Positions 1 to 64,000 of a DNA stretch of 64,000 bases are shown piece by piece. Made by a program: the position numbers and the translations under genes. The stretch covers positions 32,001 to 96,000 of the forward strand of contig JACQQD010000008.1 in NCBI GenBank assembly GCA_016207165.1, in the 5' to 3' direction. The DNA is from Candidatus Micrarchaeota archaeon (GTDB lineage Archaea > Micrarchaeota > Micrarchaeia > Norongarragalinales > Norongarragalinaceae). Positions within the stretch are counted from its first letter, which is position 1, and the number at the start of each line of letters is the position of its first letter. Below the pieces are notes generated by a model. The model saw only the letters and a program-made list of their open reading frames with translations. It was not told the origin of the DNA and searched no databases.

Positions 1-33
1 GTCATCGATTTCCAGCGCCAGGAAACAACGCAT
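1..33 (-). CDS. thpR: RNA 2',3'-cyclic phosphodiesterase / 2'-5' RNA ligase, N-terminus only (runs off window)
   Basis: Reverse strand from ATG at 33 reads MRCFLALEIDD, the typical MRxFxAxE start of ThpR/LigT; only 11 codons visible. Confidence 0.55.
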   Translation of the reverse strand, partial: MRCFLALEIDD

Positions 34-88
34 GCACTGGGGCTTTGGAGGCGGGTGTTTTTTAACTGGTTCGCCCACTTTTCCTCGT

Positions 89-910
89 ATGCGTTGGCTT
101 GTTTCGTTCCTGGTTTTGGCCGGGCTTTTCGGTGCCGTGTCCGCGTTGTCCCTAACGGTCTTGGATCCCGTGTTCAAGGAAGTCACGGCGTCAAGCACGT
201 TGGACTTGGGGACCGCCGGGCCCGGGCAGAAAATCGTGGTCATTGCCCAGCGCCCCAGTGGGGACTTGTCCAAGAACGCGGCCAAGCCCGGCGAGGCGCT
301 TTGGGACCGCATCCTCATCGAGCGTCTTCCGGATGGCTGGACGGCGGAGGCCTCCAAGTTGTACGAAGAGCCTTTTCAGGCGTTCGTCTCCATTGCCCCC
401 GACGCCGCGGACGGCGAGTACACGTTTTACGTGCGGGCCATGGACGAGTACGACGGACTGCCTTCGCTTTCGTTTCCCGCGAAACTGCGCGTGTCCCGCA
501 ACGTCTTTTCCGCTTCCCTGACCCAGTCGCGCCTGTCGGTGGGCGTAGAGCAGCCGGCGGTGTACTTCTTGCAGTTGCAGAACACGGGTAGTGCTTCGGA
601 CGTGTTTGACGTGGCGATCAACGGCTTGCCGGCGTCTTGGTCGGAGCCGCGCCGCGTTTTCGTTCCACACAATTCCGTGGTTAACCTCGCCTTTCCCGTC
701 ACTCCGGAAGAGGCCAACCAATACGTGTTTTCTTTCCATGCGCAGTCCCTGTCCAGCCCCCGTGTCTTTAGTGACGCGAACGCGGAACTGGTGGCGGAGA
801 CGACGCTGTTGAACGACTTGCGTGCCAGCGCCAACGGCGTGGTCTTGTTTCCCTCTCCGGTGCAGGCCGTGTATTCGTTGCTGGCGTTCTTGGCCCGCGC
901 CTTTTCGTGA
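89..910 (+). CDS. Secreted/surface protein with Ig-like (NEW3-like) domain
   Basis: Signal peptide MRWLVSFLVLAGLFGAVSA; LQNTGSASDVF..GLPASW motif; TTTTTAA TATA-like box ~25 bp upstream of ATG 89. Confidence 0.65.
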   Translation: MRWLVSFLVLAGLFGAVSALSLTVLDPVFKEVTASSTLDLGTAGPGQKIVVIAQRPSGDLSKNAAKPGEALWDRILIERLPDGWTAEASKLYEEPFQAFVSIAPDAADGEYTFYVRAMDEYDGLPSLSFPAKLRVSRNVFSASLTQSRLSVGVEQPAVYFLQLQNTGSASDVFDVAINGLPASWSEPRRVFVPHNSVVNLAFPVTPEEANQYVFSFHAQSLSSPRVFSDANAELVAETTLLNDLRASANGVVLFPSPVQAVYSLLAFLARAFS

Positions 911-916
911 ACTTCA

Positions 917-2500
917 ATGCATGCGTTGCTGACGCCGCGCCAAGCGGCGTTGTTGGAACTGGTCGACGCCCTGCAGCGCGATCCGCCGGAAAAACCCGAT
1001 GAACTGCTTTCCCTGAAAGCCGTGGTGGGCAAGCGTTATGGGTTGAAGGAAGTCATCCGCAACGCCGACATCCTGGACGCCCTTGGAAAGGACGCGTCCC
1101 CGGAACTTAAGTCGCTTCTTCGCACCCGGGCCGTTCGCTCGCTTTCCGGAGTGTCCGTGGTGGCGTTGATGATGCGTCCGGATTGGTGCCCGCACGGCAC
1201 CTGCGTGTATTGTCCTGGCGGCCCCAACACGAATTCGCCGAAAAGCTATACGGGCTTTGAGCCGGCCGCGCGCCGCGCCAAGCAGAATGACTTTGATTCC
1301 CATCGCCAAGTCCACACGCGCATCGCGCAACTGGAGGCCATTGGACATGACCCGCAGAAGTGCGAAGTGATTTTGATGGGGGGCACGTTCAACGCCCAGC
1401 CTCAAGACTACCAGGACGCGTTCGTGAAGGGCATGTACGAGTCCTTCAACCAAAAACCGGCGGGTTCGTGGCAAAAAGCCAAGGAACAGAATGCGTCGGC
1501 GCATTACCGCGTCATCGGCTTGACGTTTGAGACCAAGCCGGATTGGGCCACTCCGACGCACTTGGACGCGCTTTTGGAATACGGGGGCACGCGCGTTGAA
1601 CTGGGTATCCAGAGCTTGGATGAAGAAACCCTGGAGAAATCACACCGGGGCCACACCTTGAAGGACGGTTGGGAGGCGACGCAATACGCCAAGGACGCGT
1701 TTTTCAAGGTATGCCACCACGTCATGCCCGGCCTTTTTTCCACGCCAAAAAAGGATGTCGCCATGTTCAAGGAACTCTTTGAAGACCCGCGGTGGCGGCC
1801 GGACATGCTCAAGATTTACCCGTGCCTGGTCATTCCCGGAACCCAATTGTACGCGCTTTGGCGGCAGGGAAAATTCCAGCCGTTCACCGCGAAAGACGCC
1901 GCGGAGGCCATCGCGCGGGGTAAGGCGTTCGTGCCGGAGTACTGCCGCATCATGCGCGTGGACCGCGACATTCCGACGACCTTGATTGCCGCGGGAGTTG
2001 AGAAAAGCAATTTGCGCCAACTCGTGCACGACCGATGCACGGAGTTGGGCATCGCGTGCCGGTGCATCCGGTGCCGTGAGGCGGGCCTCAAGGCGAGGGA
2101 GGGGTTTTCGTTTGACTGGAGGGAGGTTCAACTCGTGCGCCGCGACTACCTGGCTTCGAAAGGCAAGGAAGTGTTTTTGAGTTTTGAAGCCGACGACGCG
2201 CTGCTTGGGTTCTTGCGCTTGCGTTTTCCGTTCCAACCGTGGCGTCCCGAAATCACGGAGGATGCCGCCGGGGTTCGGGAACTGCACGTGTACGGCGAAC
2301 AGTTGCCCCTGCACTTGAAGAAAAAGGACGCGGTGCAGCACCAGTCCCTTGGGAAACGCTTGCTGAGGGAGGCTGAACGCATCGCTTTCGAGGAATGGGG
2401 CTGCAAGAAATTGTTGGTCATTTCCGGTGTGGGCGTGCGGCAATACTACCAGAAACAAGGCTACTCGTTGGAAGGCGTGTACATGGCCAAAGCGTTATAG
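917..2500 (+). CDS. elp3: tRNA uridine(34) acetyltransferase Elp3 (radical SAM + GNAT)
   Basis: RSLSGV, CPHGTCVYCPGG, PKSYTGFEPA, RELHVYG, ISGVGVRQYY motifs. Confidence 0.97.
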   Translation: MHALLTPRQAALLELVDALQRDPPEKPDELLSLKAVVGKRYGLKEVIRNADILDALGKDASPELKSLLRTRAVRSLSGVSVVALMMRPDWCPHGTCVYCPGGPNTNSPKSYTGFEPAARRAKQNDFDSHRQVHTRIAQLEAIGHDPQKCEVILMGGTFNAQPQDYQDAFVKGMYESFNQKPAGSWQKAKEQNASAHYRVIGLTFETKPDWATPTHLDALLEYGGTRVELGIQSLDEETLEKSHRGHTLKDGWEATQYAKDAFFKVCHHVMPGLFSTPKKDVAMFKELFEDPRWRPDMLKIYPCLVIPGTQLYALWRQGKFQPFTAKDAAEAIARGKAFVPEYCRIMRVDRDIPTTLIAAGVEKSNLRQLVHDRCTELGIACRCIRCREAGLKAREGFSFDWREVQLVRRDYLASKGKEVFLSFEADDALLGFLRLRFPFQPWRPEITEDAAGVRELHVYGEQLPLHLKKKDAVQHQSLGKRLLREAERIAFEEWGCKKLLVISGVGVRQYYQKQGYSLEGVYMAKAL

Positions 2501-2572
2501 CAATCCCGGAAAGCGGGATTGCTATCTAGCAAAGCCAACCTATTCGTCGTGAGATTTGTTGGCTTTTCTATA
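2497..2572. repeat. Tandem pair of palindromic units (family A)
   Basis: ATAGCAATCCCG-GAAAG-CGGGATTGCTAT then TAGCAAAGCCAAC-CTATTCGTCGTGAGATTT-GTTGGCTTTTCTA; homologous to 35967, 44444 and 52131 copies. Confidence 0.85.
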
Positions 2573-2625
2573 ACCCAATGATTTTAAGCGACGTCGCCGT
2601 TTTTCTTGCCTGGGTTTAGCGTTTT

Positions 2626-3954
2626 ATGCCGTATTCCAGGGACGTTGAGGAGGGGCTGAAAAAAATCAAGGCTCAGCCCGGCGACCGCGTCCGCGTAAAA
2701 TCCAAGAAGCAGGTTTTCGAAGGCGTCTTGTTGCCCAAGCCGGAGTTGGGCGCGTCCGCGTCGAACTTGATTTTGAAGTTGGACAATGGCTACAACGTCG
2801 GCGTTTCCGCGAAGGGGGCTCGGCTGGAAAAGCGTGAGGGCTCCGTGGCCTTGGAAAAGTTTGCGGAGTGGGTGCCGGACGCGCGCTCGGAATTGCCGAA
2901 GCTGTCGTTGGTGGCCACCGGCGGCACGATTTCGACAAGGGTGGACTACCAGACCGGCGGCGTGTACATGTTGGGCGAGCCGAAGGAACTCTTGGCGAAA
3001 GTGCCGGAACTTTCGGACGTGGCCAACATCCACCGCATTGAAAGCCCGTTTCGCAAAGCCACGGAAGACATGGATCATTCCGACTGGCAACGGCTTGCCC
3101 AGGAAGTCGTCAAGGAACTCAACTCCGATTCGCAAGGCGTGATGGTGACGATGGGCACCGACATTTTGCATTACAGTGCGGCCGCATTGTCTTTTATGAT
3201 TCAAGACCAGAACAAGCCGGTGGTGTTCACGGCCGCGCAACGCTCACCGGACCGGGGTTCGTTTGACGGTGCCATGAATCTTTTGTGTGCGGCCCAGTTC
3301 GCGAAAAGCGATTGCGCGGAAGTGTCCATCGTCATGCATGGCACCAGTTCCGATGACTATTGTCTGGCGAACGTGGGAACCAAAACCCGCAAGATGCATA
3401 CTTCCAGGAGGGACGCGTTTCGGACCGTCAATGCCCAGCCGTGGGCCAAGGCGTGGCCGGACAAGCCCCCGCATTTTTTGCGCCGCGACTACAAAAAGCG
3501 AAGCGACGGCGTGGCCAAAGCGGATGTGCGTTTTGAATCCAAGGTGGCGCACGTCAAGCCGTGGCCTGGAGCCTCCGGCGAACTCATCGACTTTTTCGTG
3601 AAGAAAAAGTACCACGGCATCGTGGTGGAGGCGTGGGCGTTGGGCCACGTGCCGGCCACGGCCAAGCATTCCTGGATTCCGTCGATTCAAAACGCGGTGG
3701 AGAAAGGCGTGACGGTGTGTTTCACCAGTCAGTCTTTGTACGGCCGCGTGCATCCCTTCGTTTACGCCAACCTCCGCAAAGCCAGTTTTGCAGGAGCCCT
3801 GTACTTGGAGGACCTGTTGCCGGAAACCGCGTTTGTCAAGCTGGGCTGCGTTTTGGGCCGCACCAAGAACCCCGCCAGAATCAGGGAACTCATGTTGGCA
3901 AACCTGGCTCACGAATACAACGACCGGCTGCAGCAAGCCGACTTTCTGGGCTGA
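2626..3954 (+). CDS. gatD: Glu-tRNA(Gln) amidotransferase subunit D
   Basis: LKLDNGYNVG N-domain, TGGTI, GTD, AQRSPDRGSFD, RKMHTSRRDAF. Confidence 0.96.
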   Translation: MPYSRDVEEGLKKIKAQPGDRVRVKSKKQVFEGVLLPKPELGASASNLILKLDNGYNVGVSAKGARLEKREGSVALEKFAEWVPDARSELPKLSLVATGGTISTRVDYQTGGVYMLGEPKELLAKVPELSDVANIHRIESPFRKATEDMDHSDWQRLAQEVVKELNSDSQGVMVTMGTDILHYSAAALSFMIQDQNKPVVFTAAQRSPDRGSFDGAMNLLCAAQFAKSDCAEVSIVMHGTSSDDYCLANVGTKTRKMHTSRRDAFRTVNAQPWAKAWPDKPPHFLRRDYKKRSDGVAKADVRFESKVAHVKPWPGASGELIDFFVKKKYHGIVVEAWALGHVPATAKHSWIPSIQNAVEKGVTVCFTSQSLYGRVHPFVYANLRKASFAGALYLEDLLPETAFVKLGCVLGRTKNPARIRELMLANLAHEYNDRLQQADFLG

Positions 3955-3956
3955 CC

Positions 3957-5750
3957 ATGTTGGGTTTCAAAGCCGGTTTGGAAATACACCAACGCTTGGC
4001 CACGTCGCGCAAGCTGTTCTGTCGTTGCCCAGCGGCTGTAGGCGAAGAAGAACCGCACGGCACGCTGACGCGAAAAATCCGGGCGGTGGCGGGGGAATTG
4101 GGGCACGTTGATCCGGCGGCGGCGTTTGAGGCCGCTCGCGGCAAAACGTTTCACTACCAGCTTTTTCCCTCTTCTTCGTGTCTGGTGGAACAAGACGAGG
4201 AACCCCCGACGGAATTGAATTCGGAGGCCTTGGAGATTGTTCTGCAAGTCTCCAAAGCGTTGGGGGCTCGGGTGCTGGATGAAGTGCACGTGATGCGAAA
4301 GACCGTGGCGGATGGGTCCGCGGTGTCGGCGTTCCAGCGCACGGCTTTGGTGGCCGTGGACGGAAAGCTGGAAACGTCGCAGGGCTTTGTGGGTATTGCC
4401 ACGGTTTGCCTGGAGGAAGAAAGCGCGGGCATCGTGGAGAAGACCCTAGGCCAATCCACGTACCGGTTGGATCGCCTTGGCATTCCTTTAATTGAGATTG
4501 CCACCGATGCCACGCTGAAAAACGGGGCGCACGCGCGGGAAGTCGCGGAGAAAGTTGGGGGCCTGTTGCGATCCACGGGGCGGGTCCAGCGCGGCATTGG
4601 CTCCATTCGCCAGGACCTCAACGTCTCCATTGCGGGGGGCGCCCGGGTGGAAATCAAAGGGGCTCAGGAGTTAAGGGATGTGGCGGACTTGGTGGATTTT
4701 GAAGCCAAGCGGCAACAATCGCTTGTTGGTCTTCATGCCAGCGTCCGGCGGCGGGGTTTCTTGGGGTTGGCGTTTTCAAGGCCGGTGGACGTATCCAACG
4801 TGTTTGCCGGAGCAAAACCCTTTTTTTCCAAGCCGTTGCAGGAAGGCGCGGTGGCTTTGGCCGTCAAGTTCATGCATTTGGGCGGCTTGTTGGGCCAGGA
4901 ACTAATCCCTGATTTGCGGTTTGGCTCGGAGGTGTCTGATTACGCCAAAGCCAAGACCGGGGTCAAAGGCATCGTGCACTCGGACGAGGATCCGTCCAAG
5001 TACGGTTTGACGTCCGCGGATTTTGACACGATTTCTCTGGCTTTGGACTGCGGGTCTAACGACGCGTGGGCGGCCGTGGTCGCCCCCGAAAACGTGGCCG
5101 TCCCCGCGCTCAAGGCCGCCTTTGACCGGGCGTATCTGCTGGAAGTGCCCAAGGAGACGCGGCGCGCCGAAGGCACGGGCAGCCGCTTTATGCGCCCGCT
5201 TCCGGGCGCGGCCCGCATGTACCCCGAGACGGACGTGGTGCCCGTACCCGTCGCCGGGCGAATGCTTTCCAAAATCCCGTTGCCCAAGTCGTTGGATGAA
5301 CGCAAAGCCGATTACGTGAAGCTGGGCCTCAACACGGAACTGGCCGAGAAGATGGTGCACTCGTACGATTGGCCCCTGTTTGACCAGCTCTGCCGGCAAG
5401 CGGATCCCAAGACCGTGGCCTGGGTGCTTTTGGATGTCAAGCCGCAGTTGAGGCGCCAGGGCGTCAACGTGGAAATGCCGGACTCCCGGTGGAAGGACGT
5501 GTTGGCGCTTTACGCCGCCGGAGACGTGACGCGCGCGGCCCTGCCGGACGTGGTGCAATTCGCCGTACAGAACCCGGCCGCCGCGTTGGCGGACGGGGTG
5601 CGGGAAAAAAAATTGCAGCGGGTCACGGGCAAACCATTGGAGGTTTTGGCGGCTTTCTTGAATCATGATTTTGGGCAAATCATGCGCCTCCACCGCTTGA
5701 CGGTGGACGCTTCGGAACTCAGAACCCTGTTGGCCTCCAAACGCCCATAG
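3957..5750 (+). CDS. gatE: Glu-tRNA(Gln) amidotransferase subunit E
   Basis: GLEIHQRL..KLFC, LDRLGIPLIEIAT, RQDLNVSI, RPLPGAARMYPETD; ATG 3957 directly follows the gatD stop. Confidence 0.96.
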   Translation: MLGFKAGLEIHQRLATSRKLFCRCPAAVGEEEPHGTLTRKIRAVAGELGHVDPAAAFEAARGKTFHYQLFPSSSCLVEQDEEPPTELNSEALEIVLQVSKALGARVLDEVHVMRKTVADGSAVSAFQRTALVAVDGKLETSQGFVGIATVCLEEESAGIVEKTLGQSTYRLDRLGIPLIEIATDATLKNGAHAREVAEKVGGLLRSTGRVQRGIGSIRQDLNVSIAGGARVEIKGAQELRDVADLVDFEAKRQQSLVGLHASVRRRGFLGLAFSRPVDVSNVFAGAKPFFSKPLQEGAVALAVKFMHLGGLLGQELIPDLRFGSEVSDYAKAKTGVKGIVHSDEDPSKYGLTSADFDTISLALDCGSNDAWAAVVAPENVAVPALKAAFDRAYLLEVPKETRRAEGTGSRFMRPLPGAARMYPETDVVPVPVAGRMLSKIPLPKSLDERKADYVKLGLNTELAEKMVHSYDWPLFDQLCRQADPKTVAWVLLDVKPQLRRQGVNVEMPDSRWKDVLALYAAGDVTRAALPDVVQFAVQNPAAALADGVREKKLQRVTGKPLEVLAAFLNHDFGQIMRLHRLTVDASELRTLLASKRP

Positions 5751-5791
5751 ATTTATTTAATGCCGGCTTTGAACAATTCTTGAACCGCCTT

Positions 5792-6814
5792 ATGGAGGAC
5801 GCGTCTGGGGAAGGCTTTTCCGACCGATTCGATTCCGTCGGGGAAGGCATCAAGCGCTTTGGCGTCGGCAAACTCGTCTTGCTTCTCGTCATTCTAGCCG
5901 CGGCGCTTTGGTTTTTCGTTTTGGCGCCCAAGCCCGGCTCGCTTTCGGTGCGCGTCGTGGAAATCGACAGCGATTTGGCGTTGGAAGGCGTGCAAGTCGA
6001 CGCGATAATGCCGGACGGCGCCCGGCGGTCCAAGTTCACCGACGACGCCGGCTCCGCCTCGTTTTCCGAAGTACCCGCCCAGGCGGACGTGGCGGTCCGC
6101 GTGCTGCCGCCATCCACGCATGCTTCGGCCAGCCAGTCCGTGACGCTTTCTTCGGGCGCGTCGGATTCGCTTCGGTTTTCTTTGGGACGCAACGTCAAAC
6201 TCCAGTTGGAGTCCGACGTGACGGCGCTGTCGCTGGGTTCCGGGTGTTCGACGAACATCGAGGTGTCGGCGCGCAACAACGACGCTCAGGCCGCCGACGT
6301 GTCCCTGGTGGGTGAAGGAAAGCTGTCGGGTCTGGTCTCCTCGGAAACCGTTTTGTTGTCCGGGGGGCAAAGCCAAGTGCTCTCCGTCAAGGTCACCGCT
6401 CCCCCAGAGGAAGGCAAGGCGTCCGGCGCGTTGCGCGTGAAATTCACTAACGCGGAGGTGCCCATTTCCTTGGAGGTCACGGGTCCGGACCAGTTGGGCG
6501 TATCGCCCAACCGCTTGTCCGAGCGCGCGGCACCCGGCGAGCAACTCAAGAAGCTGTTCACCATCACCAACGAGGGCCGAAGCGGCGAAGTGCGGGACTT
6601 GAACGCCGAAGTCACCGGGGAACTTTCCGCGTACGTGCAGCCCGTGAGTTTTTCAAGTCAACAGCCGCTCAAGCCCCGCGAGCAAACGATTCTGACGATG
6701 TTCGTTGACGTGCCGAACGTCCCGAACCAGAAGGTCGTGGGCGTGCTGTTGTTGTCGTCGGCCTGCAGCCGCTTGAGCATCCCCATCGAGCTTGAAATCC
6801 GTGAACGTTCCTGA
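5792..6814 (+). CDS. Membrane-anchored surface protein (carboxypeptidase-regulatory-like and Ig-like domains)
   Basis: N-terminal TM; TDDAGSASFSEVP motif; beta-rich repeats. Confidence 0.65.
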   Translation: MEDASGEGFSDRFDSVGEGIKRFGVGKLVLLLVILAAALWFFVLAPKPGSLSVRVVEIDSDLALEGVQVDAIMPDGARRSKFTDDAGSASFSEVPAQADVAVRVLPPSTHASASQSVTLSSGASDSLRFSLGRNVKLQLESDVTALSLGSGCSTNIEVSARNNDAQAADVSLVGEGKLSGLVSSETVLLSGGQSQVLSVKVTAPPEEGKASGALRVKFTNAEVPISLEVTGPDQLGVSPNRLSERAAPGEQLKKLFTITNEGRSGEVRDLNAEVTGELSAYVQPVSFSSQQPLKPREQTILTMFVDVPNVPNQKVVGVLLLSSACSRLSIPIELEIRERS

Positions 6815-7073
6815 CGTGGCCGTCGGCGTGCTTTCCAGTCCCGTTTTTTGGTCCACGTTGTCCTTCACGTTGGCGTTGGCTTTCACGTGGTGGTTTCTTC
6901 AAGTTCCCCGCAAGTGGTGGGTCCTGGCCGTGGCAGGCGTCTGCGTGTTTTTGTTGTTTGATTTCGGCGGCCTCCCTTTTGGGCTGACGGGTTTTTTCGC
7001 CGGGATTGGTTTGCGGCTCTGGAAAGCCTCTCGACAGAAAAGAGCTCTTCCCAGGCCCCGCCGGCGCCCGTAA
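6792..7073 (+). CDS. Small integral membrane protein
   Basis: Three hydrophobic segments and basic tail; overlaps upstream stop. Confidence 0.55.
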   Translation: MKSVNVPDVAVGVLSSPVFWSTLSFTLALAFTWWFLQVPRKWWVLAVAGVCVFLLFDFGGLPFGLTGFFAGIGLRLWKASRQKRALPRPRRRP

Positions 7074-7124
7074 CGGCGCCATCGGATTGGAAGGATTTAA
7101 TACGGGTGTTGGCGTTGTTCTGCT

Positions 7125-8645
7125 ATGTCGTACTTGGACGCCTTGATGCACCAGGCCAAGGAGCCGGTTCCTTCTGAACCGTCCAAGGAAAAGCCCTCCA
7201 AGAAGGTGTTGCTGGACGCGTACGGAGACGTCAAGATCTACCGGGAGCCGGACGAACCGCTTTTGTTGTACGAAATCCAGGTGCCCCGTTACCGCGGCGA
7301 GGAAAAGCGGCTGGTGGAGGCGTTGTTGGAAATCGCGTTGAATGTCTTGCCGGTTCAGGCCTCGGCGCTGACGGCGGAAGAAAAACGCCAGCAGTATTTC
7401 CAGAAGATTTTGGAGATCATCGACGGCACGCCGGAACTCAAAGTGCCGGTCAACGCCAAGGAATTTTTCGCGAAAGCCGTGGTGCGGGAAATGGTGGGCT
7501 ACGGCCTCATTGACGACTTGACGCGGGATGACGAATTGGAGGAAATCATGGTCATCGGCAAGCAGAAACCCGTGTACGTCTACCACCGAAAATACGAGAT
7601 GATGCGCACCAACGTGGTCTTCTATGACGACGGAGACATCCGCAACCTCGCCGACCGCATCGCCCGCGCCGTGAACCGACGCGTTGACTTGCAGGCGCCG
7701 CTGTTGGATGCGCGTTTGCCGGATGGCACGCGCGTGAATGCCACCATTCCCCCCATTTCGTTGGACGGCACCACGATTACGCTTCGAAAATTCAAGAAGG
7801 ACCCGTTGACCGTCATCGACTTGATTCGGTACGGCACCATCAATTTCGACGCCGCCGCGTTTCTGTGGCTGGCCTCCGACGGCATGGGCGCTTTTCCCGC
7901 CAACGTCGTCATCTCCGGCGGCACGGCGTCCGGCAAGACCACGACGCTGAACATGTTGTCCGCGTTCGTGCCAAACAGCGAGCGCATCGTCAGCATCGAG
8001 GACACGGCGGAGCTGAATTTGCCGCTTCAGCACTGGATCCGTCTCGAAGTCCGTCCGCCGGGCTTGGAGGGCTCCGGTGAAGTGTCCATGGACGATTTGG
8101 TGAAAAACTCCATCCGCATGCGGCCGGACCGCATCATCGTCGGGGAAATCCGGGGCCAGGAAGGCTACACCATGTTTGCCGCCATGAACACCGGACACCG
8201 CGGCGTCATGGGCACCCTTCACGCCAACTCGGCCAAGGAGACGCTGGTCCGCCTGACGTCGCCGCCGATTAACGTGCCTCTGTCCATGCTTTCTTCGCTG
8301 AACCTCATCATCATGCAGAACCGCATCCACGACCGACGGAAGGGAACGATTCGCCGCATCACGGAAATCGGGGAACTGGTGCCTTCAGAGGAACTGGCCA
8401 TGCCGTCGCTTCAAATCCTGTACCAGTGGGATCCCGTACAGGACGTGCTTTCGTCCACCGGCCTCTCGTCGTTTTACCTCCAACTGCTCTCCCGGTACAC
8501 GGGCCTCTCCCAGGACGACTTGTTGCGGGAAGTCCAAGTGCGTGCGGGGGTCCTGGAACAGTTATCCAAACAAGGAATTCGGTCCTTAGAGGGTGTTTCC
8601 GACGTAACCCAGAACTATCTGGCGAAGTCGCGGTTGAAGGTGTGA
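7125..8645 (+). CDS. Type IV pilus assembly ATPase (CpaF/VirB11 family)
   Basis: Walker A GGTASGKTT, SIEDTAEL, RMRPDRIIVGEIRG, MNTGH..TLHANS. Confidence 0.96.
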   Translation: MSYLDALMHQAKEPVPSEPSKEKPSKKVLLDAYGDVKIYREPDEPLLLYEIQVPRYRGEEKRLVEALLEIALNVLPVQASALTAEEKRQQYFQKILEIIDGTPELKVPVNAKEFFAKAVVREMVGYGLIDDLTRDDELEEIMVIGKQKPVYVYHRKYEMMRTNVVFYDDGDIRNLADRIARAVNRRVDLQAPLLDARLPDGTRVNATIPPISLDGTTITLRKFKKDPLTVIDLIRYGTINFDAAAFLWLASDGMGAFPANVVISGGTASGKTTTLNMLSAFVPNSERIVSIEDTAELNLPLQHWIRLEVRPPGLEGSGEVSMDDLVKNSIRMRPDRIIVGEIRGQEGYTMFAAMNTGHRGVMGTLHANSAKETLVRLTSPPINVPLSMLSSLNLIIMQNRIHDRRKGTIRRITEIGELVPSEELAMPSLQILYQWDPVQDVLSSTGLSSFYLQLLSRYTGLSQDDLLREVQVRAGVLEQLSKQGIRSLEGVSDVTQNYLAKSRLKV

Positions 8646-8655
8646 TGTTCGGCGT

Positions 8656-9711
8656 ATGGATGAGGGTCGTCTGCAACGCATCAAGGACGCTTTGGAAGAG
8701 GCGCCGGACGAGTCGGACGTGGCTTCGACGCCGGACGTGTCGGGGTTGGCGGCCCGCTTCCGCGAAGAGTCCGGTGCACCCACCGCCCCGCAAAAGCCTT
8801 TGCTTAACTTTGACCGCGTGGCTTTCCCCAAGAAAGGCGTGTTGTCGTTCTTCGGCGGAATCTACCAGCGTTTCGGCCGCTTTTTTCGGGGTCTTTCCGA
8901 ATTCTTTTCCCGCCTGCCCATTTACTCGTCGCTGAAAGAAAACTTGGCGTGCGCGGGCATGCGCATGGAGCCGGAGAATTTTCTCGTGATTTCCGTGACG
9001 GGCGCGTTCTCGTTTGGCGCCTTGGTGTTTGCCGCCGTGGCCCTTTTGGGCGTGTTTCTGCGCGACGTGCTTTTGGGCTTGGCAGCCCCCTTTCTTGGCC
9101 TGGCGGCGTTTATCGGCGTGCTGTTGATCGCGCTGTCGTACCCTTCCATGCAGGCCAACCAGCGCGCCACGCACGTGGACCGCGTGTTGCCGTTTGCCTT
9201 GCGTCAGCTGTCCACCCAAGTCAAAGCCGGCGTGTCCTTTCACCGCGCCATGCAATCCATTGCCGCGTCCGACTACGGGTTGCTCAGCGAGGAGTTCGCC
9301 AAAGTGGCCGCGGATGTCAACCGCGGCGACACCATGGAGAATGCGTTGCTGAAAATGTCGCGTCGGACCAAGTCCCGGGGCCTGCGCAGGACCGTCACGC
9401 AACTGCTTCGATCGTTTAAAAGCGGGGGTAACCTGTCGCAGATCATTTCCGACATCGCCGACGACGTCTCCTTCGAGGTGCGCATGAGCATCCGCGACTT
9501 CACCGAGAAGCTCAACTTCATCAACGTCATCTACATCATGGTCGGCGTCGTGGCGCCGGTGACTCTGGCCATTCTGTCGGCGATCCTCCAGATTCCCTTG
9601 TTCGCCGGCAGCATCCCGCCGTTCTTGGTGTACTTTGCCTTCGTGGGCATTTTGGGCGTCATGGTCGCGATTTTGTACGCGACCAAGCGCATGGAGCCGT
9701 CGGTATGGTAA
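8656..9711 (+). CDS. Type IV pilus platform membrane protein (TadB/TadC, T2SS-F family)
   Basis: LPFALRQL..AG, YGLLSEEF, GGNLS motif; follows the ATPase. Confidence 0.9.
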   Translation: MDEGRLQRIKDALEEAPDESDVASTPDVSGLAARFREESGAPTAPQKPLLNFDRVAFPKKGVLSFFGGIYQRFGRFFRGLSEFFSRLPIYSSLKENLACAGMRMEPENFLVISVTGAFSFGALVFAAVALLGVFLRDVLLGLAAPFLGLAAFIGVLLIALSYPSMQANQRATHVDRVLPFALRQLSTQVKAGVSFHRAMQSIAASDYGLLSEEFAKVAADVNRGDTMENALLKMSRRTKSRGLRRTVTQLLRSFKSGGNLSQIISDIADDVSFEVRMSIRDFTEKLNFINVIYIMVGVVAPVTLAILSAILQIPLFAGSIPPFLVYFAFVGILGVMVAILYATKRMEPSVW

Positions 9712-10619
9712 CTCCGTCGGAAAACCTCAAAGCCCAGTACGGCAAGCTCAAGCAGTATTATGCGGTGGCCGGTTTTCGCATGCCGTTTGAGCGCTTCGTG
9801 GCCCTTTTTTTCCTGATTTCGCTCTCCGTTTTCGTGGTTCTTTTGTTGCTCCGATTGAGCCTGGTCGTATCCGTGGTCGCGTTTTTGACGTTCATGAGTT
9901 TTGCCGTCTCCATTCCGTTGACCATCCGCAACAACCGCATCGACGCCATCGAAGCCAACCTGCCGGATGCACTCAAGCACATGGCTTTGGTGCTCAAGTC
10001 CGGGGGCACCACTGAGGCCGCGTTGCAGGAAGTCGCGCAAGCCGAGTACGGGCCCGTGAGCGACGACCTCAAAACGTCGCTGGTGCAGTTGCAGGAGGGC
10101 AAATCTTTTGAGGAAGTCTTGGAGGAGGCGGCCAAAAAATCCGGTTCGCTTCTCTTCCAGCGAACGGTCCGAATCGTTTTGGACGCCAAGCGCGCCGGCG
10201 GGGGTTTGGCTGACGTCATGTACAGCATCGCCGAAGACGCCCGCGACCTGCTTCACATCAAGCGGGAACGACGCAGCCGCACCACCATGCACGTGTTGTT
10301 CTTGTTTGTTTCTGGCGTCATATTGGCCCCCTTTATTTTCGGTTTTTCCGTGTCCATCGTCCACTACATCAATACGGGTATTTCGTCCGCGCTTCCCAAC
10401 TCGAAAGCGTCGGGTCTCTGCGATTTGAACAGCGTCTTGACGCTGTTCTTGATGGCCCAGACGCTCATTGCCGCCCTGGCTATCGGCTTGATTCGCGAAG
10501 GGCGGTTCACGAAGTATCTCCTGTACGCGCCGGTCATGGTTTTGGCCGCCCTTATTATATTCGAGGCCGGTAAGTTTGTAAGCGCCCTCATCGTGGGCGG
10601 CGCCGTGATTGCATGCTGA
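9705..10619 (+). CDS. Second TadC / T2SS-F family membrane protein
   Basis: IEANLPDALKHM..SG, YGPVS, GGGLAD motifs. Confidence 0.9.
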   Translation: MVTPSENLKAQYGKLKQYYAVAGFRMPFERFVALFFLISLSVFVVLLLLRLSLVVSVVAFLTFMSFAVSIPLTIRNNRIDAIEANLPDALKHMALVLKSGGTTEAALQEVAQAEYGPVSDDLKTSLVQLQEGKSFEEVLEEAAKKSGSLLFQRTVRIVLDAKRAGGGLADVMYSIAEDARDLLHIKRERRSRTTMHVLFLFVSGVILAPFIFGFSVSIVHYINTGISSALPNSKASGLCDLNSVLTLFLMAQTLIAALAIGLIREGRFTKYLLYAPVMVLAALIIFEAGKFVSALIVGGAVIAC

Positions 10620-10741
10620 AAAAAGCCTTCCGTTCAATCCGCGGACAAACGGCGATTGAATACGTCATGATGATTAGTGCCACCGTCATGTTCATTTCAC
10701 TCGTCGCTTTTTTCATCAAGACTCGAGTGATTGCGCCGTGA
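10613..10741 (+). CDS. 42-aa class III signal-peptide micro-pilin (absent from ORF track)
   Basis: MLKKAFRSIRG|QTAIEYVMMISATVMFISLVAFFIKTRVIAP; overlaps both neighbours. Confidence 0.85.
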   Translation: MLKKAFRSIRGQTAIEYVMMISATVMFISLVAFFIKTRVIAP

Positions 10742-10974
10742 GTTCACCGCTTCGCTCCCAGACGTCCATTGAGTACGTCATGATTTTGGGCGGCGTTTTG
10801 CTGATCGTGTCGTTGTTTGCGTATTTTCTCCTCAACACGGTCTACGCGCCGCAGACGGCCGACTTGGAGAATAAATCCAAGGAGTACAAAGACCTCAAAG
10901 GGCAACTCAACGACCAATTGGGCGACTTGGACGGTTCTGAGCAACCCGGCCCGTCGCCGTCGCCGGCTGGATGA
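10738..10974 (+). CDS. Class III signal-peptide pilin
   Basis: RS|QTSIEYVMILGGVLLIV. Confidence 0.85.
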   Translation: MSSPLRSQTSIEYVMILGGVLLIVSLFAYFLLNTVYAPQTADLENKSKEYKDLKGQLNDQLGDLDGSEQPGPSPSPAG

Positions 10975-11037
10975 CAAAGGTTTTTAAACCCCGTTCCGTT
11001 AGGCTTTCAATTGAATCTCACAAGGGGGTTTTTCAGG

Positions 11038-11367
11038 ATGAAGCGGGGTCAAGGAACCTTTGAGTACGTGTTGCTTTTGGGCGGCGTTTTGTTGATCGTG
11101 GTTTTGGCTATCGTTGTTTTGCAGCAGACGGCGCAACAGGGCTTCCAGGGCGCGGGCCAGCAACAGTGTACGGCGCGCTTGTTGACGGACATTTCCTGTC
11201 GCAACGCGCAAGGCAACTTTAACAGTTGTGGCGTCGTGACGGCCTCCACGTATCAGGGTTGCCAATTCCAGGCAGGCACGTTTACCACGGCCGCGCCGAC
11301 GGGTTGCACCAACACCATTGACGCCGCCACGCAGCGGTACTGCGGCCGCGCGCCGATTGGTCCGTAA
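11038..11367 (+). CDS. Probable major pilin 1 (6 Cys head)
   Basis: MKRG|QGTFEYVLLLGGVLLIVV; own TTTTTAAA box at ~10980 and T-rich terminator. Confidence 0.88.
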   Translation: MKRGQGTFEYVLLLGGVLLIVVLAIVVLQQTAQQGFQGAGQQQCTARLLTDISCRNAQGNFNSCGVVTASTYQGCQFQAGTFTTAAPTGCTNTIDAATQRYCGRAPIGP

Positions 11368-11372
11368 AACGG

Positions 11373-11433
11373 TTTTTTTTCCCCGTTTTCCTTTTTTTCT
11401 TTTCGTATTCCTTTTTTTTCGTTCCTCTTTTTT
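11373..11433 (+). terminator. Oligo-T terminator after pilin 1
   Basis: Several consecutive T-runs directly after the stop codon. Confidence 0.65.
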
Positions 11434-11470
11434 CCTAAAGGCTTAAATTTTGTGGTTGTTTGGCTGGTTC

Positions 11471-11806
11471 ATGCGTTTGCGGCGGGGTCAAGGAACCTTT
11501 GAGTACGTGTTGCTTTTGGGCGGCGTTTTGTTGATCGTGGTTTTGGCTATCGTTGTTTTGCAGCAGACGGCTCAAGAAAGTTTTCGGGACGCCGGCTCCA
11601 AGCAGTGCGCGGCGCGCTTGCTCACGGATTTAGAGTGCCACGATGCCGACGGTTCTTGGAATGCGTGCGAGGACGTGGATGCATCGCGGTATGCGGGGTG
11701 CGTGTTTGGGTCGGAGACGTTTACCGCCGTGAGTCCGAGGGCGGGTTGCGAGGCGTTGGATGACCCCTTGACGGAGCGGTACTGCGGCAAGCCCCCGGTG
11801 TCGTAA
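11471..11806 (+). CDS. Pilin 2, paralog of pilin 1
   Basis: RRG|QGTFEYVLLLGG; 90 bp identical to pilin 1; same six Cys. Confidence 0.88.
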   Translation: MRLRRGQGTFEYVLLLGGVLLIVVLAIVVLQQTAQESFRDAGSKQCAARLLTDLECHDADGSWNACEDVDASRYAGCVFGSETFTAVSPRAGCEALDDPLTERYCGKPPVS

Positions 11807-11852
11807 GGGCTTTTGGTAAATGCTTTTTAACGAGGGTCACGTCGTGTCTTTC

Positions 11853-12029
11853 ATGCGGAATAAAGTTCGGGCCCAAGCCGCCATTGAATACATTTTACTG
11901 GTTTCGTTTGGCTTGTTCGTCGTCATCGTCGGCTTCACGTTGGCTTTTTACGTGAAGAGCTTCACGGATTCCGCGTTGGCCTTGGTCGCGGAGAACCGGG
12001 ATGCCATGCTGGGCTTTTTGTTGCGTTGA
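11853..12029 (+). CDS. Short class III signal-peptide pilin
   Basis: MRNKVRA|QAAIEYILLVSFG. Confidence 0.85.
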   Translation: MRNKVRAQAAIEYILLVSFGLFVVIVGFTLAFYVKSFTDSALALVAENRDAMLGFLLR

Positions 12030-12132
12030 TTTGATTCGCGTTAGCCGGGGGTTCGGGGGAACCTGGGACTATAGGGGGCGGAGCCCCCTGTGGTCCGGGC
12101 GTGAGAACCGGGATGCCATGCTGGGCTTTTTG
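12030..12132 (+). mobile_element. ~73-bp hairpin element (family B) plus duplicated pilin 3' end
   Basis: 11991-12020 repeated exactly at 12103-12132; intervening DNA carries GGACTATAGGGGGC-GGA-GCCCCCTGTGGTCC; homologous to 44138-44206. Mobility is inferred. Confidence 0.65.
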
Positions 12133-12181
12133 CTTCGGTAGACGGAAATCCTTTTCTGTCCGTGTATCCTTTTTTCTCTGC

Positions 12182-12697
12182 ATGAAAGCGTTGCGGCGCG
12201 AGTTTGAGGATTTGCATGGGTGGAGGCTCGTTGAAGCGGATCGGGTTTTCCGGTCCAGAAAGCCTCTTGTTCCAGGTCAGCCGTTGGACGTGAGCTTTAA
12301 TTCAGGCATTCGGTTGTATGCGCCTATACTTCGATTTCAGGTTCCTTTGGATGCCGTCCTGAGGCGGAAGCGAGCCGAGGCGTTGCGCGACCGATGGAAT
12401 CTGATTCAACGGCCTTCGCTGGACTCCGCAGACTCGCGGGCCAGAATTCGGTACTACCTGGATACGCATCGCTTTCAACGGGTCCGCGATTTGTTTAACG
12501 ATTCGCGATTGCATCGGGACCTCCGTGCGGAAGTGGCGGCTCCACTGCGCACGTTCTTCGGTGGGTTATTGGATTCCGGACGGTTTGACGGGGCGCGGTT
12601 TCAGCCTTACTACGTACTTCGGAAACTCGATGACGCGTCGGGAAAACCCGTTTTGGAGTTGCTTGTTTCCTTTGCGCGGATGACGCCGCAAGGGTGA
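12182..12697 (+). CDS. Hypothetical Arg-rich soluble protein interrupting the pilus locus
   Basis: Open frame from ATG 12182; codon style differs from neighbours; no motif recognised. Confidence 0.6.
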   Translation: MKALRREFEDLHGWRLVEADRVFRSRKPLVPGQPLDVSFNSGIRLYAPILRFQVPLDAVLRRKRAEALRDRWNLIQRPSLDSADSRARIRYYLDTHRFQRVRDLFNDSRLHRDLRAEVAAPLRTFFGGLLDSGRFDGARFQPYYVLRKLDDASGKPVLELLVSFARMTPQG

Positions 12698-13161
12698 GTG
12701 GATTTTTTTTCTACCCGTGGTTTTTCTTTTCTTTTTCCCGTATTTGGTTCGTGTTGGCGGAAATCGTTTTCTTGCAGTACGCGTTGGGCGCGGCGGCCTG
12801 GGATGTTGCGTTGGGTAAAGTGCCGAATTTCTGGAATGGGTTGTGGGTGGCGGCCGGGTTTTCGTTGGCGGGTTTGTCGTTTCCCGTTTTGGCGGCGGGC
12901 GGGTTTGTCTTGGGCTTGTGGCGGTTGGGCGTGTGGGGTGCCGGTGACGCCAAGTTTTTTGTCGGAATGGCGTTGTTTTGCTCGGCGTGGCTTTGGCCGT
13001 GGGCTTGGTTGGCCGTGTTTCTGGCTTCCGCGGTCTTGTTGGCCGGGTGGTTGGTGTTTAATAGGCAGAATTCGAAAGGATTGCGTCCGTCCTTCGTCCC
13101 GTTTCTGGTGGCGGGGTTTGTCGTGGTGTGGGCGTTGGCGGGTTTGGGCGTGTTGATGTGA
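12694..13161 (+). CDS. Minimal prepilin peptidase (A24 family)
   Basis: AAAWD..KVPN, GAGDAKF (GxGD catalytic motif), FVPFL; start uncertain. Confidence 0.82.
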   Translation: MSGFFFYPWFFFSFSRIWFVLAEIVFLQYALGAAAWDVALGKVPNFWNGLWVAAGFSLAGLSFPVLAAGGFVLGLWRLGVWGAGDAKFFVGMALFCSAWLWPWAWLAVFLASAVLLAGWLVFNRQNSKGLRPSFVPFLVAGFVVVWALAGLGVLM

Positions 13162-13595
13162 GTCGTGGACAATTTAGCATTGATTTTTTCCTGGTTTTGT
13201 CCATTGTCGTGGCCTTCAGCGTGCTGTTGTACAATGTGGCGTTGGGCGAAATCGGCAAGACGAAGCTCTTGGATTCCGCGGTGTTGGGCAAGCACGCATT
13301 GGATGAGTTGGCCTCCGGCGTGGACACGGCCGCCTTTTCGGGCAACCAGAGCCGCTTGCGCAAGGAATTGTTCGTTCCCGAGGACGTCAATTGCCTGTAT
13401 TTTAACTCCACCGAGAACGCGTTTTACTGTTTTGTGACGTCCTCGTTTTTGGAGGGGAGGCCCAACCGGTTGGTCAGCCGGTCTTTGTTGTCGTCCACGC
13501 CGTTGGACGTGCAATGCGGGCTGGCACCGGGCTGGCATGCCGCGTCGTTTTTCAACAACGGTTCGCACGTGGTGGTTTCATGCAGCGGCGTCTGA
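13158..13595 (+). CDS. Minor pilin (class III signal peptide)
   Basis: GTG start, SRG|QFSIDFFLVLSIVV. Confidence 0.82.
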   Translation: MSRGQFSIDFFLVLSIVVAFSVLLYNVALGEIGKTKLLDSAVLGKHALDELASGVDTAAFSGNQSRLRKELFVPEDVNCLYFNSTENAFYCFVTSSFLEGRPNRLVSRSLLSSTPLDVQCGLAPGWHAASFFNNGSHVVVSCSGV

Positions 13596-14005
13596 GGCGG
13601 TTGTTTGCCTTGCGCCCATTGGGTTCGCGCGCCTGCTTTCGAGGCCAGGGAGCCGTAGAGTACTTGTTCGTCATCGTTTTCCTGGTGGGCTTCATCGTCG
13701 CCGTGCTGGTTCCGTCTGTGCGGCAAGCGGAAATCTCGGTGGCTCTTTCCTCCGCTCGGCAGGGTTTTCTGGACGCGTCGTCTCCGGACGCGCGCTTGCT
13801 TTCGCTGAATTATTCGGTGCAGGAGGATACCGTGTGGTTGGACCCTCAGGTAATCAACCGTTCCACGGGTGGGCCGTTGGCGTTGTCCGCTGTACTTTCC
13901 GCTGGAATGTTGGATGGCGTGCAAAAGTTGTCGCCGTCGCAAACCCGCAATGAATCGTGCGCGTTTACTTCGAATTTTGCGTATTGCCTGGTGGGTTCGT
14001 CGTGA
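13580..14005 (+). CDS. Minor pilin (class III signal peptide)
   Basis: RG|QGAVEYLFVIVFLVGFIV. Confidence 0.82.
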   Translation: MQRRLRRLFALRPLGSRACFRGQGAVEYLFVIVFLVGFIVAVLVPSVRQAEISVALSSARQGFLDASSPDARLLSLNYSVQEDTVWLDPQVINRSTGGPLALSAVLSAGMLDGVQKLSPSQTRNESCAFTSNFAYCLVGSS

Positions 14006-14469
14006 TTTGGTTCCAGTTGTTGTTGGTCTTGTTTTTGGCTTTGCCGCTTTTGTTCTCGTTTTTGCCGTGGGTGGGGGTGGCGTTGTTGTACGCCGCGTTT
14101 TTGGTCGCGGGGTTGTTCAAGGCGTTGTCGTTTTCGCCGCCGAACAAAAAGCCGGCGGTGGCGCTGTATGCCTTTTTCGCCGCGCTTTCTTTGGTTCTGT
14201 CGTTGGGGCTTCAGGCCGGCGTCGTCGTGTGGGTTTTAGCGGTTGGCGCCGTGGCGGCCTTGGGCGTTTTTTTTGTCTGGCTGTCGTTTTGGCAGCGTGA
14301 TGTGTCTTGCGAAATGCTGGGTTGGACCAACGGCTTTGCGGTGCTGCGCGTGCCGAAGTTGTTGGTGGCGTGGGTGCGTCCGGGCGTGTACGCGTTGGCG
14401 TGCCCCCAAAAGCCGAAGGCAAAGTTAGTCATCGTTCGTTTCGGTTGGAGTGGCGGAAAGATTCTGTGA
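14002..14469 (+). CDS. Integral membrane protein
   Basis: About four TM segments; GTGA overlaps with neighbours. Confidence 0.65.
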   Translation: MIWFQLLLVLFLALPLLFSFLPWVGVALLYAAFLVAGLFKALSFSPPNKKPAVALYAFFAALSLVLSLGLQAGVVVWVLAVGAVAALGVFFVWLSFWQRDVSCEMLGWTNGFAVLRVPKLLVAWVRPGVYALACPQKPKAKLVIVRFGWSGGKIL

Positions 14470-14777
14470 AGAGAGTGTTTTTGGTATTGGCGCTTCTGGG
14501 TTTTGCCGTAGCCTTTTTTTTCCAGTCCTCGCCCGCGGCCACGCGCGTGTCGGCGTTGTCGGAACGTTTTGAGGGACGAAGCGTTCTGGCATGGGGCGTG
14601 GTGCAAGCCGTTTCGGGTCCGTGGATGCGGGTGTGTGATGCGGGCCGGTGCGTGTCGGTGGTGTCGTCCCGCGATTTTGACTCTCGTTTTTCCGGCCGGC
14701 GGGTGTGGGTGGACGGCGTGTACCGGCAGGACACTTTGTTCGTCAAGACGCCAAAGGACGTCGACGTGTCCGGCTAG
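14466..14777 (+). CDS. Small exported OB-fold-like protein
   Basis: Signal/TM then GxV..LxVxDxG..V.V.G.Y pattern. Confidence 0.6.
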   Translation: MKRVFLVLALLGFAVAFFFQSSPAATRVSALSERFEGRSVLAWGVVQAVSGPWMRVCDAGRCVSVVSSRDFDSRFSGRRVWVDGVYRQDTLFVKTPKDVDVSG

Positions 14778-15358
14778 CGCTTGACGAAATTCAGGAGAAA
14801 GTGTTCGTGGAGGCGCAAGTCGCCGGAGAGTTCGGGGTGAAACGCGAGCGCCAACGCGTTTTGTTGTTCGACGCCGACCACGGTTTCGTTGAAAAAGGCC
14901 ACCGATTGCGCCGGGGCTTGGACGTTTGAGGCGCTGGGCGCGCGAATAAAGATTCCTGGGAACGGCTCTTCCAGGAACGAGACGTGGACGGGGGCTTGGA
15001 AGCTTTCGCGTTGTCGGCCAAACGCGTTGCGTTCCACGCAGAAATCCATGCGTTGCAACAGTTTTTGCCCGGTTTGCTGGACTTGGATGCCGCCGGTTTT
15101 GGCCAACAGCACCATGCCAGCGCACGTGCCAAGGATGGGCAAGTCTTCCAGGGCGTCTTTCATTTCATTTTTGTCGATGAGTTTGGAAATGGTGGTGGAT
15201 TCGCCGCCGGGAAGGATGGCGGCATCGGCGTTTTCCAACGCGAGTCGGTCTTTGGCCCATGAGACGGCGCCGTGGAAATTCAGGTTTTTCATGGCTTTTT
15301 CCGTGGCGTGCACGTGTTCCAAGACGGCGCCTTGCACTCCAACGACGGCGATGTTCAT
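14774..15358 (-). CDS. pdxT: PLP synthase glutaminase subunit
   Basis: [40 protein letters not shown]. Confidence 0.97.
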
Positions 15359-16227
15359 TGGCTTCTCTCCTGCATGCGCACGGCGGGTTTTTCCTCGCCT
15401 TTCATGGCGGACCCCAACATTTTGGAGGCGTCCGCCACGACGTGGGGGTCGTCGAATTTCTGGGTGGCCGAGACGATGGCTTTGGCGTAGGCTTCCGGGT
15501 TGTCGGACTTGAAAATGCCGGATCCCACAAATACGCCGTCCACGCCCAACTGCATCAGGAGCGCGGCGTCGGCCGGCGTGGCGATGCCGCCGGCGGCAAA
15601 GTTGACAACAGGCAATCGGCTCATTTCCTTGGTTTGCGTGACGAGTTCCAGGGGCACGCGCATTTGCTGGGCTTTTTGTTGCAGCGCGTTTTGGCTGAGG
15701 GACTCCAGTTCCAAAATTTCGTTTTGGATGCAGCGGGTGTGGCGGACGGCTTGGACGATGTTGCCTGTTCCGGGCTCGCCTTTGGTGCGGATCATGGCCG
15801 CGCCTTCGTCAATGCGCCGCAGCGCTTCGCCCAGGTTTTTGGCTCCGCATACAAAGGGGACGGTGAAGGCTTTTTTGTCGATGTGGCGTTCTTCGTCGGC
15901 GACGCTCAAGACTTCGCTTTCGTCAATCATGTCCACGCCGATTTGTTGCAGGACTTGGGCTTCCGCGAAGTGGCCGATGCGGGCTTTGGCCATGATGGGG
16001 ATGGTGACGGCCTGCATGACGCGTTCGATCCGCGCCGGGTCGGCCATGCGGGCTATCCCGCCGGCGGCGCGGATGTCCGCGGGCACGCGCTCCAGCACCA
16101 TGACGGCCACGGCTCCGGCTTTTTCCGCGAGAATGGCTTGGTCTTCGTTGACTACGTCCATGATGACTCCGCCTTTCTGCATGCGGGCAAAGCCCCGCTT
16201 GACTATCGGAGTACCGGTTTGAATCAT
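15355..16227 (-). CDS. pdxS: PLP synthase subunit
   Basis: [34 protein letters not shown]. Confidence 0.97.
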
Positions 16228-16328
16228 GGTGGAACGCTGTGGCGTGCCGCGTTTTTTAAGGCCACTCTTCGCTCGGTTGATTGGAATTCTACCCAAGGCT
16301 TTTCATGGGTTTTTTCCGCTTTCCCTTC

Positions 16329-17456
16329 ATGTGGGATTTCATTTCGGGGTGGGTGTGGGGGGCGTTGGGCGTTCTGCCGTTTCTTCACACCAACCTTCTT
16401 TTGGCGTTTTTGTCGGATTCATCCAGCGCCGTTTCCGTGTGCGTGCTGGCGTTTTCGCACCTGGTTTTTGAGGCGGTGCCCGCCGTTTTCTTCGGGATTC
16501 CGGGAGCCCAGCACGGCGTCGCGGCGTTGCCGGCCCACCAGTTGGTCGCCCAAGGAAGCGGGCGTACGGCGGTTGGAGCGGTGCTCTTGGGTTTGCTTTG
16601 GGGTGTGGCCGGCGCGGTCGCCTTGTCCCCGGTCTTCTTTTTCCTGCTTCCCGTCTTGTTTGATTTCGTTCGGCCCTGGTCTGGATTGTTGTTGTCGGCG
16701 GTGGTCGTGGTTTCCCTGGCCCTGGATGGCTTGTCTTTCAAGCATGCGGCGTTCTTCCTTTTTTTCGGGGCGATGGGGTTGGCCGTTTTTTCTTTGCCTT
16801 TGGCCGAGCCTTTGTTTCCTCTTTTGTCGGGGTTGTTCGGCGTGCCAGCGCTTTGGTTGGCGTCCCAGGCATCGATGTCTTTTGGCGGCCCGGCGCCCAA
16901 GGCCCCGTTTTGGATGGGTTTGTTGGGGGCGGCGTTGGGAGGCTTCTCGGTGTTGTTGCCGGCGATGAGTCCCGCGTTTTTGTCGGCGTTTGCTTTTTTG
17001 TTTTTGGAAGCCTCGCCCGTCTCGTTTCTGGTCCTGTCTTTTGCGTTGGCGTCCAGCAAGTTGTTCTTCGACTTTTTTGGCGTTTTGTCTATTGGCAAGG
17101 CCCGTTCCGCGGCCGCCGCGTCCTGGCAGGATGCCGGCGTCTTGTTTCCCGAGGGCCTTGAAGCGTTGGCGTTTGGCGTCCTGGGGTTCTTGTTGGCGTG
17201 GGTGTTGGTGTTTGTGTTCTGGCGGCGTTTCGCCGAAATTTTGCCCGTATTTTCGTCGCGGTTTTTCGCGTGGACGCTGTTGGGTTTGGTGGTTGCCGGC
17301 GCGTTCTGGGCCAACGGGCCTTGGGGTGTTTTCGTTCTTTCCTGGGCGTCCGTGTCGTCCCTGGCGGCACTTTCCCAGCGGGTTCCCCGAAAGTACGCGT
17401 TGGGTGTTTTGCTGGTGCCCGCCATCGCCTACGCATGGGGGTGGACAGGGTTTTAA
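16329..17456 (+). CDS. TctA-like (DUF112) multi-pass membrane protein
   Basis: GVLPFLHTN, PAVFFGIPG, LPAHQLV..G.G, PLLSGLFG, GKARS motifs. Confidence 0.8.
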   Translation: MWDFISGWVWGALGVLPFLHTNLLLAFLSDSSSAVSVCVLAFSHLVFEAVPAVFFGIPGAQHGVAALPAHQLVAQGSGRTAVGAVLLGLLWGVAGAVALSPVFFFLLPVLFDFVRPWSGLLLSAVVVVSLALDGLSFKHAAFFLFFGAMGLAVFSLPLAEPLFPLLSGLFGVPALWLASQASMSFGGPAPKAPFWMGLLGAALGGFSVLLPAMSPAFLSAFAFLFLEASPVSFLVLSFALASSKLFFDFFGVLSIGKARSAAAASWQDAGVLFPEGLEALAFGVLGFLLAWVLVFVFWRRFAEILPVFSSRFFAWTLLGLVVAGAFWANGPWGVFVLSWASVSSLAALSQRVPRKYALGVLLVPAIAYAWGWTGF

Positions 17457-17478
17457 GACCCCGTCGTGTTGTCTCGTT

Positions 17479-17871
17479 ATGCGCGGCCAAGTCTCGCTGG
17501 AGATATTTTTTTCCGTGTCGCTGTTCGTCTTGTTGCTGTTTTGGTTGAATCACTTCGTCGGCGTGGCCGCGGAGGCAACGAATTCGGATCGAGCAGTTTT
17601 TGCCACGGCATTTTCCCTGGCGCATGCCGCGGATGCGGCCTGCCGGCTGAACCTCTCCGTCAACCTGCCCTCGCCGTGCCTGGCCGATGCCGGGCCATTG
17701 GTCTTGTCCGTTGGCCAGGGCACGCTGAACCTCAACGGCGTGGGCGTGTCCACGGCCTGCCAATTTCAGCCTGGTCAATTTGTGGTCCCGGGGTGCGGAA
17801 AGCGGCTGTGCGTGCAGTCTCTGGACGCTGGCGGGGCCGTACTGCGGCCGGAACCTTGCTCGGGGGATTGA
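17479..17871 (+). CDS. Minor pilin (class III signal peptide)
   Basis: MRG|QVSLEIFFSVSLFV. Confidence 0.82.
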   Translation: MRGQVSLEIFFSVSLFVLLLFWLNHFVGVAAEATNSDRAVFATAFSLAHAADAACRLNLSVNLPSPCLADAGPLVLSVGQGTLNLNGVGVSTACQFQPGQFVVPGCGKRLCVQSLDAGGAVLRPEPCSGD

Positions 17872-17875
17872 TGGT

Positions 17876-18229
17876 TTGACGCGGGGGCAATTGTTCAGCA
17901 TGGATTTCTTGGTTTCCGTCCTCATTTTGACGGTCGCGCTGGGTTTGTTCATTCACGCCGCCGAGTTTCCCGCTGCCTTGTTTTCCGGGCCGGAACCGGC
18001 GTTGGCGGCGCTGTCCACCGCCATTTTGTCGAGCCAACCCAACTTGGGCCAAGGCACGCTGAACGCGGCCGCGCTTTCCGGCCCGGGTTTCTGCGTCCGC
18101 ATCTCCAATTCGTCTCACACGTGGTTTGACGGTTGCGCGGATTTTTCCTGCCCCAATCCGCGGGCCGTTGACCGGTACGCCAACTGCGACGGCGCGCTGT
18201 GCACGGTGTCGGTTCGGGGGTGTCCTTGA
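17876..18229 (+). CDS. Minor pilin (class III signal peptide)
   Basis: TRG|QLFSMDFLVSVLIL; TTG start inferred. Confidence 0.78.
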   Translation: MTRGQLFSMDFLVSVLILTVALGLFIHAAEFPAALFSGPEPALAALSTAILSSQPNLGQGTLNAAALSGPGFCVRISNSSHTWFDGCADFSCPNPRAVDRYANCDGALCTVSVRGCP

Positions 18230-18588
18230 TGCGGGGGTTTTTGCTGACGCTGGATGCCTTGTTTGCTTTGGCCATCCTCATTGCGGGGCTGTCCTTTTTT
18301 GCGGTGCAGTCTTTTTCCGAACCCGCGGCCGCCTCGGCGTTGTACTTGGTTGGACGCGATTTCCTGGTGTTGCCGCCGGGACTTCAACCCGAATTGGCGG
18401 ATTCTTTGGAGCCCCGGGGGTTCACGGTTTCCAGCCAACCCCCCAATTCTCGCTTCGTCGTCCAGGCCAAGGCATTCCGGTATGTTAGGGCCTGCGAGGG
18501 AGCCGTGAGCCCAGATGCGGGTTGCCTGCGGGAGACGGATGCCGCGTTTTCGTCCATTCAATCCGTGACGTGGGTGGGCGTGCGATGA
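18229..18588 (+). CDS. Minor pilin (class III signal peptide)
   Basis: MRG|FLLTLDALFALAIL. Confidence 0.8.
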   Translation: MRGFLLTLDALFALAILIAGLSFFAVQSFSEPAAASALYLVGRDFLVLPPGLQPELADSLEPRGFTVSSQPPNSRFVVQAKAFRYVRACEGAVSPDAGCLRETDAAFSSIQSVTWVGVR

Positions 18589-19124
18589 AGGGTTTTTACT
18601 CGGGGTTTGCCGCGGCTTTAGTCACCTTGTCTTTGGCTGGACTTTTTTTCGCCGTGTTGGCGCTTTCCTACCAGGACGTGGCCGCGTTGGCGGAATTGGA
18701 CGCCGTTCGCACTTTTGACCGGGCCCAGGACGCCCAAGACGTTTTGCGTGAGGTGGTGGCGGACGCCGCCGTGGATTCCGCCTTTGCCGCGCACGGCTGC
18801 CAGCCGGGGCCGTCGGTGTGTGCGCCGGACGGTTTTTCGTCCCGGGTGTCCACGTATGCATCCCGTGCCGCGTCCCGGCTTTCCGACGGAATCTCCGTCC
18901 ACGTTCAAGTCCAAGACGTTTCGTGCCGAGCGTTGACTCCTTCTTTGGGCGTGGACGCGTCGTACGAGGTCAATGCGTCGCTGACGGTGGACGTAACGGG
19001 TTTCCAATCCGGTACTCCGGCTGACGTGGAGGTGTCCTATCGCGTGGATGCTTCCAACGCTCCCGGCGGCCTCATTCGCGTGGGCGCAAAACCGGAATGG
19101 GTCGTCCAATTTGAGTGCCCGTGA
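18585..19124 (+). CDS. Minor pilin-like protein
   Basis: MKG|FYSGFAAALVTL; ATGA overlap. Confidence 0.7.
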   Translation: MKGFYSGFAAALVTLSLAGLFFAVLALSYQDVAALAELDAVRTFDRAQDAQDVLREVVADAAVDSAFAAHGCQPGPSVCAPDGFSSRVSTYASRAASRLSDGISVHVQVQDVSCRALTPSLGVDASYEVNASLTVDVTGFQSGTPADVEVSYRVDASNAPGGLIRVGAKPEWVVQFECP

Positions 19125-19162
19125 AAAGGGCTTTAAACGCGTTTAATCCCATTAAGCGCTTG

Positions 19163-19738
19163 ATGAAGCGCGTTTTGGTCCTCTCGTTGTTCGTGCTTTT
19201 GGGCGTTGTGGCCTTCTCCTACTTGGCGTCCACAAAATCCGCCCTCACGGAAACGCAGGCCGTGGACGTGGTATTGGAGGATGTGAAGCCCTTGGAAAGC
19301 CAAGGCGTCATGGCTCGCGTCGTGGATTCGCGTTTTGAAAACGGCAAGTGGGCTGTCGACGTGCTCTTGACGCGCCGAGCGCACACGAAATGTCCATCCG
19401 TGGAAAAACGGTTCTACTCGCTGTTGCCCATTGGTTTCCGTTCCGAGTCCGTGGTGGCTTCCTGCAACCCGCCGGTGGCCATCAGTTACCGTGAGGAAGC
19501 CCTGATCCGCTCGGCCAAGGATGCCGGCGCGTTCTCGGAGGGCTACGGGTGCGCGTTTTACTGGGCGGACTTTGATGCCGCCACGTCGGCTTCTTATTGT
19601 GCTTCGCCAGAATCTTCGGCCGTCCAAGCCTTCGGATCCGGCTTGCCGCAGAACACGTGGGTCGTCTCCTGGACGTGGAACAACGCCACCGCGTTCTTCG
19701 CGTATTCCCCAAGTGACGCGTTTTTGAAGTCGTCGTGA
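19163..19738 (+). CDS. Exported Cys-containing hypothetical protein
   Basis: MKRVLVLSLFVLLG signal/TM. Confidence 0.65.
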   Translation: MKRVLVLSLFVLLGVVAFSYLASTKSALTETQAVDVVLEDVKPLESQGVMARVVDSRFENGKWAVDVLLTRRAHTKCPSVEKRFYSLLPIGFRSESVVASCNPPVAISYREEALIRSAKDAGAFSEGYGCAFYWADFDAATSASYCASPESSAVQAFGSGLPQNTWVVSWTWNNATAFFAYSPSDAFLKSS

Positions 19739-19746
19739 AAAACGTT

Positions 19747-20265
19747 ATGGCGTCGGAAGTCAGTTACGCGGCCCTCCGCTCGTTGCAGACCCAGGAACGC
19801 CATTCGCCCCAGCTTCTGCCTTTGGATTCGGATTTCTACCAGCGCTACGCTTCGTGGCTGTCGGAATTGGAACAGAACGTGCGCGAGCGGTTCTCGTTGG
19901 AAGCCGCCAAGGAACTGGAAAGCGCGCGCAAGATTTTGAACGACGTGTTCACCTTGCGTGCCCAGAAAATCTTTTTCAAGGCATTGCGGGATTTCCGCGC
20001 CGGGCGGGTGGATGCCGCTGGACTCTCCGAACAAGAAAAAGAGTTATATACGGGCCTGGTTACCCTTCTTTCTCGGCACCAGTTGGGCGCTTCGATTCCC
20101 TCGGTTAACGGTGAACTTCAGGTGGACATCGTCGCCGACGTGCCGGCGTTTGTGGGTTTTGATGCGCAACCGTACGGGCCTTTCAGGCCCGGCCAGCGGG
20201 TCGTGCTTCCACGCAAGCAAGCCGAGTTTCTGCAACGCAAGGGCGTTGTCAAGGTGATTTCATGA
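19747..20265 (+). CDS. DNA replication complex GINS protein (Gins51 type)
   Basis: L..L..DFY, R..KI, LS.QEKELY, C-terminal B domain DVPAFVG.D..YGPF..G; synteny with rpl44e. Confidence 0.88.
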   Translation: MASEVSYAALRSLQTQERHSPQLLPLDSDFYQRYASWLSELEQNVRERFSLEAAKELESARKILNDVFTLRAQKIFFKALRDFRAGRVDAAGLSEQEKELYTGLVTLLSRHQLGASIPSVNGELQVDIVADVPAFVGFDAQPYGPFRPGQRVVLPRKQAEFLQRKGVVKVIS

Positions 20266-20549
20266 TCGTTCCAAAGCAGACCAACGCGTTTTGCGTCAAA
20301 TGCCAAACGCATACGGCGCACAAGGTCAAGGTGTCCACGTCCAAGTACAAGCCGGGTCGCACCCTGGCGTGGGGCACGCGCAAGCACGAACGCAAACTGG
20401 CGGGCTACCACGGCAAAGTCAAAGGCAAGGCCAACGTCCGCAAGCAGGGCATCCGCAACAAACTCATGCTGGAGTGTTCGACGTGCAAAAAAAAGCACGA
20501 GCGCGTCATTTCGGGCCGCATGAAGAAGAAGGCGGAAGTCCAACGTTAG
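20262..20549 (+). CDS. rpl44e: 50S ribosomal protein L44e
   Basis: PK..FCVKCQTHTAH, GYHG, LECSTC. Confidence 0.95.
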   Translation: MIVPKQTNAFCVKCQTHTAHKVKVSTSKYKPGRTLAWGTRKHERKLAGYHGKVKGKANVRKQGIRNKLMLECSTCKKKHERVISGRMKKKAEVQR

Positions 20550-20564
20550 ATGAGGGTGATTTCC

Positions 20565-20726
20565 ATGAGCAAGTTCCTCCGAATCCAATGCGACTGCGGC
20601 GCGCAGCAAACCGTGTTTGGCGCCGCCAAGTCCACGATCAACTGCCAGTCCTGCGGCAACGAATTGGTTTCGTCCACCGGCGGCCAGGCCGAAGTGCTCT
20701 GCCGCGTTTTGGAAGTGTTCGGTTAA
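20565..20726 (+). CDS. rps27e: 30S ribosomal protein S27e (absent from ORF track)
   Basis: MSKFLRIQCDCGAQQTVFG..CQSCGNELVSSTGG. Confidence 0.95.
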   Translation: MSKFLRIQCDCGAQQTVFGAAKSTINCQSCGNELVSSTGGQAEVLCRVLEVFG

Positions 20727-20730
20727 CGTT

Positions 20731-21501
20731 ATGCCGAATTATCCGGAACGCGGAGAATTCGTCATCGCCAAAGTCAAGAAGATCCTTCCCTTTGGAGCGA
20801 TTCTGTCCCTCGATGAGTATAGCGCCCAGGAAGCCTTCGTCCACATTTCCGAAGTTTCCTCCGGCTGGGTGCGCAACATCCGCGACCACGTCAAGGAAGG
20901 TCAACTCACAGTAGCCAAAGTCATCCGGGTCGACGAGTCCAAGCACCAAGTGGACGTCTCGCTCAAAAGCGTTTCCGAGTCGGACAAGAAACGCAAACTG
21001 CAACTGAACCAATCCGAGAAACGCGCGCGCAAAATGCTGGAAGTCGTGGCCAAAAAACTCGGAAAACCCTTGGCCGTGGCCCTCCAGGAAGCTGGAAAGC
21101 CCCTGGAAGACGCTTACGGCGACTTGTATGCCGCGTTTGAGGCCATGGCCGCCGGCCAAGAGCTCTCCGCCAAGATTCCAAAAATGTGGGCCGCGGCGTT
21201 GACGGAACTGGCCAAAAAAGAGATCAAGCCCAAACGCGTGTTCCTCAAGGCGCACCTCACACTCAAATCGTACGCCCCGGATGGCTTGGATCAAGTCAAA
21301 GCCGTCTTGGCGAAAATCGACGCGCAATCGTTTCCGGACGCCCAAAAGACGCTGCGTTACGTTTCCGCGCCCACCTATTTGGTGGAAGTCGAGACGGACC
21401 AATTCAAACGCGCCGAAAAAATAATGGCCCACTTGTCGGCCTTGCTGGAACGCGAGGCGTCCGCCGCCCATTTTGAAGCGGCTTTTACGGTACAACGTTA
21501 A
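20731..21501 (+). CDS. eif2a: Translation initiation factor aIF-2 alpha
   Basis: YPERGEFV, HISEVSSGWVRNIRD, VDVSLK, SAPTY. Confidence 0.96.
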   Translation: MPNYPERGEFVIAKVKKILPFGAILSLDEYSAQEAFVHISEVSSGWVRNIRDHVKEGQLTVAKVIRVDESKHQVDVSLKSVSESDKKRKLQLNQSEKRARKMLEVVAKKLGKPLAVALQEAGKPLEDAYGDLYAAFEAMAAGQELSAKIPKMWAAALTELAKKEIKPKRVFLKAHLTLKSYAPDGLDQVKAVLAKIDAQSFPDAQKTLRYVSAPTYLVEVETDQFKRAEKIMAHLSALLEREASAAHFEAAFTVQR

Positions 21502-21539
21502 GCCCACCGTTTTTATACGCGGCTTTCCTCTTCCTCTTC

Positions 21540-21689
21540 ATGAAGCGCCTACGACGTTGCATGCGCCGCCACTACAGCTTGAATGAGGCCTGCCCCGCGT
21601 GCGGCGGCGAAACGTTCTCTGCGCACCCGCCCAAATACTCGCCGCACGACAAGTACGCGTCCTACCGGAGGAGGCAAACACATGGTTGA
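21540..21689 (+). CDS. nop10: H/ACA RNP protein Nop10 (absent from ORF track)
   Basis: YSL..CPACGG.T..AHPPKYSPHDKY..YRR. Confidence 0.93.
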   Translation: MKRLRRCMRRHYSLNEACPACGGETFSAHPPKYSPHDKYASYRRRQTHG

Positions 21690-22476
21690 AGCATCCTTTT
21701 CCGAGTCCTTCATCCGCGTGAAGAAAAAGCCGCGCCTCAAGAAACCCCTGCTGATCGTGGGATTGCCCGGCATCGGTTTCGTCAGTAAACTGGCGGTGGA
21801 CCACCTCGTGCGCGAGCTTTCCGCCAAACCGTTCGCCACGCTGTACTCGCCGCATTTTCCCAACCAAGTCCTGGCCCTGAAAAACGGGCGGCTGCGCGCG
21901 TTTTGCATGAAATTGTACTACGCCAAACTCCAGGGCCGTGACCTCGTGTTGTTGCGCGGCGACCTGCAGCCCCTGACCGTGGAAGGCCAATACGAAGTCT
22001 CCGCCAAACTCCTCTCGTTTTTCCGGGATTTGGGCGGAAAAGACGTGTTGTCCATGGCTGGCTACGCCATCCAACGCCAGCAAAAGACCCCCAACATTTT
22101 CGCGTACGCCACCTCCAAGACATTGGCCCAGTCGCTGTACAAACTGGGTGCCAAGCCCACCGGCGTGATTGTGCCGGTGGTCGGCATGGCCGGCTTGTTG
22201 CCGGCACTCTCCAAGCTCTACGGCTTGCGGGGGGCTTGTTTGTTGGTGGAAACCGCGGGCCAGAACGTCGACGCCGTGGGCGCCAAACACCTCGTCGCGC
22301 TCCTGGGGCGTTTGCTTAAACGCAAGTTCGACGTGAAGGCCCTGGAGGCCCGAGCCAAAAAGTCGCAGGTCATGATCAAGCGCATCGAACAGCAGGCCCG
22401 CCAAGAAGAAGTCGCCGCCATTTCCCCCGCGCCCCTGGAACCCGGTCAGAACCCCACCTCCGCCTACATCCAGTGA
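21682..22476 (+). CDS. Proteasome assembly chaperone (PAC2 family)
   Basis: GLPGIGFVSKLAVDHL, YSPHFP.QV, GDLQP, GMAGLL, CLLVET. Confidence 0.92.
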   Translation: MVEASFSESFIRVKKKPRLKKPLLIVGLPGIGFVSKLAVDHLVRELSAKPFATLYSPHFPNQVLALKNGRLRAFCMKLYYAKLQGRDLVLLRGDLQPLTVEGQYEVSAKLLSFFRDLGGKDVLSMAGYAIQRQQKTPNIFAYATSKTLAQSLYKLGAKPTGVIVPVVGMAGLLPALSKLYGLRGACLLVETAGQNVDAVGAKHLVALLGRLLKRKFDVKALEARAKKSQVMIKRIEQQARQEEVAAISPAPLEPGQNPTSAYIQ

Positions 22477-22539
22477 TTTCGCGAGGGGTTTCCTCCTGGA
22501 AAGCCCGTGCATTTTAACCCGTTTTCCTCGTTCAACTCT

Positions 22540-23298
22540 ATGGACGACGAGGCGGACCCCCATGCCCGCGGCGTGAAATTCGTTCCCATCCAGTTCCGCG
22601 TCACCGCTGACGGCGTGGTACCCACTGAATTTCGTGCACTGCCCATTCTGGAAGCCGCCGGCTATTTATCCATCGATCCACTGCAAACCGACGCATCACC
22701 CACGCACCCCGTGGCGTCGTGCCCGGTGCCAGCGGACGCTTTACTTGTTGACATCGTTGCGTTTGAGCCGTCCAAGCATTTGGATGACGTCGTGCGCTTT
22801 TGCGCGCGCACGGCCAACGCCCCACAATCCCTTTTTAGGCGGGAACTCTTGAAGTTGTACCACCGGCTTCCCACCGGCTTTTTCGTCGCCCTCGCAAAAG
22901 ACACGGGCCGGCCGGTTGGGTTCATCAGCATGGGTTTTCTAAAACCCAAGCCCCTGCGTTTTTTGATGGGAATCCTGGGAAGCCTGCTTCCGGCTGCCGT
23001 GGAACCGCTGGTGCGGGGCTTGGTCGCCTTGCGCGTGGTTTCGACCTTTGAAGTGGCCAACGTCATCGTCGATTTGGACTATCAACGCCAGGGCATTGGA
23101 GGCCAATTGATCGGCTTGGGCGAGCGTTTCATCGCTTCCCGATTCACCCAGTCCCGTGTCAGCCTGTACGTGCGCGAGGACAACGTGTCCGCCCTGCGTT
23201 TATACCGCAAGCTGGGATTCAAAACATTGGACGCGTTTTTGCTGGGCGGCCGCAAGAAGCTCGTGCTTTCCAAAGCCATCTCAACCTCGCCCATTTAA
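22540..23298 (+). CDS. GNAT acetyltransferase with N-terminal extension
   Basis: V...YQRQGIGGQL, LYVREDN.SA.RLYRKLGF. Confidence 0.85.
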   Translation: MDDEADPHARGVKFVPIQFRVTADGVVPTEFRALPILEAAGYLSIDPLQTDASPTHPVASCPVPADALLVDIVAFEPSKHLDDVVRFCARTANAPQSLFRRELLKLYHRLPTGFFVALAKDTGRPVGFISMGFLKPKPLRFLMGILGSLLPAAVEPLVRGLVALRVVSTFEVANVIVDLDYQRQGIGGQLIGLGERFIASRFTQSRVSLYVREDNVSALRLYRKLGFKTLDAFLLGGRKKLVLSKAISTSPI

Positions 23299-23335
23299 AC
23301 CATTTCGCCCAACCATTTCGTGGAGTGTTTTCCAC

Positions 23336-23734
23336 GTGCCGGTCAAGCTGTCCAAGTCGCCGCGAACCACGCACCCCATGGCCTCCTGCCCGGTGCTCAC
23401 CAACATTGAACTCATTGAAAGAAAATGGATGCTTCCCCTGCTTTTGGAATTCTTTTCCTCCAAAAAACGGCAATCCTTTTCCACCCTCCAGCGCGGCTTG
23501 CAACCCATCACCGCGAAAATCCTGGCCCGGCGCCTGGATGAACTGCAAGCCCACGGCTACGTCAACCGCGTCGAAAAAGGCGCCCGCGTCACGTATGCGC
23601 CCACCCGGAAAAGCTCGATGCTCCGCGGCTTGGTGGCCGTACTGAAAAAATACCGCGTGGCCTGCTCGGAGGCTGACCGCGAACGCTGCGCCACCTGCTC
23701 GCAACGCGACCGATGCGTGGCCGCATACGGCTGA
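23336..23734 (+). CDS. HxlR/DUF24-family winged-helix regulator with C-terminal Cys cluster
   Basis: CPV..IERKW, FSTLQ..L..IT.K.L.RRLDEL..G.V.R; tail C..CATC.....C; start 23336 or 23378. Confidence 0.85.
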   Translation: MPVKLSKSPRTTHPMASCPVLTNIELIERKWMLPLLLEFFSSKKRQSFSTLQRGLQPITAKILARRLDELQAHGYVNRVEKGARVTYAPTRKSSMLRGLVAVLKKYRVACSEADRERCATCSQRDRCVAAYG

Positions 23735-23812
23735 TGAATCCTTTGGCAAACCGTTTTTTAGTTCCCCCTCGCCCAAGCAATCCATGAGGCCTCGCCCCCT
23801 CCCGGTGTTTTG

Positions 23813-25051
23813 ATGCGCCACTTTGCCGACCTCCATTTTCACTCCAAGTATTCGCGCGCCGTGTCCCCGCACATGGAACTGGACGGCTTGGCTGCTGGCG
23901 CCAAGCAAAAAGGCCTCACCATTTTGGGCACGGGCGACTTCACGCATCCGCTTTGGTTCAAGGAACTGAAAAACCGCCTGCAACCCGAAGGCAACGGATT
24001 TTATCGGTTGAACGACGCGTCGGTGCGCTTCATGCTGACGTGCGAAGTCTCCACCATCGCTTCCATGCCCAAAGGCGTCAAGCGCGTCCACCACGTGCTT
24101 CACGCGGCAGATTTGGACGTCGTCGCGCAAGTCAACGACGTTCTTTCCAAGAAAGGCAACCTGGCGGCCGACGGGCGGCCCACCTTCGGCAAGACCACTC
24201 CCACGGAATTGGTGGAGTTGCTCATGGAGGTCTCCCGCGACATCGTCGTGGTGCCGGCCCACATCTGGACGCCGTGGTTTTCCGTCTTCGGCTCAAAAAG
24301 CGGCTTTGACTCCATTCAAGAGGCGTACCAGGACCAGGCCAAACACATTTTCGCGTTGGAGACCGGCATGTCTAGCGACCCGGCGATGAACTGGCGCGTC
24401 AGCGGGCTGGACCGCTTTACCCTCATGAGCAACTCCGACAGCCACTCCCCCCACCCGTGGCGCTTGGGTCGGGAATGCAACGCCTTTGAATTCGGCGAAG
24501 AACAGCTCTCCTATGCCGCGTTATGGAACGCCGTCCGCGAAAAAGACCAAACCCACTTCAAGTACACCGTCGAGACGCCGCCGGCGTACGGCAAATACCA
24601 TTGGGATGGCCACCGCGCCTGCGGGTTTTCCTGTCCGCCGGAGAAAACACGACAATTGAACGGCCACTGCCCCGTATGCAACAAACCGTTGACCCTGGGC
24701 GTCCAGTACCGAGTCGAAGAACTCGCCGACCGGCCGCAAGGCGTCGTGCCCGAAAACGCGGTGCCTTTCAAGACCCTGCTTCCCCTTCACGAATTGCTCT
24801 CGGCGGTGACCGGCAAGGCGTTGACCACGCAAACCGTCCAGAAAACCGCTGATGCGCTCATTGCCAAAGCGGGAAGCGAATTGGCCGTGCTTTTGGATTT
24901 GGACCCCAACGATCTGACCGCCGTCGCCGGGGCTTTTGTGGCTCGCGCCGTCCTGGACAACCGCGCGACCGCCGTTTCGGTAGTTCCAGGCTTTGATGGC
25001 CAATACGGCAAGCCCCAGCTTTCGGACGGCCAACAACGGCTCAATGAATGA
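23813..25051 (+). CDS. endoQ: Endonuclease Q (PHP domain + Zn finger)
   Basis: ADLHFHSKYS, GTGDFTHP.W, PAHIWTPW, ETGMSSD, SNSDSHS, GKYH..GHR.C..CPVC, PGFDGQYG. Confidence 0.93.
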   Translation: MRHFADLHFHSKYSRAVSPHMELDGLAAGAKQKGLTILGTGDFTHPLWFKELKNRLQPEGNGFYRLNDASVRFMLTCEVSTIASMPKGVKRVHHVLHAADLDVVAQVNDVLSKKGNLAADGRPTFGKTTPTELVELLMEVSRDIVVVPAHIWTPWFSVFGSKSGFDSIQEAYQDQAKHIFALETGMSSDPAMNWRVSGLDRFTLMSNSDSHSPHPWRLGRECNAFEFGEEQLSYAALWNAVREKDQTHFKYTVETPPAYGKYHWDGHRACGFSCPPEKTRQLNGHCPVCNKPLTLGVQYRVEELADRPQGVVPENAVPFKTLLPLHELLSAVTGKALTTQTVQKTADALIAKAGSELAVLLDLDPNDLTAVAGAFVARAVLDNRATAVSVVPGFDGQYGKPQLSDGQQRLNE

Positions 25052-25171
25052 AGCGTTCCCCTTCCTTTCCAGGCGGTTTCCGGTTTTCCTGAAACCAATT
25101 CCAGCGGATTCGCGTTTCCCTAGACCTTCATTTGGTTTTTCGTTACGGTTTTAAACGCCGGATTCGTTGCA

Positions 25172-25474
25172 ATGAACGGGTGCGTTTTGTTGGCTTCAGA
25201 ACTAGTCATATGGGGCGGATTCGGCGTCAGTATCCTCTTCATCGGGGTGGCCTATTACGCGCTGGTCGTCGTGCGTTCGGCCCGGAAAAAACTCCGCGCC
25301 ATGGAAGACCATGTCCAATCCCTGGAAAAAGGCTTTGACGCCGTCAACGAGCAACTCCACTCCGTGCAGCGAAGCCTTTCGACGAAGGTCGGCGCTTCGC
25401 AACTGGAAGAACAATACTCCGCGTTCTTGGCCAAGCTCTTGCGGAAGAAACTGGTGGTGAAGTCCCGTGGTTGA
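25172..25474 (+). CDS. Single-TM coiled-coil protein
   Basis: N-terminal TM followed by heptad pattern. Confidence 0.7.
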   Translation: MNGCVLLASELVIWGGFGVSILFIGVAYYALVVVRSARKKLRAMEDHVQSLEKGFDAVNEQLHSVQRSLSTKVGASQLEEQYSAFLAKLLRKKLVVKSRG

Positions 25475-25736
25475 ATTCGAAGTCATCGGTCTGGCAATCG
25501 TCATTCTCTTGGTGTTTTTGTACATGATCAAGGTGGTCTTGGACTTGCAGGCCACCATTTCCTCCAGCATCAGCCGCGTGGAATCCAAGCTGGACGGCTT
25601 GGAACAGACGGCGTCCCACGTCACTTCCGACATGGCCACGCTCAAGCGGTCCCTGAACGACAAAGTGGACCGGTCGTACGTGGAAAAACGCCTGGTCGGC
25701 CTTTCCGAATTGCTTAAGAAAGACAAAAAGCGCTGA
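25467..25736 (+). CDS. Single-TM coiled-coil protein, paralog of upstream gene
   Basis: TM + heptads; shares RSL..KV motif. Confidence 0.72.
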   Translation: MVEFEVIGLAIVILLVFLYMIKVVLDLQATISSSISRVESKLDGLEQTASHVTSDMATLKRSLNDKVDRSYVEKRLVGLSELLKKDKKR

Positions 25737-27518
25737 ATGATTATGCGTGCCTGGGTTGCGGCGCTGGTTTTCCTTGGAACCGTATCCGCTCTCAGCGTAA
25801 CGCTTACGTCGCCATCCGACGGCCTTCTTTCTTCGTCGGCTTCCCACGTGTTTTCGTTCACGGTGGACTCCAACGTTTCCTGGTGTGCGTTGTACTCCAA
25901 CCAATCCGGTTGGGCCGCGGTGCAAAACCAATCCAGTGCAACCTCATTGAATCATTCGATGCCCGCCGATGGCTCGTACCTTTGGGGGGTTTCCTGCGCG
26001 GACGCGAACGGCACTTCATTTTCTTCCAACCGCACCCTACGCGTTGACGCCACGGCCCCCTCCGCGGTGTCCAACCTGTCGGCGTCCGGCACCACGTCGG
26101 CCACGCTTTCCTGGAACGCGTCCTCTGACAATTCCTCCGTCACGTACACGGTCTCCCGCAACGGCACCGCGGTTTCCACCGGGCAGTCGGGGCTGGCGTT
26201 TTCCGAAGCCGTGACATCCGGTCAATCCTACAATTACTCCGTTCAGGCCGTGGATGCCGCCGGCAACGCGGGCCCCGCCCAAAACGTGGTGTTTCACGCG
26301 CCGGCCGCTTCGGTGGCCATTTCCGGCTTGAGTGTTTCAACCACGCCATCCACGGCCACGTTTACTTGGACCAATACGCCGGCGGCCAACGCGTCTGTTT
26401 CGTACGGCAACCAAACCGCGGTGCTGGGCATCGTGTCCAACCCCACCCCCGGTTCCAGCCCCTCGCTTTCCATTGCCGGACTATCTGCGGCCATGACATA
26501 CCCCTACAACGTCACGGCGTGCACCACCACGTGCACCCAAGTCTCCGGCTCGTTTGCCACTAAGCCGTCATCGTATCCTTCGCCCTCCCAAATCCAAAAC
26601 ATCAACTCGACGGCAAGCCTTCCCGCACTTTTTTCCGCGTTCTGGACGGACTCCCTGAATTTGTCTCACTATGTTTTCTCCACCAACGTGTCGGGGTCCT
26701 GGGTCAACACGACGTATGCCTTCAACGGTTCCTACAGCAACCACTCCATGATTCTTCCATCCACGGCCATGACCATTGCGTGGCAGTTCTTTGCCAACAA
26801 CTCCCAGAACGCCTTCAACTTCACGCCCGTGAAAAACGTCACGGTCCAACTCCCCGCGCCTTCGGCGACTCCCACGCCCGCCGTGGCCACGCCGTTTCCC
26901 ACGATTCCACCGCAACTGGTCAAAGCCACGCCGACTCCCGAGGCGCCCGCCGCCACCCCAACACCCACGCTGGCACCCGTCGAAGAAGCATCTGCGGAAG
27001 CGTTGCCTTCGGCGCCGCCGAATTTCTCGGGACAACTCGTCGAGTTGGTGGTCAACGCCGAGGGCGCCGAGTTCGGCTTGAGTCCCGAGGGGCTCTTGGT
27101 GTCTCTGGTTGCTCCCAACGCCACCGTGTCTTTTGCATCCCAATTCAACAACACCGGATCCGGAGTCACCGTGGTCTTGCGATCCGAGTTGACGGGTGAC
27201 TCCGGCGTTTTGCTCTTGGAATCCGACCCCGTCACCGTCCGGTCCGGCCAGTCCATTCACCTTGAGACTCGGCCGCAAACCGTGCCTTCCGGCGTCTACG
27301 ACGTGAAAGCCGAAGTCGTGAACCTGGAAGCCGGCACCGTCCTTTTCGCTACGACGGGTCCTCGCGTCCACATCCAGTCGACGGCAAAGGCTCAAAACGC
27401 GTTCACGGGTCTTTTTTCCGGAGGCGACGCCTCCGTGGCTTTCGGCGGACTGGCGTTGGTCTTGGGCGTCGGCGTGTTTTTGGTGCAACAGCTCGCTTCA
27501 CTCAAGAAAGAGTTCTGA
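25737..27518 (+). CDS. Cell-surface glycoprotein with FN3/Ig-like domains and C-terminal TM anchor
   Basis: Signal peptide, YSVQAVDAAGN FN3 motif, many N-x-S/T sequons, P/T linker, C-terminal TM + KK. Confidence 0.8.
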   Translation: MIMRAWVAALVFLGTVSALSVTLTSPSDGLLSSSASHVFSFTVDSNVSWCALYSNQSGWAAVQNQSSATSLNHSMPADGSYLWGVSCADANGTSFSSNRTLRVDATAPSAVSNLSASGTTSATLSWNASSDNSSVTYTVSRNGTAVSTGQSGLAFSEAVTSGQSYNYSVQAVDAAGNAGPAQNVVFHAPAASVAISGLSVSTTPSTATFTWTNTPAANASVSYGNQTAVLGIVSNPTPGSSPSLSIAGLSAAMTYPYNVTACTTTCTQVSGSFATKPSSYPSPSQIQNINSTASLPALFSAFWTDSLNLSHYVFSTNVSGSWVNTTYAFNGSYSNHSMILPSTAMTIAWQFFANNSQNAFNFTPVKNVTVQLPAPSATPTPAVATPFPTIPPQLVKATPTPEAPAATPTPTLAPVEEASAEALPSAPPNFSGQLVELVVNAEGAEFGLSPEGLLVSLVAPNATVSFASQFNNTGSGVTVVLRSELTGDSGVLLLESDPVTVRSGQSIHLETRPQTVPSGVYDVKAEVVNLEAGTVLFATTGPRVHIQSTAKAQNAFTGLFSGGDASVAFGGLALVLGVGVFLVQQLASLKKEF

Positions 27519-27521
27519 TTT

Positions 27522-27854
27522 TCAGCGCTTAAAATAAAAGAAAAGCAAGATCAGCGACGCGGCGCCAGCCAGCGTGATGTCGAGGTTCAACGCGAACACG
27601 GCCAACAAGATGGCGGCCAAGCCCACCATGAAGAAGGTGAGTTTGTCCATGCCGAACACCGTTCCCGTCTCCTGGTACGCGGCCGGCGCTTGGGCTTCGC
27701 CGGTGGCGGGAACGCTTCCCTGGCTTAACGGTTGAACGTTGCCGGTTTGGGGGTCGACTTGCACGGCGAAACCGCAGTTCTTGCAGTACACCACGCTGTT
27801 TTGGGGGTCGACATCCAAGTTGGGGTTGCCGCACTGGGGACAGGCCACGTCCAT
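27522..27854 (-). CDS. Zn-ribbon (TFIIB-like) membrane protein
   Basis: CPQCG..YCKNCG plus two C-terminal TMs. Confidence 0.75.
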   Translation of the reverse strand: MDVACPQCGNPNLDVDPQNSVVYCKNCGFAVQVDPQTGNVQPLSQGSVPATGEAQAPAAYQETGTVFGMDKLTFFMVGLAAILLAVFALNLDITLAGAASLILLFFYFKR

Positions 27855-27944
27855 GCAAGGCTTAACGCGGACTCCGTTTAAAAGGTTTCATCCCCGTTCG
27901 CGGTGATAGCTTAAAATAGCTTTCCCGGCTAATTCGTTGCCGTT

Positions 27945-28568
27945 ATGCCCTTTCGAAAATTCATCAACTGGCTGACGAGTCTATTTGGTTCGAAGAAGTC
28001 CTTCTCTCTGGGTTTGTACGGCAACGTCAACGCCGGAAAAAGTACGCTCGCCAACCGCATTTCTAAGGATTGGACCGGCGAGGAAATGAGCCAAGTCTCG
28101 GAGATTCCCCACGAGACGCGCGAAGTCATCAAAAAAGAACGCGTTTCGTTGCAAGTGGACGGCGTGTCCATCACCATGAATTTGTTGGACATGCCCGGCA
28201 TTGCCACGAAAGTGGACTACCGGGACTTCGTCAAACGGGGGATGAAGGCCGCCGACGCGCAGAAGCGCGCCAAGGAGGCCACCAAAGGCATCATCGAAGC
28301 CATCAAGTGGCTGGAGCACGTTGACGCGGCTCTGCTTGTCATGGATGCGTGCGAGGATCCCTACACCCAAGTCAACATCACGATTCTGGGCAATTTGGAG
28401 GCGCGCAAAATCCCGGTCATCATCGTGGCCAACAAGATCGACAAGAAAAACGCGAAACCCGACCGCATCAAAAACGCGTTCCCCCAGCACCGCCTCGTCG
28501 AAGTTTCCGCCTTGAAGGGCACCCACGTCGACAAGCTCTACAAGGCCATCGCCGAATGCGCCAAGTGA
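27945..28568 (+). CDS. oapA: Era-like GTPase OapA
   Basis: G1 GNVNAGKS, PHETR, G3 DMPG, G4 NKID, SAL; DPYTQVNITI.GNLEAR. Confidence 0.9.
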   Translation: MPFRKFINWLTSLFGSKKSFSLGLYGNVNAGKSTLANRISKDWTGEEMSQVSEIPHETREVIKKERVSLQVDGVSITMNLLDMPGIATKVDYRDFVKRGMKAADAQKRAKEATKGIIEAIKWLEHVDAALLVMDACEDPYTQVNITILGNLEARKIPVIIVANKIDKKNAKPDRIKNAFPQHRLVEVSALKGTHVDKLYKAIAECAK

Positions 28569-28578
28569 TGAACCAACC

Positions 28579-28935
28579 ATGGGCATCGAACTGCAATTCA
28601 TTTCCGCCGAGGCGCTTCGTGACAAGACGCCGCCCCAGAAAGTCGAATTCATTTTGGAAGAAATCAAGAAATCCAAGGATCGAATCCTCGTGATTGAAGG
28701 CTCGCTTTCCAACGTGGAAGAGCGCGAACTGATTGCCAAGACCATGCAGTTGGTGTCCAAAAAGTTTCCCGGCATTGAAGTGGCTTCCCTGGGGGAACAG
28801 TCCTCGGACTTCAAGGCGCAGCTCATCAAGCTTCTCGGAGGAAAGCCCGCGGGGTTGACCGTCGTGGGGCCCTCGACGCTCGTCAAACAGATCAAGCGCG
28901 ACCCGAACAAGCTGAGTTTGTTGACGGGAAAGTAG
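28579..28935 (+). CDS. oapB: OapB / DUF2073 protein
   Basis: ILVIEGSL..EE..LI..TM, FPGIE, GLTVVGP. Confidence 0.88.
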   Translation: MGIELQFISAEALRDKTPPQKVEFILEEIKKSKDRILVIEGSLSNVEERELIAKTMQLVSKKFPGIEVASLGEQSSDFKAQLIKLLGGKPAGLTVVGPSTLVKQIKRDPNKLSLLTGK

Positions 28936-28940
28936 CGGGT

Positions 28941-29501
28941 TTACTTTTCAAACTCGTCGCCTTCAATTTCCTTCCTGAGGCGTTCCTGAATTTCAGCAAT
29001 CTGGCCCAAATCGTTTTTTATCATTTTTCGAGCCGTGGATCCTGTTGGAGGAACGACGCCCGACATGATTCCTCGCATGTTTCTCTTAAATTGTTCTAGG
29101 GCGTCTCGCTCTTCGGCGGTTATGCCGGGTCGAATTCCAAGTTCTTGCAATACTTTCAAGCCAACGTCAATTGGGTGATCCGAATGCGTTCCAACGTATA
29201 TTCCTGCTGTTTTTGGGCCGTGGCTTCTTGCAGGAGCAATTGATCCGTTCGCAGCCGTTAATACTTTTTCAAGCGTTCGCCGATCCACGATTTTGACCCG
29301 GCCCAATCCGGTGTCAACGACAACCTCTTCCAGTTCACGCTCTCCATATACGTTGCCCCTTAATTGACGCAGAAACTCCTCATTGACTTGCATAGGAAGT
29401 CCGCCTAAACGCAACTGGTCGCTTTTCAATCCCAATTTTTTTTGGGCCCCTGGACTTTCCAACCCTGTTTCCGCAAACGCGCGCTGAAGAGTCTCTTTCA
29501 T
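28941..29501 (-). CDS. Hypothetical protein inserted between oapB and oapC
   Basis: 186-aa ORF, visibly lower GC, own TTTTTAT box upstream. Confidence 0.65.
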   Translation of the reverse strand: MKETLQRAFAETGLESPGAQKKLGLKSDQLRLGGLPMQVNEEFLRQLRGNVYGERELEEVVVDTGLGRVKIVDRRTLEKVLTAANGSIAPARSHGPKTAGIYVGTHSDHPIDVGLKVLQELGIRPGITAEERDALEQFKRNMRGIMSGVVPPTGSTARKMIKNDLGQIAEIQERLRKEIEGDEFEK

Positions 29502-29610
29502 GACGTCCTTTCGTTAGAGGCCATAAAAACGGTTGCCTTGGCGGGTTTGCTTGTTGCATACACAAGGTTTTAAGCCACAATTCTCCAGCTTTTAATTGGT
29601 CCAGTATTTC

Positions 29611-29967
29611 ATGTCCCACAAGTGCGTGCGCTGTTCCAGCGTGTACCCCAACAATTCCCCGGAACTCATGCGGGGCTGCACCTGCGGGTCCCGCGTCTTT
29701 CTTTTTTTGCGCGAGGAATCCGACGAAATCCAACCCGGCCACGACCCGGAAGCCAAGGATTACGGCTGGCTGGAAGACGAGCTCTCCTTTTTAAGCAAGG
29801 AAAAACCCGTGTCCGTGGATGTGGACGCCGTCGAGAATTTGCGCATCCTGGAAAAAGGCGCCTACGAACTCAACTTGCATTCCCTGATGAAGGGCGAGCC
29901 CTTGGTCATCAAGTCCGACCAACACGTGTACTACGTCAAACTTCCGAACCCCAAGGAATCCAAGTAA
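29611..29967 (+). CDS. oapC: OapC / DUF2072 Zn-ribbon protein
   Basis: MSHKCVRC..Y..GC.CGS..F, ENLRI...G.YELNL. Confidence 0.88.
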   Translation: MSHKCVRCSSVYPNNSPELMRGCTCGSRVFLFLREESDEIQPGHDPEAKDYGWLEDELSFLSKEKPVSVDVDAVENLRILEKGAYELNLHSLMKGEPLVIKSDQHVYYVKLPNPKESK

Positions 29968-29975
29968 CTTGCTAT

Positions 29976-30161
29976 ATGGCCATTTTGATGTTCATCACTG
30001 GCGGCACCATCGACAAGGCCTACAAAGGCCCTCCGCACGCCGGCTACGAACAACAGAAAACCTTCATCCACGACATGCTTGTTCAGTGCCGCGTTGATTT
30101 GTTTTTTCGTACACGGTCGAGTACTACGTGCACGACCCCGCCAAGGAGTGAACGGCTTTGA
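29976..30161 (+). pseudogene. Truncated asparaginase-domain gene (N-terminal fragment)
   Basis: MAILMFITGGTIDKAY catalytic-Thr motif, then ends after 61 aa. Confidence 0.65.
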
Positions 30162-31666
30162 AGTGGCTGAAAGTCGAGGAAATCAAGCCCTTTCCCCTGA
30201 GTCCCTGCGACCAAATCTATGCGCACGCCGCCTTGGTCGTCAAGGAACTCTTGGGCAAACCCATTCCCGGTTTTGCTTTCCATTACCAGGACTACGGCAT
30301 CGAGTTTCTCATCGCCGACGAAGACCGCATGGACCTTGGAAGTCGCATCCTGGACCGCATCGCCGATAAACGTTTCACCGACCGCGTCGTTTTCGAAGGC
30401 TTGGCGGCCTGTGAACAACTTCTGGAATTGGCCGAACCGTTTTCCAAGTCGAACGAGTATTCCAACAATCAACTCGCCGACCGTTTTGAAAGATACCTTG
30501 GGCTCTTGGGCAAATCCATGGGCTACGGCTACCTTGGAAACCTCTTGGACTACGCCTCCGACGAGGTCGACAACGTCCTAGTCGAAAAACTGGAGAAAAA
30601 CGTGTTCTCCAAGGTGTCCGACCGGCGGCAGGCCATCGACGTCCTGTTGGCCTTGACTACGCCGGATGAAGTCACGTACCCCAACTTGGAGCACCGGGAG
30701 TTTTTGAAACTCGCGGCCGACGTTTCATCCAACCCCGCCGCCCAAAAAACGCTCCTGAAGGAAAAGCCGGAAACCCTGTCCGCCGTCTTCCAGGAAAAAT
30801 TCCCGGACTTGGCCTCTGAAATTGACGCTCACCAACGAAAATGGGTGTGGCTGTCGTTTCTGTTCGTGGGCCCGGCCAAGTGGACGCATTCCTACTTTTA
30901 CGGTTTGCTTTCCACCATGGCGAAAAGCGGTGAAGACCCATCCGCCGAACTGGCACGCCTGGAAAGCCAGCCGAATCAAATCAAGGCTGCCCGGAAAAAA
31001 GCGGGAAACATGGTGCCCGACGACGCGTACTTTTACGCGGCGCGCACGCTTTCGTACCTGAAAGCCATGCGCAAAGACGCGCAAGTGCATTCCTACTATT
31101 ACCTGGATGGCTTCTACAAGCACGTCGCCAAGGTTTTCGGGTTGTCGCCGACCCAGGCGCGTTTCCACACCAGTGAAGAACTTCTGGACGTTCTCCGCGG
31201 CGGCGCCCAACCGGATGCCGCGAAAGCCAACGCGCGCTTCAAGCAATGTTTTTTCTCTACGTATCACGGAACCGTTCAAGTCGTTGACGGTAAAGACGCG
31301 GCCGACTTAGCCCAGGACGTGCGGCGGCCGGTTGCGGTTGAAGCCGACGAAGTCAAAGGCAGTTGCGCGTGCCCCGGACAGGCCGTGGGCATCGTCAAAA
31401 TCGTCAACACCGTCGAGGAGGCATCCAAAGTCAATTCCGGCGACGTGCTGGTATCGTACGCCACCAACCCGGAGCTGGTGTCCGCCATGCGAAAAGCGGG
31501 AGCCATCGTTACCGACATGGGGGGACTCACGTGCCACGCCGCCATCGTCGCCCGCGAACTGGACAAGCCGTGCGTGATCGGCACCAAGCACGCGACGCGG
31601 GTCTTTCGGGACGGTGACCGCGTGGCTGTGGATGCCGATTCAGGCATCGTGCGAAAGTTGGATTGA
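30158..31666 (+). CDS. PEP-utilizing enzyme mobile-domain protein (no ATP-grasp recognised)
   Basis: C-terminal GDVLV..T.P, TDMGGLTCHAAIVAREL.KPCVIG phospho-His domain. Confidence 0.88.
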   Translation: MKWLKVEEIKPFPLSPCDQIYAHAALVVKELLGKPIPGFAFHYQDYGIEFLIADEDRMDLGSRILDRIADKRFTDRVVFEGLAACEQLLELAEPFSKSNEYSNNQLADRFERYLGLLGKSMGYGYLGNLLDYASDEVDNVLVEKLEKNVFSKVSDRRQAIDVLLALTTPDEVTYPNLEHREFLKLAADVSSNPAAQKTLLKEKPETLSAVFQEKFPDLASEIDAHQRKWVWLSFLFVGPAKWTHSYFYGLLSTMAKSGEDPSAELARLESQPNQIKAARKKAGNMVPDDAYFYAARTLSYLKAMRKDAQVHSYYYLDGFYKHVAKVFGLSPTQARFHTSEELLDVLRGGAQPDAAKANARFKQCFFSTYHGTVQVVDGKDAADLAQDVRRPVAVEADEVKGSCACPGQAVGIVKIVNTVEEASKVNSGDVLVSYATNPELVSAMRKAGAIVTDMGGLTCHAAIVARELDKPCVIGTKHATRVFRDGDRVAVDADSGIVRKLD

Positions 31667-31675
31667 ATTTCCGGG

Positions 31676-32092
31676 TTACTCTTCGGGAACGTGTTCTTTT
31701 TCCCACCATTTCTGTACTTCTTTCAAGGTTTGGTTGGCAGGGTGTTCTTCTTGAAGGGCGACGAGGCGGTAGTTGCCGTTTCCGTCGTGCTGGATGGTGA
31801 CTCCGGTTAAATCTGTTTTCAAGCCGTTGTGTCCGTTGGAGGCCAGCAAAACATTCCGTATGTTCTCTTCTTTTCCCGGCGTTCCTTTCAAGTGAAAAAC
31901 CACTTTTCGAATCCTTCCAACGCGGACCCCCTTTTCAGGGTCAAGAGCGCCCTTTGCTTTCGAGAAGTAGTCTTTGGCTGACGCTCCCACTTCTCCAACG
32001 GTTCTCCAGCGACCCCCACGGATTGGATTGGATGGCGTGAAACCGCCGTGGCCCATCAATGCCTTCAACGTGGTTCGGATGTGTTCAGACAT
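31676..32092 (-). CDS. Hypothetical basic protein
   Basis: 138-aa ORF, GAGGG SD-like upstream, lower GC; no motif. Confidence 0.6.
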   Translation of the reverse strand: MSEHIRTTLKALMGHGGFTPSNPIRGGRWRTVGEVGASAKDYFSKAKGALDPEKGVRVGRIRKVVFHLKGTPGKEENIRNVLLASNGHNGLKTDLTGVTIQHDGNGNYRLVALQEEHPANQTLKEVQKWWEKEHVPEE

Positions 32093-32196
32093 GCCGTTTC
32101 CCTCTTGTTCTTACTTCTTTCTGCGGGAGCTTTAACCCTTTTGCTTTTGTTGTTCCAAACGTTTTTTAACCCGGATTCCAATGTATAAAAGAAAGC

Positions 32197-32259
32197 AAAT
32201 TGAGCGAAGCGAAGGAGGGTTGCCGTCCGACGCGACCAATTGCTCAAGCTCTTTTTTTT
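32197..32259 (+). promoter_or_regulatory. Structured guaB leader containing family C repeat and T8 tract
   Basis: TTGAGC/GCTCAA outer stem, GGTTGC/GCGACC inner stem, then 8 T. Confidence 0.45.
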
Positions 32260-32301
32260 CCAGTCCGCTGGTTTTTTCCGAGGCTTAGGAGGAAGTGGAC
32301 C

Positions 32302-33384
32302 ATGAACAAGTTCCAGGAAAAAATCGACAACGCCAAGGAAGCGCTCACGTACGACGACGTTTTGATTCGACCTGGCTATTCGGCCGTCTCGATTTCCGAC
32401 GTTTCCACAAAAACGCGCATCACTCAGAACATCGAAATTGACTTGCCTATCGTCTCCTCTCCCATGGACACGGTCACGGAAAGCCAACTTGCTATAGCCA
32501 TGGCCAAGCGCGGCGGGGTTGGCGTGATCCACTACAACATCAGCGTGCCGGATCAAGTCGCCCACGTGAAAAAAGTCAAGTCGGAAGACTGGTTGGTGGG
32601 CGCGGCGGTGGGCCCGCAAGACGACGAGCGCGTCAAAAAGTTGTTGGACGCGGAAGCGGATTTTTTGGTTATTGACACGGCGCACGGCTACCGAAAGTCG
32701 GTGTTGGATGCCGTCAAGCGCTACAAGAAAGAAGGCGCCCAAGTGGTCGCCGGCAACATCGTTTCCAAAACCGCCGCCGAGGGACTCGTTGCCGCTGGCG
32801 CGGACGGCTTGCGAGTGGGAGTCGGACCAGGATCTATATGCACCACAAGAGTAGTAACCGGCATTGGGGTTCCGCAACTCACAGCGGTCTCGGAAGTCGC
32901 CGACTACGCGGCATCCTATAACATCCCCGTGATTGCCGACGGCGGCATCAAGTACTCCGGTGATTTGGCCAAAGCGTTGGCCGCTGGCGCAAACGTGGGG
33001 ATGTTGGGCAACGTCTTGGCAGGCACCGACGAAGCACCCGGTGAACTCATTGAACAGGAAGGCGTCAAGTACAAGAAGTACCGCGGCATGGGGTCTGTTG
33101 AATCCCTGAAAGCGAATTGGGCGAACCGATACGACGCGTTCAAGAAAAGCCTGGTTCCGGAAGGCGTTTCAGGTTTGACCAAGTACCGCGGCTCCGTGGA
33201 ACAAGTCCTCACCCAGTTTGAAGGCGGGTTGAAGAAGGCCATGGTGTACGTGGGCGCGAAAAACTTGGAGGAATTCAAGGAGAAAGCAGTGTTCGTGCGC
33301 ATCACGTCATCGGGGTTCTTGGAAAGCCACCCGCACTCGTTGCTGGGCATCGAGGACACCAGCAATTACGAGGGCAAGAAATGA
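32302..33384 (+). CDS. guaB: IMP dehydrogenase (CBS-less)
   Basis: [41 protein letters not shown]; AGGAGG SD. Confidence 0.96.
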
Positions 33385-34877
33385 TTGCCGTCCTGGATTT
33401 CGGGGGCCAGTACACGCACTTGATTGCCCGGCGTTTCCGGGATCTGCGCGTGGCCGTCCGCATTTTTCCCCACGCGGTTTCGCCCTCGGATCTAACGGAC
33501 GCCTCCGGCATCGTTTTTTCGGGCGGGCCGTCCAGCGTCTACGCTCAAAACGCGCCCCTTCCGGACCCGAAGATTTTTGACTTGGGAAAACCGATTCTGG
33601 GGTTGTGCTTCGGCCATCAATTCATGGCCAAGCATTTCGGCGGCGACGTGAAGCGTTCTTCCCGCGAGTACGGCGCGCGCACCATTGACGTGGTGAAAAA
33701 ACAAGGCGTGCTCAAAGGCCTCAACCGTCGGGAAACCGTGTGGTTCTCGCACGGCGACACCGTGTTGAGCGTACCGCAAGGCTTCGAGGTCCTCGCCCAA
33801 AGCGGGGACGCCATCGCCGCTTATCAAAAGGGTAACTGGTTCGGCTTGCAGTTCCACCCGGAAGTCCACCACACGCCCTGCGGGCAAAAAGTGCTGGAAA
33901 ACTTCGCTTTTGCCGTGTGCGGCGAGAAAAAGTTGACGTCTACGTTCTCCGTGGAACTGTTGCAGCAAGACGCCAAGGCCCGCGTCGGCGAGAAAAACGT
34001 CGTCATGGGCGTGTCCGGCGGCGTGGACTCCACCGTCGCCGCGTTTCTACTCAAAAAGCCGTTGGGCAAGAAGCTGTACCCGATTTTCGTGGACACGGGT
34101 TTGATGCGGAACGGCGAAGTCGCCGAAATCAAGGCGTTTTTCAAGGATTTCCCGAATTTCGTGGCCGTGGATGCCTCCCAACGATTTCTCTCGCAACTCG
34201 AAGGCGTCTCGGACCCAGAACAAAAAAGAAAAATCATCGGCCACTTGTTCGTGGACGTGTTCGAGCAAGCCGCCCAAAAGGTTGCGGACGTCGGGTTTCT
34301 CGCTCAAGGGACGATTTTTTCGGACCGCGTGGAATCCGCGGCCACCAGTTCCGTTTCCTCGAAAATCAAGTCCCACCACAACCTCACTTTGCCGGAAAAA
34401 ATGAAGTGGACTGTCTTGGAGCCGTTGGCGGAACTCTACAAGGACGAAGTGCGGGCTTTGGGCGCAACGCTGGGTGTTCCGGCGGAAATCATCGGCCGCC
34501 ACCCGTTTCCGGGCCCGGGTTTGGCCATTAACATCGTCGGCGAAGTCACGCCGGAAAAACTGGGCATCGTCCGCCAGGCCGACTTCATTTTCATCGAGGA
34601 ACTCAAGAAATCGGGTTGGTACGACAAGGTGTTTGAAGCGTTTGCCGCGGTTCTGCCTTGCAAGACGGTGGGTGTCAAAGGCGACGAGCGCTCCTATGAA
34701 TACCCCGTGGTTCTGCGTTGCGTCCACTCCAGAGACGTCATGACGGCCGACTGGGTCAAGTTGCCCCACGACCTTCTCCAGACCGTCTCCAGCCGCATTC
34801 TCAATGAAGTGGAAGGCGTGAACCGTGTGTTCTACGATGTTTCGCAAAAGCCGCCTTCGACCATTCGATACGAATGA
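33381..34877 (+). CDS. guaA: GMP synthase, fused glutaminase + synthase
   Basis: LDFGGQY, GLCFGHQ, QFHPEV, SGGVDS, IKSHHN, HPFPGPGLA, KPPSTIRYE. Confidence 0.97.
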   Translation: MIAVLDFGGQYTHLIARRFRDLRVAVRIFPHAVSPSDLTDASGIVFSGGPSSVYAQNAPLPDPKIFDLGKPILGLCFGHQFMAKHFGGDVKRSSREYGARTIDVVKKQGVLKGLNRRETVWFSHGDTVLSVPQGFEVLAQSGDAIAAYQKGNWFGLQFHPEVHHTPCGQKVLENFAFAVCGEKKLTSTFSVELLQQDAKARVGEKNVVMGVSGGVDSTVAAFLLKKPLGKKLYPIFVDTGLMRNGEVAEIKAFFKDFPNFVAVDASQRFLSQLEGVSDPEQKRKIIGHLFVDVFEQAAQKVADVGFLAQGTIFSDRVESAATSSVSSKIKSHHNLTLPEKMKWTVLEPLAELYKDEVRALGATLGVPAEIIGRHPFPGPGLAINIVGEVTPEKLGIVRQADFIFIEELKKSGWYDKVFEAFAAVLPCKTVGVKGDERSYEYPVVLRCVHSRDVMTADWVKLPHDLLQTVSSRILNEVEGVNRVFYDVSQKPPSTIRYE

Positions 34878-34890
34878 TTTATATATCATT

Positions 34891-34921
34891 TGATGCATTT
34901 TTGATGCATTGGTGATGCATT
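34891..34921. promoter_or_regulatory. Three TGATGCATT direct repeats (11-bp period), probable TA operator
   Basis: Copies at 34891, 34902, 34913 downstream of TTTATATA and over the antitoxin start. Confidence 0.65.
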
Positions 34922-35169
34922 TGCGTACGACGGTGGCGTTGGAAGGCGCCGTGGAATTGATTCTGGAAAAAGCCGTCAAGCTGGGCTTGGCGCGATCCAA
35001 GACGGACGCCTTGCGGATGGGCGTTTTTGCCTTGAACAAGGAATACCATCTGGTCAAAGACTTGGAGTTGGAAATGGTTGGACGCAAAATTGAGGCTCAA
35101 AAAGCGGAAATGAAGCGCAAAGGCCGCCGGTATCTTTCCGAAGAAGAAGCGTTGGGAAAATACCGGTGA
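34915..35169 (+). CDS. Ribbon-helix-helix antitoxin
   Basis: RTTV.L..V..G..SKTDALR; YLSEEEAL tail; precedes toxin. Confidence 0.75.
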   Translation: MHLRTTVALEGAVELILEKAVKLGLARSKTDALRMGVFALNKEYHLVKDLELEMVGRKIEAQKAEMKRKGRRYLSEEEALGKYR

Positions 35170-35175
35170 TTTTTC

Positions 35176-35445
35176 TTGGATTTGTCGGAATGGCGCATCG
35201 AGTTTGAGCCGAATTGGGATCACCATTTCAGGAAATTCGATCGGAACACGCAACTTAAAATCATCAAGAAAATCGATCACATGAAGCAACCCCTCGTGGG
35301 CCGCGGACTTCATGGTTCTCCGTACATGGTTGAGGAAGTCGGCCAATACCGGATTGCCTTTGAACAAGACGAAAAAACGCGTACCAAAACCGTTCACTTT
35401 GTTGGCAATCACAAGCAATACGAGGCGTGGTATCGTTCGTTGTAA
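35176..35445 (+). CDS. RelE/ParE-family toxin
   Basis: W.IEF..F.K.D..I.KKI, VGQYRI.F, FVG.H..YE. Confidence 0.78.
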   Translation: MDLSEWRIEFEPNWDHHFRKFDRNTQLKIIKKIDHMKQPLVGRGLHGSPYMVEEVGQYRIAFEQDEKTRTKTVHFVGNHKQYEAWYRSL

Positions 35446-35461
35446 GCGGATTTTGGGCGTT

Positions 35462-35929
35462 CTATTTAAGGTAGCCTTGGATGCGGGCTTTGCCGTTGGA
35501 CTTCTGGATTTTCAAGTCAAACGCTTGGTTCAGCGTGCGTTCGCCGAATCCTCTGGCGCGGATGAGGTCGTCTTCCGCGAAACGCCCTTTTCCAAGAAAC
35601 GACAATGCGCCGTACAATTTGGCGAAAAACGTGTTTTTCTCCACTTGCGCCCCCCTTTTTTTGAGTAGGGCCGTTCCATCGTCTCCGGACGCGTTCTTGA
35701 TGCCAAACACCGACACTTTTTTTCCGGTCCACTCGCGTTTTTCGACGTAGTCGTTTAGCGAAAACGTTTTTCCTTGCTTGCCGCCCAAAAAAACGAAGTC
35801 AACGCCTTGAGGGTCCGGGTTTTTGGAAACGGATTGAAGCACGGCTTGGTGCCCGATTTCCTTGACGCCTTCGGCCACGGCTTCCGCCAGTTTTTGCACG
35901 GCGTCGTCAAAAACGATCAAGACGTTCAT
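35462..35929 (-). CDS. Flavodoxin-like fold protein
   Basis: MNVLIVF..LAEAVAEG, D.VFLG, GKKV.VFG, ARGFGE; FMN loop looks degenerate. Confidence 0.7.
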   Translation of the reverse strand: MNVLIVFDDAVQKLAEAVAEGVKEIGHQAVLQSVSKNPDPQGVDFVFLGGKQGKTFSLNDYVEKREWTGKKVSVFGIKNASGDDGTALLKKRGAQVEKNTFFAKLYGALSFLGKGRFAEDDLIRARGFGERTLNQAFDLKIQKSNGKARIQGYLK

Positions 35930-35966
35930 GGAGACAACTCAACGGCGTTCAAGCATAAATGCTTTG

Positions 35967-36013
35967 CAGTAAGCCCAGGCCTATTCGTCGTGAAATTTAC
36001 GGGTCTTACGCTG
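35967..36013. repeat. Family A palindromic unit (degenerate arms)
   Basis: Exact core CTATTCGTCGTGAAATTT at 35981-35998. Confidence 0.8.
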
Positions 36014-36021
36014 TCCGTGGT

Positions 36022-36810
36022 TCAGAAATACGCGGAAAGCGGGGCGGCATTGATTTTCCTTCCCACCGCGTCCGGCAACCCGAACACGCGGCGCTCCCCG
36101 TTCTGCTGCAAAAACAAGACGGGTCCCTTCCACCCCGTCACCGTGCCTTGAAGCGTGGGCGTGGGCCGCGCGTCCAACGAATCGGGGTAATGGCGTTGAA
36201 GGCTTTGCACGGGCTTTTCCACGGAATTCTCCGGAAACGCGTCGCGCACGCGCCGGATGTGGGGTTGCTCCAACTCGTCTTTCAGAAGCGTCCCATCGGG
36301 CTTGGGTAGTTTCATCTTGTCTCCCAGCACGATGCGGGCCGCCAAACCGGTTCGAAACAAGGCGGATTCAATGACGCGCGCTTTCTGCCCGTTCAACCCC
36401 GAAAACGCTTCCAAGGCAAAGTCGGCGCCTTGCTCGACCCACCGCTTTTCCAGTCGGCTCGTCTTGGAGATGCCGGCTTTCACGGTTTGCCCAAACGACG
36501 CCAAATACACGGAGTACTCTTTTCCAAAACAATCGTCCTTGAGTTGGGAATTAAACTGGAGGCACGTAGCCCCGTCGCACCGCAAACAGACCAGGAAATC
36601 GTCTTCTTTGGCGCATGACGAGCACTGCTTGCGCCCAATACGCGTTTCAGGACAAACATGGCGTTGCCCGCTTCGGGAGTATCCCAGGCAATGCACTTCG
36701 GGATGCAGAGCCAAGTCGACGGCGGAGCCTTTTTCCAATAGCTGGGTTTTTTCGCCGATGTGCAGCTGCGGCACCCATTCGTCGGAATACGAAACGCGTT
36801 CGATGAGCAT
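36022..36810 (-). CDS. DUF2797-family Cys-rich protein
   Basis: C.G..CP..QC..C, VYLA.FG..KAGIS..RWVEQGA, G.V.G.KG. Confidence 0.8.
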   Translation of the reverse strand: MLIERVSYSDEWVPQLHIGEKTQLLEKGSAVDLALHPEVHCLGYSRSGQRHVCPETRIGRKQCSSCAKEDDFLVCLRCDGATCLQFNSQLKDDCFGKEYSVYLASFGQTVKAGISKTSRLEKRWVEQGADFALEAFSGLNGQKARVIESALFRTGLAARIVLGDKMKLPKPDGTLLKDELEQPHIRRVRDAFPENSVEKPVQSLQRHYPDSLDARPTPTLQGTVTGWKGPVLFLQQNGERRVFGLPDAVGRKINAAPLSAYF

Positions 36811-36906
36811 GTACGGTTTTTCTTTTGTGGTCAAGCCGTTTTTAACGTGGGGGCGGCCTGGCCGGTGAAGAGGCCTTAAAAAGTCGGCATGCGCTTTTTC
36901 AGTCAT

Positions 36907-38412
36907 ATGCGAAAACCTCTTGCCTCGCGCGTGCTGGACCGAATGCATGGCGTTGATTCCGCCGTCCGAGAGGATCCTCGTGTCAAGCCGTTCATCAAGA
37001 ATGCCATTCGGCTGGCTTCGGATCGCGTCAGGGACCCCCGGGGAATTCTGCGTGATTTGGTGCGAAATCGCGATCTCGTGGAACGACTTTCCTCGGCGGT
37101 TTCAAATAAAAAAGCCATTCGCGGCATGCTCCACACACTGCTGGTCCGCCATCCTGAATCGGCTGTGGACGCGTACTCGGCGGTGCTTGAACATGATTTC
37201 CGAAGGACGCATCATGTGTCACTTTCTGAAGCGGAGTCCTCCAGGGAGGAAAAGCTCGCGTCCGCGGCGGCGCTTACGCGTGAGCGGTTGTCTCTAGTTC
37301 GAACGCAGCTAGTTGATGCGGTCAAAGGGTACACGCATGCTTTTTCAGGAGGGGGCATTGCGCCGACCCCGTATGCGCTGATTGAAGAAACAAGGCCCGA
37401 ACTCCATCTTCTCCCCGGAAAAGGCGGCTTCGCCTATGAGGATAAGCTCAACGTGAAGGAACTTTGCGAAGCCGCCAACCGCCAGGGCGTTGACCCCAAC
37501 GTCTTGTTGGATCACTTCAGCGAAATACCGCCTCGAATGTTGCTGGAATTGGACATGGATCCAGCTGGGCGAGTGCATCCCGCGTTGGACGTGTTGCTGT
37601 TTCGGGAACCCGATCCCGTCTTTCCTGGTTTTCTTCCGTATGCGCATCGCATCCTCGAAACCGCACGCCGGGAAAATCCAGGACTTCTCAAAGAGTTCGG
37701 GGTAACGGATACCCGAAAAAAAGCGGAGGAGATCGCGGAGAAGGCCGAGCGAGCCACTCTGAATTACTACAAGCGCCATGAACTCCCGGTTGACCGCGCG
37801 AAAGGAGGGGAGGCCATCGCACCCCCTTTGTTTCGTCGACTTTCGTTCTGGTGGAATGGGCTGCCGATGAATTTTGCATCCAATTCCTTTGTCAACAATT
37901 TTTTTCGCATTCTCAAGGAAAAGCATCAACGGCCCCTTTTGTCAGATCGCCAAAACATTTTGATGGAGCTAAAGCCACGTCCTCGTGGTCTTTTTCCATT
38001 TTTTGGCTTCACGGACTTGCGATCGTTTGGCCGCGTGATTTCAAGGGAGAACCTGGAATTGCCTTTGGACCCTGAAGTAGACCGCGAACCCGAGGACCGT
38101 TATGGTACGTTTTTTGATCGCGTTACGCCGGATGCGTACGGCTTGGACGTGCATTACCTGATGTTATCCGACCCATCCGTTGTCAAGCGGGCACATCGTG
38201 CGCTTTACACGGTGTATATGCGACGAAGATGGGATTACCACGTAGAGGGTCTTGTTGACCGTTTTACCACAGGCCGTTATCAGCTCCAGAAAAAACGGGA
38301 TTTAGAAATCGATGCGGCATGCGACGAAGCAGATCAAAACATCGACTGGTACCGGGAACACTTTCTGGAAGCCCGCCGCATCCGCCTGTCCAAATCCGGC
38401 CGGAACAGCTAG
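36907..38412 (+). CDS. Large hypothetical soluble protein
   Basis: 501-aa open frame; CTTAAAAA box ~25 bp before ATG 36907; atypical codon usage. Confidence 0.7.
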   Translation: MRKPLASRVLDRMHGVDSAVREDPRVKPFIKNAIRLASDRVRDPRGILRDLVRNRDLVERLSSAVSNKKAIRGMLHTLLVRHPESAVDAYSAVLEHDFRRTHHVSLSEAESSREEKLASAAALTRERLSLVRTQLVDAVKGYTHAFSGGGIAPTPYALIEETRPELHLLPGKGGFAYEDKLNVKELCEAANRQGVDPNVLLDHFSEIPPRMLLELDMDPAGRVHPALDVLLFREPDPVFPGFLPYAHRILETARRENPGLLKEFGVTDTRKKAEEIAEKAERATLNYYKRHELPVDRAKGGEAIAPPLFRRLSFWWNGLPMNFASNSFVNNFFRILKEKHQRPLLSDRQNILMELKPRPRGLFPFFGFTDLRSFGRVISRENLELPLDPEVDREPEDRYGTFFDRVTPDAYGLDVHYLMLSDPSVVKRAHRALYTVYMRRRWDYHVEGLVDRFTTGRYQLQKKRDLEIDAACDEADQNIDWYREHFLEARRIRLSKSGRNS

Positions 38413-38579
38413 CCAATCAAGTACCCGCCGTCCACCACGAGCACGTGGCCGGTGACGGCGTCGTTCTGGCAGAGAAGCAAGACGCCGTTCGCGCCTTTTT
38501 CGCCAAACGCCAAGGCGGTGGCGGAACCGATGCCGGAACTGGAGCCCGTAACCAAGACCATTTTGTCTTTGACGTCCAT
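38409..38579 (-). pseudogene. Internally deleted short-chain dehydrogenase (SDR)
   Basis: MDVKDKMVLVTGSSSGIGSATALAF fused in frame to VTGHVLVVDGG; only 56 aa. Confidence 0.82.
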
Positions 38580-38605
38580 GGATGGACGTGTTGGCGGCGT
38601 GGGGG

Positions 38606-40363
38606 TTAATGGCTTGCGGGGTGGTCCGGCGTGTGGGTAGCGTGGTGTTGGACGGCGGCGGCCACAAAGGCTTTGAAAAGCGGTTGGGGGGAAAGCGGGC
38701 GGGACGTGAATTCGGGATGGAACTGGACGCCGACGAAGAAGGGGTGGTTGGGCAATTCCAGGATTTTCATGATGGGGTGCTTGGGGTCTTTGCCGGAAAA
38801 AACGATTCCGCTTTTTTCGAATAACTCGATGTATTTGGGGTTGCACTCGTATCGGTGCCGAAAGCGTTCGCGAATCGACGTGGCGCCGTAGTATTTTTCG
38901 GCCAGGGTGTCCTTGACGATGTGGATGTTTTGTCCGCCCAGCCGCATGTTGCCGCCCAGCCCCTCTTTCTCTTTTTGTTCCGGCAGAATGTCGACGACGT
39001 CTTCCTTTGTCTCGGGATCGATTTCCGTGGTGTTCGCGTTTTTCAGGCCCAAGACGTTGCGGGCAAATTCCACCAGAGCCATCTGGAAGCCGTAGCACAA
39101 GCCAAAGTAAGGGAGTTTTTGTTCGCGGGCGTGCTGGATGCACAGGATTTTGCCTTCCGCGCCGCGCGCGCCAAAGCCTCCGGGCACGATGACGCCGTCA
39201 ACGCCTTCCAGTGTTTTCGCGGCGTCCTCCCGTGACTTGATTTTCGTTGTTTCCACCCACTCCACAATGACGTGGGCGTCATTGGCCGCTCCGGCATGTT
39301 CCAAGGCGTTCAGGATGGAGGCGTACGCGTCGTGCAGGCCCGTGTATTTTCCGGTGATGGCGATTTTGATTTCGGTTTTCGGGGACTTGATTTTTTCTTC
39401 GAATTCCTGCCAGCGCGCCAACGCCTTTTCCTGGGTCTTGAGTTTCGCTTTCAGCTGCAGGATATCGGTGACGGCCGCGTCGGCGCCGGCTTGCTTGATG
39501 GCCAGGGGCACGGCGTAAATGCTTTCCGCGTCCGGCAAACTGATGACTCGGTCCAGCGGCACGTTGGAGAAAATCGAGAGTTTCTCGCGGATTTTTTCGG
39601 GGATGGGTTCGTGCGACCGGCAGACCACCAAATGGGGTTGGATGCCCATGCTCATCAACTGGCGGATGCCCAGTTGCGCGGCCTTGGACTTGTGTTCGCC
39701 CAAGGAATCGGGTTTGAGGATGTACGTGACGTTAACGAAGCAGGAATTGCCGGGGCCCTCCTCGTACGCCATTTCGCGAAGCGCTTCAATGGCGTAGCTG
39801 TTTTCGATGTCCCCCACGGTTCCGCCCACTTCGATGAGCACCACGTCGGCTTGCGTCTGTACCGCCAGGGTGCGGATGAAGGACTTGATTTCCCCGGTGA
39901 CGTGCGGAATGAATTGCACGTCGCGGCCGAGGTATTTGCCGTCGCGTTCGCGTTGAATGATTCCGGAGAACAGTTTTCCGGCGGTCAAGTAATTTTGTTT
40001 CGAAAGCTCTTGGTCCAGGAAGCGTTCGTACGTGCCGAGGTCCATGTCGCATTCCGTGCCGTCGTCCAGGACAAAAACTTCTCCGTGGCGGTAGGGGTTC
40101 AAGGTGCCGGCGTCCACGTTCAAGTAGCCGTCGAACTTCATGGCCTCGACTTTCAGCCCCTGGTCCTTGAGGAGTTTGGCAAGCGACGCGGAAAAAATGC
40201 CTTTGCCGACTCCTGAAATCACGGAGCCGGTGACGATGACGTACTTGGTCTTCCCGAATTCGTAGTTTTTGGGGATGGGGGTGTAGAATTCGTGTTCGTC
40301 GGTTTTCTTTGCGAGGCTCTTGATGAGCTGTTCCTGTTCGGTTTGCTCTTTTTTGGCGATCAT
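38606..40363 (-). CDS. pyrG: CTP synthase
   Basis: TKYVIVTG.V.SG.GKG, NVDAGTLNPYRHGEVFV, GLCYG.Q, RHRYE, QFHPEF. Confidence 0.97.
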   Translation of the reverse strand: MIAKKEQTEQEQLIKSLAKKTDEHEFYTPIPKNYEFGKTKYVIVTGSVISGVGKGIFSASLAKLLKDQGLKVEAMKFDGYLNVDAGTLNPYRHGEVFVLDDGTECDMDLGTYERFLDQELSKQNYLTAGKLFSGIIQRERDGKYLGRDVQFIPHVTGEIKSFIRTLAVQTQADVVLIEVGGTVGDIENSYAIEALREMAYEEGPGNSCFVNVTYILKPDSLGEHKSKAAQLGIRQLMSMGIQPHLVVCRSHEPIPEKIREKLSIFSNVPLDRVISLPDAESIYAVPLAIKQAGADAAVTDILQLKAKLKTQEKALARWQEFEEKIKSPKTEIKIAITGKYTGLHDAYASILNALEHAGAANDAHVIVEWVETTKIKSREDAAKTLEGVDGVIVPGGFGARGAEGKILCIQHAREQKLPYFGLCYGFQMALVEFARNVLGLKNANTTEIDPETKEDVVDILPEQKEKEGLGGNMRLGGQNIHIVKDTLAEKYYGATSIRERFRHRYECNPKYIELFEKSGIVFSGKDPKHPIMKILELPNHPFFVGVQFHPEFTSRPLSPQPLFKAFVAAAVQHHATHTPDHPASH

Positions 40364-40473
40364 GCACCCACGTTCCAACACAACGACTGGCGTCTAAGGC
40401 TGAAAGGGCTAAAAAATCCGTGCCTGTTATTCTTTTCGTGGCGGAAGTATTTAAGCGTTCACGTGGCCTTTTC

Positions 40474-40845
40474 TCACAAAAGCAACAGGACGATGAGCAC
40501 GAAGACCAGCACGCTTTGGAGGCTGGTTCCGCCGGTCATGGCCGCCGCGGTTTCTGTCAGCGAAATGGGGCCGACCAGTCGATTGAACAGCTGCACGCCG
40601 CCAAGTCCCAATAAGACGATGATGACCCAGGGCAGGATGCCTAAGATGAATGCGATGATGCCAAAGACGATGTTGATTCCGACGATGGCTTTAAACACGT
40701 CCAGAAGCAGGCTCCAGGCGTAAAACGAGGCGCCGGTGCCGAAGCCGTTTTCGCCCAAGCCCATCAAGACGACGGTGGCGAACAGAAGCCCGTAAAACCA
40801 AAGAATCGGGCCTTCCAAGCGAAACACGGAATCCAGGATTCCCAT
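40474..40845 (-). CDS. Small multi-pass membrane protein
   Basis: Hydrophobic ORF directly downstream of gatB. Confidence 0.6.
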   Translation of the reverse strand: MGILDSVFRLEGPILWFYGLLFATVVLMGLGENGFGTGASFYAWSLLLDVFKAIVGINIVFGIIAFILGILPWVIIVLLGLGGVQLFNRLVGPISLTETAAAMTGGTSLQSVLVFVLIVLLLL

Positions 40846-40866
40846 ACCACTATGCGGTGGTAACAA

Positions 40867-42246
40867 TCACTTTTTAAGGTTTTGGATGGTGGCTTTCAGT
40901 TTTTCTCGGACTTCGTTGGGTTGAAACCCTCGGTGGCGCTTGAGGAACTCGCCCAGCAAGAATTCCAGGGATTTTTCCTTGCCGGCAAGGTATTCCGAAA
41001 CGGCTTGGGGATTGGATTTCAGGACTTCCGCAACCAGTTCGTCCATCTCGCCTCCTTTCTGTGCGGAGAGAAAGTGCTGAATGGGTTTTTGATGGGTGAC
41101 CATTTCCTTGATGTATTCCTTGGCGGCGCGCTCCGTGATTTTTCCGCTGGACACGGCGGACAACAACGCATCCAGTTCCTGGACGGCCAGCGCTTTGTGC
41201 GGTTCCCAGATGCCGTGGTAGTTCATGCACTTGAGTAAATCTCCGCACACCCACTTCGCCAAAAACAGTTTGTCCGGCGTCTTCGAGGATTCAAAGTAAG
41301 GCGCGAGATTCTGGAAAACGAGCACTTCGGCGTATTGGGCGGGGACGAAATGGGAGAGGCGCCTCGTGGCGATTTCTGGGAGTTCCTTCATGGCGGAAAG
41401 CGTTTCCTCCAGGAATGCCTCGTCCAAGTACAGGGGGGGCAGGTCGGGTTCCACGATGTAGCCGTAGTCTTCTTCCTGTTCCTTGGTGCGCATCAACAGC
41501 GTGGTGTTGGTCTCTTCGGAGTAAAGCCGGGTTTGGCGTTCGACGTTCTCGCCGCTTTGCTTGGCTTTGCGCTGGCGGAAGAACTCGGCTTGGAGTGCCT
41601 TTTCCACGGCTACAAAGCTGGTGATGTTCTTGATTTCGACGCGCTCTCCGCCTGGAATGGATAGGTTCGCGTCGGTTTTCATGACGCGTTCGTTTTGTGC
41701 GTCAATGACGCCCAAATACGACAACTTCTTGAACAACGCCTCCAAGTACGCTTTGGCGTCCGCCGGACTTTTCAGGCAGGGGTCCGTCACGATTTCAGCC
41801 AGTGGCATGCCGGAGCGGTTGTAATCCAACAAACTGTACGTGCTGTTGGCCATGTTGCCGTGCGGGTACACGATTTGCGCGGGGTCCTCCTCCAAGTGCA
41901 GTCGCGTCAGCGTTACGGTAATTTTTCCGTTGACGTTCAGCGCGCCTTTTTCGGCCAAAGGCGAGTCGTATTGCGTGATTTGGTAATTCTTGGACAAGTC
42001 CGGATAATAGTACGTCTTTCGCGCGAACAAGCTTTTACGGTTCAACTGCATCCCCAAGGCGGTGGCGGCCTGGACGGCGAGTTTCACGGCTTTCTCGTTG
42101 GTTACCGGCTTTGAACCCGGCAAGCCCAAACAGATTTCGCAGGTGTGGGCGTTGGGCTCCGCGGGAGCGGTAGGGCAGCCGCAGAAAAGCTTGGTTTCCG
42201 TGTCGAGGGTGACGTGCGTCTCCAACCCGATTTTCATTTCACTCAT
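40867..42246 (-). CDS. gatB: Asp/Glu-tRNA amidotransferase subunit B
   Basis: IGLETH..TKLFC, RKTYYYPDL.KNYQITQ, HLEED, DYNRSG.PL.EIVT, RVEIKN. Confidence 0.96.
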   Translation of the reverse strand: MSEMKIGLETHVTLDTETKLFCGCPTAPAEPNAHTCEICLGLPGSKPVTNEKAVKLAVQAATALGMQLNRKSLFARKTYYYPDLSKNYQITQYDSPLAEKGALNVNGKITVTLTRLHLEEDPAQIVYPHGNMANSTYSLLDYNRSGMPLAEIVTDPCLKSPADAKAYLEALFKKLSYLGVIDAQNERVMKTDANLSIPGGERVEIKNITSFVAVEKALQAEFFRQRKAKQSGENVERQTRLYSEETNTTLLMRTKEQEEDYGYIVEPDLPPLYLDEAFLEETLSAMKELPEIATRRLSHFVPAQYAEVLVFQNLAPYFESSKTPDKLFLAKWVCGDLLKCMNYHGIWEPHKALAVQELDALLSAVSSGKITERAAKEYIKEMVTHQKPIQHFLSAQKGGEMDELVAEVLKSNPQAVSEYLAGKEKSLEFLLGEFLKRHRGFQPNEVREKLKATIQNLKK

Positions 42247-43531
42247 GGGGTTGTTCTACCTGTCGTGCGACGTCGCTCAGTGTTTTTTCCTGGAAGTGAT
42301 TTGTGATGATCTGGAGGCCGACGGGCAATCCGGAAACACGGCCGCAGGGAATGCTGGCATGCGGCAAGCCGGCGAGGTTGGGGGCGCCGGTGCAGATGTC
42401 CATGGCGTAGTGTTCCAGGGGCGAGAGTCTTTCAATTTCCCGAAAACGCGGAGCCACGCATGGCATGGAAGGCGTGATGAGTGCATCGTATTTCTCAAAG
42501 AGTTTCTTGAATTCTCGGATGACCAAGGTTCGGACTTTCGCGGCTTTCTCGTAGTATTTTCCGCGGTAGCCGGCGGTGCGGGCAAACGAGCCCAAAATCA
42601 GGCGGCGCTTGGCTTCGGCGCCAAAACCCTGGGCGCGCACGCGGGAAAAGTATTCCGTGTACGTCTCGGATTCTTCGGGTTTCGGCTGGATGCCGTACCG
42701 CAGGCCGCAGTACTTGGCCAAGTTCGTTGACGCTTCGCTCATGGCCAACACGTAGTAGGCGTAGAGTCCGGGGTCCGCCAACGGAAACGGCGCCTCTTCC
42801 ACGGCGACGCCTTGGGCTTGCAGTTGGCCTGCGGCTTTTTGGCACTGTTTTTGGATGGATGCATCCGTCTTCTCCCAAATCGTCGTCAGCAACGCGATTT
42901 GGTTCGTGCGTTTTTTTTCCGGGAATGGTTTCGTGGTTGTCGCGTCTTTTTCGTCGGGTCCGGCCATGGCGTAAAGCAAGCGGAATGCGTCCTGGACGGT
43001 GGTGGCCATGACTCCGATTTTGTCCAACGAATTGGCGTAGTCAATCAATCCCCAGCGCGACACCCGCCCGTACGTGGGCGTCAACCCCACCACGCCGCAG
43101 AAGGCCGCCGGAGCCGTGATGCTGCCGCCGGTGGACTCCGCTACGGAGGGCATGCCGGTAAACGCCGTGAACGCGGCGGATCCCCCCGATGATCCCCCGG
43201 TGCAACGCAATGCGTCGTGCGGGTTTTTCGGGATTTTCTCGGTGTTGACGTTGAACGTCCCGAACCCGAATTCGTCCATTACGGTTTTGCCCGCCACCAC
43301 GGCGCCTTGGTCGATGAGTCGTTGGACGCACGTCGCCGTAAAAGGCGGCACGTAGCCCTCCAAAATTTTCGAGCCGGCGCGCGCCGGCATGCCTTGCACG
43401 CACAGGTTGTCCTTGACGGCGATGACCGTATTGGAAAGCGGACCCGACTTGGCGGGCCCTAGTTTTTCCGGGATGAATTGCATGCAGTCCAACTTCTTGT
43501 CGGCCTGCCGGGTTTTTTCCAAGGCGTTCAT
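42239..43531 (-). CDS. gatA: Asp/Glu-tRNA amidotransferase subunit A
   Basis: VKDN, GGSSGGS, ESTGGSI, PTYGRVSRWG, GLRYG, GLPVGLQ. Confidence 0.96.
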   Translation of the reverse strand: MNALEKTRQADKKLDCMQFIPEKLGPAKSGPLSNTVIAVKDNLCVQGMPARAGSKILEGYVPPFTATCVQRLIDQGAVVAGKTVMDEFGFGTFNVNTEKIPKNPHDALRCTGGSSGGSAAFTAFTGMPSVAESTGGSITAPAAFCGVVGLTPTYGRVSRWGLIDYANSLDKIGVMATTVQDAFRLLYAMAGPDEKDATTTKPFPEKKRTNQIALLTTIWEKTDASIQKQCQKAAGQLQAQGVAVEEAPFPLADPGLYAYYVLAMSEASTNLAKYCGLRYGIQPKPEESETYTEYFSRVRAQGFGAEAKRRLILGSFARTAGYRGKYYEKAAKVRTLVIREFKKLFEKYDALITPSMPCVAPRFREIERLSPLEHYAMDICTGAPNLAGLPHASIPCGRVSGLPVGLQIITNHFQEKTLSDVARQVEQPHE

Positions 43532-43538
43532 TCTGGGT

Positions 43539-43814
43539 TCACCGCATCATGCGGGGGCCTTTGAGGTACCCTTTCTCTTTCCGGCTATGGTTTCCGGTGG
43601 GGTTTGTGCAGGGTTTTGGTTCGTCCGGCCGCAGCCTCGGCGAAAGCGCCACGGGGTGATAAGATGGTTCAACGCCGTTGGTGTCGATTTGGTCCAACGC
43701 GTCAAAGGCTTTCAAGACATCTTGGAGTTGCTGGGAAAGAATTCGAATTTCTTTGTCGGAAAGCGCCAGGCGCTGGGCGACGGCTATGTTATTGATTTTT
43801 TCCTTTAAATCCAA
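43539..43814 (-). CDS. gatC: Asp/Glu-tRNA amidotransferase subunit C
   Basis: RL.LSD.E, IDT.GVEP, LRPDEP, GYLKGPR; TTG start inferred. Confidence 0.85.
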   Translation of the reverse strand: MDLKEKINNIAVAQRLALSDKEIRILSQQLQDVLKAFDALDQIDTNGVEPSYHPVALSPRLRPDEPKPCTNPTGNHSRKEKGYLKGPRMMR

Positions 43815-43906
43815 AATAATCCCCTGTAACGCCGAATTGAAGGAGTTCTCCTGTGGGCGTGTTGAAAGAAAAAGGTATTTGTTGGCCGCCGGCCACGCGG
43901 TAACGC

Positions 43907-44110
43907 GTGGCGGAAAAACCAAGGAGTCGACGCGGGCAATCGCATGGCACCATGGCGGTGGCGGTCATGGTTTTGTTGGTGCCCGTGGTGCCGGTGGCGT
44001 ACTGGTTCACGGATCATCTCGCCCCCGTGTTTAACTGGTTTGAGGGCCCCCAGATTCTCGCGGCCACCGCCGTTTTGGCGTGGATGTTTTTCCAGAAGTT
44101 CCACTATTAA
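43907..44110 (+). CDS. Small two-TM protein, possible class III-like leader
   Basis: RRG|Q followed by hydrophobic stretch, but lacks E+5. Confidence 0.5.
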   Translation: MAEKPRSRRGQSHGTMAVAVMVLLVPVVPVAYWFTDHLAPVFNWFEGPQILAATAVLAWMFFQKFHY

Positions 44111-44206
44111 AAAGAGCGCCCGAGGTCAGGACTCGAAGGTCGCCCCAGGGGGCTCCGCCCCCTTGGCCCGACCTAGGCCTCGACCCCCGACTAGCTTTTT
44201 GAATCG
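44110..44206 (-). mobile_element. 69-bp hairpin element (family B) plus duplicated tRNA 3' end
   Basis: 44207-44233 repeated at 44110-44137 (1-nt insertion); same AGGGGGCGGAGCCCCCTG core as at 12073. Mobility is inferred. Confidence 0.65.
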
Positions 44207-44213
44207 AAAAGAG

Positions 44214-44338
44214 CGCCCGAGGTCGGACTCGAACCGACGGCCTGCTGATTTCTGTGGATTCAATGAGTTTGCCGACGACCCAAAGTCGGCGGTTACGCTC
44301 TTAACAGTCAGCCGCTCTACCTGCTGAGCTACCCGGGC
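44214..44338 (-). tRNA. tRNA-Asn(GUU) with 52-nt intron at 37/38 (44250-44301); CCA not encoded
   Basis: GCCCGGG/CUCGGGC acceptor, UAGCUCAG D-arm, GCUGA-CU-GUU-A/A-UCAGC anticodon arm, GUUCGAGUC T-loop; 73 nt after splicing. Confidence 0.95.
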
Positions 44339-44443
44339 TTTTATGCGGAATGGATTTGTCGGGCGTGTGCATTTTAAGGATTGCGTTTTGCGGCTAAATG
44401 GCCTTTGGGCGTTCAGGAAAACGGGGTTTCTTTCTGATGCGCC

Positions 44444-44492
44444 TACAGCAAGCCAAGAAAATAACACGACAAAATAGTCCGGGTTTGCTATA
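44444..44492. repeat. Family A palindromic unit
   Basis: TACAGCAAGCC...CACGACAAAATAG...GGTTTGCTATA, matching the 52131 copy. Confidence 0.75.
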
Positions 44493-44519
44493 GACTGAAA
44501 ACCGATTCCAGAATGGACG

Positions 44520-44557
44520 AAAAGAAAAAGAAAGAGGAAAAAGGGGGCTGCGCCCCC
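44520..44557 (-). terminator. Hairpin + T-tract terminator
   Basis: GGGGGC-GCA-GCCCCC-TTTTTCCTCTTT on minus strand just after the operon's last stop. Confidence 0.75.
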
Positions 44558-44567
44558 AACGACGCGC

Positions 44568-44876
44568 CTAGTGGCCGATGATGACGGTACGCTTGGATTG
44601 AAGGGTGCGTTGCTTGCGGAACTCCTTGAGTTGGTAGAAGTACACGGCGGCCGACAAGGCCGGCACGGCCAGGACGAGGTTGACGAAGAGCAGGTAGATG
44701 CCTAAAACCGTTAGGGCCATGAAGTAAAAATTGAACCGCACGTACTCCTTCCACAACGTCAAAAAGCGCGCGATGTAGTCCCACCGCGTCGTCGCCCTCA
44801 GCATCGGTGCCTTGCTCTCGGTGACGGCCATCGAGAGCGTGACGCCGGGGTTGTGCTGGATTTCGTCGTGTGCCAT
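44568..44876 (-). CDS. Two-TM membrane protein (paralog 4)
   Basis: GGAGGTGA SD; RWDYIARFLTLWKEY + helical hairpin + basic tail. Confidence 0.8.
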   Translation of the reverse strand: MAHDEIQHNPGVTLSMAVTESKAPMLRATTRWDYIARFLTLWKEYVRFNFYFMALTVLGIYLLFVNLVLAVPALSAAVYFYQLKEFRKQRTLQSKRTVIIGH

Positions 44877-44881
44877 AATTC

Positions 44882-45004
44882 CTACTTCACCTCCAATTTA
44901 GCGAAGCGAAGGGCGGAGCGTTGCGATCGATGCAACGCATCGATCGCTTCCAACGCCGTGGCCTTCGCAAACTCTTTTTTTTCCATCTTGTTTTTTTCTT
45001 CCAT
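44882..45004 (-). CDS. Possible 40-aa peptide (contains family C repeat)
   Basis: MEEKKQDGKKEFAKATALEAIDALHRSQRSALRFAKLEVK exactly fills the gap; may be non-coding. Confidence 0.35.
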   Translation of the reverse strand: MEEKNKMEKKEFAKATALEAIDALHRSQRSALRFAKLEVK

Positions 45005-45015
45005 GGTGTCGTTGC

Positions 45016-45480
45016 CTACTTGGCGTAGTACAGGGCCTTGCCCTTGAACCACGTCACGTTCCAGGGTGGCTCAATGAGGCGTTGCGACCAGAACAATCCG
45101 GTCAGAAACGCGAACGCCGCCGAGACGTACAAGTTGATGTTGTAGAAGAACACCATGAGGATGAACGCCACCACCGCCCAAAAGTAGAAGCGGTAGGCGG
45201 TGCCCAACCCGCCGCGAAACGAGCTGTCCAACAGTTCCGACAGGAATTTGGAACGCGTTTTGACGTGCATGGTGTGCACCGGCACTTCTTTCCCGCCTTC
45301 CTTCATGTTGCCGCCGCGTTGTCCAATGGGCACGTACATGTGGTGGAATTGCCGGGGGCCGGGTCCGTGGCCGCCTCCGCCATGCGCGTGCGGCGCGTAG
45401 TGGGCACTGCCGTGCGCCTTGACGTGGTCGCGCAAGTCCCTCGCGTTGATTCCGTGAATTTTTCCGTGTCCTTCGCTCAT
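45016..45480 (-). CDS. His-rich two-TM membrane protein (paralog 3)
   Basis: 10 His in first 47 aa; RSKFLSELL + two TMs. Confidence 0.8.
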   Translation of the reverse strand: MSEGHGKIHGINARDLRDHVKAHGSAHYAPHAHGGGGHGPGPRQFHHMYVPIGQRGGNMKEGGKEVPVHTMHVKTRSKFLSELLDSSFRGGLGTAYRFYFWAVVAFILMVFFYNINLYVSAAFAFLTGLFWSQRLIEPPWNVTWFKGKALYYAK

Positions 45481-45481
45481 T

Positions 45482-45682
45482 TCAGCTCACACTCAACAGC
45501 CAGTAGATGACCGTGAAGACCACCACGGCATTGATGATCCAGTCCGGCAAAATCAAGCCGTGGTCAAACATGCCTGTTTTGAAGTCCGTCGGCCCGTCAA
45601 TGATTTTGACGAGGCCGAAGTCTTCCAGTAGGGACATGAGGTGGGTCTCCCACGGGGCATCCGGTTCCTCGTATTCAGCCAT
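45482..45682 (-). CDS. Acidic 66-aa C-terminally anchored membrane protein
   Basis: Tight spacing in operon; single C-terminal TM. Confidence 0.75.
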   Translation of the reverse strand: MAEYEEPDAPWETHLMSLLEDFGLVKIIDGPTDFKTGMFDHGLILPDWIINAVVVFTVIYWLLSVS

Positions 45683-45693
45683 TTTTTTCTACC

Positions 45694-46191
45694 TTAGTCC
45701 ACCAAGGTCAAGGTACGCGAGTACCCGAACTTTTTGGCGATGAAGTCGTACATCCAGGCCAACTCCTTGTGGCGTCCGGCCAGCATGAACATCAACAAGG
45801 CGCCGGGCGGAAACGTCTCCAACGTCAGCAACCCCAAGGCGAAAAACAAGATCGTCTGGATCTTGGACGTAATGCCCTGGCGCCACCACTCGACGTACTC
45901 CGCCAAATACTCCCAGCGCGTGAACTGCCGCAGGTTGGGCGGAAGAGTCCGCTCCACTTCCATGGGCATGTACGACACGTGCAAGTGCTCGCCGCCGCCA
46001 TGCGGCTGCCCGTCGCCGTGGCCCCCGCCGCTTTTTGGGGCGGGTTTGCCTTCGTTTTTGGCCTTGGCAGCCAAAAGCTCTTTCTCGGACTCCTCAAAGA
46101 TTTCTCCCACGTGGTGCGCGGGCGTGGCCGACTCCTCGATAGAGTGAAGCAGCGCGTCGCGCGGATCCCCGTGTCCATGGCTCACCTTCAT
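45694..46191 (-). CDS. His/Gly-rich membrane protein (paralog 2)
   Basis: 9 His in first ~71 aa; RWEYLAEYVEWWRQG + hydrophobic hairpin. Confidence 0.8.
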   Translation of the reverse strand: MKVSHGHGDPRDALLHSIEESATPAHHVGEIFEESEKELLAAKAKNEGKPAPKSGGGHGDGQPHGGGEHLHVSYMPMEVERTLPPNLRQFTRWEYLAEYVEWWRQGITSKIQTILFFALGLLTLETFPPGALLMFMLAGRHKELAWMYDFIAKKFGYSRTLTLVD

Positions 46192-46195
46192 TCAC

Positions 46196-46567
46196 CTACG
46201 TGCTTTCCAACAGGTACCGTTTCTTGTACAACTGGTTGATGTAGAAGTCCTTCTTGAGAAACTCGCCGTAACTCCAGGCCGCGCCCATGCCGGAAACCGC
46301 GGCCAACAGCGGGTTGGAGAACAAAAACAACACCGTGGCAATGCCTCCCGCTACGGACAGCGCCCGGTAGCCGTGGAATTCCCGCCAGTCCGTGATGCCT
46401 TTCGTCAAGAATTCCTGACGGCGCTGGACGTTGATGACGGGTTTGCCTTCTGTCGCCACCGGGGTGAACATGGTGGTCTGCTCAAACTCGGGATCGCTTG
46501 TTTTGCCGATAAACTTGGCTTTGTCGGCGGCCACGACCTGTTTGATGCTTTGGGCGTTGTGCGTCAT
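46196..46567 (-). CDS. Two-TM membrane protein (paralog 1)
   Basis: TTTATAAA box upstream; RQEFLTKGITDWREF + two TMs. Confidence 0.8.
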   Translation of the reverse strand: MTHNAQSIKQVVAADKAKFIGKTSDPEFEQTTMFTPVATEGKPVINVQRRQEFLTKGITDWREFHGYRALSVAGGIATVLFLFSNPLLAAVSGMGAAWSYGEFLKKDFYINQLYKKRYLLEST

Positions 46568-46922
46568 TTGAACCTGTACTACATACCTACTTCCTTATTT
46601 ATAAACTTACTGGTAGTAACAAAATAGGCTCTTTCTGTGGTGCCCTATATTAAATATAAGAAAAGGCTTCGTCTGTGGGTATCATTAGCTAATCCAATAC
46701 TGGTGCGGGTACCGGGGCGCCCCGGGGCTACTAAGATAGGGGTCCCTAGTCCCCTTCGACAAAAGACGTATGATTTTGGAAAGGTTTAAAAACCGACTAT
46801 CGATTACATATTCCGTCGGTTAACCCGGTTTCGGTGTATTGTTTGTTCCCGCTGTTTGGGGGAAGCCGTGTGGCTGAATAGTGTTGATGAATCGGACGAA
46901 CGATGTTCGTCGAGGTGGTTCC

Positions 46923-49835
46923 GTGAAGAGTTTGAACGTGAAGAAAATCGCAACGGCCGCTGCTGGCGCTGCTATGCTTGGCGCGGCCTTTGCGGGCGCG
47001 GTCCAAGTGGACCAAGCCGGTTTGGAGAGCTTTAACTTTTTCTCCAATGGCGCGCCCAATCTGCAGATCGTCGTCGGTTCCCAGGCTCAGGCTTCGGACG
47101 CCGTTGCGGCTGCAAATATTGCCGCGATGATCGGCAACTTGGCGTACACGTCCAAGGACATCACTGTGCTGGGCACGGATGCATTGTCCTGTAGCGGCGG
47201 TACGGGTACCTCCACGGCGTCCTCAGACGAGGTCTCCTTGGAAGTGACGACTCCGGGCGTTAACCCGTCTGTCGCGTACCAAATGAAGTCCTTCATTGAA
47301 GGTTTCCTGGACAGCAACTCGACGGACGACAAGGTGGACTCCTCAGTTGGTTCTGCGGCTACGATTTTGTCCGTGGATGCCAACGGTGTGTCCAGCTCTT
47401 TTGGCCGGAAGGTCACGCCGTCGGAGACTTCGTTGGCGTTCAAGGGCACCATTACGGACCCGCAACGCACGACGGTGACGTACACGGAGGAAGAGCGCTA
47501 CTACCTCTACTCCAAGACGCAGTACGACACGGCGACCAAGAAGGTTAAGTCCCGCAACCCGCAGATTGCCTACGAGGCCATCTTTACCAACCCCATCCAG
47601 GTGTGTACGGAAGTCACGCCGGATGACTCGACGTGTTCGGACACCTACAAGACGCCGTTGCACCGCATGAAGGTCCGCCTCCTGGGTTCGGAGTGGGTCA
47701 TCTTCGGCATGAACAACTTCAACAGCAACATTTCGTTGCCTACGGGTGGTTCAGCCGCGGCCTTGGAATTGGGCAAGGAAATCCAGTTCAAGGAATTCAT
47801 GCAGATTGGCGACGAAGTGTCCAACCCCGCTGGCATCAAGGCGGTCCTCAAGGACATTTCGGCTGTGCCCACGGGTACGGCCCAACTGTTGTCCGCGTCG
47901 TTCGAGATTTTTGACGCCAACGGCAACTTGTTGGACACGACGACCTTGCAGGAAAGCGGTGAATACAACAACCACGGTATCGTCATTCGCGTTACCAAGG
48001 TGTTCGCCGGTTTGGGTCAGACCAGCTACGCGCAGGTTTCGATCTTCTCGGACCGCTTGACGGTGCAAAACGGCGCCACGGTCAGTGCAGACAACCAGCA
48101 ATGGCGCGTCGCCCTGGTCGGCGGCGGTGCCTCGTATGGTCACTCGCTGTCCAAGGTCCAGCTGATCCGGCAAGTCGTTGACGACTTGGAGGCCGGCGGT
48201 TCCGTGACTTTCATCCAGTCCCCGAAGCTCATGAAGCTCTCGTACAATGGATTGGAGGACGTCACGTACGACACGCTGACTTTCCAGACGGGTTCCCAGT
48301 CGTTCCAGACGAGTTCGACGGACACGACGACAGTCAACCTGAACTACGTGCGCGTCACGTCGGGTTTGACGTCGCCGTTTGACTTCGGCACTGTAGCCAA
48401 GAGCCAGTTTTACTACATTGTCGACAGCGCTCCGGTCGGAACGTCGGCGCAGGGTGTGATCTTTTACCAGGACACGACCTCGTCCAGCGCGGGCTTCTTC
48501 GTGCCGTACTTCGGCACGGCGTCCACGTCGGCCGCGGCCACGGGTAACATCACCTACGCCGGAACCGTCACGACGCTGAACTTGGCTAGCTTGACGCGTT
48601 CTCAGATGCGCATCTGGAACGGTACGTCCGCCAGCGGCGACTACAACGCCCAGACCGGCGGTGCCTTGTGTGCGGCGTTTGGTGCCGTTACGAACCAGAC
48701 GCTGGACTTGAACACGTCCATCGGGTTGTCGGCATTGAACTTGAACGGCAACGCGACGGGTCTCACGTTCGGCCAAGGTGGCGGCAGCGGCACGGGTACG
48801 CCCTTGACTACGGGTTACACGCTGAACCAGGAGAACCAGAACATCACGGTCTCCGCGGCCAGCATCAACTCGGGTTGCACGGCGGGTAACGTGACCATCC
48901 AGTTCCTCAACACGAACGGCAGCATTTCGCCGGGCGTGGGAACCACGGGTGTCACCTACGGCGTCCGGAACAACTACGTCAAGTTCAACTACGGTGCCCA
49001 GTCCGTGAACATGCGCTTTGACGCGCGTGGTGTCAGCTTGGCGGCCATCAACAACGGTGACCCGACGGGCAACGCGACGATCTGGATTCCCGAGTACGCC
49101 AAGGACGACGACACGACGCCGGGCGCATTCTCCCTGGACGTCAGCAATGCCGATGTCAAGGGTACGCCTCGTCTGGCGCCCAACAGCGGCACGGCGACGG
49201 TGGGTTACTCCGGCGGTGCGGGTGGTGGCAACGTATACACCATCAACTCGGCGGCGGCCAACTCGACGTTCGAGACGGGTTTCGTCTCGCCCCGCGGCAG
49301 CAAGCTGGAAGGCATTTCCACCTCGACGGCGACGATCAAGTACGCCACGAGGCTGGCCAACGCCTTGTACACGCTGTCGACATCGGGTACGGACACGACG
49401 GCCAACACAGCCACGGCTGACTACAAGGTCGGCGCGGAAGCCCTGAACTCCAACGGCTACAAGGTCGTTGTGAAGGGTATCTCGGCGGCGGGTACGTCCA
49501 CGGGCGGATCTGTCAGCGGTGCCGATGGTTTGAAGCCCTCGCAAGAGTCGGCTTTCGTCGTGACGCCTCTGAACACGGCGAGCTCCCCGTTGGTGGTTCG
49601 CGACAGCCAAGCTGGCGCGCAACCGCTCATTGTGGTGGGTGGCCCGTTGGTCAACTCCGTTGCGTTGTCTGCCATGTCTGGTGGTCCGGCTCCGTCGGCT
49701 TCCGACGAGGCGGTGGTCAAGGTCCAGGGTGACAAGATCCTGGTCTACGGCTTCACGGCTTCGGACACGCAGGAAGCGGCTCGCAGCTTGATTGGCTGGC
49801 TGGCTGCCAATGCGGACTCCGTCACGGGTCGCTAG
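46923..49835 (+). CDS. S-layer protein (Methanococcales-type N/C domains)
   Basis: KKIATAAAGAAMLG leader, IVVGS.A.ASD.V.AA.IAA, C-terminal LIVVGGPLVN..ILV.G; GAGGTG SD; strong codon bias. Confidence 0.9.
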   Translation: MKSLNVKKIATAAAGAAMLGAAFAGAVQVDQAGLESFNFFSNGAPNLQIVVGSQAQASDAVAAANIAAMIGNLAYTSKDITVLGTDALSCSGGTGTSTASSDEVSLEVTTPGVNPSVAYQMKSFIEGFLDSNSTDDKVDSSVGSAATILSVDANGVSSSFGRKVTPSETSLAFKGTITDPQRTTVTYTEEERYYLYSKTQYDTATKKVKSRNPQIAYEAIFTNPIQVCTEVTPDDSTCSDTYKTPLHRMKVRLLGSEWVIFGMNNFNSNISLPTGGSAAALELGKEIQFKEFMQIGDEVSNPAGIKAVLKDISAVPTGTAQLLSASFEIFDANGNLLDTTTLQESGEYNNHGIVIRVTKVFAGLGQTSYAQVSIFSDRLTVQNGATVSADNQQWRVALVGGGASYGHSLSKVQLIRQVVDDLEAGGSVTFIQSPKLMKLSYNGLEDVTYDTLTFQTGSQSFQTSSTDTTTVNLNYVRVTSGLTSPFDFGTVAKSQFYYIVDSAPVGTSAQGVIFYQDTTSSSAGFFVPYFGTASTSAAATGNITYAGTVTTLNLASLTRSQMRIWNGTSASGDYNAQTGGALCAAFGAVTNQTLDLNTSIGLSALNLNGNATGLTFGQGGGSGTGTPLTTGYTLNQENQNITVSAASINSGCTAGNVTIQFLNTNGSISPGVGTTGVTYGVRNNYVKFNYGAQSVNMRFDARGVSLAAINNGDPTGNATIWIPEYAKDDDTTPGAFSLDVSNADVKGTPRLAPNSGTATVGYSGGAGGGNVYTINSAAANSTFETGFVSPRGSKLEGISTSTATIKYATRLANALYTLSTSGTDTTANTATADYKVGAEALNSNGYKVVVKGISAAGTSTGGSVSGADGLKPSQESAFVVTPLNTASSPLVVRDSQAGAQPLIVVGGPLVNSVALSAMSGGPAPSASDEAVVKVQGDKILVYGFTASDTQEAARSLIGWLAANADSVTGR

Positions 49836-49843
49836 TATCTTTG

Positions 49844-49877
49844 AAGGGGGGCGCAAGCCCCCTTTTTCCTCTTTTTT
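49844..49877 (+). terminator. Hairpin + T-tract terminator of S-layer gene
   Basis: GGGGGC-GCAA-GCCCCC-TTTTTCCTCTTTTTT. Confidence 0.78.
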
Positions 49878-49974
49878 CCCTTGTTTTTTCATATCGTTCG
49901 CATCTTTTCCAATACGTTTTTAACCTTGTTTCCATCTCTTTGTTTACTTTCAAGTTGTGAGGTTTGTTTGTCCC

Positions 49975-50586
49975 ATGGATTTCAGGATGACTTTTTTGGC
50001 GTTGGTTTTCGCTTCGTTGCTGGTGTTGGGGTGCGCGCAACCGGCACCCGCCGATTCGTCGGCCACGCCGGCACCGAGTTTGACTGCGTCCACTACGCCG
50101 GAGCCGTCTCCATCCGTTGCGCCCCCTAGTAGTTCTTCTGTTGCTCCTTCCGAAAAACCAAGCCCTTTGGCGCAAGCCAAGCCGTCGCTGTCGGAGTTCG
50201 CGTTCCAGGTGCATAAAGCCACCAGTGCCGCGTTTAACGACACGCGGGACATGCGGGAAGTTTCGGCTACCTTGTGGGTGCAGGATGACTTCACGTCGCA
50301 GTACCAGTATTCCGTGTCCGTGAAGCGTTCCGTGTCGCGGGGTTGGTCGGCTTTTGACACCGTTATCACGCTGAAAGGCGACGAGGATGGTTCTAGCAAG
50401 GAGGCGGCTGTCAAGGAGGAGCCGTCTGGCACGTTTTACCGCTACCAGGCCACCATCAAGTGTTTTGACGCGTCGTACGACGTTGACTTGGATTTGCGGG
50501 ATTACGTGCAGGACTTGTCCGGGTCGTTGCGCAAGAGCTTGGGTGCGGCCGTCATGGCCAAACTGGTTTCGGTGTGCCCGGATTAG
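49975..50586 (+). CDS. Putative lipoprotein
   Basis: Lipobox-like LVLGC then S/P/T linker. Confidence 0.68.
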   Translation: MDFRMTFLALVFASLLVLGCAQPAPADSSATPAPSLTASTTPEPSPSVAPPSSSSVAPSEKPSPLAQAKPSLSEFAFQVHKATSAAFNDTRDMREVSATLWVQDDFTSQYQYSVSVKRSVSRGWSAFDTVITLKGDEDGSSKEAAVKEEPSGTFYRYQATIKCFDASYDVDLDLRDYVQDLSGSLRKSLGAAVMAKLVSVCPD

Positions 50587-50671
50587 ACCCATTGCTTTTT
50601 TATAGACGGGGTGGCACTACGTGCTTCTCCGATTTTTTTTTACCCTATTCGGATGATTGGTTTTTCACCAT

Positions 50672-51394
50672 ATGGTCAAGCGCGAAACCCTGTTGAAGTA
50701 CGGCGCCTTAGCCTTGATTTTGTTCTTCGTGTTCGAGGCGTTTTTCCCGTTGTTGTTTACGGCGAACGCGTCGGCGACGCCGGTTCCGTCTGTTGACCCG
50801 TCGGCTTTGTCGTTTACGGCGTCGGTAACGGCCAACGTATTGGTGGTCGCGTTGACGGATTTGGCGTTGGGCGCGTGCGCGTCGTCGGATGTGGATTTGG
50901 AGTCCATTCGCGCGTTTCCGGAAGTGTCGCAAGCCTTTTTTGCTTCGGATTCCTTGTTGACGGTTCGCTTGAAGGCCAACGCGTCAACGGTTGCCTTGGA
51001 GGATTATGTGGCCAAAAATTGCTTGCTTCCGTTGTACCGGTCAGCCATCCTGGACGTGCCGGCTTTGACGTTGAACACGTCCAACCAGGGTGAACAGTTT
51101 TTGTCGCGGCGCCAGATGCAGGCGTTCGCACAAAGCCAGGGCTTATCTGGCTTGCAGGGATTTGTTTCCGCCAAGGCGGTGCCTGGGCAGACGGTGAACG
51201 CCACGGTGCAGGTGGCCGTGCAAAACAATGCGTTGGCGGCGGTAACCATCCAGCAGTTGGAGTCCGATGTGGCGGCATCCGGACCTGTGTTCGTAGACGA
51301 GAGAAGCGCCAACGCCACTGAATCGAGTAACGCTTCGGTTTCCAACGTCTCCACGGCGTCTCCCGCAGGGAACGCTTCTGAGTCTGTTGGGTAA
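50672..51394 (+). CDS. Membrane-anchored hypothetical protein
   Basis: N-terminal TM, N-x-S-rich tail. Confidence 0.68.
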   Translation: MVKRETLLKYGALALILFFVFEAFFPLLFTANASATPVPSVDPSALSFTASVTANVLVVALTDLALGACASSDVDLESIRAFPEVSQAFFASDSLLTVRLKANASTVALEDYVAKNCLLPLYRSAILDVPALTLNTSNQGEQFLSRRQMQAFAQSQGLSGLQGFVSAKAVPGQTVNATVQVAVQNNALAAVTIQQLESDVAASGPVFVDERSANATESSNASVSNVSTASPAGNASESVG

Positions 51395-51453
51395 CGCCTC
51401 GCTAAACGCGCATCCAATTTGAGTGCTTGACGAAAGAAGGTGAATGAGGTCTC

Positions 51454-52116
51454 ATGAAAGTTCAACAAAACGATTTGGTGGAATTGGAGTACTCGGCGAA
51501 AGCCGATGGACGCGTTTTTGACACGACGTTTTCTGACGAGGCCAAAAAAGCGGGTATTTTCAACGAGAAATCCAAGTATGGGCCGGTGCTGGTCGCTGTC
51601 GGCAAGAAGCAAGTCATTTCGGGCTTGGACGAAGCGCTTTTGGGTGTGGACGAGGGAAAGCCGGTTTCGGCGTCGTTTACCCCGGAAAAGGCGTTCGGCG
51701 AGCGGCGCGCCGACTTGGTGGGCCTCATTCCATTGCAGCGTTTCCGCGAGAACAACTTGGACCCCCAGCCCGGCCAAGTCGTGGAACTGGATGGCCGGCC
51801 GGCGAAGATTCAAAGCGTGTCCGGGGGCCGCGTGCGCGTGGACTTCAACTCGGATTTGGCGGGCAAAACCGTGGATTATTCCTTCAAAGTGTTGAAAGTC
51901 TTTCGTTCGCCGGAGGAAAAAGTCCAGGCGCTCTCTAAGTGGCTTGGGGATGCCGCGAAGGCGGAGTTCAAGGACGGCGTGGTTTCGGTTTCCCTTTCCC
52001 TAAAGAAGGACCAGGCCGCGGACGTCGTCATGAAAAAATTCCGTTTCCTGGAGGGCGTCTTCGCTGAAGTCGAAGGACTCGCGTCCGTTCGTTTTGAGGA
52101 GGAGTACGTCAAGTAG
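51454..52116 (+). CDS. slyD: FKBP-type peptidyl-prolyl isomerase (archaeal long-type SlyD)
   Basis: G.VFDTT, VISGLDEAL, PEKAFGER, GGRVRVDFN..LAGK. Confidence 0.93.
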   Translation: MKVQQNDLVELEYSAKADGRVFDTTFSDEAKKAGIFNEKSKYGPVLVAVGKKQVISGLDEALLGVDEGKPVSASFTPEKAFGERRADLVGLIPLQRFRENNLDPQPGQVVELDGRPAKIQSVSGGRVRVDFNSDLAGKTVDYSFKVLKVFRSPEEKVQALSKWLGDAAKAEFKDGVVSVSLSLKKDQAADVVMKKFRFLEGVFAEVEGLASVRFEEEYVK

Positions 52117-52130
52117 GCCTTCTTCGCCTT

Positions 52131-52224
52131 ACAGTAAACCACGAAAGTTTCCCGACAAAATAGTCGTGGTTTACTGTCTAGCAAACCCCGCCTATTCGTC
52201 GTGAAATTTGCGGGGTTTGCTATA
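52131..52224. repeat. Inverted tandem pair of family A palindromic units
   Basis: 14-bp perfect stem 52131-52177 and 13-bp perfect stem 52179-52222 with oppositely oriented conserved loops. Confidence 0.88.
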
Positions 52225-52587
52225 AAGCATTTGGACGTCTTTGAAACCCGTAAAGTGTGCGTCGCCCGTTAGCAGTTTGGATTGCGTGTATTTGGCCGTG
52301 GCGTAGATGATGGCGTCGGACGCATGCAGTTTTTTTCTGTGCTTGAGTTCTGCGGCATTCAACGCGATGTCGGACGTTACGTCGATGATTTGGCTGCGTC
52401 TTTTAATGAATTCAAGGCGGCTTTGGTATTCCAGGCCTTGCTTGAGGTATTTGGCCTTGAACTCCATGAGGCTTAATGCGGATGTGTAGACGAGCGGCTC
52501 CCGTTCTAGGATGCGTTTCACTTTTTTTCCCTGGTCCTCGCCGAGAAAATAGACCATCCACGCGTAGGTGTCAAACGTCAGGCTCAT
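52192..52587 (-). CDS. vapC: PIN-domain toxin VapC
   Basis: FDTYAW, S..E, L..SDAIIYATA, LLTGD.HF. Confidence 0.92.
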   Translation of the reverse strand: MSLTFDTYAWMVYFLGEDQGKKVKRILEREPLVYTSALSLMEFKAKYLKQGLEYQSRLEFIKRRSQIIDVTSDIALNAAELKHRKKLHASDAIIYATAKYTQSKLLTGDAHFTGFKDVQMLYSKPRKFHDE

Positions 52588-52774
52588 CATGATCACGAAT
52601 GTCGTCCAAGTTCATGCCTCGGTACTTTTTGTCAACGCCGAACATGTCCGTGTCGGTTTTTTCCAGAACCAAGTGTTCATAGAGGGCTTGGTTGATTTTT
52701 TCCGACAAATCCTTCTTGCCCTCGGTTTTGAGCAATCGGTACAATTCGTCCCTCAGCATGATGGTCGTCTTCAT
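52571..52774 (-). CDS. vapB: Antitoxin (VapB-like)
   Basis: MKTTIMLRDELY..L RHH-like start; overlaps vapC. Confidence 0.8.
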   Translation of the reverse strand: MKTTIMLRDELYRLLKTEGKKDLSEKINQALYEHLVLEKTDTDMFGVDKKYRGMNLDDIRDHDEPDV

Positions 52775-52781
52775 GCAATCA

Positions 52782-52797
52782 CCGTAATTAATTACGG
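52782..52797. promoter_or_regulatory. Perfect 16-bp palindrome, probable VapBC operator
   Basis: CCGTAATTAATTACGG 7 bp upstream of the vapB ATG. Confidence 0.65.
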
Positions 52798-52938
52798 CAT
52801 CCTCGTTATTAACCATATCTGCAACGCGTAGTCAATGCAACGATGCCGCTACTTAAAGCGACGGAGGCCTCCTGGCCGGTGAACGGTACGTTAGTCTGAC
52901 ACTTGTCTGGGTGATCGCGTCGGATGAAATTTGGCTTG

Positions 52939-55900
52939 TTAGGCTTGCACTTGTTGGGGTTGGATTTGAGGCGTGTCGGCGAATCCTTGGGGTCCGCCGA
53001 GTTGTTGTTGGTTGTAGTAGCCTTGCGCGAATCCGCAGCCGATTCCGCTGAGCGCGGCGTAGGGGCCCAAGTCCTTCATGAGGGTGGAAATCAAGAAGCT
53101 GTTGCCCAGCTCGATGGCGGCGTTCTTGGAAAACGGCGAGCAGTCCGGTGACAATCCCAGGTGGATGATTTTGGTGAACTGGCGTCCGTTGGGAAACATT
53201 TCGATGCAGGCCGGTTTTTGTTGGCAGAACGCTTTGCATCCCTTAAGTTCGCCTTTGAGTTCGTCCAGTTTGTCGTTGGCTTCCGTCCATTGGTCGTTCA
53301 AATCACCAATCGGTGAACTATCTTGAGCCCCAGTTGTCTGTGGGAGTTTTTCCTTGAGCGCGTCGGCTTCTTTTTGCGCTTCCTGGATTTGTTTGCTGAT
53401 TTTGTCGTAATCCGAATAGCACGTGAATTGCGAGAATTGGGGTCTTAGTCCTGGCGGGATTTCGAACAAGGGGTACTGCATGGCGTTGCACTTCTGTTTG
53501 GTGGCTTTGAGTTGGGATTCCAGGTTCTTCAAGTCGGCCCGCGCCTTTTCCGTGGCTTTTTTGGCGTTGGTACATGCTGCTGCGGTTGGGTCCGATCCGC
53601 ATGCCGTTGTTTGAGTAGCCTCTAATTTTGGGATTTCGACGGTTTTCTTTTGCTTGATTTGAGTGTCCAAGTCGATGACTTTTTTTCCGAGGGACTCGCA
53701 TTGGGCTTTGAAGATGGGTGCTTGGATGAATAACGCGAACTGGATTTGGGGTTGGGTGTGTTGGTCGTTGGCTTGGTTCTGGCTGGGAAGCACGGGGTTG
53801 GTGGTGGCGACGATCACGGGTCCTTGCGCGTGTAGGAAGCCGCAGAGCGGAATCTGGTTTTGCGGTTGGTCCAAGTTGTCGTGAAGTTCCAGGGTGCTTG
53901 CCGTGTACTGGAAGTTTTGTCCGTCCGACGTGGTGGCCTGTACCAGGAACACGGCTGGGTCGCCAGCTCGGCAGCCCGTCGAGCGCTTGACTTCAAAGCC
54001 GGCGGCCTCCAATGCTTTGTCGGCGTCTTCGGTCAGCTGCATGACGGTGGAGAACGTGAATGGGTCTGCGGCAATGCGGCGCTCTTCCGCGAAATTCAGT
54101 TGGCTGGCGGGCGCGGTCTGGGCGGAGGAAACCGTGAGGGTGACTTCGGCGTAGCGGTTGGCGGTGGTGGCTTCATGGTGGACGCTTTGCACGTTGATGA
54201 CCAAGCCGCTGGTTGTTTTTTGTTCTCCGGCGAACGCTTCCACGGCGTCCACCACGGCGCCTTGCGCGTTTTTCACGTCGAAAAAAGCCTTGGTTCGTCC
54301 GCTAACTGTCTCGATTGCCGTCAATTGGATCTTGAATCCGTTGGCCGCGGTTTTTTCGTCGTTGATGTGCATGGCGTCGGCGCTTGGGGACGCGGTTGGG
54401 TTAGGGGAGGCCGATGCCGTGGGGCTTGGGCTGGCACTGGGTGTGGTGGACGCGCCGGGGCTTGGACTTGCCGAGGCGGTGGGGGACGCTGTAGGCGTGG
54501 GGTTGGGCGTTGTCGTGGGCATGGCGTTTGAACCGCGGCGGAATACGGTGGCTTGAGCGGTTTTTTGGGCTTCTTGTTTGAAGGCGGAAATGGCTTGGAT
54601 GGCGGCGGTGCCAGTGCACCAGCCTTGGGCGCAGGACATGTAGTCGGATGCGCTTGAAACGCGGCTTCCAAGCGTGCCAATGCCTTCAAAGTAGGCGGGC
54701 CCGTTTTCGTACGTCCACTCGCCTACAACGGTTTCTCCCTCCAACAGCGTCAAGGTTCCCGGTCCTTTCCAGGACAACGCGGTGGCGGCGTGGTCCGACA
54801 GGGTAATGGTGCCGGAAGCGCCAAGCGGCGTGAGGGTGCGGAGGCCTTGCTGTTTTTGGTTGACGACGTACAGCAATTTCGCGGTGCCTTCGCCTTCATC
54901 GAGTTTTTGGGGAGCGGCCGTCAAGGAATTGACTTGGGCGACGTGGATGCGGATGGGCACTTCTTTTTGGGCTTGGACTCCGGAGCAGAGCGCTTGCAAA
55001 ACGAGTTTGGCTTGCGGGTCTTGTTGGAGTTTGACTTGGTTTCCTTCGACAAAGGAGGGACATGACGCGGAAAAATCCTTGGTTGAAAACGTCAGGCTTT
55101 CCCGGCTGACTTGGTAGCAGGACGATTGGCTGGACTGGATTTTAAATCCGATGGTGCACGACGCGTCGTTGAAGTTCAGGGGCACGGCGTCCTTGGGGTA
55201 GATGGCGTCGACTTCCAGGACGATTTCCGGTGCGTCCACCTCGATTTGTCCGGTGGCTGGATTGAAGGAAATGCCGACTTTCGGCGTGTATTGGTGGCCG
55301 GATGGCAACGGGTTTGGCGTGCCGGGCGGTGGCGTGGGCGTTGGAGTTCCGGTTCCTCCGTTGCCTCCTCCGTTTCCACCGCCTATGCTTCCAGCGACCA
55401 GCGGCAACTTGATTTCATAGGTTTTTGGGTAGCACGTCTGGCCGGCGGGGTCAAGCGGATCGCGGGCGTAAACGCTGCCCGCGTTGGTGTGCGTCGCGTA
55501 GTACAAGGACAGCGCTTGGTTGGTGGACGCGCCTTCGCGTACGCGGACGACAAACGAGACTAGCCGTACGGCGGGCTCGTCGTAGTCCAAGGCCACCCAC
55601 TTGTAGCCTTGCAGGCCGGAAGTGAATTCGGGTTGCAGGTCTGCGCACGAGGTGGAGGGGTTGTACTCCGTGCTTTTTTGGGCGGCGTCGGCGGTGGAAT
55701 GCTCGATGATGGCGACATCGTCGCCGTCCACCGATGACTTGGATCCGACGCGCAAGTAGATGCCTTGCGCTTCGGCTTGGGCGGCGGGGGTCGCGTTGAA
55801 TTCCACGACGTACTCGCGGCCGGGTTGTAGGCTCTGTACGGGTTGGCCGGAGACGTCTTTGATTTGGATGAACTCGATTTTCGCTCCGCCGGACGCTTGG

Positions 55901-57702
55901 CTTGGCACCATGACGGCCGAGAGGTTGCGTTGTTCGTCGTCAGCCATTACCAGGCTTGCGGCAAAGACGCGGAATCCGTCGGCCGTGACGCGGAGGCGGT
56001 TTTCCACCAAGGCGGCTGTGGTAAACGAACACGCCGCGCCTTGGCACGTCTGCGTGGATTCGATGAGGTTGGAAAGCTCCATGGCCGCTGGAACGGCTTG
56101 GCTGTCCACGGCGTTACTCGTTTTCACGTTCAACGTCGCGCGGTGAATGGTCAATGTAATGGTCGCCGTGGACCCGCCTTGCTCGACGTTCGTCGTGCCG
56201 CGGACGGTTTTGGTTCCAAATTGCGCGAACACGCCCACGGTTCCCACCGGAATTTCGTCAAATCGCGCTTCGCCTTGAGAATCCGTTTCGACGTCTGCAG
56301 AAAAAACGCGGTTCTCTTTTTCCAGCCGCACGTTGGCTCCGGAAAGGCTTTCTCCGTATTCGTCTTGGACGCGGACCGTGAGCGTCGCGGCGTTAAACGG
56401 CGTGGCTTTCTCCAGTTGGATGACGTGGTTTTGTCCGGCCACCAAGTCGAACGTTTTGGCCAGGAATCCGGGCGACTGGATCCACACGTAATACGTTCCC
56501 GGACTTACCAAAAGCTCCCATTGTTCGCCGTCAAATGCCGCCAGCTCGATGGCGGGCGGCTTGAAGACTTTCGCGGAAAAGTAAAGCGCGTTTTCGTCTT
56601 TGTCCACGGCTTTAATCGTGGTTTTCTCGCCGACGGGCGCGTCCGCCCCGGCCAACGCGATCTGGAATTCCGTGAATTCCTCCACGACTTTGGCTCGGGC
56701 CGATCCGTCAAACAACGCGAATCCTTCGGCGTTGATCGTCGGGTAGACGCTGTCGCCGATGGGGGCCGTGAAAACAATGACGCCCTCCACCGTCGTTCCT
56801 TCACCCAACAGGACGGCTTGAGCGTTGTAGAGCTTGACGTTTCCGTTGACGGGGTCCGAGCCGTTGGTGATGGTGACCGTTACGATTCCTTGGTCGGAAA
56901 ACGAGGTGCCTGGCGGAGTCAGCGTCCCCGTACCCCCGCCTTGGTTTTCCCCGCCCCCGCTTCCGGGTTGCGTGAAGAGTGCCTGGTTGGTTGCCTTGAG
57001 GTATACCGTGACGTCGCCGCCGCCGCGGACGGTCCGAACATCCGGCTTGTAGCCCGTCTTGCTGATGCGCAGGTTCATGACGGCGGCTTGCGGCAAAATG
57101 GCTTCGCCTTGCGCGTTGGTGGTTTCCTGGCCGTTTTGTTTGGCGGAGTTAAAGGCGATGGACGCGGCCGAAATGGGTTGCTTGGTTTGCTCGTCTTGCA
57201 CGATAACGCGCAGGCGGCTGCGATCCAAAAATCCGATGCTGGAGCCATCCGACCCGCTTTTCAAGTCGACGCGAAGCGACGTCTGGTCCGCCAACAGCGT
57301 GCGGCGCGCGGGGTCAAAGCCTTCCTGGAGGATGCGCACCGTGTACTCGCGTTGCGGCACGTCGCTGAATACGGCGGCGCCGTTTTGCGCCCGCTTTTCG
57401 GCGATGACTTCGCCGTCCAGCAACAGTTGTATTCGGGCGCCGTCCAGGGGTTGTCCGTCGGCGTCGACTTGGATGGTGACCGTCTTGACGCCCGTAGTCT
57501 GCGTCAACACCAACAAGGCGCCCGCGGAAATCGCCACGATCAACAACAAAAACACCGGCATGGAGGGAATGCCGGCGCCTTCAATGGGCTTGACGAAGAA
57601 ATCCAGAAATGGAATGCCTTTGCGTTGAAGGCCTTCGGCAAAGTCATAGTAGTGGTCCTCAATGGAAAAGTACGCGGCCTTGAGTCCGTCAAGAAACCCC
57701 AT
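52939..57702 (-). CDS. Giant (1587 aa) membrane-anchored surface protein with carboxypeptidase-regulatory-like repeats
   Basis: N-terminal ED.YY..GIPS.P + TM; repeated TD..G.A.F beta domains; SPSP linker; Cys-rich coiled-coil C-terminus. Confidence 0.85.
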   Translation of the reverse strand: MGFLDGLKAAYFSIEDHYYDFAEGLQRKGIPFLDFFVKPIEGAGIPSMPVFLLLIVAISAGALLVLTQTTGVKTVTIQVDADGQPLDGARIQLLLDGEVIAEKRAQNGAAVFSDVPQREYTVRILQEGFDPARRTLLADQTSLRVDLKSGSDGSSIGFLDRSRLRVIVQDEQTKQPISAASIAFNSAKQNGQETTNAQGEAILPQAAVMNLRISKTGYKPDVRTVRGGGDVTVYLKATNQALFTQPGSGGGENQGGGTGTLTPPGTSFSDQGIVTVTITNGSDPVNGNVKLYNAQAVLLGEGTTVEGVIVFTAPIGDSVYPTINAEGFALFDGSARAKVVEEFTEFQIALAGADAPVGEKTTIKAVDKDENALYFSAKVFKPPAIELAAFDGEQWELLVSPGTYYVWIQSPGFLAKTFDLVAGQNHVIQLEKATPFNAATLTVRVQDEYGESLSGANVRLEKENRVFSADVETDSQGEARFDEIPVGTVGVFAQFGTKTVRGTTNVEQGGSTATITLTIHRATLNVKTSNAVDSQAVPAAMELSNLIESTQTCQGAACSFTTAALVENRLRVTADGFRVFAASLVMADDEQRNLSAVMVPSQASGGAKIEFIQIKDVSGQPVQSLQPGREYVVEFNATPAAQAEAQGIYLRVGSKSSVDGDDVAIIEHSTADAAQKSTEYNPSTSCADLQPEFTSGLQGYKWVALDYDEPAVRLVSFVVRVREGASTNQALSLYYATHTNAGSVYARDPLDPAGQTCYPKTYEIKLPLVAGSIGGGNGGGNGGTGTPTPTPPPGTPNPLPSGHQYTPKVGISFNPATGQIEVDAPEIVLEVDAIYPKDAVPLNFNDASCTIGFKIQSSQSSCYQVSRESLTFSTKDFSASCPSFVEGNQVKLQQDPQAKLVLQALCSGVQAQKEVPIRIHVAQVNSLTAAPQKLDEGEGTAKLLYVVNQKQQGLRTLTPLGASGTITLSDHAATALSWKGPGTLTLLEGETVVGEWTYENGPAYFEGIGTLGSRVSSASDYMSCAQGWCTGTAAIQAISAFKQEAQKTAQATVFRRGSNAMPTTTPNPTPTASPTASASPSPGASTTPSASPSPTASASPNPTASPSADAMHINDEKTAANGFKIQLTAIETVSGRTKAFFDVKNAQGAVVDAVEAFAGEQKTTSGLVINVQSVHHEATTANRYAEVTLTVSSAQTAPASQLNFAEERRIAADPFTFSTVMQLTEDADKALEAAGFEVKRSTGCRAGDPAVFLVQATTSDGQNFQYTASTLELHDNLDQPQNQIPLCGFLHAQGPVIVATTNPVLPSQNQANDQHTQPQIQFALFIQAPIFKAQCESLGKKVIDLDTQIKQKKTVEIPKLEATQTTACGSDPTAAACTNAKKATEKARADLKNLESQLKATKQKCNAMQYPLFEIPPGLRPQFSQFTCYSDYDKISKQIQEAQKEADALKEKLPQTTGAQDSSPIGDLNDQWTEANDKLDELKGELKGCKAFCQQKPACIEMFPNGRQFTKIIHLGLSPDCSPFSKNAAIELGNSFLISTLMKDLGPYAALSGIGCGFAQGYYNQQQLGGPQGFADTPQIQPQQVQA

Positions 57703-57736
57703 GAAGGAAAGTGAAGCCGCAGGCGGATAAAAACGT

Positions 57737-58165
57737 TTAGAACAGCCGGTCCGAGAGGTAGTGCGACGCGTAGGCGATCACGCCGTTGGCAGCCACCCCC
57801 ATTTCGCGCGTCAACGCATACGCGGCCAGGCCAAAAACCAGGGCGGCCAGGGGATGGTGCGTGATGCCGCGGTGCCGGGGCTTCAAGATGGACACGGCGA
57901 TCGCGGCCAGGGCGGCGGCTAAGGCGGCCGCCACGGCGCGGGCCGGGTTGTCCAAGGAAATGGTTTGGTACGCGGCGGCAAAAACCAGGGCCGCGACGGC
58001 GACCAAAGCAAACTTGAAAATCCGCGTTTTTTTGTGGTCCACGTCCGGCAAAATCGCGCCCAAGAAAACCACGGCGAAAAGCGGGAGCGTCCAGGCCACG
58101 CCGGCGGCGACGTTGAACGCGTGCGCGAGGGCAAACGCGAGTGCAACGTGCGGCATCCAGTTCAT
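57737..58165 (-). CDS. Membrane-bound metal-dependent hydrolase (YdjM-like)
   Basis: H, GAILPDVDH, HRGITH, SHY.SD motifs. Confidence 0.88.
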   Translation of the reverse strand: MNWMPHVALAFALAHAFNVAAGVAWTLPLFAVVFLGAILPDVDHKKTRIFKFALVAVAALVFAAAYQTISLDNPARAVAAALAAALAAIAVSILKPRHRGITHHPLAALVFGLAAYALTREMGVAANGVIAYASHYLSDRLF

Positions 58166-58224
58166 GGAAAAGCCCTTACCGTTTTTAGAAGCTTTATATA
58201 TTTGGTCCAAGCTAGTGTTCTGGT

Positions 58225-61200
58225 ATGGGCTTCTATGAGTCACTGGAGGAGGGTTATTACTCCTTCATGGATTCCCTGGAGGACCGGGGCATCAAGGTCT
58301 ACGAGTTCTTCATCAATCCCGTGGAATCCCACGGCATTCCTTCCTTTCCACTTTTTTCCCTCATTATACTGCTGTTGATCGGCGGCGCCGCGTTTTTGGC
58401 GTTCTCCGCTCTTTCCGGCGGCGGAGCGAATTTGTCGGTTCAAGTCGTGGACGCGCAAGGAAACACGTTGGACAACGTCATCGTTCAACTCGCTGTAGGC
58501 GACGACGTTCGGCGGGCAAAAACTTCGGGGGGCGTGGCCACCTTTTCAGGCATCCCGCACGGCCAAAGCCTGACGGTCAGCATCAACGAGGAGGGCTTCA
58601 AGCCGTACACCAACTCGTTTTCCATTGAAGGCGGCAAAGCCGCGGACTCCGTGCGCGTCACCTTGGAGTCCGCGAAAGCCAACGAACTGTTCTTGTTTGT
58701 TTCCGACGACTCCGGTTTTCCCGTGAGTTTAGCCGACGTCCGCTTTACGGATCCCAAGACCGGGGAACTGGTGTCCGCGCAAACCGACGCCCAAGGCAAG
58801 GTTTCCTTGCGTTATGCCTCGGCCACCGACATCCTCAACGTGCGCGTCACGCGCGATGGCTACCAGGCCACCACGCAGTCGTGTTTTGCCAGCCAGTCCT
58901 CGTGCGAAGCCATTCTGTCCTCGACTACTGGCGGAGGCGGCGGTGGAGGCGGGGGCGGAACCACGCCGCCGCGCGAGAAAGCCGGCATCCGCGTGGAAGT
59001 CTTGGACCAAAACGGCGACGGCGTGGACGCCAAAGTCGTGCTTTTCCACGGTTTTTCCGGCGAGCGCATCACTGACGCCTACACGGATTCGTTGGGTGTC
59101 GCGTTCTTCTCGGATGCCGTGGACTTGGGCACCGACGTCTACGTGTCTGTTGACCCTTCTTCCGACGGCTTCCAGTCCTTTTCTTCGGAAGTCAAGACCA
59201 CGACTCGTTCTACCGAGTTCTTCATCCAGTTGCGTCCCGCGACGCCCGTCCCTCCAGGAGGCACCAACTTCGAGCGCGTGTCGTTCAAAGTCGTGGACGC
59301 CGACAAGAAGCCTGTTGAAAATGCCTTGGTGAAGTTGTATTTTTCCCAGCCGCCCTTGCGCGCCATTGGCGAATCGTACACCGACTCTTCTGGCGACGTC
59401 GCCTTTGACGTGGCGGCCAACGTCCGCGTGTACGCCACCGTTTTTGCTTCCGGCTTTTTACCGCTTCGCTCCAAGGCGCTGACCGGAGGCGAGTTCACGC
59501 AACTGGTTTTGACTTCCCTGAAAATCGGCAACCACGGGTCCTTGACGGTCAATGTCCAGGACGAGACCGGCGCGCCAATCAGTTTCGCGTCCGTGACTCT
59601 TTCCACGCACGACGGATTCGCGTTGGGCGTGCCCAGCCAGGAAACCCTGTCCGACGGCTCCGCGCTTTTTGAAGGATTGCCCTTGGAGCGAGTAAAAGCG
59701 TTGGCGGTTTTCGGAGCCCAGAAGGGCCAAAGCGACATCGCGGAACTTGGCGTGGAACCCAAGGAAATCACGGTGGTGCTTCAACCCGCCCAGGCCTTCG
59801 TATCCGCCACGGTTTTGGATGCCGTGACCAAACAGAAAATTCCCGCGACGGTGACGGCGTACAAGTTCCAAGGCGATGGCGTGATTGGCTCCTGCCAGAC
59901 GGAAGGCAATTCCTGCGTCATTGAAGTGCCAGCGGACCGCGAAATCTATTTGGTGTCCAACGCGTCCGGTTACGGGTCCTTGACCGGAGAGGAGTTCCAG
60001 GTCTTGCCGGACCAAACCGTTTCCAAAGTCGCTTCCTTGCTTCCCAATTCCTTGACGGACGAACTGCGGATTCTGGACGTGCGGTTGGAGGATCTCAACG
60101 GCCAAAGCGTTTCCCTGTTGGACCAAAACCTCAACGTTCAAGTCAACCGCGGCGACTATTACCACGTCTTGTTGTCGGCGAACCTGCCTTCCTCTGCGCA
60201 GAAAGCCGGCACGCACATGCGCATCGGCGAATTGGCGGACGTTTCGGAAGAGAAAACGCGCATCGTGGACTACAGCAAGCCCGCCACCGCCGAAGTCGTG
60301 AAAGCAACCGGCTTTAACCCCGGGCCTTCCTGTGCCCAAGACTTGGGTGACCAAAACGGGCCGGTCAAGTGGGTGGAACACGGTTTCACGGAGTTTGGTG
60401 CCAAGACGGTGCGCGCCACCGTCTTTGTGGACCCATCGGCGACCAAAGACGACGAACTGGTTGTCTCGTACCGCGTGTACGCCAAGGCCGGCGACGTTTA
60501 CTTGCGTCAGCCCGACGACCCGCGTTATGAGGGATTGGAGAAAACCGCTTCCCTGGATTCCTGTTACGCGCAGACGGTGACGGTCCGCATCCCCATTACC
60601 GAAGGCCGCAGCACCTGCAACGATGACGCGTGTCTGTCGGCGTTGTTCTACACAGAAACCGCGTCCGCGGCCAACGGGTTGCGCGTGGACTTGGATCAAC
60701 CCTTTGCCGCCGCCGTGGGAATCCGCTCCTTTACGACCCTTGACGCGCCGTTCTTGCGCGTGAAAACCGATCCGTCGCTTCAAGTCTTGGGCTATGATTT
60801 CGGCAGCGGCTTTACCACCACTTCCGGCCAGGAAGTCACCATCCCGCTTTCATTCTTCCAGCGCACCCAAGGCAACCTCACGTTCAAGCCCATCATTCCC
60901 ACTCAGAACGCCCGCGTTTCCTTTGCATTCGGCGACGCGTCCGGCTCCATCGTCGAGGCGCAACGCTTTGTCGTGGTGCAGGGCACCGGGCAATTCAACG
61001 TGGCCGGCCAGCCCCTCGAGTTGCTGGCGCAGCAACGCAACACGTTGACCGTCAGCGTGCTTTCCCAGAACGGCCAGGCCGTCACCGACGCGAAGTTGAC
61101 GTTCAAGGAAGTCCAGGGTTCGGCGTTCAACGGTTTCCCCAACGGGCCGGAGACCTTGTTGGGCGACAATTCCGAAGGCCGCGGAAAAGACGGAACCTAT

Positions 61201-64000
61201 CGTTTTGAACAATTGCGCCCCGAATCCGTTGGATCCATCGCCGTGGACGTCGAGCGCGACGGCTTTGCACCCTCGTCATTGGATTTAGTCGTTTCCAGTG
61301 ACGAGCCGTTGTCCTTCAGCCAGGATCCGACTTTAATTGATCTTTCATGCGACGAACCCACGCGCCTCGGCGTTTCCTCGGCCATTGAATCCAAGTTGCG
61401 CGTGGCCGCCAGCTTCTCGGGGACGGCTTGCGCCAACCTCCAGGTTTTAGGTTCCGGCACCGGCGATTCGGCGTCCTTTGACGTCAAACCCGGCAAAGAC
61501 ACGACCATCATCATCGACCCGAAAATCAACGGCCAATGCTTGCTGGTCTTCAACGCGGAAACGCCATCCGGCCAGGCGCTGGGCACGCAAGAGGCCTGGC
61601 TGTCCGCGGACTGCGAAAAATTGGGTGGAGGCGACGGATCCGTCAACGCGTCCCCCACGCCTCCGGCTACTCTGCAAGGCACGTGCGCCGCCCAAGGCGG
61701 GCAATGCGTGCCCTCCGGCCAGCGCTGTCCCTCCGGGTTTGTGTCTTCCGATTACAACACCCTTCAAAGCCAGTACCCCAACCCCTACACCGGCCCCACT
61801 CCGACGCCCCAACCCGGCTCCCAGGCGGTCTGCACCGATGGCCAAACGTGTTGCAAGCCCGTGGACCAAGTATGCCAGCCGCCGATTTACAACTTCCAAA
61901 ACATTTTAGCCAAGTACCTCGGCTATTACGCCGGCGTGCAGACGCTGTCCAACTACCCGCAACAAGTCACCTCCGCTTCCGCTCCCATCCGCTTGGCGGC
62001 CACCCCCCAAGGCGTGGTGGTCACGGATCCAGGAAAGTGCCAACGCGCCGGAAACGGCTTGACGTGCACGAAACCCGTTTACGCGATTCTGCCCACCAAC
62101 GCCTTGGCTTTCTCCGTCGAAAACCAGTTGTTCGCTGATACCACCGTGCTTTTGTCCAACTCCGCGGAAACCTGTTTCTCCGTCGAGGAAGTCGGCCAGA
62201 AATCCGGGTTTTACAGCGTCTTGGGCAACGTCCGCAACCAACTGCAATCCGGCGCTTCCCTGCTCACTCGCCAGACGCGCACCTACGTGATTACGTTCCG
62301 CCCCACGCCCCAATGCGTCGCCTATTCGTTGGACGAAAACGGCGCGGCGACCCTGTCGTTGACGGAGGCCGCCAAGTCGGGTGCCCAGGTTGCGGTTCGG
62401 ACTTCATCGGGAATTGCCGGCACGCAGTTCATCTTGAACTTCCAAGTCGCGCCCAAGAAAGTGCCAGCCGACCAGTACGCCTTCATTGCCATGCCCACCG
62501 GCGAGGTGGCGGCCCGCGGCGACGCCTCGTATTCCTTCGAAGAACCCGCGGTCTTCGTCAACAACCTGCAAGCCACCGAAGGCTTGGGCGTGGACGTGTC
62601 CGGCAAATCCGTTCCTTCCAAACTCACCATCGCGCCGACGTCCTACACGCCGGCGATTTTGCGCTTCAAGAAATCCGAGGCCCCGGACGTCAACGCGGTT
62701 TTAGGCAACTCCAACACCAAAGTCAACCTCAAGTTCACGGTGGTCGACGCGCCCACTGGCCTGGACGGGTATGACGTGGTGGGCAACACTGGAGCTGTCG
62801 GCGAAGGATTCCTGCAATGCTCGCGCACCGGTTATTGCACGCCGGACCAAGTCAAAAAAGTCACCGACGCCATCCGGAATGATTTGGATGCGTTTGCCGG
62901 GGAATACGTGGCCAATGTCGACACGTTGGCCTACGAGAACGCCGTGTCCGGCACGCAACAAATCTACCAGCAAGCCTTCCAAGACGCCCTCCGCGAATAC
63001 CTGGCTTTGCGCTCCCAGTACGACGCCTGCGTGCGGTCGGGCCAGGACCCGCTTCGAGGCACCAACCAATACTGCCAGCAAAACAGCGGCCAGGCCCCCA
63101 TTTACCCGTACGCGCAGGGATTGCCTGGAGTGTACGGTCCCCAAGGCTTCTACCAGAACCCCTATTCCGGCGGCGCCGGCAGCTATCCGGGTTCTTACCC
63201 CGGCGCAGGCGTCAACCCATACCAGCAAGGCTACAACCCCTACCAATCCAACTTTTACCCCGGCCAAGGCTACTATCCTTCTTACGTATCCAACCCGCAA
63301 ACCCAGCAAAGCCTGACTGGAGCTTTCGGCGACGGATGGATGAACGCCGGCTGTAACTCCGACATCTTGAACGCCTTCCAACTCCAAGGCCAAGTGGGAT
63401 TGAACCAATTCAACCCCGTCCAACAACAATACATGCAATCCGCACGGTACTCGCAAGGCGTTTTCAGCCAACGCGAACCCGTCCTATCCAACCTCCAACC
63501 CAAAATCATCGTGCCCATCAAGGAAGCCGGGCCCCAAGGCGGAATCAAACTGTACACCTTCACCGCCGATTTAAGCAAATCCAGCCCCACCGGAGAAGGC
63601 GGCTTTACTGTCATTGACCGAATCAGCTCTGGAACCCTTCAAGCCGGCTACTTGACGCTGCCCTACCACCAGCGGCCCGCCACGGAACTGCCCTCCGGCG
63701 ATTCCGGTCAAGAAAAAATCTCCGGCTTCCCGTACCTGGAGAAAGACAAGGCGAGCACCACCTACAAACTCAAAAACTGGGGCACGACCACCAGCGTGAC
63801 GGTACCCTCCGGAACCCAGACCCACCTCGTCGTCGAGAAAACCCAGGCTCAAGCCGGTAGCCAAAGTACAGCGGGCGTCGGACCGGCTGGCGTGGCTCCA
63901 GGTCAACCCGGTGCAACGGGTTCCGGAGTCACCGGAAACGGCGGAGCGTCGGCAACCGGAAAGCCAGTCATCGTTGTATACGACGGTGAAATCGACGTGG
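58225..64000 (+). CDS. Giant (>1900 aa) surface protein, paralog of 52939-57702; runs off window (absent from ORF track)
   Basis: MGFYESLEEGYYSFMDSLEDRGIKVYEFFINPVESHGIPSFP + TM; frame spot-checked open to the window end. Confidence 0.85.
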   Translation, partial: MGFYESLEEGYYSFMDSLEDRGIKVYEFFINPVESHGIPSFPLFSLIILLLIGGAAFLAFSALSGGGANLSVQVVDAQGNTLDNVIVQLAVGDDVRRAKTSGGVATFSGIPHGQSLTVSINEEGFKPYTNSFSIEGGKAADSVRVTLESAKANELFLFVSDDSGFPVSLADVRFTDPKTGELVSAQTDAQGKVSLRYASATDILNVRVTRDGYQATTQSCFASQSSCEAILSSTTGGGGGGGGGGTTPPREKAGIRVEVLDQNGDGVDAKVVLFHGFSGERITDAYTDSLGVAFFSDAVDLGTDVYVSVDPSSDGFQSFSSEVKTTTRSTEFFIQLRPATPVPPGGTNFERVSFKVVDADKKPVENALVKLYFSQPPLRAIGESYTDSSGDVAFDVAANVRVYATVFASGFLPLRSKALTGGEFTQLVLTSLKIGNHGSLTVNVQDETGAPISFASVTLSTHDGFALGVPSQETLSDGSALFEGLPLERVKALAVFGAQKGQSDIAELGVEPKEITVVLQPAQAFVSATVLDAVTKQKIPATVTAYKFQGDGVIGSCQTEGNSCVIEVPADREIYLVSNASGYGSLTGEEFQVLPDQTVSKVASLLPNSLTDELRILDVRLEDLNGQSVSLLDQNLNVQVNRGDYYHVLLSANLPSSAQKAGTHMRIGELADVSEEKTRIVDYSKPATAEVVKATGFNPGPSCAQDLGDQNGPVKWVEHGFTEFGAKTVRATVFVDPSATKDDELVVSYRVYAKAGDVYLRQPDDPRYEGLEKTASLDSCYAQTVTVRIPITEGRSTCNDDACLSALFYTETASAANGLRVDLDQPFAAAVGIRSFTTLDAPFLRVKTDPSLQVLGYDFGSGFTTTSGQEVTIPLSFFQRTQGNLTFKPIIPTQNARVSFAFGDASGSIVEAQRFVVVQGTGQFNVAGQPLELLAQQRNTLTVSVLSQNGQAVTDAKLTFKEVQGSAFNGFPNGPETLLGDNSEGRGKDGTYRFEQLRPESVGSIAVDVERDGFAPSSLDLVVSSDEPLSFSQDPTLIDLSCDEPTRLGVSSAIESKLRVAASFSGTACANLQVLGSGTGDSASFDVKPGKDTTIIIDPKINGQCLLVFNAETPSGQALGTQEAWLSADCEKLGGGDGSVNASPTPPATLQGTCAAQGGQCVPSGQRCPSGFVSSDYNTLQSQYPNPYTGPTPTPQPGSQAVCTDGQTCCKPVDQVCQPPIYNFQNILAKYLGYYAGVQTLSNYPQQVTSASAPIRLAATPQGVVVTDPGKCQRAGNGLTCTKPVYAILPTNALAFSVENQLFADTTVLLSNSAETCFSVEEVGQKSGFYSVLGNVRNQLQSGASLLTRQTRTYVITFRPTPQCVAYSLDENGAATLSLTEAAKSGAQVAVRTSSGIAGTQFILNFQVAPKKVPADQYAFIAMPTGEVAARGDASYSFEEPAVFVNNLQATEGLGVDVSGKSVPSKLTIAPTSYTPAILRFKKSEAPDVNAVLGNSNTKVNLKFTVVDAPTGLDGYDVVGNTGAVGEGFLQCSRTGYCTPDQVKKVTDAIRNDLDAFAGEYVANVDTLAYENAVSGTQQIYQQAFQDALREYLALRSQYDACVRSGQDPLRGTNQYCQQNSGQAPIYPYAQGLPGVYGPQGFYQNPYSGGAGSYPGSYPGAGVNPYQQGYNPYQSNFYPGQGYYPSYVSNPQTQQSLTGAFGDGWMNAGCNSDILNAFQLQGQVGLNQFNPVQQQYMQSARYSQGVFSQREPVLSNLQPKIIVPIKEAGPQGGIKLYTFTADLSKSSPTGEGGFTVIDRISSGTLQAGYLTLPYHQRPATELPSGDSGQEKISGFPYLEKDKASTTYKLKNWGTTTSVTVPSGTQTHLVVEKTQAQAGSQSTAGVGPAGVAPGQPGATGSGVTGNGGASATGKPVIVVYDGEIDV

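What the first reader, a model, noticed from the sequence alone, without database searches (positions are those of the whole stretch)
11991..12141. Hairpin element that sits between a gene 3' end and a copy of that end (site 1: pilin)
Seen: GAGAACCGGGATGCCATGCTGGGCTTTTTG occurs at 11991 and 12103; the copies continue TTG CGT TGA and CTT CGG TAG, both Leu-Arg-stop, so both encode ENRDAMLGFLLR*. The 73 bp between them carry TTxGATTC..TAGxCGGGGGT and a long hairpin GGACTATAGGGGGC-GGA-GCCCCCTGTGGTCC with G-T wobbles that ends just before the duplicate. A homologous element with the same geometry follows tRNA-Asn. Inference: a tiny non-autonomous element that targets unrelated gene ends and regenerates them (attL/attR-like relic or HUH/ssDNA insertion), or a scaffold + 3' guide RNA matching the neighbouring gene. 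Two unrelated targets argue against an ordinary single-site integrase.
Basis: partly seen in the sequence, partly recalled or inferred. Interest (0 to 1): 0.85.

Follow-up and report, generated by a model that had tools for sequence, protein, structure and literature searches.

The report
Tiny hairpin element that duplicates gene ends
A protein-less, 50-230 base structured DNA element sits in about twenty copies in this small archaeal genome, each between a gene or tRNA end and a second copy of that end, and appears to be an undescribed kind of miniature mobile element.

Summary
At window 11991-12141 a 73-nt hairpin-bearing core lies between two copies of the last 12 codons plus stop of a pilin-like gene. 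The tRNA site near 44.1-44.2 kb has the same geometry.

It is one member of a family:
- About 20 copies lie in this 1.27 Mb genome, which is probably a Micrarchaeota (DPANN) genome. Dozens more lie in two congeners, another genus and groundwater metagenomes.
- 15 of 18 cores have flanking direct repeats above the 99th percentile of 400 random positions.
- The repeats are 13-111 nt and always include a gene boundary: tRNA T-loop to 3' end, or a CDS 3' or 5' end.
- Repeat differences are mostly synonymous (97 of 117 differing codons; random expectation 0.19). Several copies have diverged tails or UTRs, so one copy looks like an orthologous gene end from another lineage.
- Three sites are empty in congeners, and at the pilin site the distal copy is the native one.
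- The core has covarying helices.

No RT, HUH Y1, IS110 or Cas1 was found in the genus, and TnpB only in G002. Only Xer-like tyrosine recombinases are shared.

Best reading: a non-autonomous integrative mini-cassette (structured core plus captured gene end) that recombines at the hairpin foot. The enzyme and the intermediate are not shown. No matching description turned up in six literature searches.

The parts
11820..12029 (+). Target gene: 69-aa pilin-like ORF. A class III signal-peptide-like motif (KVRAQAAIEY) is seen by eye; the real start may be the ATG at 11853.
   Evidence: ORF list. Pfam gives no hit for this ORF, but three upstream neighbours match PF04021 Class_IIIsignal (one below its cut-off) and 9705-10619 matches T2SSF.
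11991..12029 (+). DR1: the functional end of the gene (12 codons plus TGA). Its last 9 nt look element-borne, that is foreign.
   Evidence: The G001 orthologue ends TAG followed by gcggaaag, which resembles DR2 plus its downstream sequence, not DR1.
12030..12102 (+). Element core, subfamily A: left motif TTTGATTCGC (12030-12039), GGGGGTTCGGGG motif with small hairpin (12047-12063), long hairpin (12066-12096), 6-nt spacer (12097-12102).
   Evidence: Homologous cores at other loci.
12103..12141 (+). DR2: displaced native copy of the gene end (12 codons plus TAG), contiguous with the native downstream sequence.
44214..44338 (-). Second target in the window: an intron-containing tRNA (anticodon GTT by eye).
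   Evidence: Rfam tRNA, 57.2 bits; sequence.
44207..44233 (-). DR1 at the tRNA: T-loop to 3' end plus trailer (27 nt).
44138..44206 (-). Element core, subfamily B, with the same 15-nt hairpin core as the pilin copy.
44110..44137 (-). DR2 at the tRNA: a pseudo-copy of the tRNA 3' end with one inserted base.

Best explanation
The feature is one copy of a family of miniature, protein-less integrative elements. The mobile unit is a structured core of about 50-80 nt (longer in composite forms) joined to a 'mimic': a captured copy of the terminus of a conserved gene or tRNA, taken from a previous host lineage. It integrates at the homologous terminus of the recipient gene, with the joint at the 3' foot of the core's long hairpin. 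The gene then ends (or starts) with the element-borne mimic (DR1), and the native terminus (DR2) is displaced to the far side of the core. Gene function is kept, and the same address can be used again, which gives tandem arrays. SHOWN: the anatomy at dozens of sites; presence/absence between congeners; the native status of DR2 at the pilin site; coding-type divergence of the two copies; and covarying helices in the core. The wobble asymmetry between strands is seen in the window's pilin copy and in one column pair of the B/C alignment, but not in the window's tRNA copy. INFERRED: a small circular or circularly permuted [mimic + core] intermediate; recombination by a trans-acting recombinase, with the Xer-like zinc-ribbon tyrosine recombinase as the only candidate found; and a role for the mimic in choosing the address.
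For: 1. Family and repeats. 18 nhmmer hits (E <= 0.01) lie in the genome; 15 of 18 have flanking-repeat scores above the 99th percentile, and 12 of 18 above the maximum, of 400 random positions. Further copies appear. Repeats of 13-111 nt are also seen in most of the 36 core hits reported from the 39 extra loci fetched from G000-G002, G005, G009 and G018, and in the metagenome loci, where 30 core hits fall in 28 of 38 loci.
2. Targets. These are tRNA T-loop-to-3'-end segments (13 of 51 unique repeat pairs) and the ends of V-ATPase subunit D, ThiI, the ribonucleotide-reductase gene junction, an AsnC-type regulator, a Translin-family protein, UPF0147 and TFB.
3. Coding-type divergence. With rule-based reading frames, 97 of 117 differing codons in 22 pairs are synonymous, against a random mean of 0.19 and a maximum of 0.31 in 1000 simulations. 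Independently of frame, 119 of 176 differences fall in one codon phase, against a random mean of 85 and a maximum of 98 in 2000. Examples are UPF0147 (15 synonymous, 0 non-synonymous, including AGC/TCT serine) and V-ATPase D (4 and 0, including CGC/AGA).
4. Foreign origin. The two copies in L235 continue with different C-terminal tails. The 'filler' sequences at 5' ends carry their own Shine-Dalgarno-like GGTGA or GGAG. The copies at G002 C55 differ at many residues (read by eye).
5. Mobility. The pilin site is empty in G001, the Translin site is empty in G001 and G002, and the UPF0147 site is empty in G002. Arrays with three copies of the gene end occur at the G001 TFB site, in L030 and in L032.
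6. Structure. On 32 B/C-type cores the long hairpin is 97.9% paired, with 46 cells changed on both sides (0 of 500 shuffles reach this). The P2 helix has column pair 12-20 as GC 13, CG 9, GU 8, AU 1, UG 1.
7. Enzymes. In the 3 genomes of the genus no RT, Y1 HUH, IS110 DEDD or Cas1 was found. TnpB is present only in G002 and a serine recombinase only in G000. Tyrosine recombinases are present, and the zinc-ribbon type occurs in G000, G001, G002 and G009.
Against: - No recombinase is linked to the elements. The zinc-ribbon recombinase is found in 20 of 41 relatives while the element pattern is found in only 6 of 41, and it is not found in G005, G018 or G020, which do have element hits (G010, with one weak BLAST hit, also lacks it). 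It may simply be the housekeeping Xer enzyme.
- No shared sequence exists where the repeats begin. That is unlike ordinary integrase attB sites.
- No free, circular or larger gene-carrying form was found in the genome, in IMG/VR or in the metagenome loci.
- No empty allele or circle joint appears in the four runs, but those are contigs, which drop rare forms.
- A double-stranded circle of about 110 bp is physically awkward.
- 3 of 18 cores lack a clear repeat. The copy beside glutamine synthetase overlaps only the stop codon.
- Some repeat pairs are identical (49/49, 29/29, 22/22), which a duplication made at insertion explains equally well.
- The 'native versus foreign' call at the pilin site rests on about 17 nt.
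- With longest-ORF frames instead of rule-based frames the synonymous share is only 90 of 159. At least two pairs are mis-framed.
Confidence: 0.5

Rival explanations
1. Transposition or templated insertion (for example replication template switching at the stable hairpin) makes a long target duplication of variable length at the moment of insertion. The filled allele then spreads between lineages by homologous recombination or homing-like repair, with co-conversion of the donor's gene end. That would produce a foreign DR1 and a native DR2 without any circular cassette.
For: Identical repeat pairs exist (L233 49/49, L215 29/29, L219 22/22, C10 tRNA 19/19). Repeat lengths vary from 13 to 111 nt, unlike a fixed attachment-site core. 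Elements occur in both orientations at the same kind of target segment. In several pairs the differences are concentrated at the gene-distal end, as expected if the right-hand crossover lies inside DR2 (pilin, Translin and TFB). No dedicated enzyme was found.
Against: Transposases give target duplications of fixed length. tRNA repeats always begin in the T-loop (13 pairs), which points to site choice rather than selection alone. The right end of the element is sharp (GGGGCGACC, or GGTCC plus 0-6 nt). Pure template switching would give ragged ends.
Confidence: 0.25
2. Each site is a relic ('solo' remnant) of a larger integrase-bearing virus or plasmid that integrated at the gene end. The core is what remains of the element's two ends after an internal deletion.
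For: The geometry is that of classical integrative elements at tRNA T-loop-to-3' ends and at gene ends. Composite forms have two cores in inverted orientation between a single repeat pair (C6:21k, C1:179k, L034, L037). An integrase abuts tRNA-Met at C1:152998-154113.
Against: The same 50-80-nt core would have to be left by an identical deletion at dozens of independent sites. No full-length version with these ends was found in the genome (duplicates of tRNA ends sought genome-wide), in the metagenome loci or in IMG/VR. Covariation in the core argues for a function of the core itself.
Confidence: 0.1
3. The core is the scaffold of a small RNA whose 3' tail (DR2) guides a nuclease or recombinase to the matching gene end.
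For: In the pilin copy and at one pair of the B/C alignment the wobble pairs fit only one strand, which would suit RNA. Several DR2 copies are followed by T-runs.
Against: The 'guide' would be 13-111 nt long and often 20-30% different from its target. No TnpB was found in G000 or G001, and no IS110 or Cas1 in the genus. B-type copies have no conserved upstream promoter-like motif. No Rfam family matches. Synonymous-only divergence is not expected of a guide.
Confidence: 0.05

Closest known systems
Tyrosine-integrase integrative elements that insert in tRNA 3' ends or gene ends and restore them (for example the dusA 5'-end islands, PMC4482086, of which I saw only the search listing and the start of the abstract; P4-like and SXT/prfC examples are recalled from memory)
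   Same: Direct repeats that are copies of the target terminus. The tRNA T-loop-to-3'-end segment is the duplicated part. The element-borne copy becomes the functional end. Tandem arrays form at one address.
   Different: There are no genes at all, and the interior is 46-232 nt. One homologous core serves about 20 different addresses per genome. No common sequence marks the crossover, and no integrase is linked to the element.
Cis-mobilizable elements (CIMEs) and other integrase-less att-flanked derivatives of integrative elements (recalled from memory; not retrieved in my searches)
   Same: Non-autonomous and flanked by attL/attR-like repeats; presumably mobilised in trans.
   Different: CIMEs are kilobases long, share the single address of their parent element and have no conserved folded core.
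Integron attC sites and gene cassettes (PMC5737091 and 10.1101/2022.02.06.479319: search listings and abstract starts only)
   Same: A folded hairpin with unpaired positions. The joint lies at the foot of the hairpin. The cassette logic applies, and small size is no obstacle if the substrate is single-stranded.
   Different: No attI or intI platform and no cassette arrays. The 'cargo' is a gene end homologous to the insertion site, so repeats arise. R'/R'' boxes were not seen by eye in the alignments; no pattern search was run. The archaeal-integron paper has 0 occurrences of 'Micrarchaeota'.
IS200/IS605-derived PATEs and REP/REPIN-type hairpin repeats (PMC3116915 and PMC3733652: search listings only)
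   Same: Small, hairpin-based, multi-copy and non-autonomous.
   Different: Those elements make no target duplication and depend on a Y1 HUH protein. None was found in the 3 genomes of the genus.
Archaeal MITEs (mentioned in the Background passage of PMC13343696, which I saw through a term search)
   Same: Size and copy number.
   Different: MITEs have terminal inverted repeats and short target duplications of fixed length. Here the two ends differ and the duplications are 13-111 nt of gene end.

Membership tests
Integrase-type integrative element (att-flanked) | Flanking direct repeats that are a copy of the target gene or tRNA terminus | tested here: met
   15 of 18 cores score above the 99th percentile of controls.
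Integrase-type integrative element (att-flanked) | An element-encoded integrase | tested here: not met
   Interiors with clear repeats are 43-230 nt, too short to encode a recombinase. No core lies near the three integrase genes.
Integrase-type integrative element (att-flanked) | One specific attB with conserved recombinase-binding sequence at the crossover | tested here: not met
   The 53 junctions listed show no shared motif at the start of the repeats by eye, and the targets are unrelated genes.
MITE | Terminal inverted repeats and a short target duplication of fixed length | tested here: not met
   The left end (TTTGATTCGC or variable) and the right end (hairpin foot) are not inverse copies of each other. 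Duplications are 13-111 nt.
IS200/IS605 PATE | A Y1 HUH transposase in the genome, and insertion without target duplication | tested here: not met
   PF01797 was not found in 3 of 3 genomes of the genus (82-90% complete). Duplications are present.
Integron cassette / attC | A structure-specific folded hairpin site | tested here: inconclusive
   Covarying hairpin with conserved unpaired positions and G.T pairs at one column pair. No test was possible of whether it acts as DNA or RNA.
Integron cassette / attC | Cassette arrays next to intI/attI, with R'/R'' boxes | tested here: not met
   Copies are scattered at gene ends. The recombinases score far below the integron-integrase cut-offs. R boxes were looked for only by eye.
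TnpB/IscB-type guide RNA | An associated RNA-guided nuclease and a guide of fixed length | tested here: not met
   PF07282 is absent from G000 and G001. The tails are 13-111 nt.
Any Rfam family | A match at or near the family's gathering score | tested here: not met
   Only tRNA passes. The best core match is dauA at 26 bits against a threshold of 45.

The most novel reading that the evidence does not exclude
The element is a protein-less, self-addressing recombination cassette. A folded single-stranded core is recognised by a host (Xer-like) recombinase or by the replication/repair machinery, and the attached copy of a gene terminus serves as a programmable address. The cassette then homes to that gene in any related cell, replaces its terminus with a foreign one, and keeps the old one as a spare. 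This would be a natural system of homology-addressed integration that trades the ends of essential genes (TFB, V-ATPase, RNR, tRNAs) between Micrarchaeota lineages.
Probability: 0.25. Interest if true: 0.85.

Novelty: new variant of a known kind. Interest (0 to 1): 0.72.

Why it matters
If the reading holds, mobile DNA can be reduced to a folded site of about 60 nt plus an address copied from the target. Such an element can colonise the ends of essential, conserved genes in very small, gene-dense genomes without harm.

It would explain stray tRNA 3' fragments and duplicated gene ends in DPANN assemblies, which confuse gene callers and tRNA finders.

It provides markers of recent gene-end exchange between lineages.

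It also offers a testable candidate for structure-directed, address-programmable recombination using a host recombinase.

Even under the duller reading (a duplication made at insertion, followed by homologous spread), the long gene-end duplications of variable length and the covarying core match none of the element classes compared here.

Tried and rejected
- Rfam: no family matches the core.
- IMG/VR: the pattern scan gave 13 loci, all chance matches (nhmmer E >= 0.04, no repeats). The integrase has no relative there with this query.
Nearly all hits are chance matches in high-GC bacteria, and only four loci from 'Candidatus Micrarchaeota' records are relevant. The lineage name therefore rests on those titles alone.
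- Integrase co-occurrence: it gave no correlation with the elements.
- att-like repeats around the three integrase genes: none found.
- Distant duplicates of tRNA ends, as signs of large integrated elements: none found.
- Apparent 'swap' of the two UPF0147 end alleles between G000 and G001: withdrawn. With G002 and L281 added, all pairs share 39-50 of 60 nt, which is too saturated to assign orthology.
- Co-segregation by genome of amino-acid states (V/I, L/M, L/F, R/K) in both UPF0147 copies: noted but unexplained.
- Longest-ORF frame choice: it mis-framed many pairs and was replaced by rule-based frames plus a frame-free periodicity test.
- The 8-mer of the left motif: not enriched genome-wide (43 observed against 34 in a shuffle).
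- RNA data: no RNA holder was listed.
- Read laying: no skip or circle joints, but only contigs were available.
- Complex prediction, structure prediction and the protein-database searches: not used, because no protein belongs to the element.
- Paper supplements: not consulted. They are closed, and those of PMC13343696 might list repeats for this phylum.
- Literature: six searches and two term look-ups found no description of such elements. That is the whole basis of the 'not in print' claim.

Full report
WHAT IS AT THE SITE. The window is G000:C8:32001-96000 of a 1.27 Mb, 12-contig genome with 56% G+C. At 11991-12141 the last 12 codons and stop of a 69-aa ORF occur twice, 112 nt apart. The ORF sits in a pilus-type locus: a T2SSF protein and three proteins matching the class III signal peptide family (PF04021, one below its cut-off) lie just upstream. 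The ORF itself has no Pfam hit, and its signal-peptide motif was read by eye. The first 30 nt of the two copies are identical. The last 9 nt differ at five places without changing Leu-Arg-stop.

The 73 nt between the copies carry three features:
- a left motif, TTTGATTCGC;
- a GGGGGTTCGGGG motif with a 5-bp hairpin;
- a 14-bp hairpin with two T.G wobbles that ends 6 nt before the second copy.

As RNA the + strand folds 12 kcal/mol better than the - strand. A second copy follows an intron-containing tRNA at 44214-44338 on the minus strand, between the tRNA's T-loop-to-3' end and a pseudo-copy of it.

IT IS A FAMILY. BLAST, nhmmer and pattern searches find about 20 copies in this genome. 18 score E <= 0.01, and further copies appear. 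For 15 of the 18, the best local alignment between the 300 nt to the left and the 130 nt to the right exceeds the 99th percentile of 400 random positions. For 12 of 18 it exceeds the control maximum.

Three structural subfamilies share a 5' G-rich motif and a long GC-rich hairpin at the right end.

The distribution in other genomes is as follows:
- The element pattern occurs about 10-20 times each in the two congeners G001 and G002 and in G009 (another genus). It occurs once each in G005 and G018, at one place in each, and in none of the other 35 relatives searched. The reversed-pattern control gave zero everywhere.
- More diverged variants appear in G010, G020 and G039.
- A fixed B-type pattern found 38 metagenome loci, and 28 of them have a core hit with the same anatomy.
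- The only named records carrying the pattern in a believable context are 'Candidatus Micrarchaeota' groundwater MAGs.

THE REPEATS ARE GENE BOUNDARIES. Of 51 unique repeat pairs, 13 are tRNA T-loop-to-3'-end segments, ending 0-6 nt past the tRNA. Another 22 could be assigned to CDS 3' or 5' ends, and 16 were left unassigned. The G000 targets are:
- TFB 3' end;
- UPF0147 3' end;
- Translin-family 3' end;
- AsnC-type regulator 3' end;
- V-ATPase subunit D 5' end;
- ThiI 5' end;
- the junction of the two ribonucleotide-reductase genes, where each copy serves one gene;
- nine tRNAs.

All four geometries occur (gene to the left or right, sense or antisense). 'Gene to the left of the left motif' dominates. 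Composite forms have two inverted cores between one repeat pair, and tandem arrays with three copies of the gene end also occur. Three of the 18 cores lack a clear repeat; one of these only overlaps the stop codon of glutamine synthetase.

THE TWO COPIES DIFFER LIKE ORTHOLOGUES. With frames set by rule (a stop or start at the repeat's distal end and an open frame of at least 70 codons), 97 of 117 differing codons in 22 pairs are synonymous. Random placement of the same number of changes gives 0.19 (maximum 0.31 in 1000 simulations). At least two of these pairs are visibly mis-framed, which counts against the signal. A frame-free test agrees: 119 of 176 differences share one codon phase, against a random mean of 85 and a maximum of 98. 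A cruder longest-ORF frame choice gave 90 of 159.

Multi-step synonymous changes occur (AGC/TCT, CGC/AGA, TGA/TAG). Where the protein is less conserved, the copies differ in residues, in C-terminal tails (L235) or in the short UTR, each with its own Shine-Dalgarno-like motif (read by eye). A duplication made at insertion and followed by decay of the unused copy would not give this pattern. One copy must have evolved as coding sequence elsewhere. Identical pairs also exist (49/49, 29/29, 22/22).

MOBILITY AND POLARITY. The pilin site is empty in G001. There the gene ends with TAG followed by sequence that matches the DR2 flank in G000, so DR2 is native and the tail of DR1 came with the element. 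This rests on about 17 nt. The Translin site is empty in G001 and G002, and the UPF0147 site is empty in G002 but filled in G000, G001 and a metagenome organism. Logan contigs of three samples support both junctions of the pilin copy. No empty allele was seen there, but contigs hide rare forms.

THE CORE IS A CONSERVED FOLD. On 32 distinct B/C-type cores the long hairpin is 97.9% paired. It has 5 pairs changed on both sides (46 cells), and 0 of 500 shuffles reach this. Sliding the partner columns by one to three positions drops pairing to 39-71%. The terminal pentamer next to DR2 covaries with an internal pentamer: CTAAG with CTTAG, GTAAG with CTTAC, and GGTCG with CGACC.

A second helix (P2) that overlaps the first also covaries: GC 13, CG 9, GU 8, AU 1, UG 1 at one pair, and CG 26, AU 4 at another. 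This suggests either alternative folds or a pseudoknot. The G.T pairs at one column pair and the energy gap of the pilin copy fit one strand only, whereas the window's tRNA copy folds equally well on both strands. The shuffle control does not remove relatedness, so these numbers are support, not proof. Whether the folded molecule is RNA or single-stranded DNA cannot be told from sequence. Orientation relative to the genes is mixed, and B-type copies have no conserved promoter-like motif, which leans towards DNA.

ENZYMES. The results for the genus (G000, G001, G002) are:
- not found in any of the three: reverse transcriptase, Y1 HUH transposase, IS110 DEDD transposase, Cas1;
- TnpB only in G002, and a serine recombinase only in G000;
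- three tyrosine recombinases in G000. Two are paralogues with a C-terminal zinc ribbon. They are Xer-like but score far below the XerA cut-off. The third is strain-specific and abuts tRNA-Met.

The zinc-ribbon type is the only recombinase found in all element-rich genomes. It is also found in many genomes without the element (20 of 41 against 6 of 41). It is therefore a candidate, not a finding.

MECHANISM. I commit to an integrative mini-cassette, [captured gene end + structured core], that recombines at the hairpin foot. The gene acquires the element-borne end and the native end is displaced. This accounts for:
- the polarity at the pilin site;
- the coding-type divergence and the foreign tails and UTRs;
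- the tRNA T-loop sublocation;
- the tandem arrays;
- the sharp right end.

It does not yet account for the enzyme, for how new addresses are captured, for copies without repeats, or for 'solo' left motifs after some DR2 copies.

The main rival is a variable target duplication made at insertion followed by homologous spread with co-conversion. It explains the identical pairs and the variable lengths, but not the T-loop preference. The relic and guide-RNA readings are weaker, for the reasons given under the rival explanations.

COMPARISON AND NOVELTY. The anatomy works like attL and attR of integrase-borne islands that restore tRNA or gene ends. The family fails the membership tests for those islands (no integrase, many addresses, no conserved crossover sequence), for MITEs, for IS200/IS605 PATEs, for integron cassettes and for TnpB guide RNAs. 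Six full-text searches and two term look-ups found no description. The review of archaeal tyrosine recombinases has none of six relevant terms, and the 2026 archaeal IS survey mentions Micrarchaeota only for IS and eukaryotic-like transposon counts. I rate it a new variant of a known kind (non-autonomous integrative elements) with real potential to be more.

Noticed in passing
window 9705-12029: A pilus-type locus. It holds a T2SSF (TadC/FlaJ-like) membrane protein followed by three small proteins matching the class III signal peptide family (PF04021, one below its cut-off) and the 69-aa target ORF. Two of them, the 118-aa ORFs at 11011-11367 and 11450-11806, are paralogues with conserved Cys patterns.
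   Followed up: partly
window 44214-44338 (-): A tRNA with an intron of about 52 nt after the anticodon loop. ARAGORN's default mode finds no tRNA in the whole window, and with introns allowed it calls this one Ser(aga), whereas the loop reads GTT by eye. About half of the 47 ARAGORN tRNA calls in the genome have introns.
   Followed up: partly
G000 C8:6396-6426, C8:8772-8801, C8:958-983, C8:23534-23517; L208, L244, L247: The displaced tRNA-end copies (DR2) regularly carry 1-2 extra bases inside the T-loop, right at the joint with the core (for example GTTC-TG-GAATC against the native GTTC-GAATC). This could be a footprint of the joining reaction or selection against a functional fragment. Read by eye.
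   Followed up: no
G000 C6:128347-128478 (ThiI) and C11:80449-80625 (V-ATPase D): At 5'-end insertions, a short ORF starts at the displaced native ATG, runs through the reverse complement of the core, and stops overlapping the real start codon (ATGA, or TAA 5 nt in). That arrangement would allow translational coupling. Read by eye.
   Followed up: no
L208, L247/L260, L256, L261, L273; G001 C6:16243-16300 (L187): Several DR2 copies are followed by a 'solo' left motif, sometimes with the first 9-10 nt of a core, and then by unrelated sequence. These may be remnants of older elements or a sign that recombination can also occur at the 5' edge of the core.
   Followed up: no
G000 C1:152884-154113 and C1:163156-163587: A strain-specific tyrosine integrase whose 3' end overlaps the 3' end of tRNA-Met, with a serine recombinase 10 kb away. 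This is probably an integrated element. No second copy of the tRNA end was found in the assembly.
   Followed up: partly
UPF0147 gene ends in G000 (C10:5531-5741), G001 (L042), L281: Both repeat copies within a genome encode the same lineage-specific residues (V/I, L/M, L/F by TTC and TTT, R/K), although they differ at 13-26% of nucleotides. The sample is too small to decide between close donors and selection acting on both copies.
   Followed up: partly
window 44541-44558 (-) and C8:81847 (window 49847): GC hairpins followed by T-runs directly after stop codons. These are ordinary terminator-like hairpins that resemble the element's hairpin but have no flanking repeats.
   Followed up: partly
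G002 C32:1009-1206 (L191): A TnpB-like ORF (382 aa open frame) lies directly upstream of the empty UPF0147 site in G002.
   Followed up: no

Follow-up and report, generated by a model that had tools for sequence, protein, structure and literature searches.

A miniature hairpin element between duplicated gene ends in a Micrarchaeota genome: candidate copies of a cargo-less integrative cassette family

Elements moved by tyrosine integrases are bounded by attL and attR sites that lie in the ends of tRNA or protein-coding genes, and some of them restore the 3' or 5' end of the gene that they enter. Such gene-end restoration has until now been known from viruses, plasmids and islands of kilobase size. 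Cis-mobilizable elements (CIMEs) are also flanked by att sites and carry no recombination genes; they are decayed ICEs, kilobases in length, and reside at the single att site of their parent. Integron gene cassettes form a system of attC hairpins, an attI platform and the IntI integrase. Among short non-coding repeats, MITEs possess two terminal inverted repeats and generate short duplications of fixed length, and REPs make no duplication. Mobile elements are poorly known in the DPANN-type archaea, where there is a premium on intact tRNAs and short operons. The cases in which an integrase att site falls in a tRNA gene are summarised in PMC2853133. We describe here a family of hairpin-forming inserts in a Candidatus Micrarchaeota genome that are flanked by duplicated gene ends, and we suggest that they may belong with the att-flanked elements.

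The window, by which we mean the whole 64,000-nt stretch of DNA analysed (positions 32,001 to 96,000 of contig JACQQD010000008.1), carries a copy behind a tRNA-Asn(GTT) gene, here termed site 2. The intact gene occupies 44214..44338 on the minus strand and is recognised by Rfam RF00005 with 57.2 bits (gathering score 29). Its anticodon loop holds an intron of 52-53 nt, because of which ARAGORN in default mode reports no tRNA in the window; the program calls Asn(GTT) once 52 nt are removed at the canonical position 37/38, and its intron mode mislabels several tRNAs, site 2 being called Ser(aga). Along the minus strand, the proximal repeat (TTCGAGTCCGACCTCGGGCGCTCTTTT; 44207..44233) extends from the T-loop to the tRNA 3' end and a CTCTTTT trailer, and is continuous with the gene. 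It is followed by a left arm at 44178..44206 with a CGATTC..TAGTCGGGGGTCGAGG motif, supported by alignment to the family profile (model positions 1-64), and by a long hairpin at 44138..44173 (GGTCG..GGGGGC-GGA-GCCCCC..CGACC), established by folding and by covariation across 49 copies. The distal repeat (TTCGAGTCCTGACCTCGGGCGCTCTTTT; 44110..44137), a redundant tRNA 3' part, adjoins both the hairpin and the stop codon of a convergent 67-aa ORF; gatC-like and gatA-like genes lie downstream. The two repeats agree at 27 of 28 positions, the sole difference being a T inserted in the distal one, and the insert between them measures 69 nt (44206 to 44138, minus strand). An earlier note, made from the letters alone, had described this duplicated tRNA end, the 69-nt insert and the motifs within it, and all are present at 44110-44233 on the minus strand.

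The exact part of the site 2 repeat alone scores 18. When the identical repeat finder was run at 400 random positions of the genome, the mean score was 8.6 and 399 positions scored 14 or less. A profile built from eight other copies, leaving out site 2 and its closest relative, recovers site 2 in the window with E = 8.2e-7, and the covariance model introduced below (R1) matches 44135-44206 with 60.7 bits. Because the leave-out alignment spans the left motif as well as the hairpin (model positions 1-64), the likeness between sites is not a matter of the GC hairpin only, a concern that the earlier note had raised about its own proposal. In contigs assembled from three runs of one study, one of which may be the source sample, site 2 is filled and shows no difference; among the joints and loose ends listed for Logan contigs of four runs, again from one study, none skips the element or ends at its borders, with the proviso that contigs cannot show rare forms.

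The second copy in the window, site 1, had been taken for another tRNA end, and here the earlier note must be corrected, since the duplicated segment is the 3' end of a protein gene, a 69-aa ORF at 11820-12029 on the plus strand. The proximal repeat (11991..12029, plus strand) consists of the last 12 codons and the stop (ENRDAMLGFLLR); the element follows at 12030..12102 on the same strand, with a TTTGATTCGC..CCGGGGGTTCGGGG left arm and a hairpin at 12066-12096, as judged by the R1 match (84.6 bits) and the fold. The distal repeat (12103..12141, plus strand) is identical for 30 nt and then reads CTT CGG TAG where the proximal copy reads TTG CGT TGA, such that both encode the same peptide and a stop despite codon changes in the last three codons. 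The 69-aa ORF has no Pfam match; read by eye, it has an N-terminus resembling a class III (pilin-type) signal peptide.

Both sites are members of a genome-wide family, which the earlier note, confined to the window, did not see. The source genome (G000; 1.27 Mb in 12 contigs, about 90% complete) was searched by a whole-genome motif scan, then with nhmmer, and then with R1, built from 11 copies. R1 yields 25 matches at E<=1 in G000, of which 18 are flanked by direct repeats scoring at least 18 and seven have no clear repeat; the relatives show a similar picture. Matches occur in 13 of the 41 genomes searched including G000, that is, in 12 of 40 related genomes, with 10 and 12 matches in two congeners (G001 and G002) and nine and six in genomes of two other genera. 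At E<=1e-4, matches are present in 7 of the 26 genomes of the taxonomic family, and beyond the family R1 gives weak single matches. A pattern scan of a species-genome collection returned 83 stretches; among the 80 listed, nine are R1-positive, all of them titled Candidatus Micrarchaeota archaeon, and the other 71, with titles mostly of GC-rich bacteria, are R1-negative and were set aside as chance. Viral contigs in IMG/VR gave no match to an exact 31-mer and two to a degenerate pattern, both R1-negative. In Rfam, the element stays below the gathering score (best 26 bits where 45 are needed for site 1, at most 12 bits for site 2), and no description of it was found in the literature searched, supplementary files being outside that scope.

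The element is about 60-80 nt long, and the insert between repeats about 60-120 nt, too short for an ORF to fit; the absence of cargo remarked upon in the earlier note holds. The order of parts is gene body, first copy of the gene end, variable left arm closing with a GTCGGGGGTTCGGGG-like motif, long GC hairpin, second copy of the gene end, and the old downstream DNA. The left arm often begins TTTGATTCGC and always includes a G-run motif, e.g. GTCGGGGGTTCGGGG or CCGGGGGTCGAGG; the hairpin starts some 7 nt beyond this motif, spans about 31-36 nt and is usually topped by GGGGGC-GGA-GCCCCC. The ends of the element are not inverted repeats of each other. A copy reduced to the left arm lies behind tRNA-Gln at C6:13894-13925, and a duplicate of the tRNA-Gln end was looked for behind it and not found. 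At its right end (..GGTCCGGG TTC or ..GGCGACC) the element is similar to the sequence immediately 5' of a tRNA T-loop, which hints that the ancestral target may have been a tRNA gene.

As had been noticed from the two sites in the window, basal stems differ in sequence between copies and still pair in the fold, and subfamilies can be told apart by them (GGAC/GTCC, GGTCG/CGACC, GACCA/TGGTC, CTAAGC/GCTTAG). Covariation was assessed on 49 copies from 13 genomes (G000 and 12 relatives) aligned to R1, with the caveat that an alignment fitted to the model somewhat favours structure. In this set, standard pairs fill 96.7% of cells compared with 86.4% in shuffles, and double-sided changes occupy 56 cells compared with 15.7, a number attained in 0 of 500 shuffles; when the partner is slid by 1-3 columns, pairing falls to 36-70%. 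An independent MAFFT/RNAalifold analysis of 11 copies finds compensatory changes in five of ten pairs. The element folds better on its plus-sense strand than on the complement, and one hairpin pair is U.G in 35 of 47 copies, from which we infer that the hairpin matters as a single-stranded nucleic acid of that strand.

The targets are more varied than the window would have suggested, and the protein-gene ends among them had escaped the earlier note. We count 18 target loci in G000, i.e. 17 independent repeat-bearing loci and a tRNA-Leu locus whose repeat has diverged (score 10). Eight are tRNA 3' ends (Ala twice, Pro, Arg three times, Asn and Leu), six are protein 3' ends (C5:2783, site 1, C9:68425, C11:53716, C9:97915 and C10:5605), and four are 5' ends of genes on the opposite strand, comprising ribosome-binding site, start and first codons (C1:124308, C6:128389, C11:80504 and probably C12:63336). 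At all 18 loci, the intact gene runs on from the copy on the left-arm side and the redundant copy adjoins the hairpin; orientation relative to the gene body is fixed at all 18 repeat-bearing matches of G000, such that the constant orientation and architecture proposed from two sites now have the support of a family. The second copy begins 8-14 nt past the hairpin top, while the first ends 33-92 nt before it, so that one junction is tight and the other ragged. Repeat length varies from 10 to 81 nt. For tRNA targets, the repeat starts in all inspected cases (G000 and two congeners) at the T-loop or at the 5' strand of the T-stem, which bears out the likeness to integrase att sites drawn by the earlier note, and several distal tRNA copies, site 2 included, show indels of 1-2 nt in the T-loop. 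G000 also has tRNAs with T-loop introns. Reverse copies head to head with a forward copy are found at tRNA-Arg(tct), tRNA-Leu(cag), tRNA-Trp and the G002 locus L041. In a few reverse copies the hairpin adjoins a gene 3' terminus and there is no repeat of their own; reverse-oriented copies may represent primary insertions or donor flank that was carried along.

Where the target encodes protein, both copies can be read as codons, and their differences, also unremarked before, are informative. Reading frames were set by codon-usage score and inspection, given that taking the longest ORF led to the wrong frame at 8 of 19 loci; the tally leaves out three loci, C12:63336 and L021 because their frame is uncertain and L035 because it has no coding frame. 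At nine protein loci of G000, 36 of 39 changed codons are synonymous, compared with a random mean of 18% and a maximum of 41% in 5000 simulations; over 16 loci including relatives the figures are 53 of 71, with 17% expected and a maximum of 33%. At C10:5605, 27 codons (DVNLPMHARTLVWNLLSELEALKNRA and stop) are repeated and 17 differ, all synonymously, including AGC/TCT and the stops TGA/TAG. At C11:80504 the repeat covers the first 16 codons of a gene, four of which are changed synonymously, CGC/AGA among them. Identical repeats also exist (41/41 and 38/38 in G000; 49/49, 36/36, 25/25 and 23/23 in relatives). Differences that are synonymous only are not those of a redundant, unselected copy left by a fresh target duplication, and the tally shows that the two copies have had separate histories as coding sequence.

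The pyrD gene of G002 shows in addition which copy is the newcomer. The copy continuous with the gene ends EMKDWMKKEGFSSPKDLVGLAHGQ and stop; the copy behind the hairpin reads EVKAWMNKEGFSKPSELVGLAHEA and stop in the same frame, runs on into pyrK, and shares its ending with the uninterrupted pyrD of G000 (..MVGLAHEA and stop), where the site is empty. Nucleotide identity between the two G002 copies is only about 65%, and their identical runs reach only about 10 nt, while the intervening element shares about 95% identity with the C5:2783 copy of G000, at a different gene. From this divergence, the match to G000 and the near-identity of the element, it follows that the distal copy is native and that the proximal copy arrived with the element. 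An imported copy excludes a simple target-site duplication, unless later allelic exchange is added to it.

Other orthologous loci are likewise filled in one genome and empty in another. The tRNA-Asn loci of G001 and G002 that correspond to site 2 have neither element nor duplicate, with gatC within about 70-125 nt. The rpl23|rpl2 junction is empty in G000 and filled in G001, where the repeat is only 10 nt and consists of the stop of one gene and the start of the next. The gene end reading ..KINAQDFLP and stop carries a reverse and forward pair in G002 and nothing in G000; an independent metagenome contig has a single forward copy there, with repeats that differ by five synonymous codons and one D/E at the junction. 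tRNA-Ala(cgc) is filled in both G000 and G001, by different subfamilies. Occupancy that differs in this manner implies that sites are gained, lost or re-used. The earlier note had offered a minimal integrative element as one of two readings, and imported gene ends and empty orthologous sites fit it.

We lean towards the interpretation that site 2 belongs to a family of cargo-less integrative gene-end cassettes that insert by a single crossover beside the hairpin. The mobile form would be a small molecule composed of a gene-end fragment, the left arm and the hairpin, the last being read on the element's own strand. Insertion would proceed by one crossover of the Campbell type, next to the hairpin and at the fragment's inner edge, which for tRNAs would place it within the T-loop; the target gene would stay intact and its old end would be pushed downstream. 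The crossover would be site-specific and catalysed in trans, most plausibly by a tyrosine recombinase. New targets could be acquired through aberrant excision between the hairpin-side site and a look-alike in an upstream gene, taking that gene's end along. A Campbell-type crossover would explain the intact target, the displaced native end, the fixed orientation and the tight hairpin junction, as well as the T-loop boundary, the empty orthologous sites and the synonymous or homologous differences between copies, which would reflect the divergence of donor and recipient. Since copies will differ wherever donor and host differ, whatever the crossover point, these differences cannot place the crossover, and a crossover driven by homology is also compatible with them; the constant T-loop boundary, the tight junction and the low identity at pyrD lead us to favour a site-specific step. 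Several observations count against this cassette reading. It would be unusual for a single classical tyrosine recombinase to act on more than 20 different target sequences, and a circle of some 100-150 bp is a very small substrate for recombination between double strands. Neither an excised circle nor an empty allele was seen in the run contigs, 7 of 25 matches have no clear repeat and some reverse copies have no repeat of their own, and no recombinase is linked to the element (14 integrase loci, 1.5 kb). More tentatively, and with rather low confidence, we propose that this is a new kind of mobile element in which a hairpin module captures the end of an upstream gene (a tRNA from the T-loop on, or C- or N-terminal codons), re-inserts in the same gene of other cells and swaps gene ends between lineages, the captured fragment rather than protein-DNA recognition setting the target.

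The same architecture could have come about by transposition with a long target-site duplication of variable length (10-80 nt), the copies having diverged later through allelic recombination with other strains. This is an unlikely but by no means negligible account, and the identical repeats at several loci and the wide variation in repeat length speak for it, as does the precedent of insertion with long target duplication in print for bacterial restriction-modification genes, as described in PMC2853133. Yet the G002 pyrD copies remain coding at about 65% identity next to an element about 95% identical to a copy elsewhere; the left boundary is ragged (33-92 nt), where a transposon would have two exact ends; tRNA repeats start at the T-loop in the inspected cases; orientation is the same at all 18 repeat-bearing matches; and the transposase classes searched gave no match. 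It is rather improbable that the element acts at the RNA level, whether as a small RNA, as a terminator or structured 3'-UTR, or as part of an intron-like insert that is removed along with the first copy, both copies being expressed and selected. Such a role would suit the preservation of frame, residues and stop codons in both copies, the better folding of one strand with its frequent U.G pair, and the existence of T-loop-intron tRNAs in G000; however, the folding strand is antisense to the gene at 5'-end targets, several distal tRNA copies including that of site 2 have the T-loop indels noted above, no Rfam family matches the element, and presence or absence between species together with an imported copy needs an event at the DNA level in any case.

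The other reading offered by the earlier note, a shared relic end of a virus or plasmid family, fares worse, and we consider it very improbable that the copies are decayed ends of larger integrated viruses or plasmids from which the cargo was deleted. Although the geometry of the duplication equals that of attL and attR, and G000 has three integrase genes, the same tight junction of left arm and hairpin recurs at all inspected loci in several genera, the two parts lying side by side with inserts of at most a few tens of nucleotides, a pattern that separate deletions would not produce again and again; versions with cargo were looked for and not found, IMG/VR yielded no viral contig with the element, and none of 14 integrase loci has a copy within 1.5 kb. 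The integrative part of that note's interpretation is supported and its virus or plasmid part is not. We give practically no credence to chance similarity or an assembly artefact: the site 2 repeat is indeed short, but the repeat scores at random positions and the leave-out match speak against chance, and the same structure is present in independent assemblies and in the contigs of three runs.

As regards the enzyme, six mobile-element enzyme families were searched for in G000, and only tyrosine recombinases turned up. Three genes (PF00589) are present, two of them paralogues with a C-terminal zinc ribbon, at C3:309-1529 and C5:32432-33631, and the ORFs flanking these two are not homologous to each other. 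Family searches in G000, which is about 90% complete, gave no match for TnpB, reverse transcriptase, IS110, Cas1 or Y1 HUH, and the enzyme gene may be absent from an assembly of that completeness. R1 has no match within 1.5 kb of 14 integrase loci, and the surroundings of integrases on contigs C3 and C5 of G000 and in 58.6 kb of three relatives show no repeats of at least 18 nt and no copies except the known one on C5, 30 kb away. Of the 7 genomes with strong element matches, 6 have a homologue of the zinc-ribbon integrase, as do 6 of the 33 others, a co-occurrence that is suggestive at best, as related genomes are not independent. IMG/VR, searched by integrase protein and alignment, yielded no relative.

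Should the proposal be correct, integration with restoration of a gene end would be reducible to about 70 nt plus a gene fragment, and such units would have spread to some twenty essential gene ends in a DPANN-type genome of 1.3 Mb. The family would offer a measurable route by which lineages exchange C- and N-terminal codons and tRNA 3' parts, and a system defined by sequence in which to seek a recombinase that acts on a structured single-strand site. It would also be a testable source of odd tRNA gene structures, in that fragment-guided cassettes could feed T-loop introns and split tRNA genes in small archaea. For annotation, tRNA pseudo-ends and short false ORFs are to be expected at family sites.

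Three classes of element were considered and rejected. A DDE-type transposon or MITE is at odds with repeats that vary from 10 to 81 nt, a ragged left end and the lack of terminal inverted repeats; IS200/IS605 or REP/RAYT elements are at odds with the duplications, and PF01797 and PF07282 (Y1/TnpB-type) are unmatched in the about 90% complete G000; and for a SINE-like retroelement, PF00078 (reverse transcriptase) is unmatched in the same assembly and the copies are not self-identical. With MITEs and REP repeats the family nonetheless shares that it is short, non-coding, hairpin-forming, multi-copy and mostly intergenic; unlike them, it brings a copy of the neighbouring gene's end. The inserts with long target duplications described in PMC2853133 resemble it in their long and variable repeats, which often overlap gene 3' ends, and in having no recognisable mobility gene. 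Those inserts, however, are kilobase restriction-modification genes in bacteria, between near-identical repeats, whereas the insert here is a conserved 70-nt module and its repeats can be diverged homologues.

The likeness to integron cassettes lies in the order of payload and imperfect hairpin, with a crossover that would fall at the 3' foot of the hairpin, and in a strand-specific structure that is more conserved than its sequence; an attC-like hairpin is present at the cassette's 3' end, as judged by structure alone. In contrast to integron cassettes, the payload is a replacement gene end that matches the target, insertion duplicates, and the inserts lie in many chromosomal genes rather than at an attI platform. 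No ORF-cassette array was seen around the inspected copies, and an IntI-type integrase was not identified in a search for PF00589 in general. Like CIMEs, the family has att-like flanking repeats and no recombinase of its own, and a partner, acting in trans or in cis, is presumed to move it; unlike CIMEs, with their kilobases and single att site, its elements are miniature and lie at many sites. The closest correspondence is with the attL and attR of tyrosine-integrase elements: direct repeats of a gene end flank the insert, those of tRNAs start from the T-loop, the gene is restored by a diverged copy that the element brings, and empty orthologous sites exist. The differences from these elements are that the family insert is only about 60-120 nt, with no integrase or any other gene, and that a single conserved module occupies more than 20 unrelated targets in a genome of 1.27 Mb. 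We therefore file the family with the integrative, att-flanked elements, minus the linked recombinase, as a member of that group whose miniature, cargo-less size and many targets per module are unusual.

At the end of a tRNA-Leu gene in the congener G002, the cargo-less hairpin cassette occurs in a tandem array (locus L015 on contig C30, ~1440-1600, minus strand), in which the tRNA end is followed by a full element and then by a second, exact tRNA end with 26 nt of left arm, the latter two making up a 49-nt repeat. Next comes a remnant that lacks the hairpin, and the array closes with a diverged tRNA end, the third in all; the arrangement looks like the product of successive insertions at one site. 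Within the genome under study, two B-type copies (locus L006, contig C8:6293-6405, and contig C1:~179560-179700) share an extra hairpin of ~45 nt, GCGATGTTGCCACGGGCAACATCGC-like, between left arm and main hairpin, which marks them as members of a longer subfamily or else is a small insert nested in the element. A further B-type copy, 3' of tRNA-Gln (locus L012, contig C6:13894-13925, minus strand), consists of the left arm alone; it carries neither the hairpin nor a duplicate of the tRNA end, so that either the copy has been truncated or the element is in another state here.

In the window, the gap between the distal tRNA-Asn copy and gatC is filled by a hydrophobic 67-aa ORF (43907-44110, plus strand), for which Pfam returned no match. 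The corresponding tRNA-to-gatC spacer in the congeners G001 and G002 is only ~70-125 nt long and holds no counterpart of this ORF. About 200 nt upstream of tRNA-Asn lies another GC hairpin, GGGGGCTGCGCCCCC (44541-44559), whose likeness to the element is limited to the top of the latter's hairpin (nhmmer E = 3.4), and which is probably an unrelated stem. The site 1 element, for its part, is directly preceded by the last of a row of small plus-strand ORFs (window 10613-12029), among them the close paralogues 11011-11367 and 11450-11806. The row has hydrophobic N-terminal stretches in common (QTAIEYV.., QGTFEYVLLLGGVLLIVVLAIV) that, by inspection, resemble signal peptides of class III (pilin type).

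Elsewhere in the genome under study, a third tyrosine recombinase gene (contig C1:152884-154400) ends ~220 nt past tRNA-Met(cat); a genome-wide search found no second copy of this tRNA end. The integrase on contig C5 adjoins a minus-strand gene (C5:31419-32288; positions 203-1072 of locus L051) whose 289-aa product contains a DUF488 domain and, at its N-terminus, weakly matches SocA/Panacea antitoxin-like sequences; this gene may be part of an integrated element.

Outside the window, a pair of tRNA genes on contig C6 with Leu-like and Ser-like 3' ends (~120690-120795 and ~117900-117985) each seem to have their T-loop interrupted by an intron of ~50-57 nt (TTC|intron|AAATC); ARAGORN called neither gene. 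The T-loop, which is the break point in tRNAs for the hairpin cassettes, is likewise the break point for the apparent introns of these two genes.

What the first reader, a model, noticed from the sequence alone, without database searches (positions are those of the whole stretch)
44568..46567. Operon of four divergent paralogous two-helix membrane proteins (two His-rich) back-to-back with the S-layer gene
Seen: tightly packed genes with one TTTATAAA promoter, SD-like motifs and a hairpin terminator nearly identical to the S-layer gene's. Four products share a pre-membrane helix (RQEFLTKGITDWREF / RWEYLAEYVEWWRQG / RSKFLSELLDSSFRG / RWDYIARFLTLWKEY), a hydrophobic hairpin with an N/P turn and a basic tail; three have an upstream (Y/F)xP motif; two have 9-10 His in flexible N-termini. 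A 66-aa tail-anchored protein sits among them. I recognise no family. Inference: an abundant hetero-oligomeric membrane complex (channel, metal-gated pore, curvature scaffold or host-contact structure) co-regulated with the envelope.
Basis: partly seen in the sequence, partly recalled or inferred. Interest (0 to 1): 0.8.

Follow-up and report, generated by a model that had tools for sequence, protein, structure and literature searches.

The report
Five-gene membrane-hairpin operon of Norongarragalinales archaea
A tightly packed five-gene operon encodes four related two-helix membrane proteins plus a small tail-anchored protein; it matches no known family and was found only in one order of tiny groundwater archaea, so it is probably a new membrane complex of unknown function.

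Summary
On the minus strand, 44568-46567 holds five tightly packed genes: A 123 aa, B 165 aa, T 66 aa (tail-anchored), C 154 aa, D 102 aa. They lie behind one consensus TATA box and end in a hairpin/T-tract. That 3' element has only one other copy in the 1.27 Mb genome, right after the divergent S-layer gene.

Profile-profile comparison shows A, B, C and D are paralogues (probability 85-98.6%, except B-C at 51%). T is unrelated to them. The order A-B-T-(extra D)-C-D is kept in every locus examined. All five genes are under purifying selection.

The organism is a Micrarchaeota archaeon of the order Ca. Norongarragalinales. The family was found in 32 of 34 and 47 of 51 genomes of that order. Outside it there was nothing credible in 266 and 149 genomes. 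No match appeared in Pfam, NCBIfam, PHROGs or PDB, by sequence or by fold.

S-layer adjacency holds only in the window's own family (6 of 6 loci against 0 of 12). His-rich tails recur in subunit C but are not universal.

Best reading: a new, order-restricted hetero-oligomeric membrane complex whose soluble parts face the cytoplasm, more likely a scaffold than a transporter. Assembly, abundance and function are inferred, not shown.

The parts
46598..46605 (-). Consensus archaeal TATA box TTTATAAA, 30 nt upstream of the ATG of gene A. This implies a very short 5' leader.
   Evidence: Read. Only 7 such octamers occur in the 64 kb window, and only two between 43 and 51 kb. A TATA-like octamer lies near the start of A in 15 of 18 related loci, against 6.2% of background 320-nt windows.
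46196..46567 (-). Gene A, 123 aa. It has a conserved PMFxPV-TEGK-V.KV.TR segment, a pre-membrane helix, a hydrophobic hairpin (residues 69-101, SNP turn), and a basic tail ending KKR.LLE(S/G)T.
   Evidence: hhalign A-C 98.5%, A-D 97.8%. dN/dS 0.22.
45694..46191 (-). Gene B, 165 aa (or 163 aa from GTG 46185). It has a His/Gly-rich disordered N-tail that is genus-specific. The conserved core is residues ~66-165.
   Evidence: The AF2 model has helices 92-122 and 128-158 at pLDDT 94-98. hhalign B-D 98.6%. dN/dS 0.07.
45482..45682 (-). Gene T, 66 aa. It is a tail-anchored protein with a conserved LLED.G(L/I)V motif and a C-terminal TM. It is unrelated to A-D.
   Evidence: Found in 29 of 30 and 18 of 18 related loci. 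hhalign against A-D is below 1%. dN/dS 0.12.
45016..45480 (-). Gene C, 154 aa. It has a His/Gly-rich N-tail, an MYVPM motif, a predicted small beta-hairpin, TM helices 92-112 and 117-136 (YNIN turn), and a W..W(F/Y)KGK tail.
   Evidence: His-rich tails recur in several families. dN/dS 0.33.
44887..44894 (-). Shine-Dalgarno-like GGAGGTGA, 10 nt before the ATG of D.
   Evidence: Read.
44568..44876 (-). Gene D, 102 aa. It is the shortest paralogue, with a TTRW(D/E)Y pre-membrane helix, a hairpin at residues 48-83, and a basic tail ending RTV(M/I)IGH.
   Evidence: The D profile also finds A and B in the same genomes. dN/dS 0.10.
44520..44557 (-). Hairpin GGGGGCGCAGCCCCC plus a T-rich tract, 11 nt after the stop of D. 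This is the likely 3' end of the transcript.
   Evidence: It is one of only two copies of the pattern in the genome.
49843..49880 (+). Twin of that 3' element, directly after the S-layer gene (46881-49835, +). It belongs to the neighbouring gene, not to the operon.
   Evidence: The S-layer gene matches Pfam S_layer_C at E 1.1e-16.

Best explanation
SHOWN. This is a five-gene, vertically inherited module, A-B-T-(extra D in some lineages)-C-D, found only in the Micrarchaeota order Ca. Norongarragalinales among the genomes searched. A, B, C and D are ancient paralogues. They share one plan: a variable cytoplasmic N-tail, a short conserved (F/Y)xP strand-turn-strand segment, an invariant Arg that caps an aromatic pre-membrane helix, a tight hydrophobic helical hairpin, and a basic tail with a subunit-specific, conserved extreme C-terminus. 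T is an unrelated tail-anchored protein with a conserved acidic LLED.G motif.

INFERRED. The genes are co-transcribed from one TATA promoter with a near-leaderless first gene, and translated through short or SD-bearing junctions. The products assemble in fixed ratio into a hetero-oligomeric bundle or ring: eight hairpin helices plus one T helix per unit. Both termini of A-D and the N-domain of T would face the cytoplasm, and almost nothing would be exposed outside.

The conserved Arg and basic tails would clamp the complex to the anionic inner leaflet. The strand segments and C-terminal peptides would knit the subunits together. The variable His/Gly-rich tails (mostly on C) would be accessory metal-, pH- or partner-binding arms.

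Conserved positions sit at the membrane-cytoplasm interface and none is a polar residue in the membrane core. I therefore favour a structural or organising role at the inner face of the membrane over ion or solute transport.
For: PARALOGY. hhalign of orthologue-group profiles gives A-C 98.5%, B-D 98.1-98.6%, A-D 97.2-97.8%, A-B 94.6% and C-D 85.5%. The control, T against each group, gives below 1%. CorA gives 0.1-0.2%.

SYNTENY. All four paralogues lie in the same order in 28 of 30 loci, and the other two are cut by contig ends. The same holds in 18 of 18 wider loci. T is present in 29 of 30 and 18 of 18 loci.

REAL GENES. dN/dS is 0.07-0.33 for all five.

DISTRIBUTION.
- B protein: 36 of 41 relatives.
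- C protein: 54 of 68 genomes of the order.
- B profile: 32 of 34 in the order, 0 of 266 elsewhere in the phylum sample.
- D profile: 47 of 51 in the order, against 2 marginal hits in 149.
- Only 32 representatives among 1.84 billion proteins, all 155 aa or shorter.

TOPOLOGY AND FOLD. AF2 gives high-confidence helical hairpins for B and C. Flanks are net positive on both sides and turns are 1-6 residues.

CONSERVATION PATTERN. Invariant residues are Arg, Tyr, Trp, Gly, Pro, plus one Glu and one Ser. They include no His, Cys or Asp, and no charged residue inside the hydrophobic arms.

OPERON SIGNALS..
Against: - Physical association is not shown.
- No expression data exist for this organism.
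- The B-C profile similarity is weak (50.6%).
- B's second hydrophobic arm has only about 9-10 residues before a frequent Arg. B may therefore dip into the membrane rather than cross it, so a uniform bundle is uncertain.
- A scaffold role is argued only from the absence of conserved polar residues in the membrane core. Backbone or weakly conserved Asn/Gln/Thr residues in the turns could still line a pore.
- No partner gene is conserved beside the module to hint at what would be organised.
Confidence: 0.45

Rival explanations
1. A heteromeric two-TM cation or metal channel. Four paralogous hairpins would form a pseudo-fourfold pore, in the manner of MCU or CorA-type 2-TM channels. T would be a single-pass auxiliary subunit, and the cytoplasmic His-rich tails would sense or funnel Ni/Zn/Co.
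For: - The architecture fits: long helix running into TM1, very short polar turn (SNP, YNIN, VN, N/Q/T-P), TM2, basic cytoplasmic tail.
- His-rich N-tails recur on subunit C in at least three families and occasionally on A, B or D.
- Four paralogues suit a pseudo-symmetric pore.
Against: - There is no homology to CorA: Pfam finds nothing and hhalign against the genome's own CorA gives 0.1-0.2%.
- The genome already has a canonical CorA.
- No invariant acidic or polar residue lies in the turn or in the membrane arms.
- His-rich tails are absent from many genera, so metal handling cannot be the core function.
Confidence: 0.15
2. Not one complex. The products would be separate small membrane proteins, for example paralogous proteolipid-like stress or regulatory proteins, or assembly or accessory factors for a larger machine encoded elsewhere. 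They would be kept together only by co-expression.
For: - Lineage-specific hypothetical archaeal proteins are typically short and rich in TM helices (PMC9258230, passages read).
- An extra D copy occurs in some lineages (5 of 30 loci), so copy number is not rigid.
- No partner is conserved next to the module.
Against: - Gene order is invariant with 1-11 nt junctions across an order whose proteins share only 30-45% identity.
- Each paralogue keeps its own conserved extreme C-terminus and strand motif. This fits fixed, non-interchangeable positions in one assembly.
- All five genes are retained together in nearly every genome.
Confidence: 0.2
3. An envelope tether or host-contact device. The complex would anchor the anchorless S-layer protein to the membrane or form part of a cell-cell contact structure, co-regulated with the S-layer gene.
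For: - The arrangement with the S-layer gene is divergent and back-to-back in 6 of 6 loci of the window's family.
- The two transcription units carry the only two copies in the genome of one 3' hairpin/T-tract element.
- The S-layer protein has no C-terminal TM.
- How the S-layer is anchored in Micrarchaeota is unresolved (bioRxiv 10.1101/2021.04.28.441871, passages read).
Against: - Outward loops are 1-6 residues, and both flanks follow the positive-inside rule, so almost nothing would reach the S-layer.
- Adjacency is absent in 12 of 12 loci of other families.
- In five other genomes the S-layer homologue is 210-340 kb away or on another contig.
- The order is proposed to depend little on hosts (PMC12892359).
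Confidence: 0.07
4. Spurious ORFs or an annotation artefact in GC-rich DNA.
For: High-GC DNA gives many long chance ORFs on both strands.
Against: - Orthologues occur in dozens of genomes with conserved order.
- dN/dS is 0.07-0.33.
- AF2 gives high-confidence helices.
Confidence: 0.01

Closest known systems
Lineage-specific hypothetical membrane protein families of archaeal clades (Meheust et al. 2022, PMC9258230; passages read)
   Same: The proteins are short, rich in TM helices, restricted to one clade but well conserved inside it, and lack Pfam or KEGG annotation.
   Different: Here five such genes form one invariant operon, four of them demonstrably paralogous. This points to a defined multi-subunit assembly rather than scattered orphan genes. 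I found no mention of this family. That paper's supplementary tables were closed, so I could not check whether it lists it.
Two-TM cation channels with a long entry helix, short turn and basic tail (CorA/MIT family; MCU with its single-pass partner EMRE; features recalled from general knowledge)
   Same: The pre-membrane helix runs into TM1. The outward turn is very short and carries Asn or Pro. TM2 is followed by a basic cytoplasmic tail. Oligomers are built from hairpins. T could parallel a single-pass auxiliary subunit.
   Different: There is no sequence or profile similarity to CorA. There is no GMN or acidic turn motif, no large cytoplasmic domain, and no conserved pore-lining polar residues.
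Proteolipid rings of rotary ATPases (c/K subunits, with paralogous c, c', c'' in V-type enzymes; recalled)
   Same: Both are helical-hairpin subunits of about 80-160 aa. Paralogues occupy fixed places in one ring.
   Different: No conserved membrane-embedded Glu or Asp is present, and Pfam gives no hit. The module does not lie beside ATPase genes in this window or in the upstream ORFs scanned in ten related loci. The Foldseek hit to E. coli subunit c has E 4.9, which is not significant.
Hairpin-type membrane scaffolds (Mic10, reticulon/REEP, recalled)
   Same: Both have tight hydrophobic hairpins with small-residue-rich arms and flanking amphipathic helices, and both termini lie on one side of the membrane.
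   Different: No homology was detected. Those families are eukaryotic homo-oligomers. No membrane-shaping phenotype is known or testable here.
SlaB-type S-layer stalk proteins of Sulfolobales (as cited in bioRxiv 10.1101/2021.04.28.441871, passage read)
   Same: The genes are linked to the S-layer gene in one family, and the partner S-layer protein has no anchor of its own.
   Different: SlaB has a large extracellular domain and one C-terminal TM. These proteins expose only 1-6 residues outside, and the linkage is not order-wide.

Membership tests
CorA / MIT 2-TM-GxN magnesium-cobalt channels | Match to Pfam PF01544, or profile similarity to a bona fide CorA | tested here: not met
   No Pfam hit at E<=1. 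hhalign of the C and A profiles against the genome's own CorA gives probability 0.1-0.2%.
CorA / MIT 2-TM-GxN magnesium-cobalt channels | (Y/F)GMN motif at the end of TM1 and a large N-terminal cytoplasmic domain (recalled definition) | tested here: not met
   The turns read SNP, ETFPPG, YNIN and VN, and no GMN appears in the consensus sequences. The N-tails are short, variable and disordered.
Rotary ATPase proteolipid (c/K subunit) | Conserved ion-binding Glu or Asp in the middle of a TM helix, and a Pfam PF00137 match (recalled definition) | tested here: not met
   No invariant or >=90% conserved acidic residue lies in the hydrophobic arms. No Pfam hit.
Phage or archaeal-virus holins (two-TM class) | Membership of a viral protein family or presence in viral genomes, with a patchy mobile distribution | tested here: not met
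   The best PHROGs hits have E 0.004-0.12, to families of unknown function. The C profile finds no relative in IMG/VR contigs. The D alignment could not be used for that scan. Synteny is vertical and order-wide.
S-layer membrane anchor (SlaB-like stalk) | A substantial extracellular domain able to reach the S-layer | tested here: not met
   Turns between the two helices are 1-6 residues, and both flanks are net positive. The AF2 hairpins show no external domain.
Hairpin scaffolds (Mic10 / reticulon-homology) | Pfam or profile match, and glycine-zipper oligomerisation motifs (recalled) | tested here: inconclusive
   No Pfam hit. Small-residue-rich arms are present (for example A: AAVSGMGAAW), but no defined GxGxGxG motif is conserved. 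Oligomerisation is not testable here.
New family proposed here (Norongarragalinales hairpin module A/B/C/D + T) | Mutual profile similarity of A-D, with the TR-aromatic pre-membrane helix aligned, plus conserved order A-B-T-C-D | tested here: met
   (similarity and register). (order and presence of T).
New family proposed here (Norongarragalinales hairpin module A/B/C/D + T) | The five products form one physical complex | not testable with these tools
   The one complex-prediction job gave no verdict (see Tried and rejected). This needs co-purification or a structure.

The most novel reading that the evidence does not exclude
The module is a previously unknown kind of archaeal membrane machine. 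It would be a pseudo-symmetric ring of four diverged helical-hairpin paralogues locked by a tail-anchored fifth subunit, invented in the ancestor of Norongarragalinales. This is the Micrarchaeota order proposed to have become nearly free-living. The machine would act as a regulated pore or as an inner-leaflet organiser, with His-rich tails as metal or pH switches, and would be needed for an autonomous cell envelope.
Probability: 0.2. Interest if true: 0.75.

Novelty: categorically new. Interest (0 to 1): 0.5.

Why it matters
Norongarragalinales are the Micrarchaeota proposed to have moved from symbiosis towards independence (PMC12892359). This module is one of the few multi-gene features found in nearly every genome of the order that was searched, and in none of the other DPANN genomes searched. 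It lies beside the S-layer gene in one family.

If the five proteins form one complex, it would be a new membrane assembly with no relative among solved structures or curated families. It would also be a compact, tractable target (about 69 kDa per unit by my own estimate, nine helices) for co-expression and cryo-EM.

If they do not, it is still a clean example of how lineage-specific small membrane proteins arise by serial duplication and become fixed in order.

The finding does not yet explain any known phenotype, which limits its present value.

Tried and rejected
FAMILY AND STRUCTURE SEARCHES THAT FOUND NOTHING.
- Pfam on the five proteins, and on all 28 members of the C alignment: only sub-threshold noise (RelB-like E 0.3, DUF6338 E 0.086, Cg6151-P in 2 of 28).
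- NCBIfam: one hit at E 0.021, far below its cut-off.
- PHROGs.
- PDB sequence-profile searches with the D, B, C and A profiles: the best hits, E 0.026-0.5, are BRIL-fusion junctions and similar chance matches.
- Foldseek against PDB with the B and C models: no hit at E<=0.001.
- ESM Atlas: no usable hit for B. The best score for C was 0.79, below the useful range.

FUSED OR VIRAL FORMS.
- Searches for longer, fused forms with the D and T alignments found none. This is weak evidence.
- The viral-contig scan with the C profile found none.

COMPLEX PREDICTION. Complex prediction with A+B+C+D, partner D, gave no verdict (score 0.03, mark 0.32, controls not run). It counts neither for nor against binding.

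EXPRESSION. The look-up of sequencing runs listed no RNA holder. It returned 5 DNA runs: 4 groundwater runs from one study, plus 1 with a small share. I did not lay any reads.

IDEAS CONSIDERED AND DROPPED.
- CorA-like channel: dropped as homology.
- The 40-aa ORF 44885-45004 as a sixth gene: rejected. It had no match at E<=0.01 in any of the seven related loci tested, including two genomes of the same genus. The spacer is poorly conserved in the genus.
- A functional link to pyrG, which lies next to D in 8 of 18 loci. I regard this as plain synteny.
- ftsZ directly upstream of A, seen in one genome only.

NOT IN PRINT. I found no description of the family in the paper search. I read passages of 10.1101/2021.04.28.441871, PMC12892359 and PMC9258230. 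Supplementary tables were closed. Tables S4/S5 of the first paper (top expressed genes) and the family lists of the other two might bear on expression or prior listing.
Full report
WHAT IS THERE. The minus strand of 44568-46567 carries five ORFs:
- A: 46196-46567, 123 aa
- B: 45694-46191, 165 aa
- T: 45482-45682, 66 aa
- C: 45016-45480, 154 aa
- D: 44568-44876, 102 aa

The gaps between them are 4, 11, 1 and 139 nt.

A perfect TTTATAAA lies at 46598-46605, 30 nt before the ATG of A. The whole 64 kb window has only seven such TATA-like octamers. Only two lie between 43 and 51 kb, one facing this operon and one facing the S-layer gene.

SD-like GGAGGTGA lies 10 nt before D. GGTGA abuts the ATG of B and is 6 nt before an in-frame GTG at 46185. 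That GTG start would give MSHGHG..., which matches the MSGHG... start of the genus orthologues.

Eleven nt after the stop of D comes GGGGGCGCAGCCCCC followed by TTTTTCCTCTTT. An almost identical element follows the S-layer gene at 49843-49866. A genome-wide pattern search finds exactly these two copies in 1.27 Mb.

NEIGHBOURS.
- gatB, gatA and gatC lie at 40867-43922.
- An intron-bearing tRNA lies at 44214-44338 on the minus strand. ARAGORN missed it and Rfam scored it at 57 bits.
- The divergent gene at 46881-49835 is an S-layer protein (Pfam S_layer_C, E 1.1e-16).

ARE THE FOUR PROTEINS RELATED? Pairwise BLASTP is weak: best values are B-D 1e-7 and A-D 3e-6 in a two-sequence search space. 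I therefore collected orthologues from 30 related loci, built one alignment per gene, and compared the profiles.

hhalign in the script box gives:

| Pair | Probability | E-value |
|---|---|---|
| A-C | 98.5% | 3e-15 |
| B-D | 98.1% | not noted |
| A-D | 97.2% | not noted |
| A-B | 94.6% | not noted |
| C-D | 85.5% | not noted |
| B-C | 50.6% | not noted |

The compare tool gives B-D 98.6%, A-C 98.5% and A-D 97.8%.

An invariant Arg sits at their N-cap (A R50, B R92, C R76, D R31). Two membrane-protein controls do not align: T against every group gives below 1%, and the genome's own CorA gives 0.1-0.2%. A D-profile search of genomes also picks up A and B of the same loci at 1e-7 to 1e-12. So the paralogy is real, and T is a different protein.

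ARCHITECTURE. Each of A-D has one uncharged hydrophobic stretch, median 35 residues for A, C and D and 27 for B. It is broken by a 1-6 residue turn: SNP, ETFPPG, YNIN, VN. Both flanks are net positive.

AlphaFold2 with the orthologue alignments gives these models:
- B: two helices, 92-122 and 128-158, at pLDDT 94-98. The N-terminal 90 residues are of low confidence.
- C: a weakly supported beta-hairpin at 58-67, a short helix at 76-84, and TM helices 92-112 and 117-136 at pLDDT 96.

Before the helix, A, B and C keep a (F/Y)xP segment: PMFLPV, SFxP, MYVPM. Each paralogue keeps its own extreme C-terminus: A ...KKR.LLE(S/G)T, B ...FGK.RSLVLVD, C ...W(F/Y)KGK..., D ...RTV(M/I)IGH.

Invariant and near-invariant positions are Arg, Tyr, Trp, Gly, Pro, Phe, one Glu in the pre-membrane helix of B, and one Ser in C. 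None is a charged residue inside the hydrophobic arms, and none is His or Cys.

T has a conserved LLED.G(L/I)V motif (invariant E20), then F..AM, and a roughly 20-residue TM that runs to the C-terminus.

By the positive-inside rule, the soluble parts of all five proteins would be cytoplasmic. This is an inference.

HIS-RICH TAILS. B has 10 His and C has 12. Of these, 9 and 10 lie in the variable N-tails. B's His-rich tail is confined to the genus. C's recurs in the window's genus (7-10 His) and in four loci of another family (9-10 His), with 3-4 His in several others. Many genera have none. A or D carries a His patch in single lineages. So the tails are a recurrent accessory, not a defining feature.

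CONSERVATION AND DISTRIBUTION. Source names on close hits and contig titles place the organism in Candidatus Micrarchaeota. Several relatives are labelled Candidatus Norongarragalinales. The DNA occurs in groundwater metagenome runs.

Counts, each including the window's own genome where the tool did so:

| Query | Found in |
|---|---|
| B protein | 36 of 41 relatives |
| C protein | 54 of 68 genomes of the order |
| B profile | 32 of 34 order genomes; 0 of 266 other genomes in the phylum sample |
| D profile | 47 of 51 order genomes; 2 of 149 others |

The two outside hits for the D profile are single matches at E about 0.005. One lies inside a 544-aa frame and one contains stop codons. I read both as chance.

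The order genomes without a match are 69-89% complete. In a library of 1.84 billion representatives, the B profile finds only 32 proteins at E<=0.001, none longer than 155 aa.

GENE ORDER. The order is A-B-T-(D')-C-D in all 30 loci. Twenty-eight hold all four paralogues, and two are cut by contig ends. Some loci are near-duplicates, so there are 27-28 distinct sequences per gene. The same order holds in 18 of 18 wider loci.

With a profile, T is found in 29 of 30 and 18 of 18 loci. The profile includes some of those sequences, but the 18 wider loci and two others were not in it. An extra D-like copy sits before C in 5 loci.

Between two genomes of the same genus, dN/dS is 0.22, 0.07, 0.12, 0.33 and 0.10 for A, B, T, C and D.

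A TATA-like octamer lies near the start of A in 15 of 18 loci, against 6.2% of background 320-nt windows.

CONTEXT. The divergent S-layer gene is adjacent in 6 of 6 loci of the window's own family and in 0 of 12 loci of other families. In five genomes of other families an S-layer homologue exists but lies elsewhere. In two it is about 210 and 340 kb away on the same contig. In three it is on another contig.

Upstream neighbours elsewhere are unrelated housekeeping genes: M24 peptidase, FtsZ, FolD, an LppM-domain protein, Yip1 and Nnr. CTP synthase follows D in 8 of 18 loci. So the module is self-contained, and the link to the envelope gene is a family-level trait. In this genome the unique shared 3' element reinforces that link.

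COMPARISON WITH WHAT IS KNOWN. Nothing significant came from any library:
- Pfam, NCBIfam, PHROGs.
- PDB profiles.
- Foldseek against PDB.
- ESM Atlas.
- Viral contigs.
- Searches for fused forms.

The architecture recalls two-TM channels (CorA, MCU), proteolipid rings and hairpin scaffolds. The defining features that I could test for CorA, proteolipids, holins and S-layer stalks are not met (see the membership table).

The literature I could search does not describe the family. From the passages I read:
- PMC12892359 describes Norongarragalinales as metabolically rich, making their own archaeol lipids, and possibly independent of hosts.
- PMC9258230 notes that clade-specific hypothetical archaeal proteins tend to be short and rich in TM helices.
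- The S-layer preprint on a different Micrarchaeota lineage leaves S-layer anchoring open.

HOW IT MOST LIKELY WORKS. What is shown: a co-linear, purifying-selected, order-restricted set of four paralogous hairpin proteins plus one tail-anchored protein.

What is inferred: co-transcription, fixed-ratio assembly into a hetero-oligomeric bundle or ring with cytoplasmic soluble parts, and a scaffold-like rather than transport role. The reason for the last point is that conservation concentrates at the membrane-cytoplasm interface, in the strand motifs and in the C-terminal peptides, not in the membrane core. I put this at 0.45.

Rivals:
- A heteromeric cation or metal channel, 0.15.
- Separate small membrane proteins, or accessory factors of another machine, 0.20.
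- An envelope tether or host-contact device, 0.07.
- An artefact, 0.01.

The rest is left for functions I have not thought of.

LIMITS. There are no expression data and no verdict on binding. There was no access to AlphaFold DB or HHpred-scale profile libraries. Paper supplements were closed. The genomes outside the order are a sample, so the correct wording is "not found in those searched", not "absent".

Noticed in passing
window 44214-44338 (-): A tRNA gene of 125 nt with an intron, lying between gatC and the operon. ARAGORN reported no tRNA in the whole window, but Rfam RF00005 scores it at 57 bits. By eye the anticodon loop reads CUGUUAA, which would make it tRNA-Asn(GUU) next to gatCAB. 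That reading is unverified.
   Followed up: partly
window 44543-44557 (-) and 49843-49866 (+); also 44148-44162 (-) and 12074-12088 (+): The hairpin/T-tract GGGGGCGC(A)AGCCCCCTTTTTCCTCTTT occurs exactly twice in the 1.27 Mb genome, after gene D and after the S-layer gene. The bare stem GGGGGCGGAGCCCCC, without the same tail, also occurs after the tRNA and at 12074.
   Followed up: yes
window 44923-44947 (-), in the C-D spacer: A perfect 11-bp palindrome, GCGATCGATGC-GTT-GCATCGATCGC, lies inside the 139-nt C-D spacer. The spacer is A-rich and poorly conserved in the two other genomes of the genus, which lack the palindrome. In other genera C and D are only about 10-20 nt apart.
   Followed up: partly
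window 44885-45004 (-): A 40-aa lysine- and glutamate-rich ORF (56 aa from an upstream GTG) lies between C and D. It had no match at E<=0.01 in any of the seven related loci tested, including two genomes of the same genus. It is probably not a gene.
   Followed up: yes
window 46185 (-): Gene B may start at GTG 46185 rather than ATG 46191. GGTGA lies 6 nt upstream of the GTG, and the genus orthologues begin MSGHG.
   Followed up: partly
window 52939-57702 (-), 50657-51394 (+), 51454-52116 (+): A 1587-aa protein with CarboxypepD_reg / Ig-like domains is probably a large surface protein. A 245-aa ORF has no Pfam match. An FKBP-type isomerase with an FKBP26 IF domain also lies here. The last two genes also follow the S-layer gene in two related genomes (G001, G007).
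   Followed up: partly
L046 7113-8195 (+) (genome G045): In one genome of another family, ftsZ lies directly upstream of gene A on the same strand. This was not seen in the other 17 wide loci.
   Followed up: no
window 38606-40381 (-); related loci L044, L045, L048, L049, L054, L055, L057, L058: CTP synthase (pyrG) lies right after gene D in 8 of 18 related loci. In this window gatCAB and the tRNA are inserted between them.
   Followed up: partly
genome G039, contigs C41 and C50: This genome carries two copies of the module on two contigs, with 7 matches to the D profile. This could be duplication or a mixed bin. One copy is identical in sequence to that of G012.
   Followed up: no
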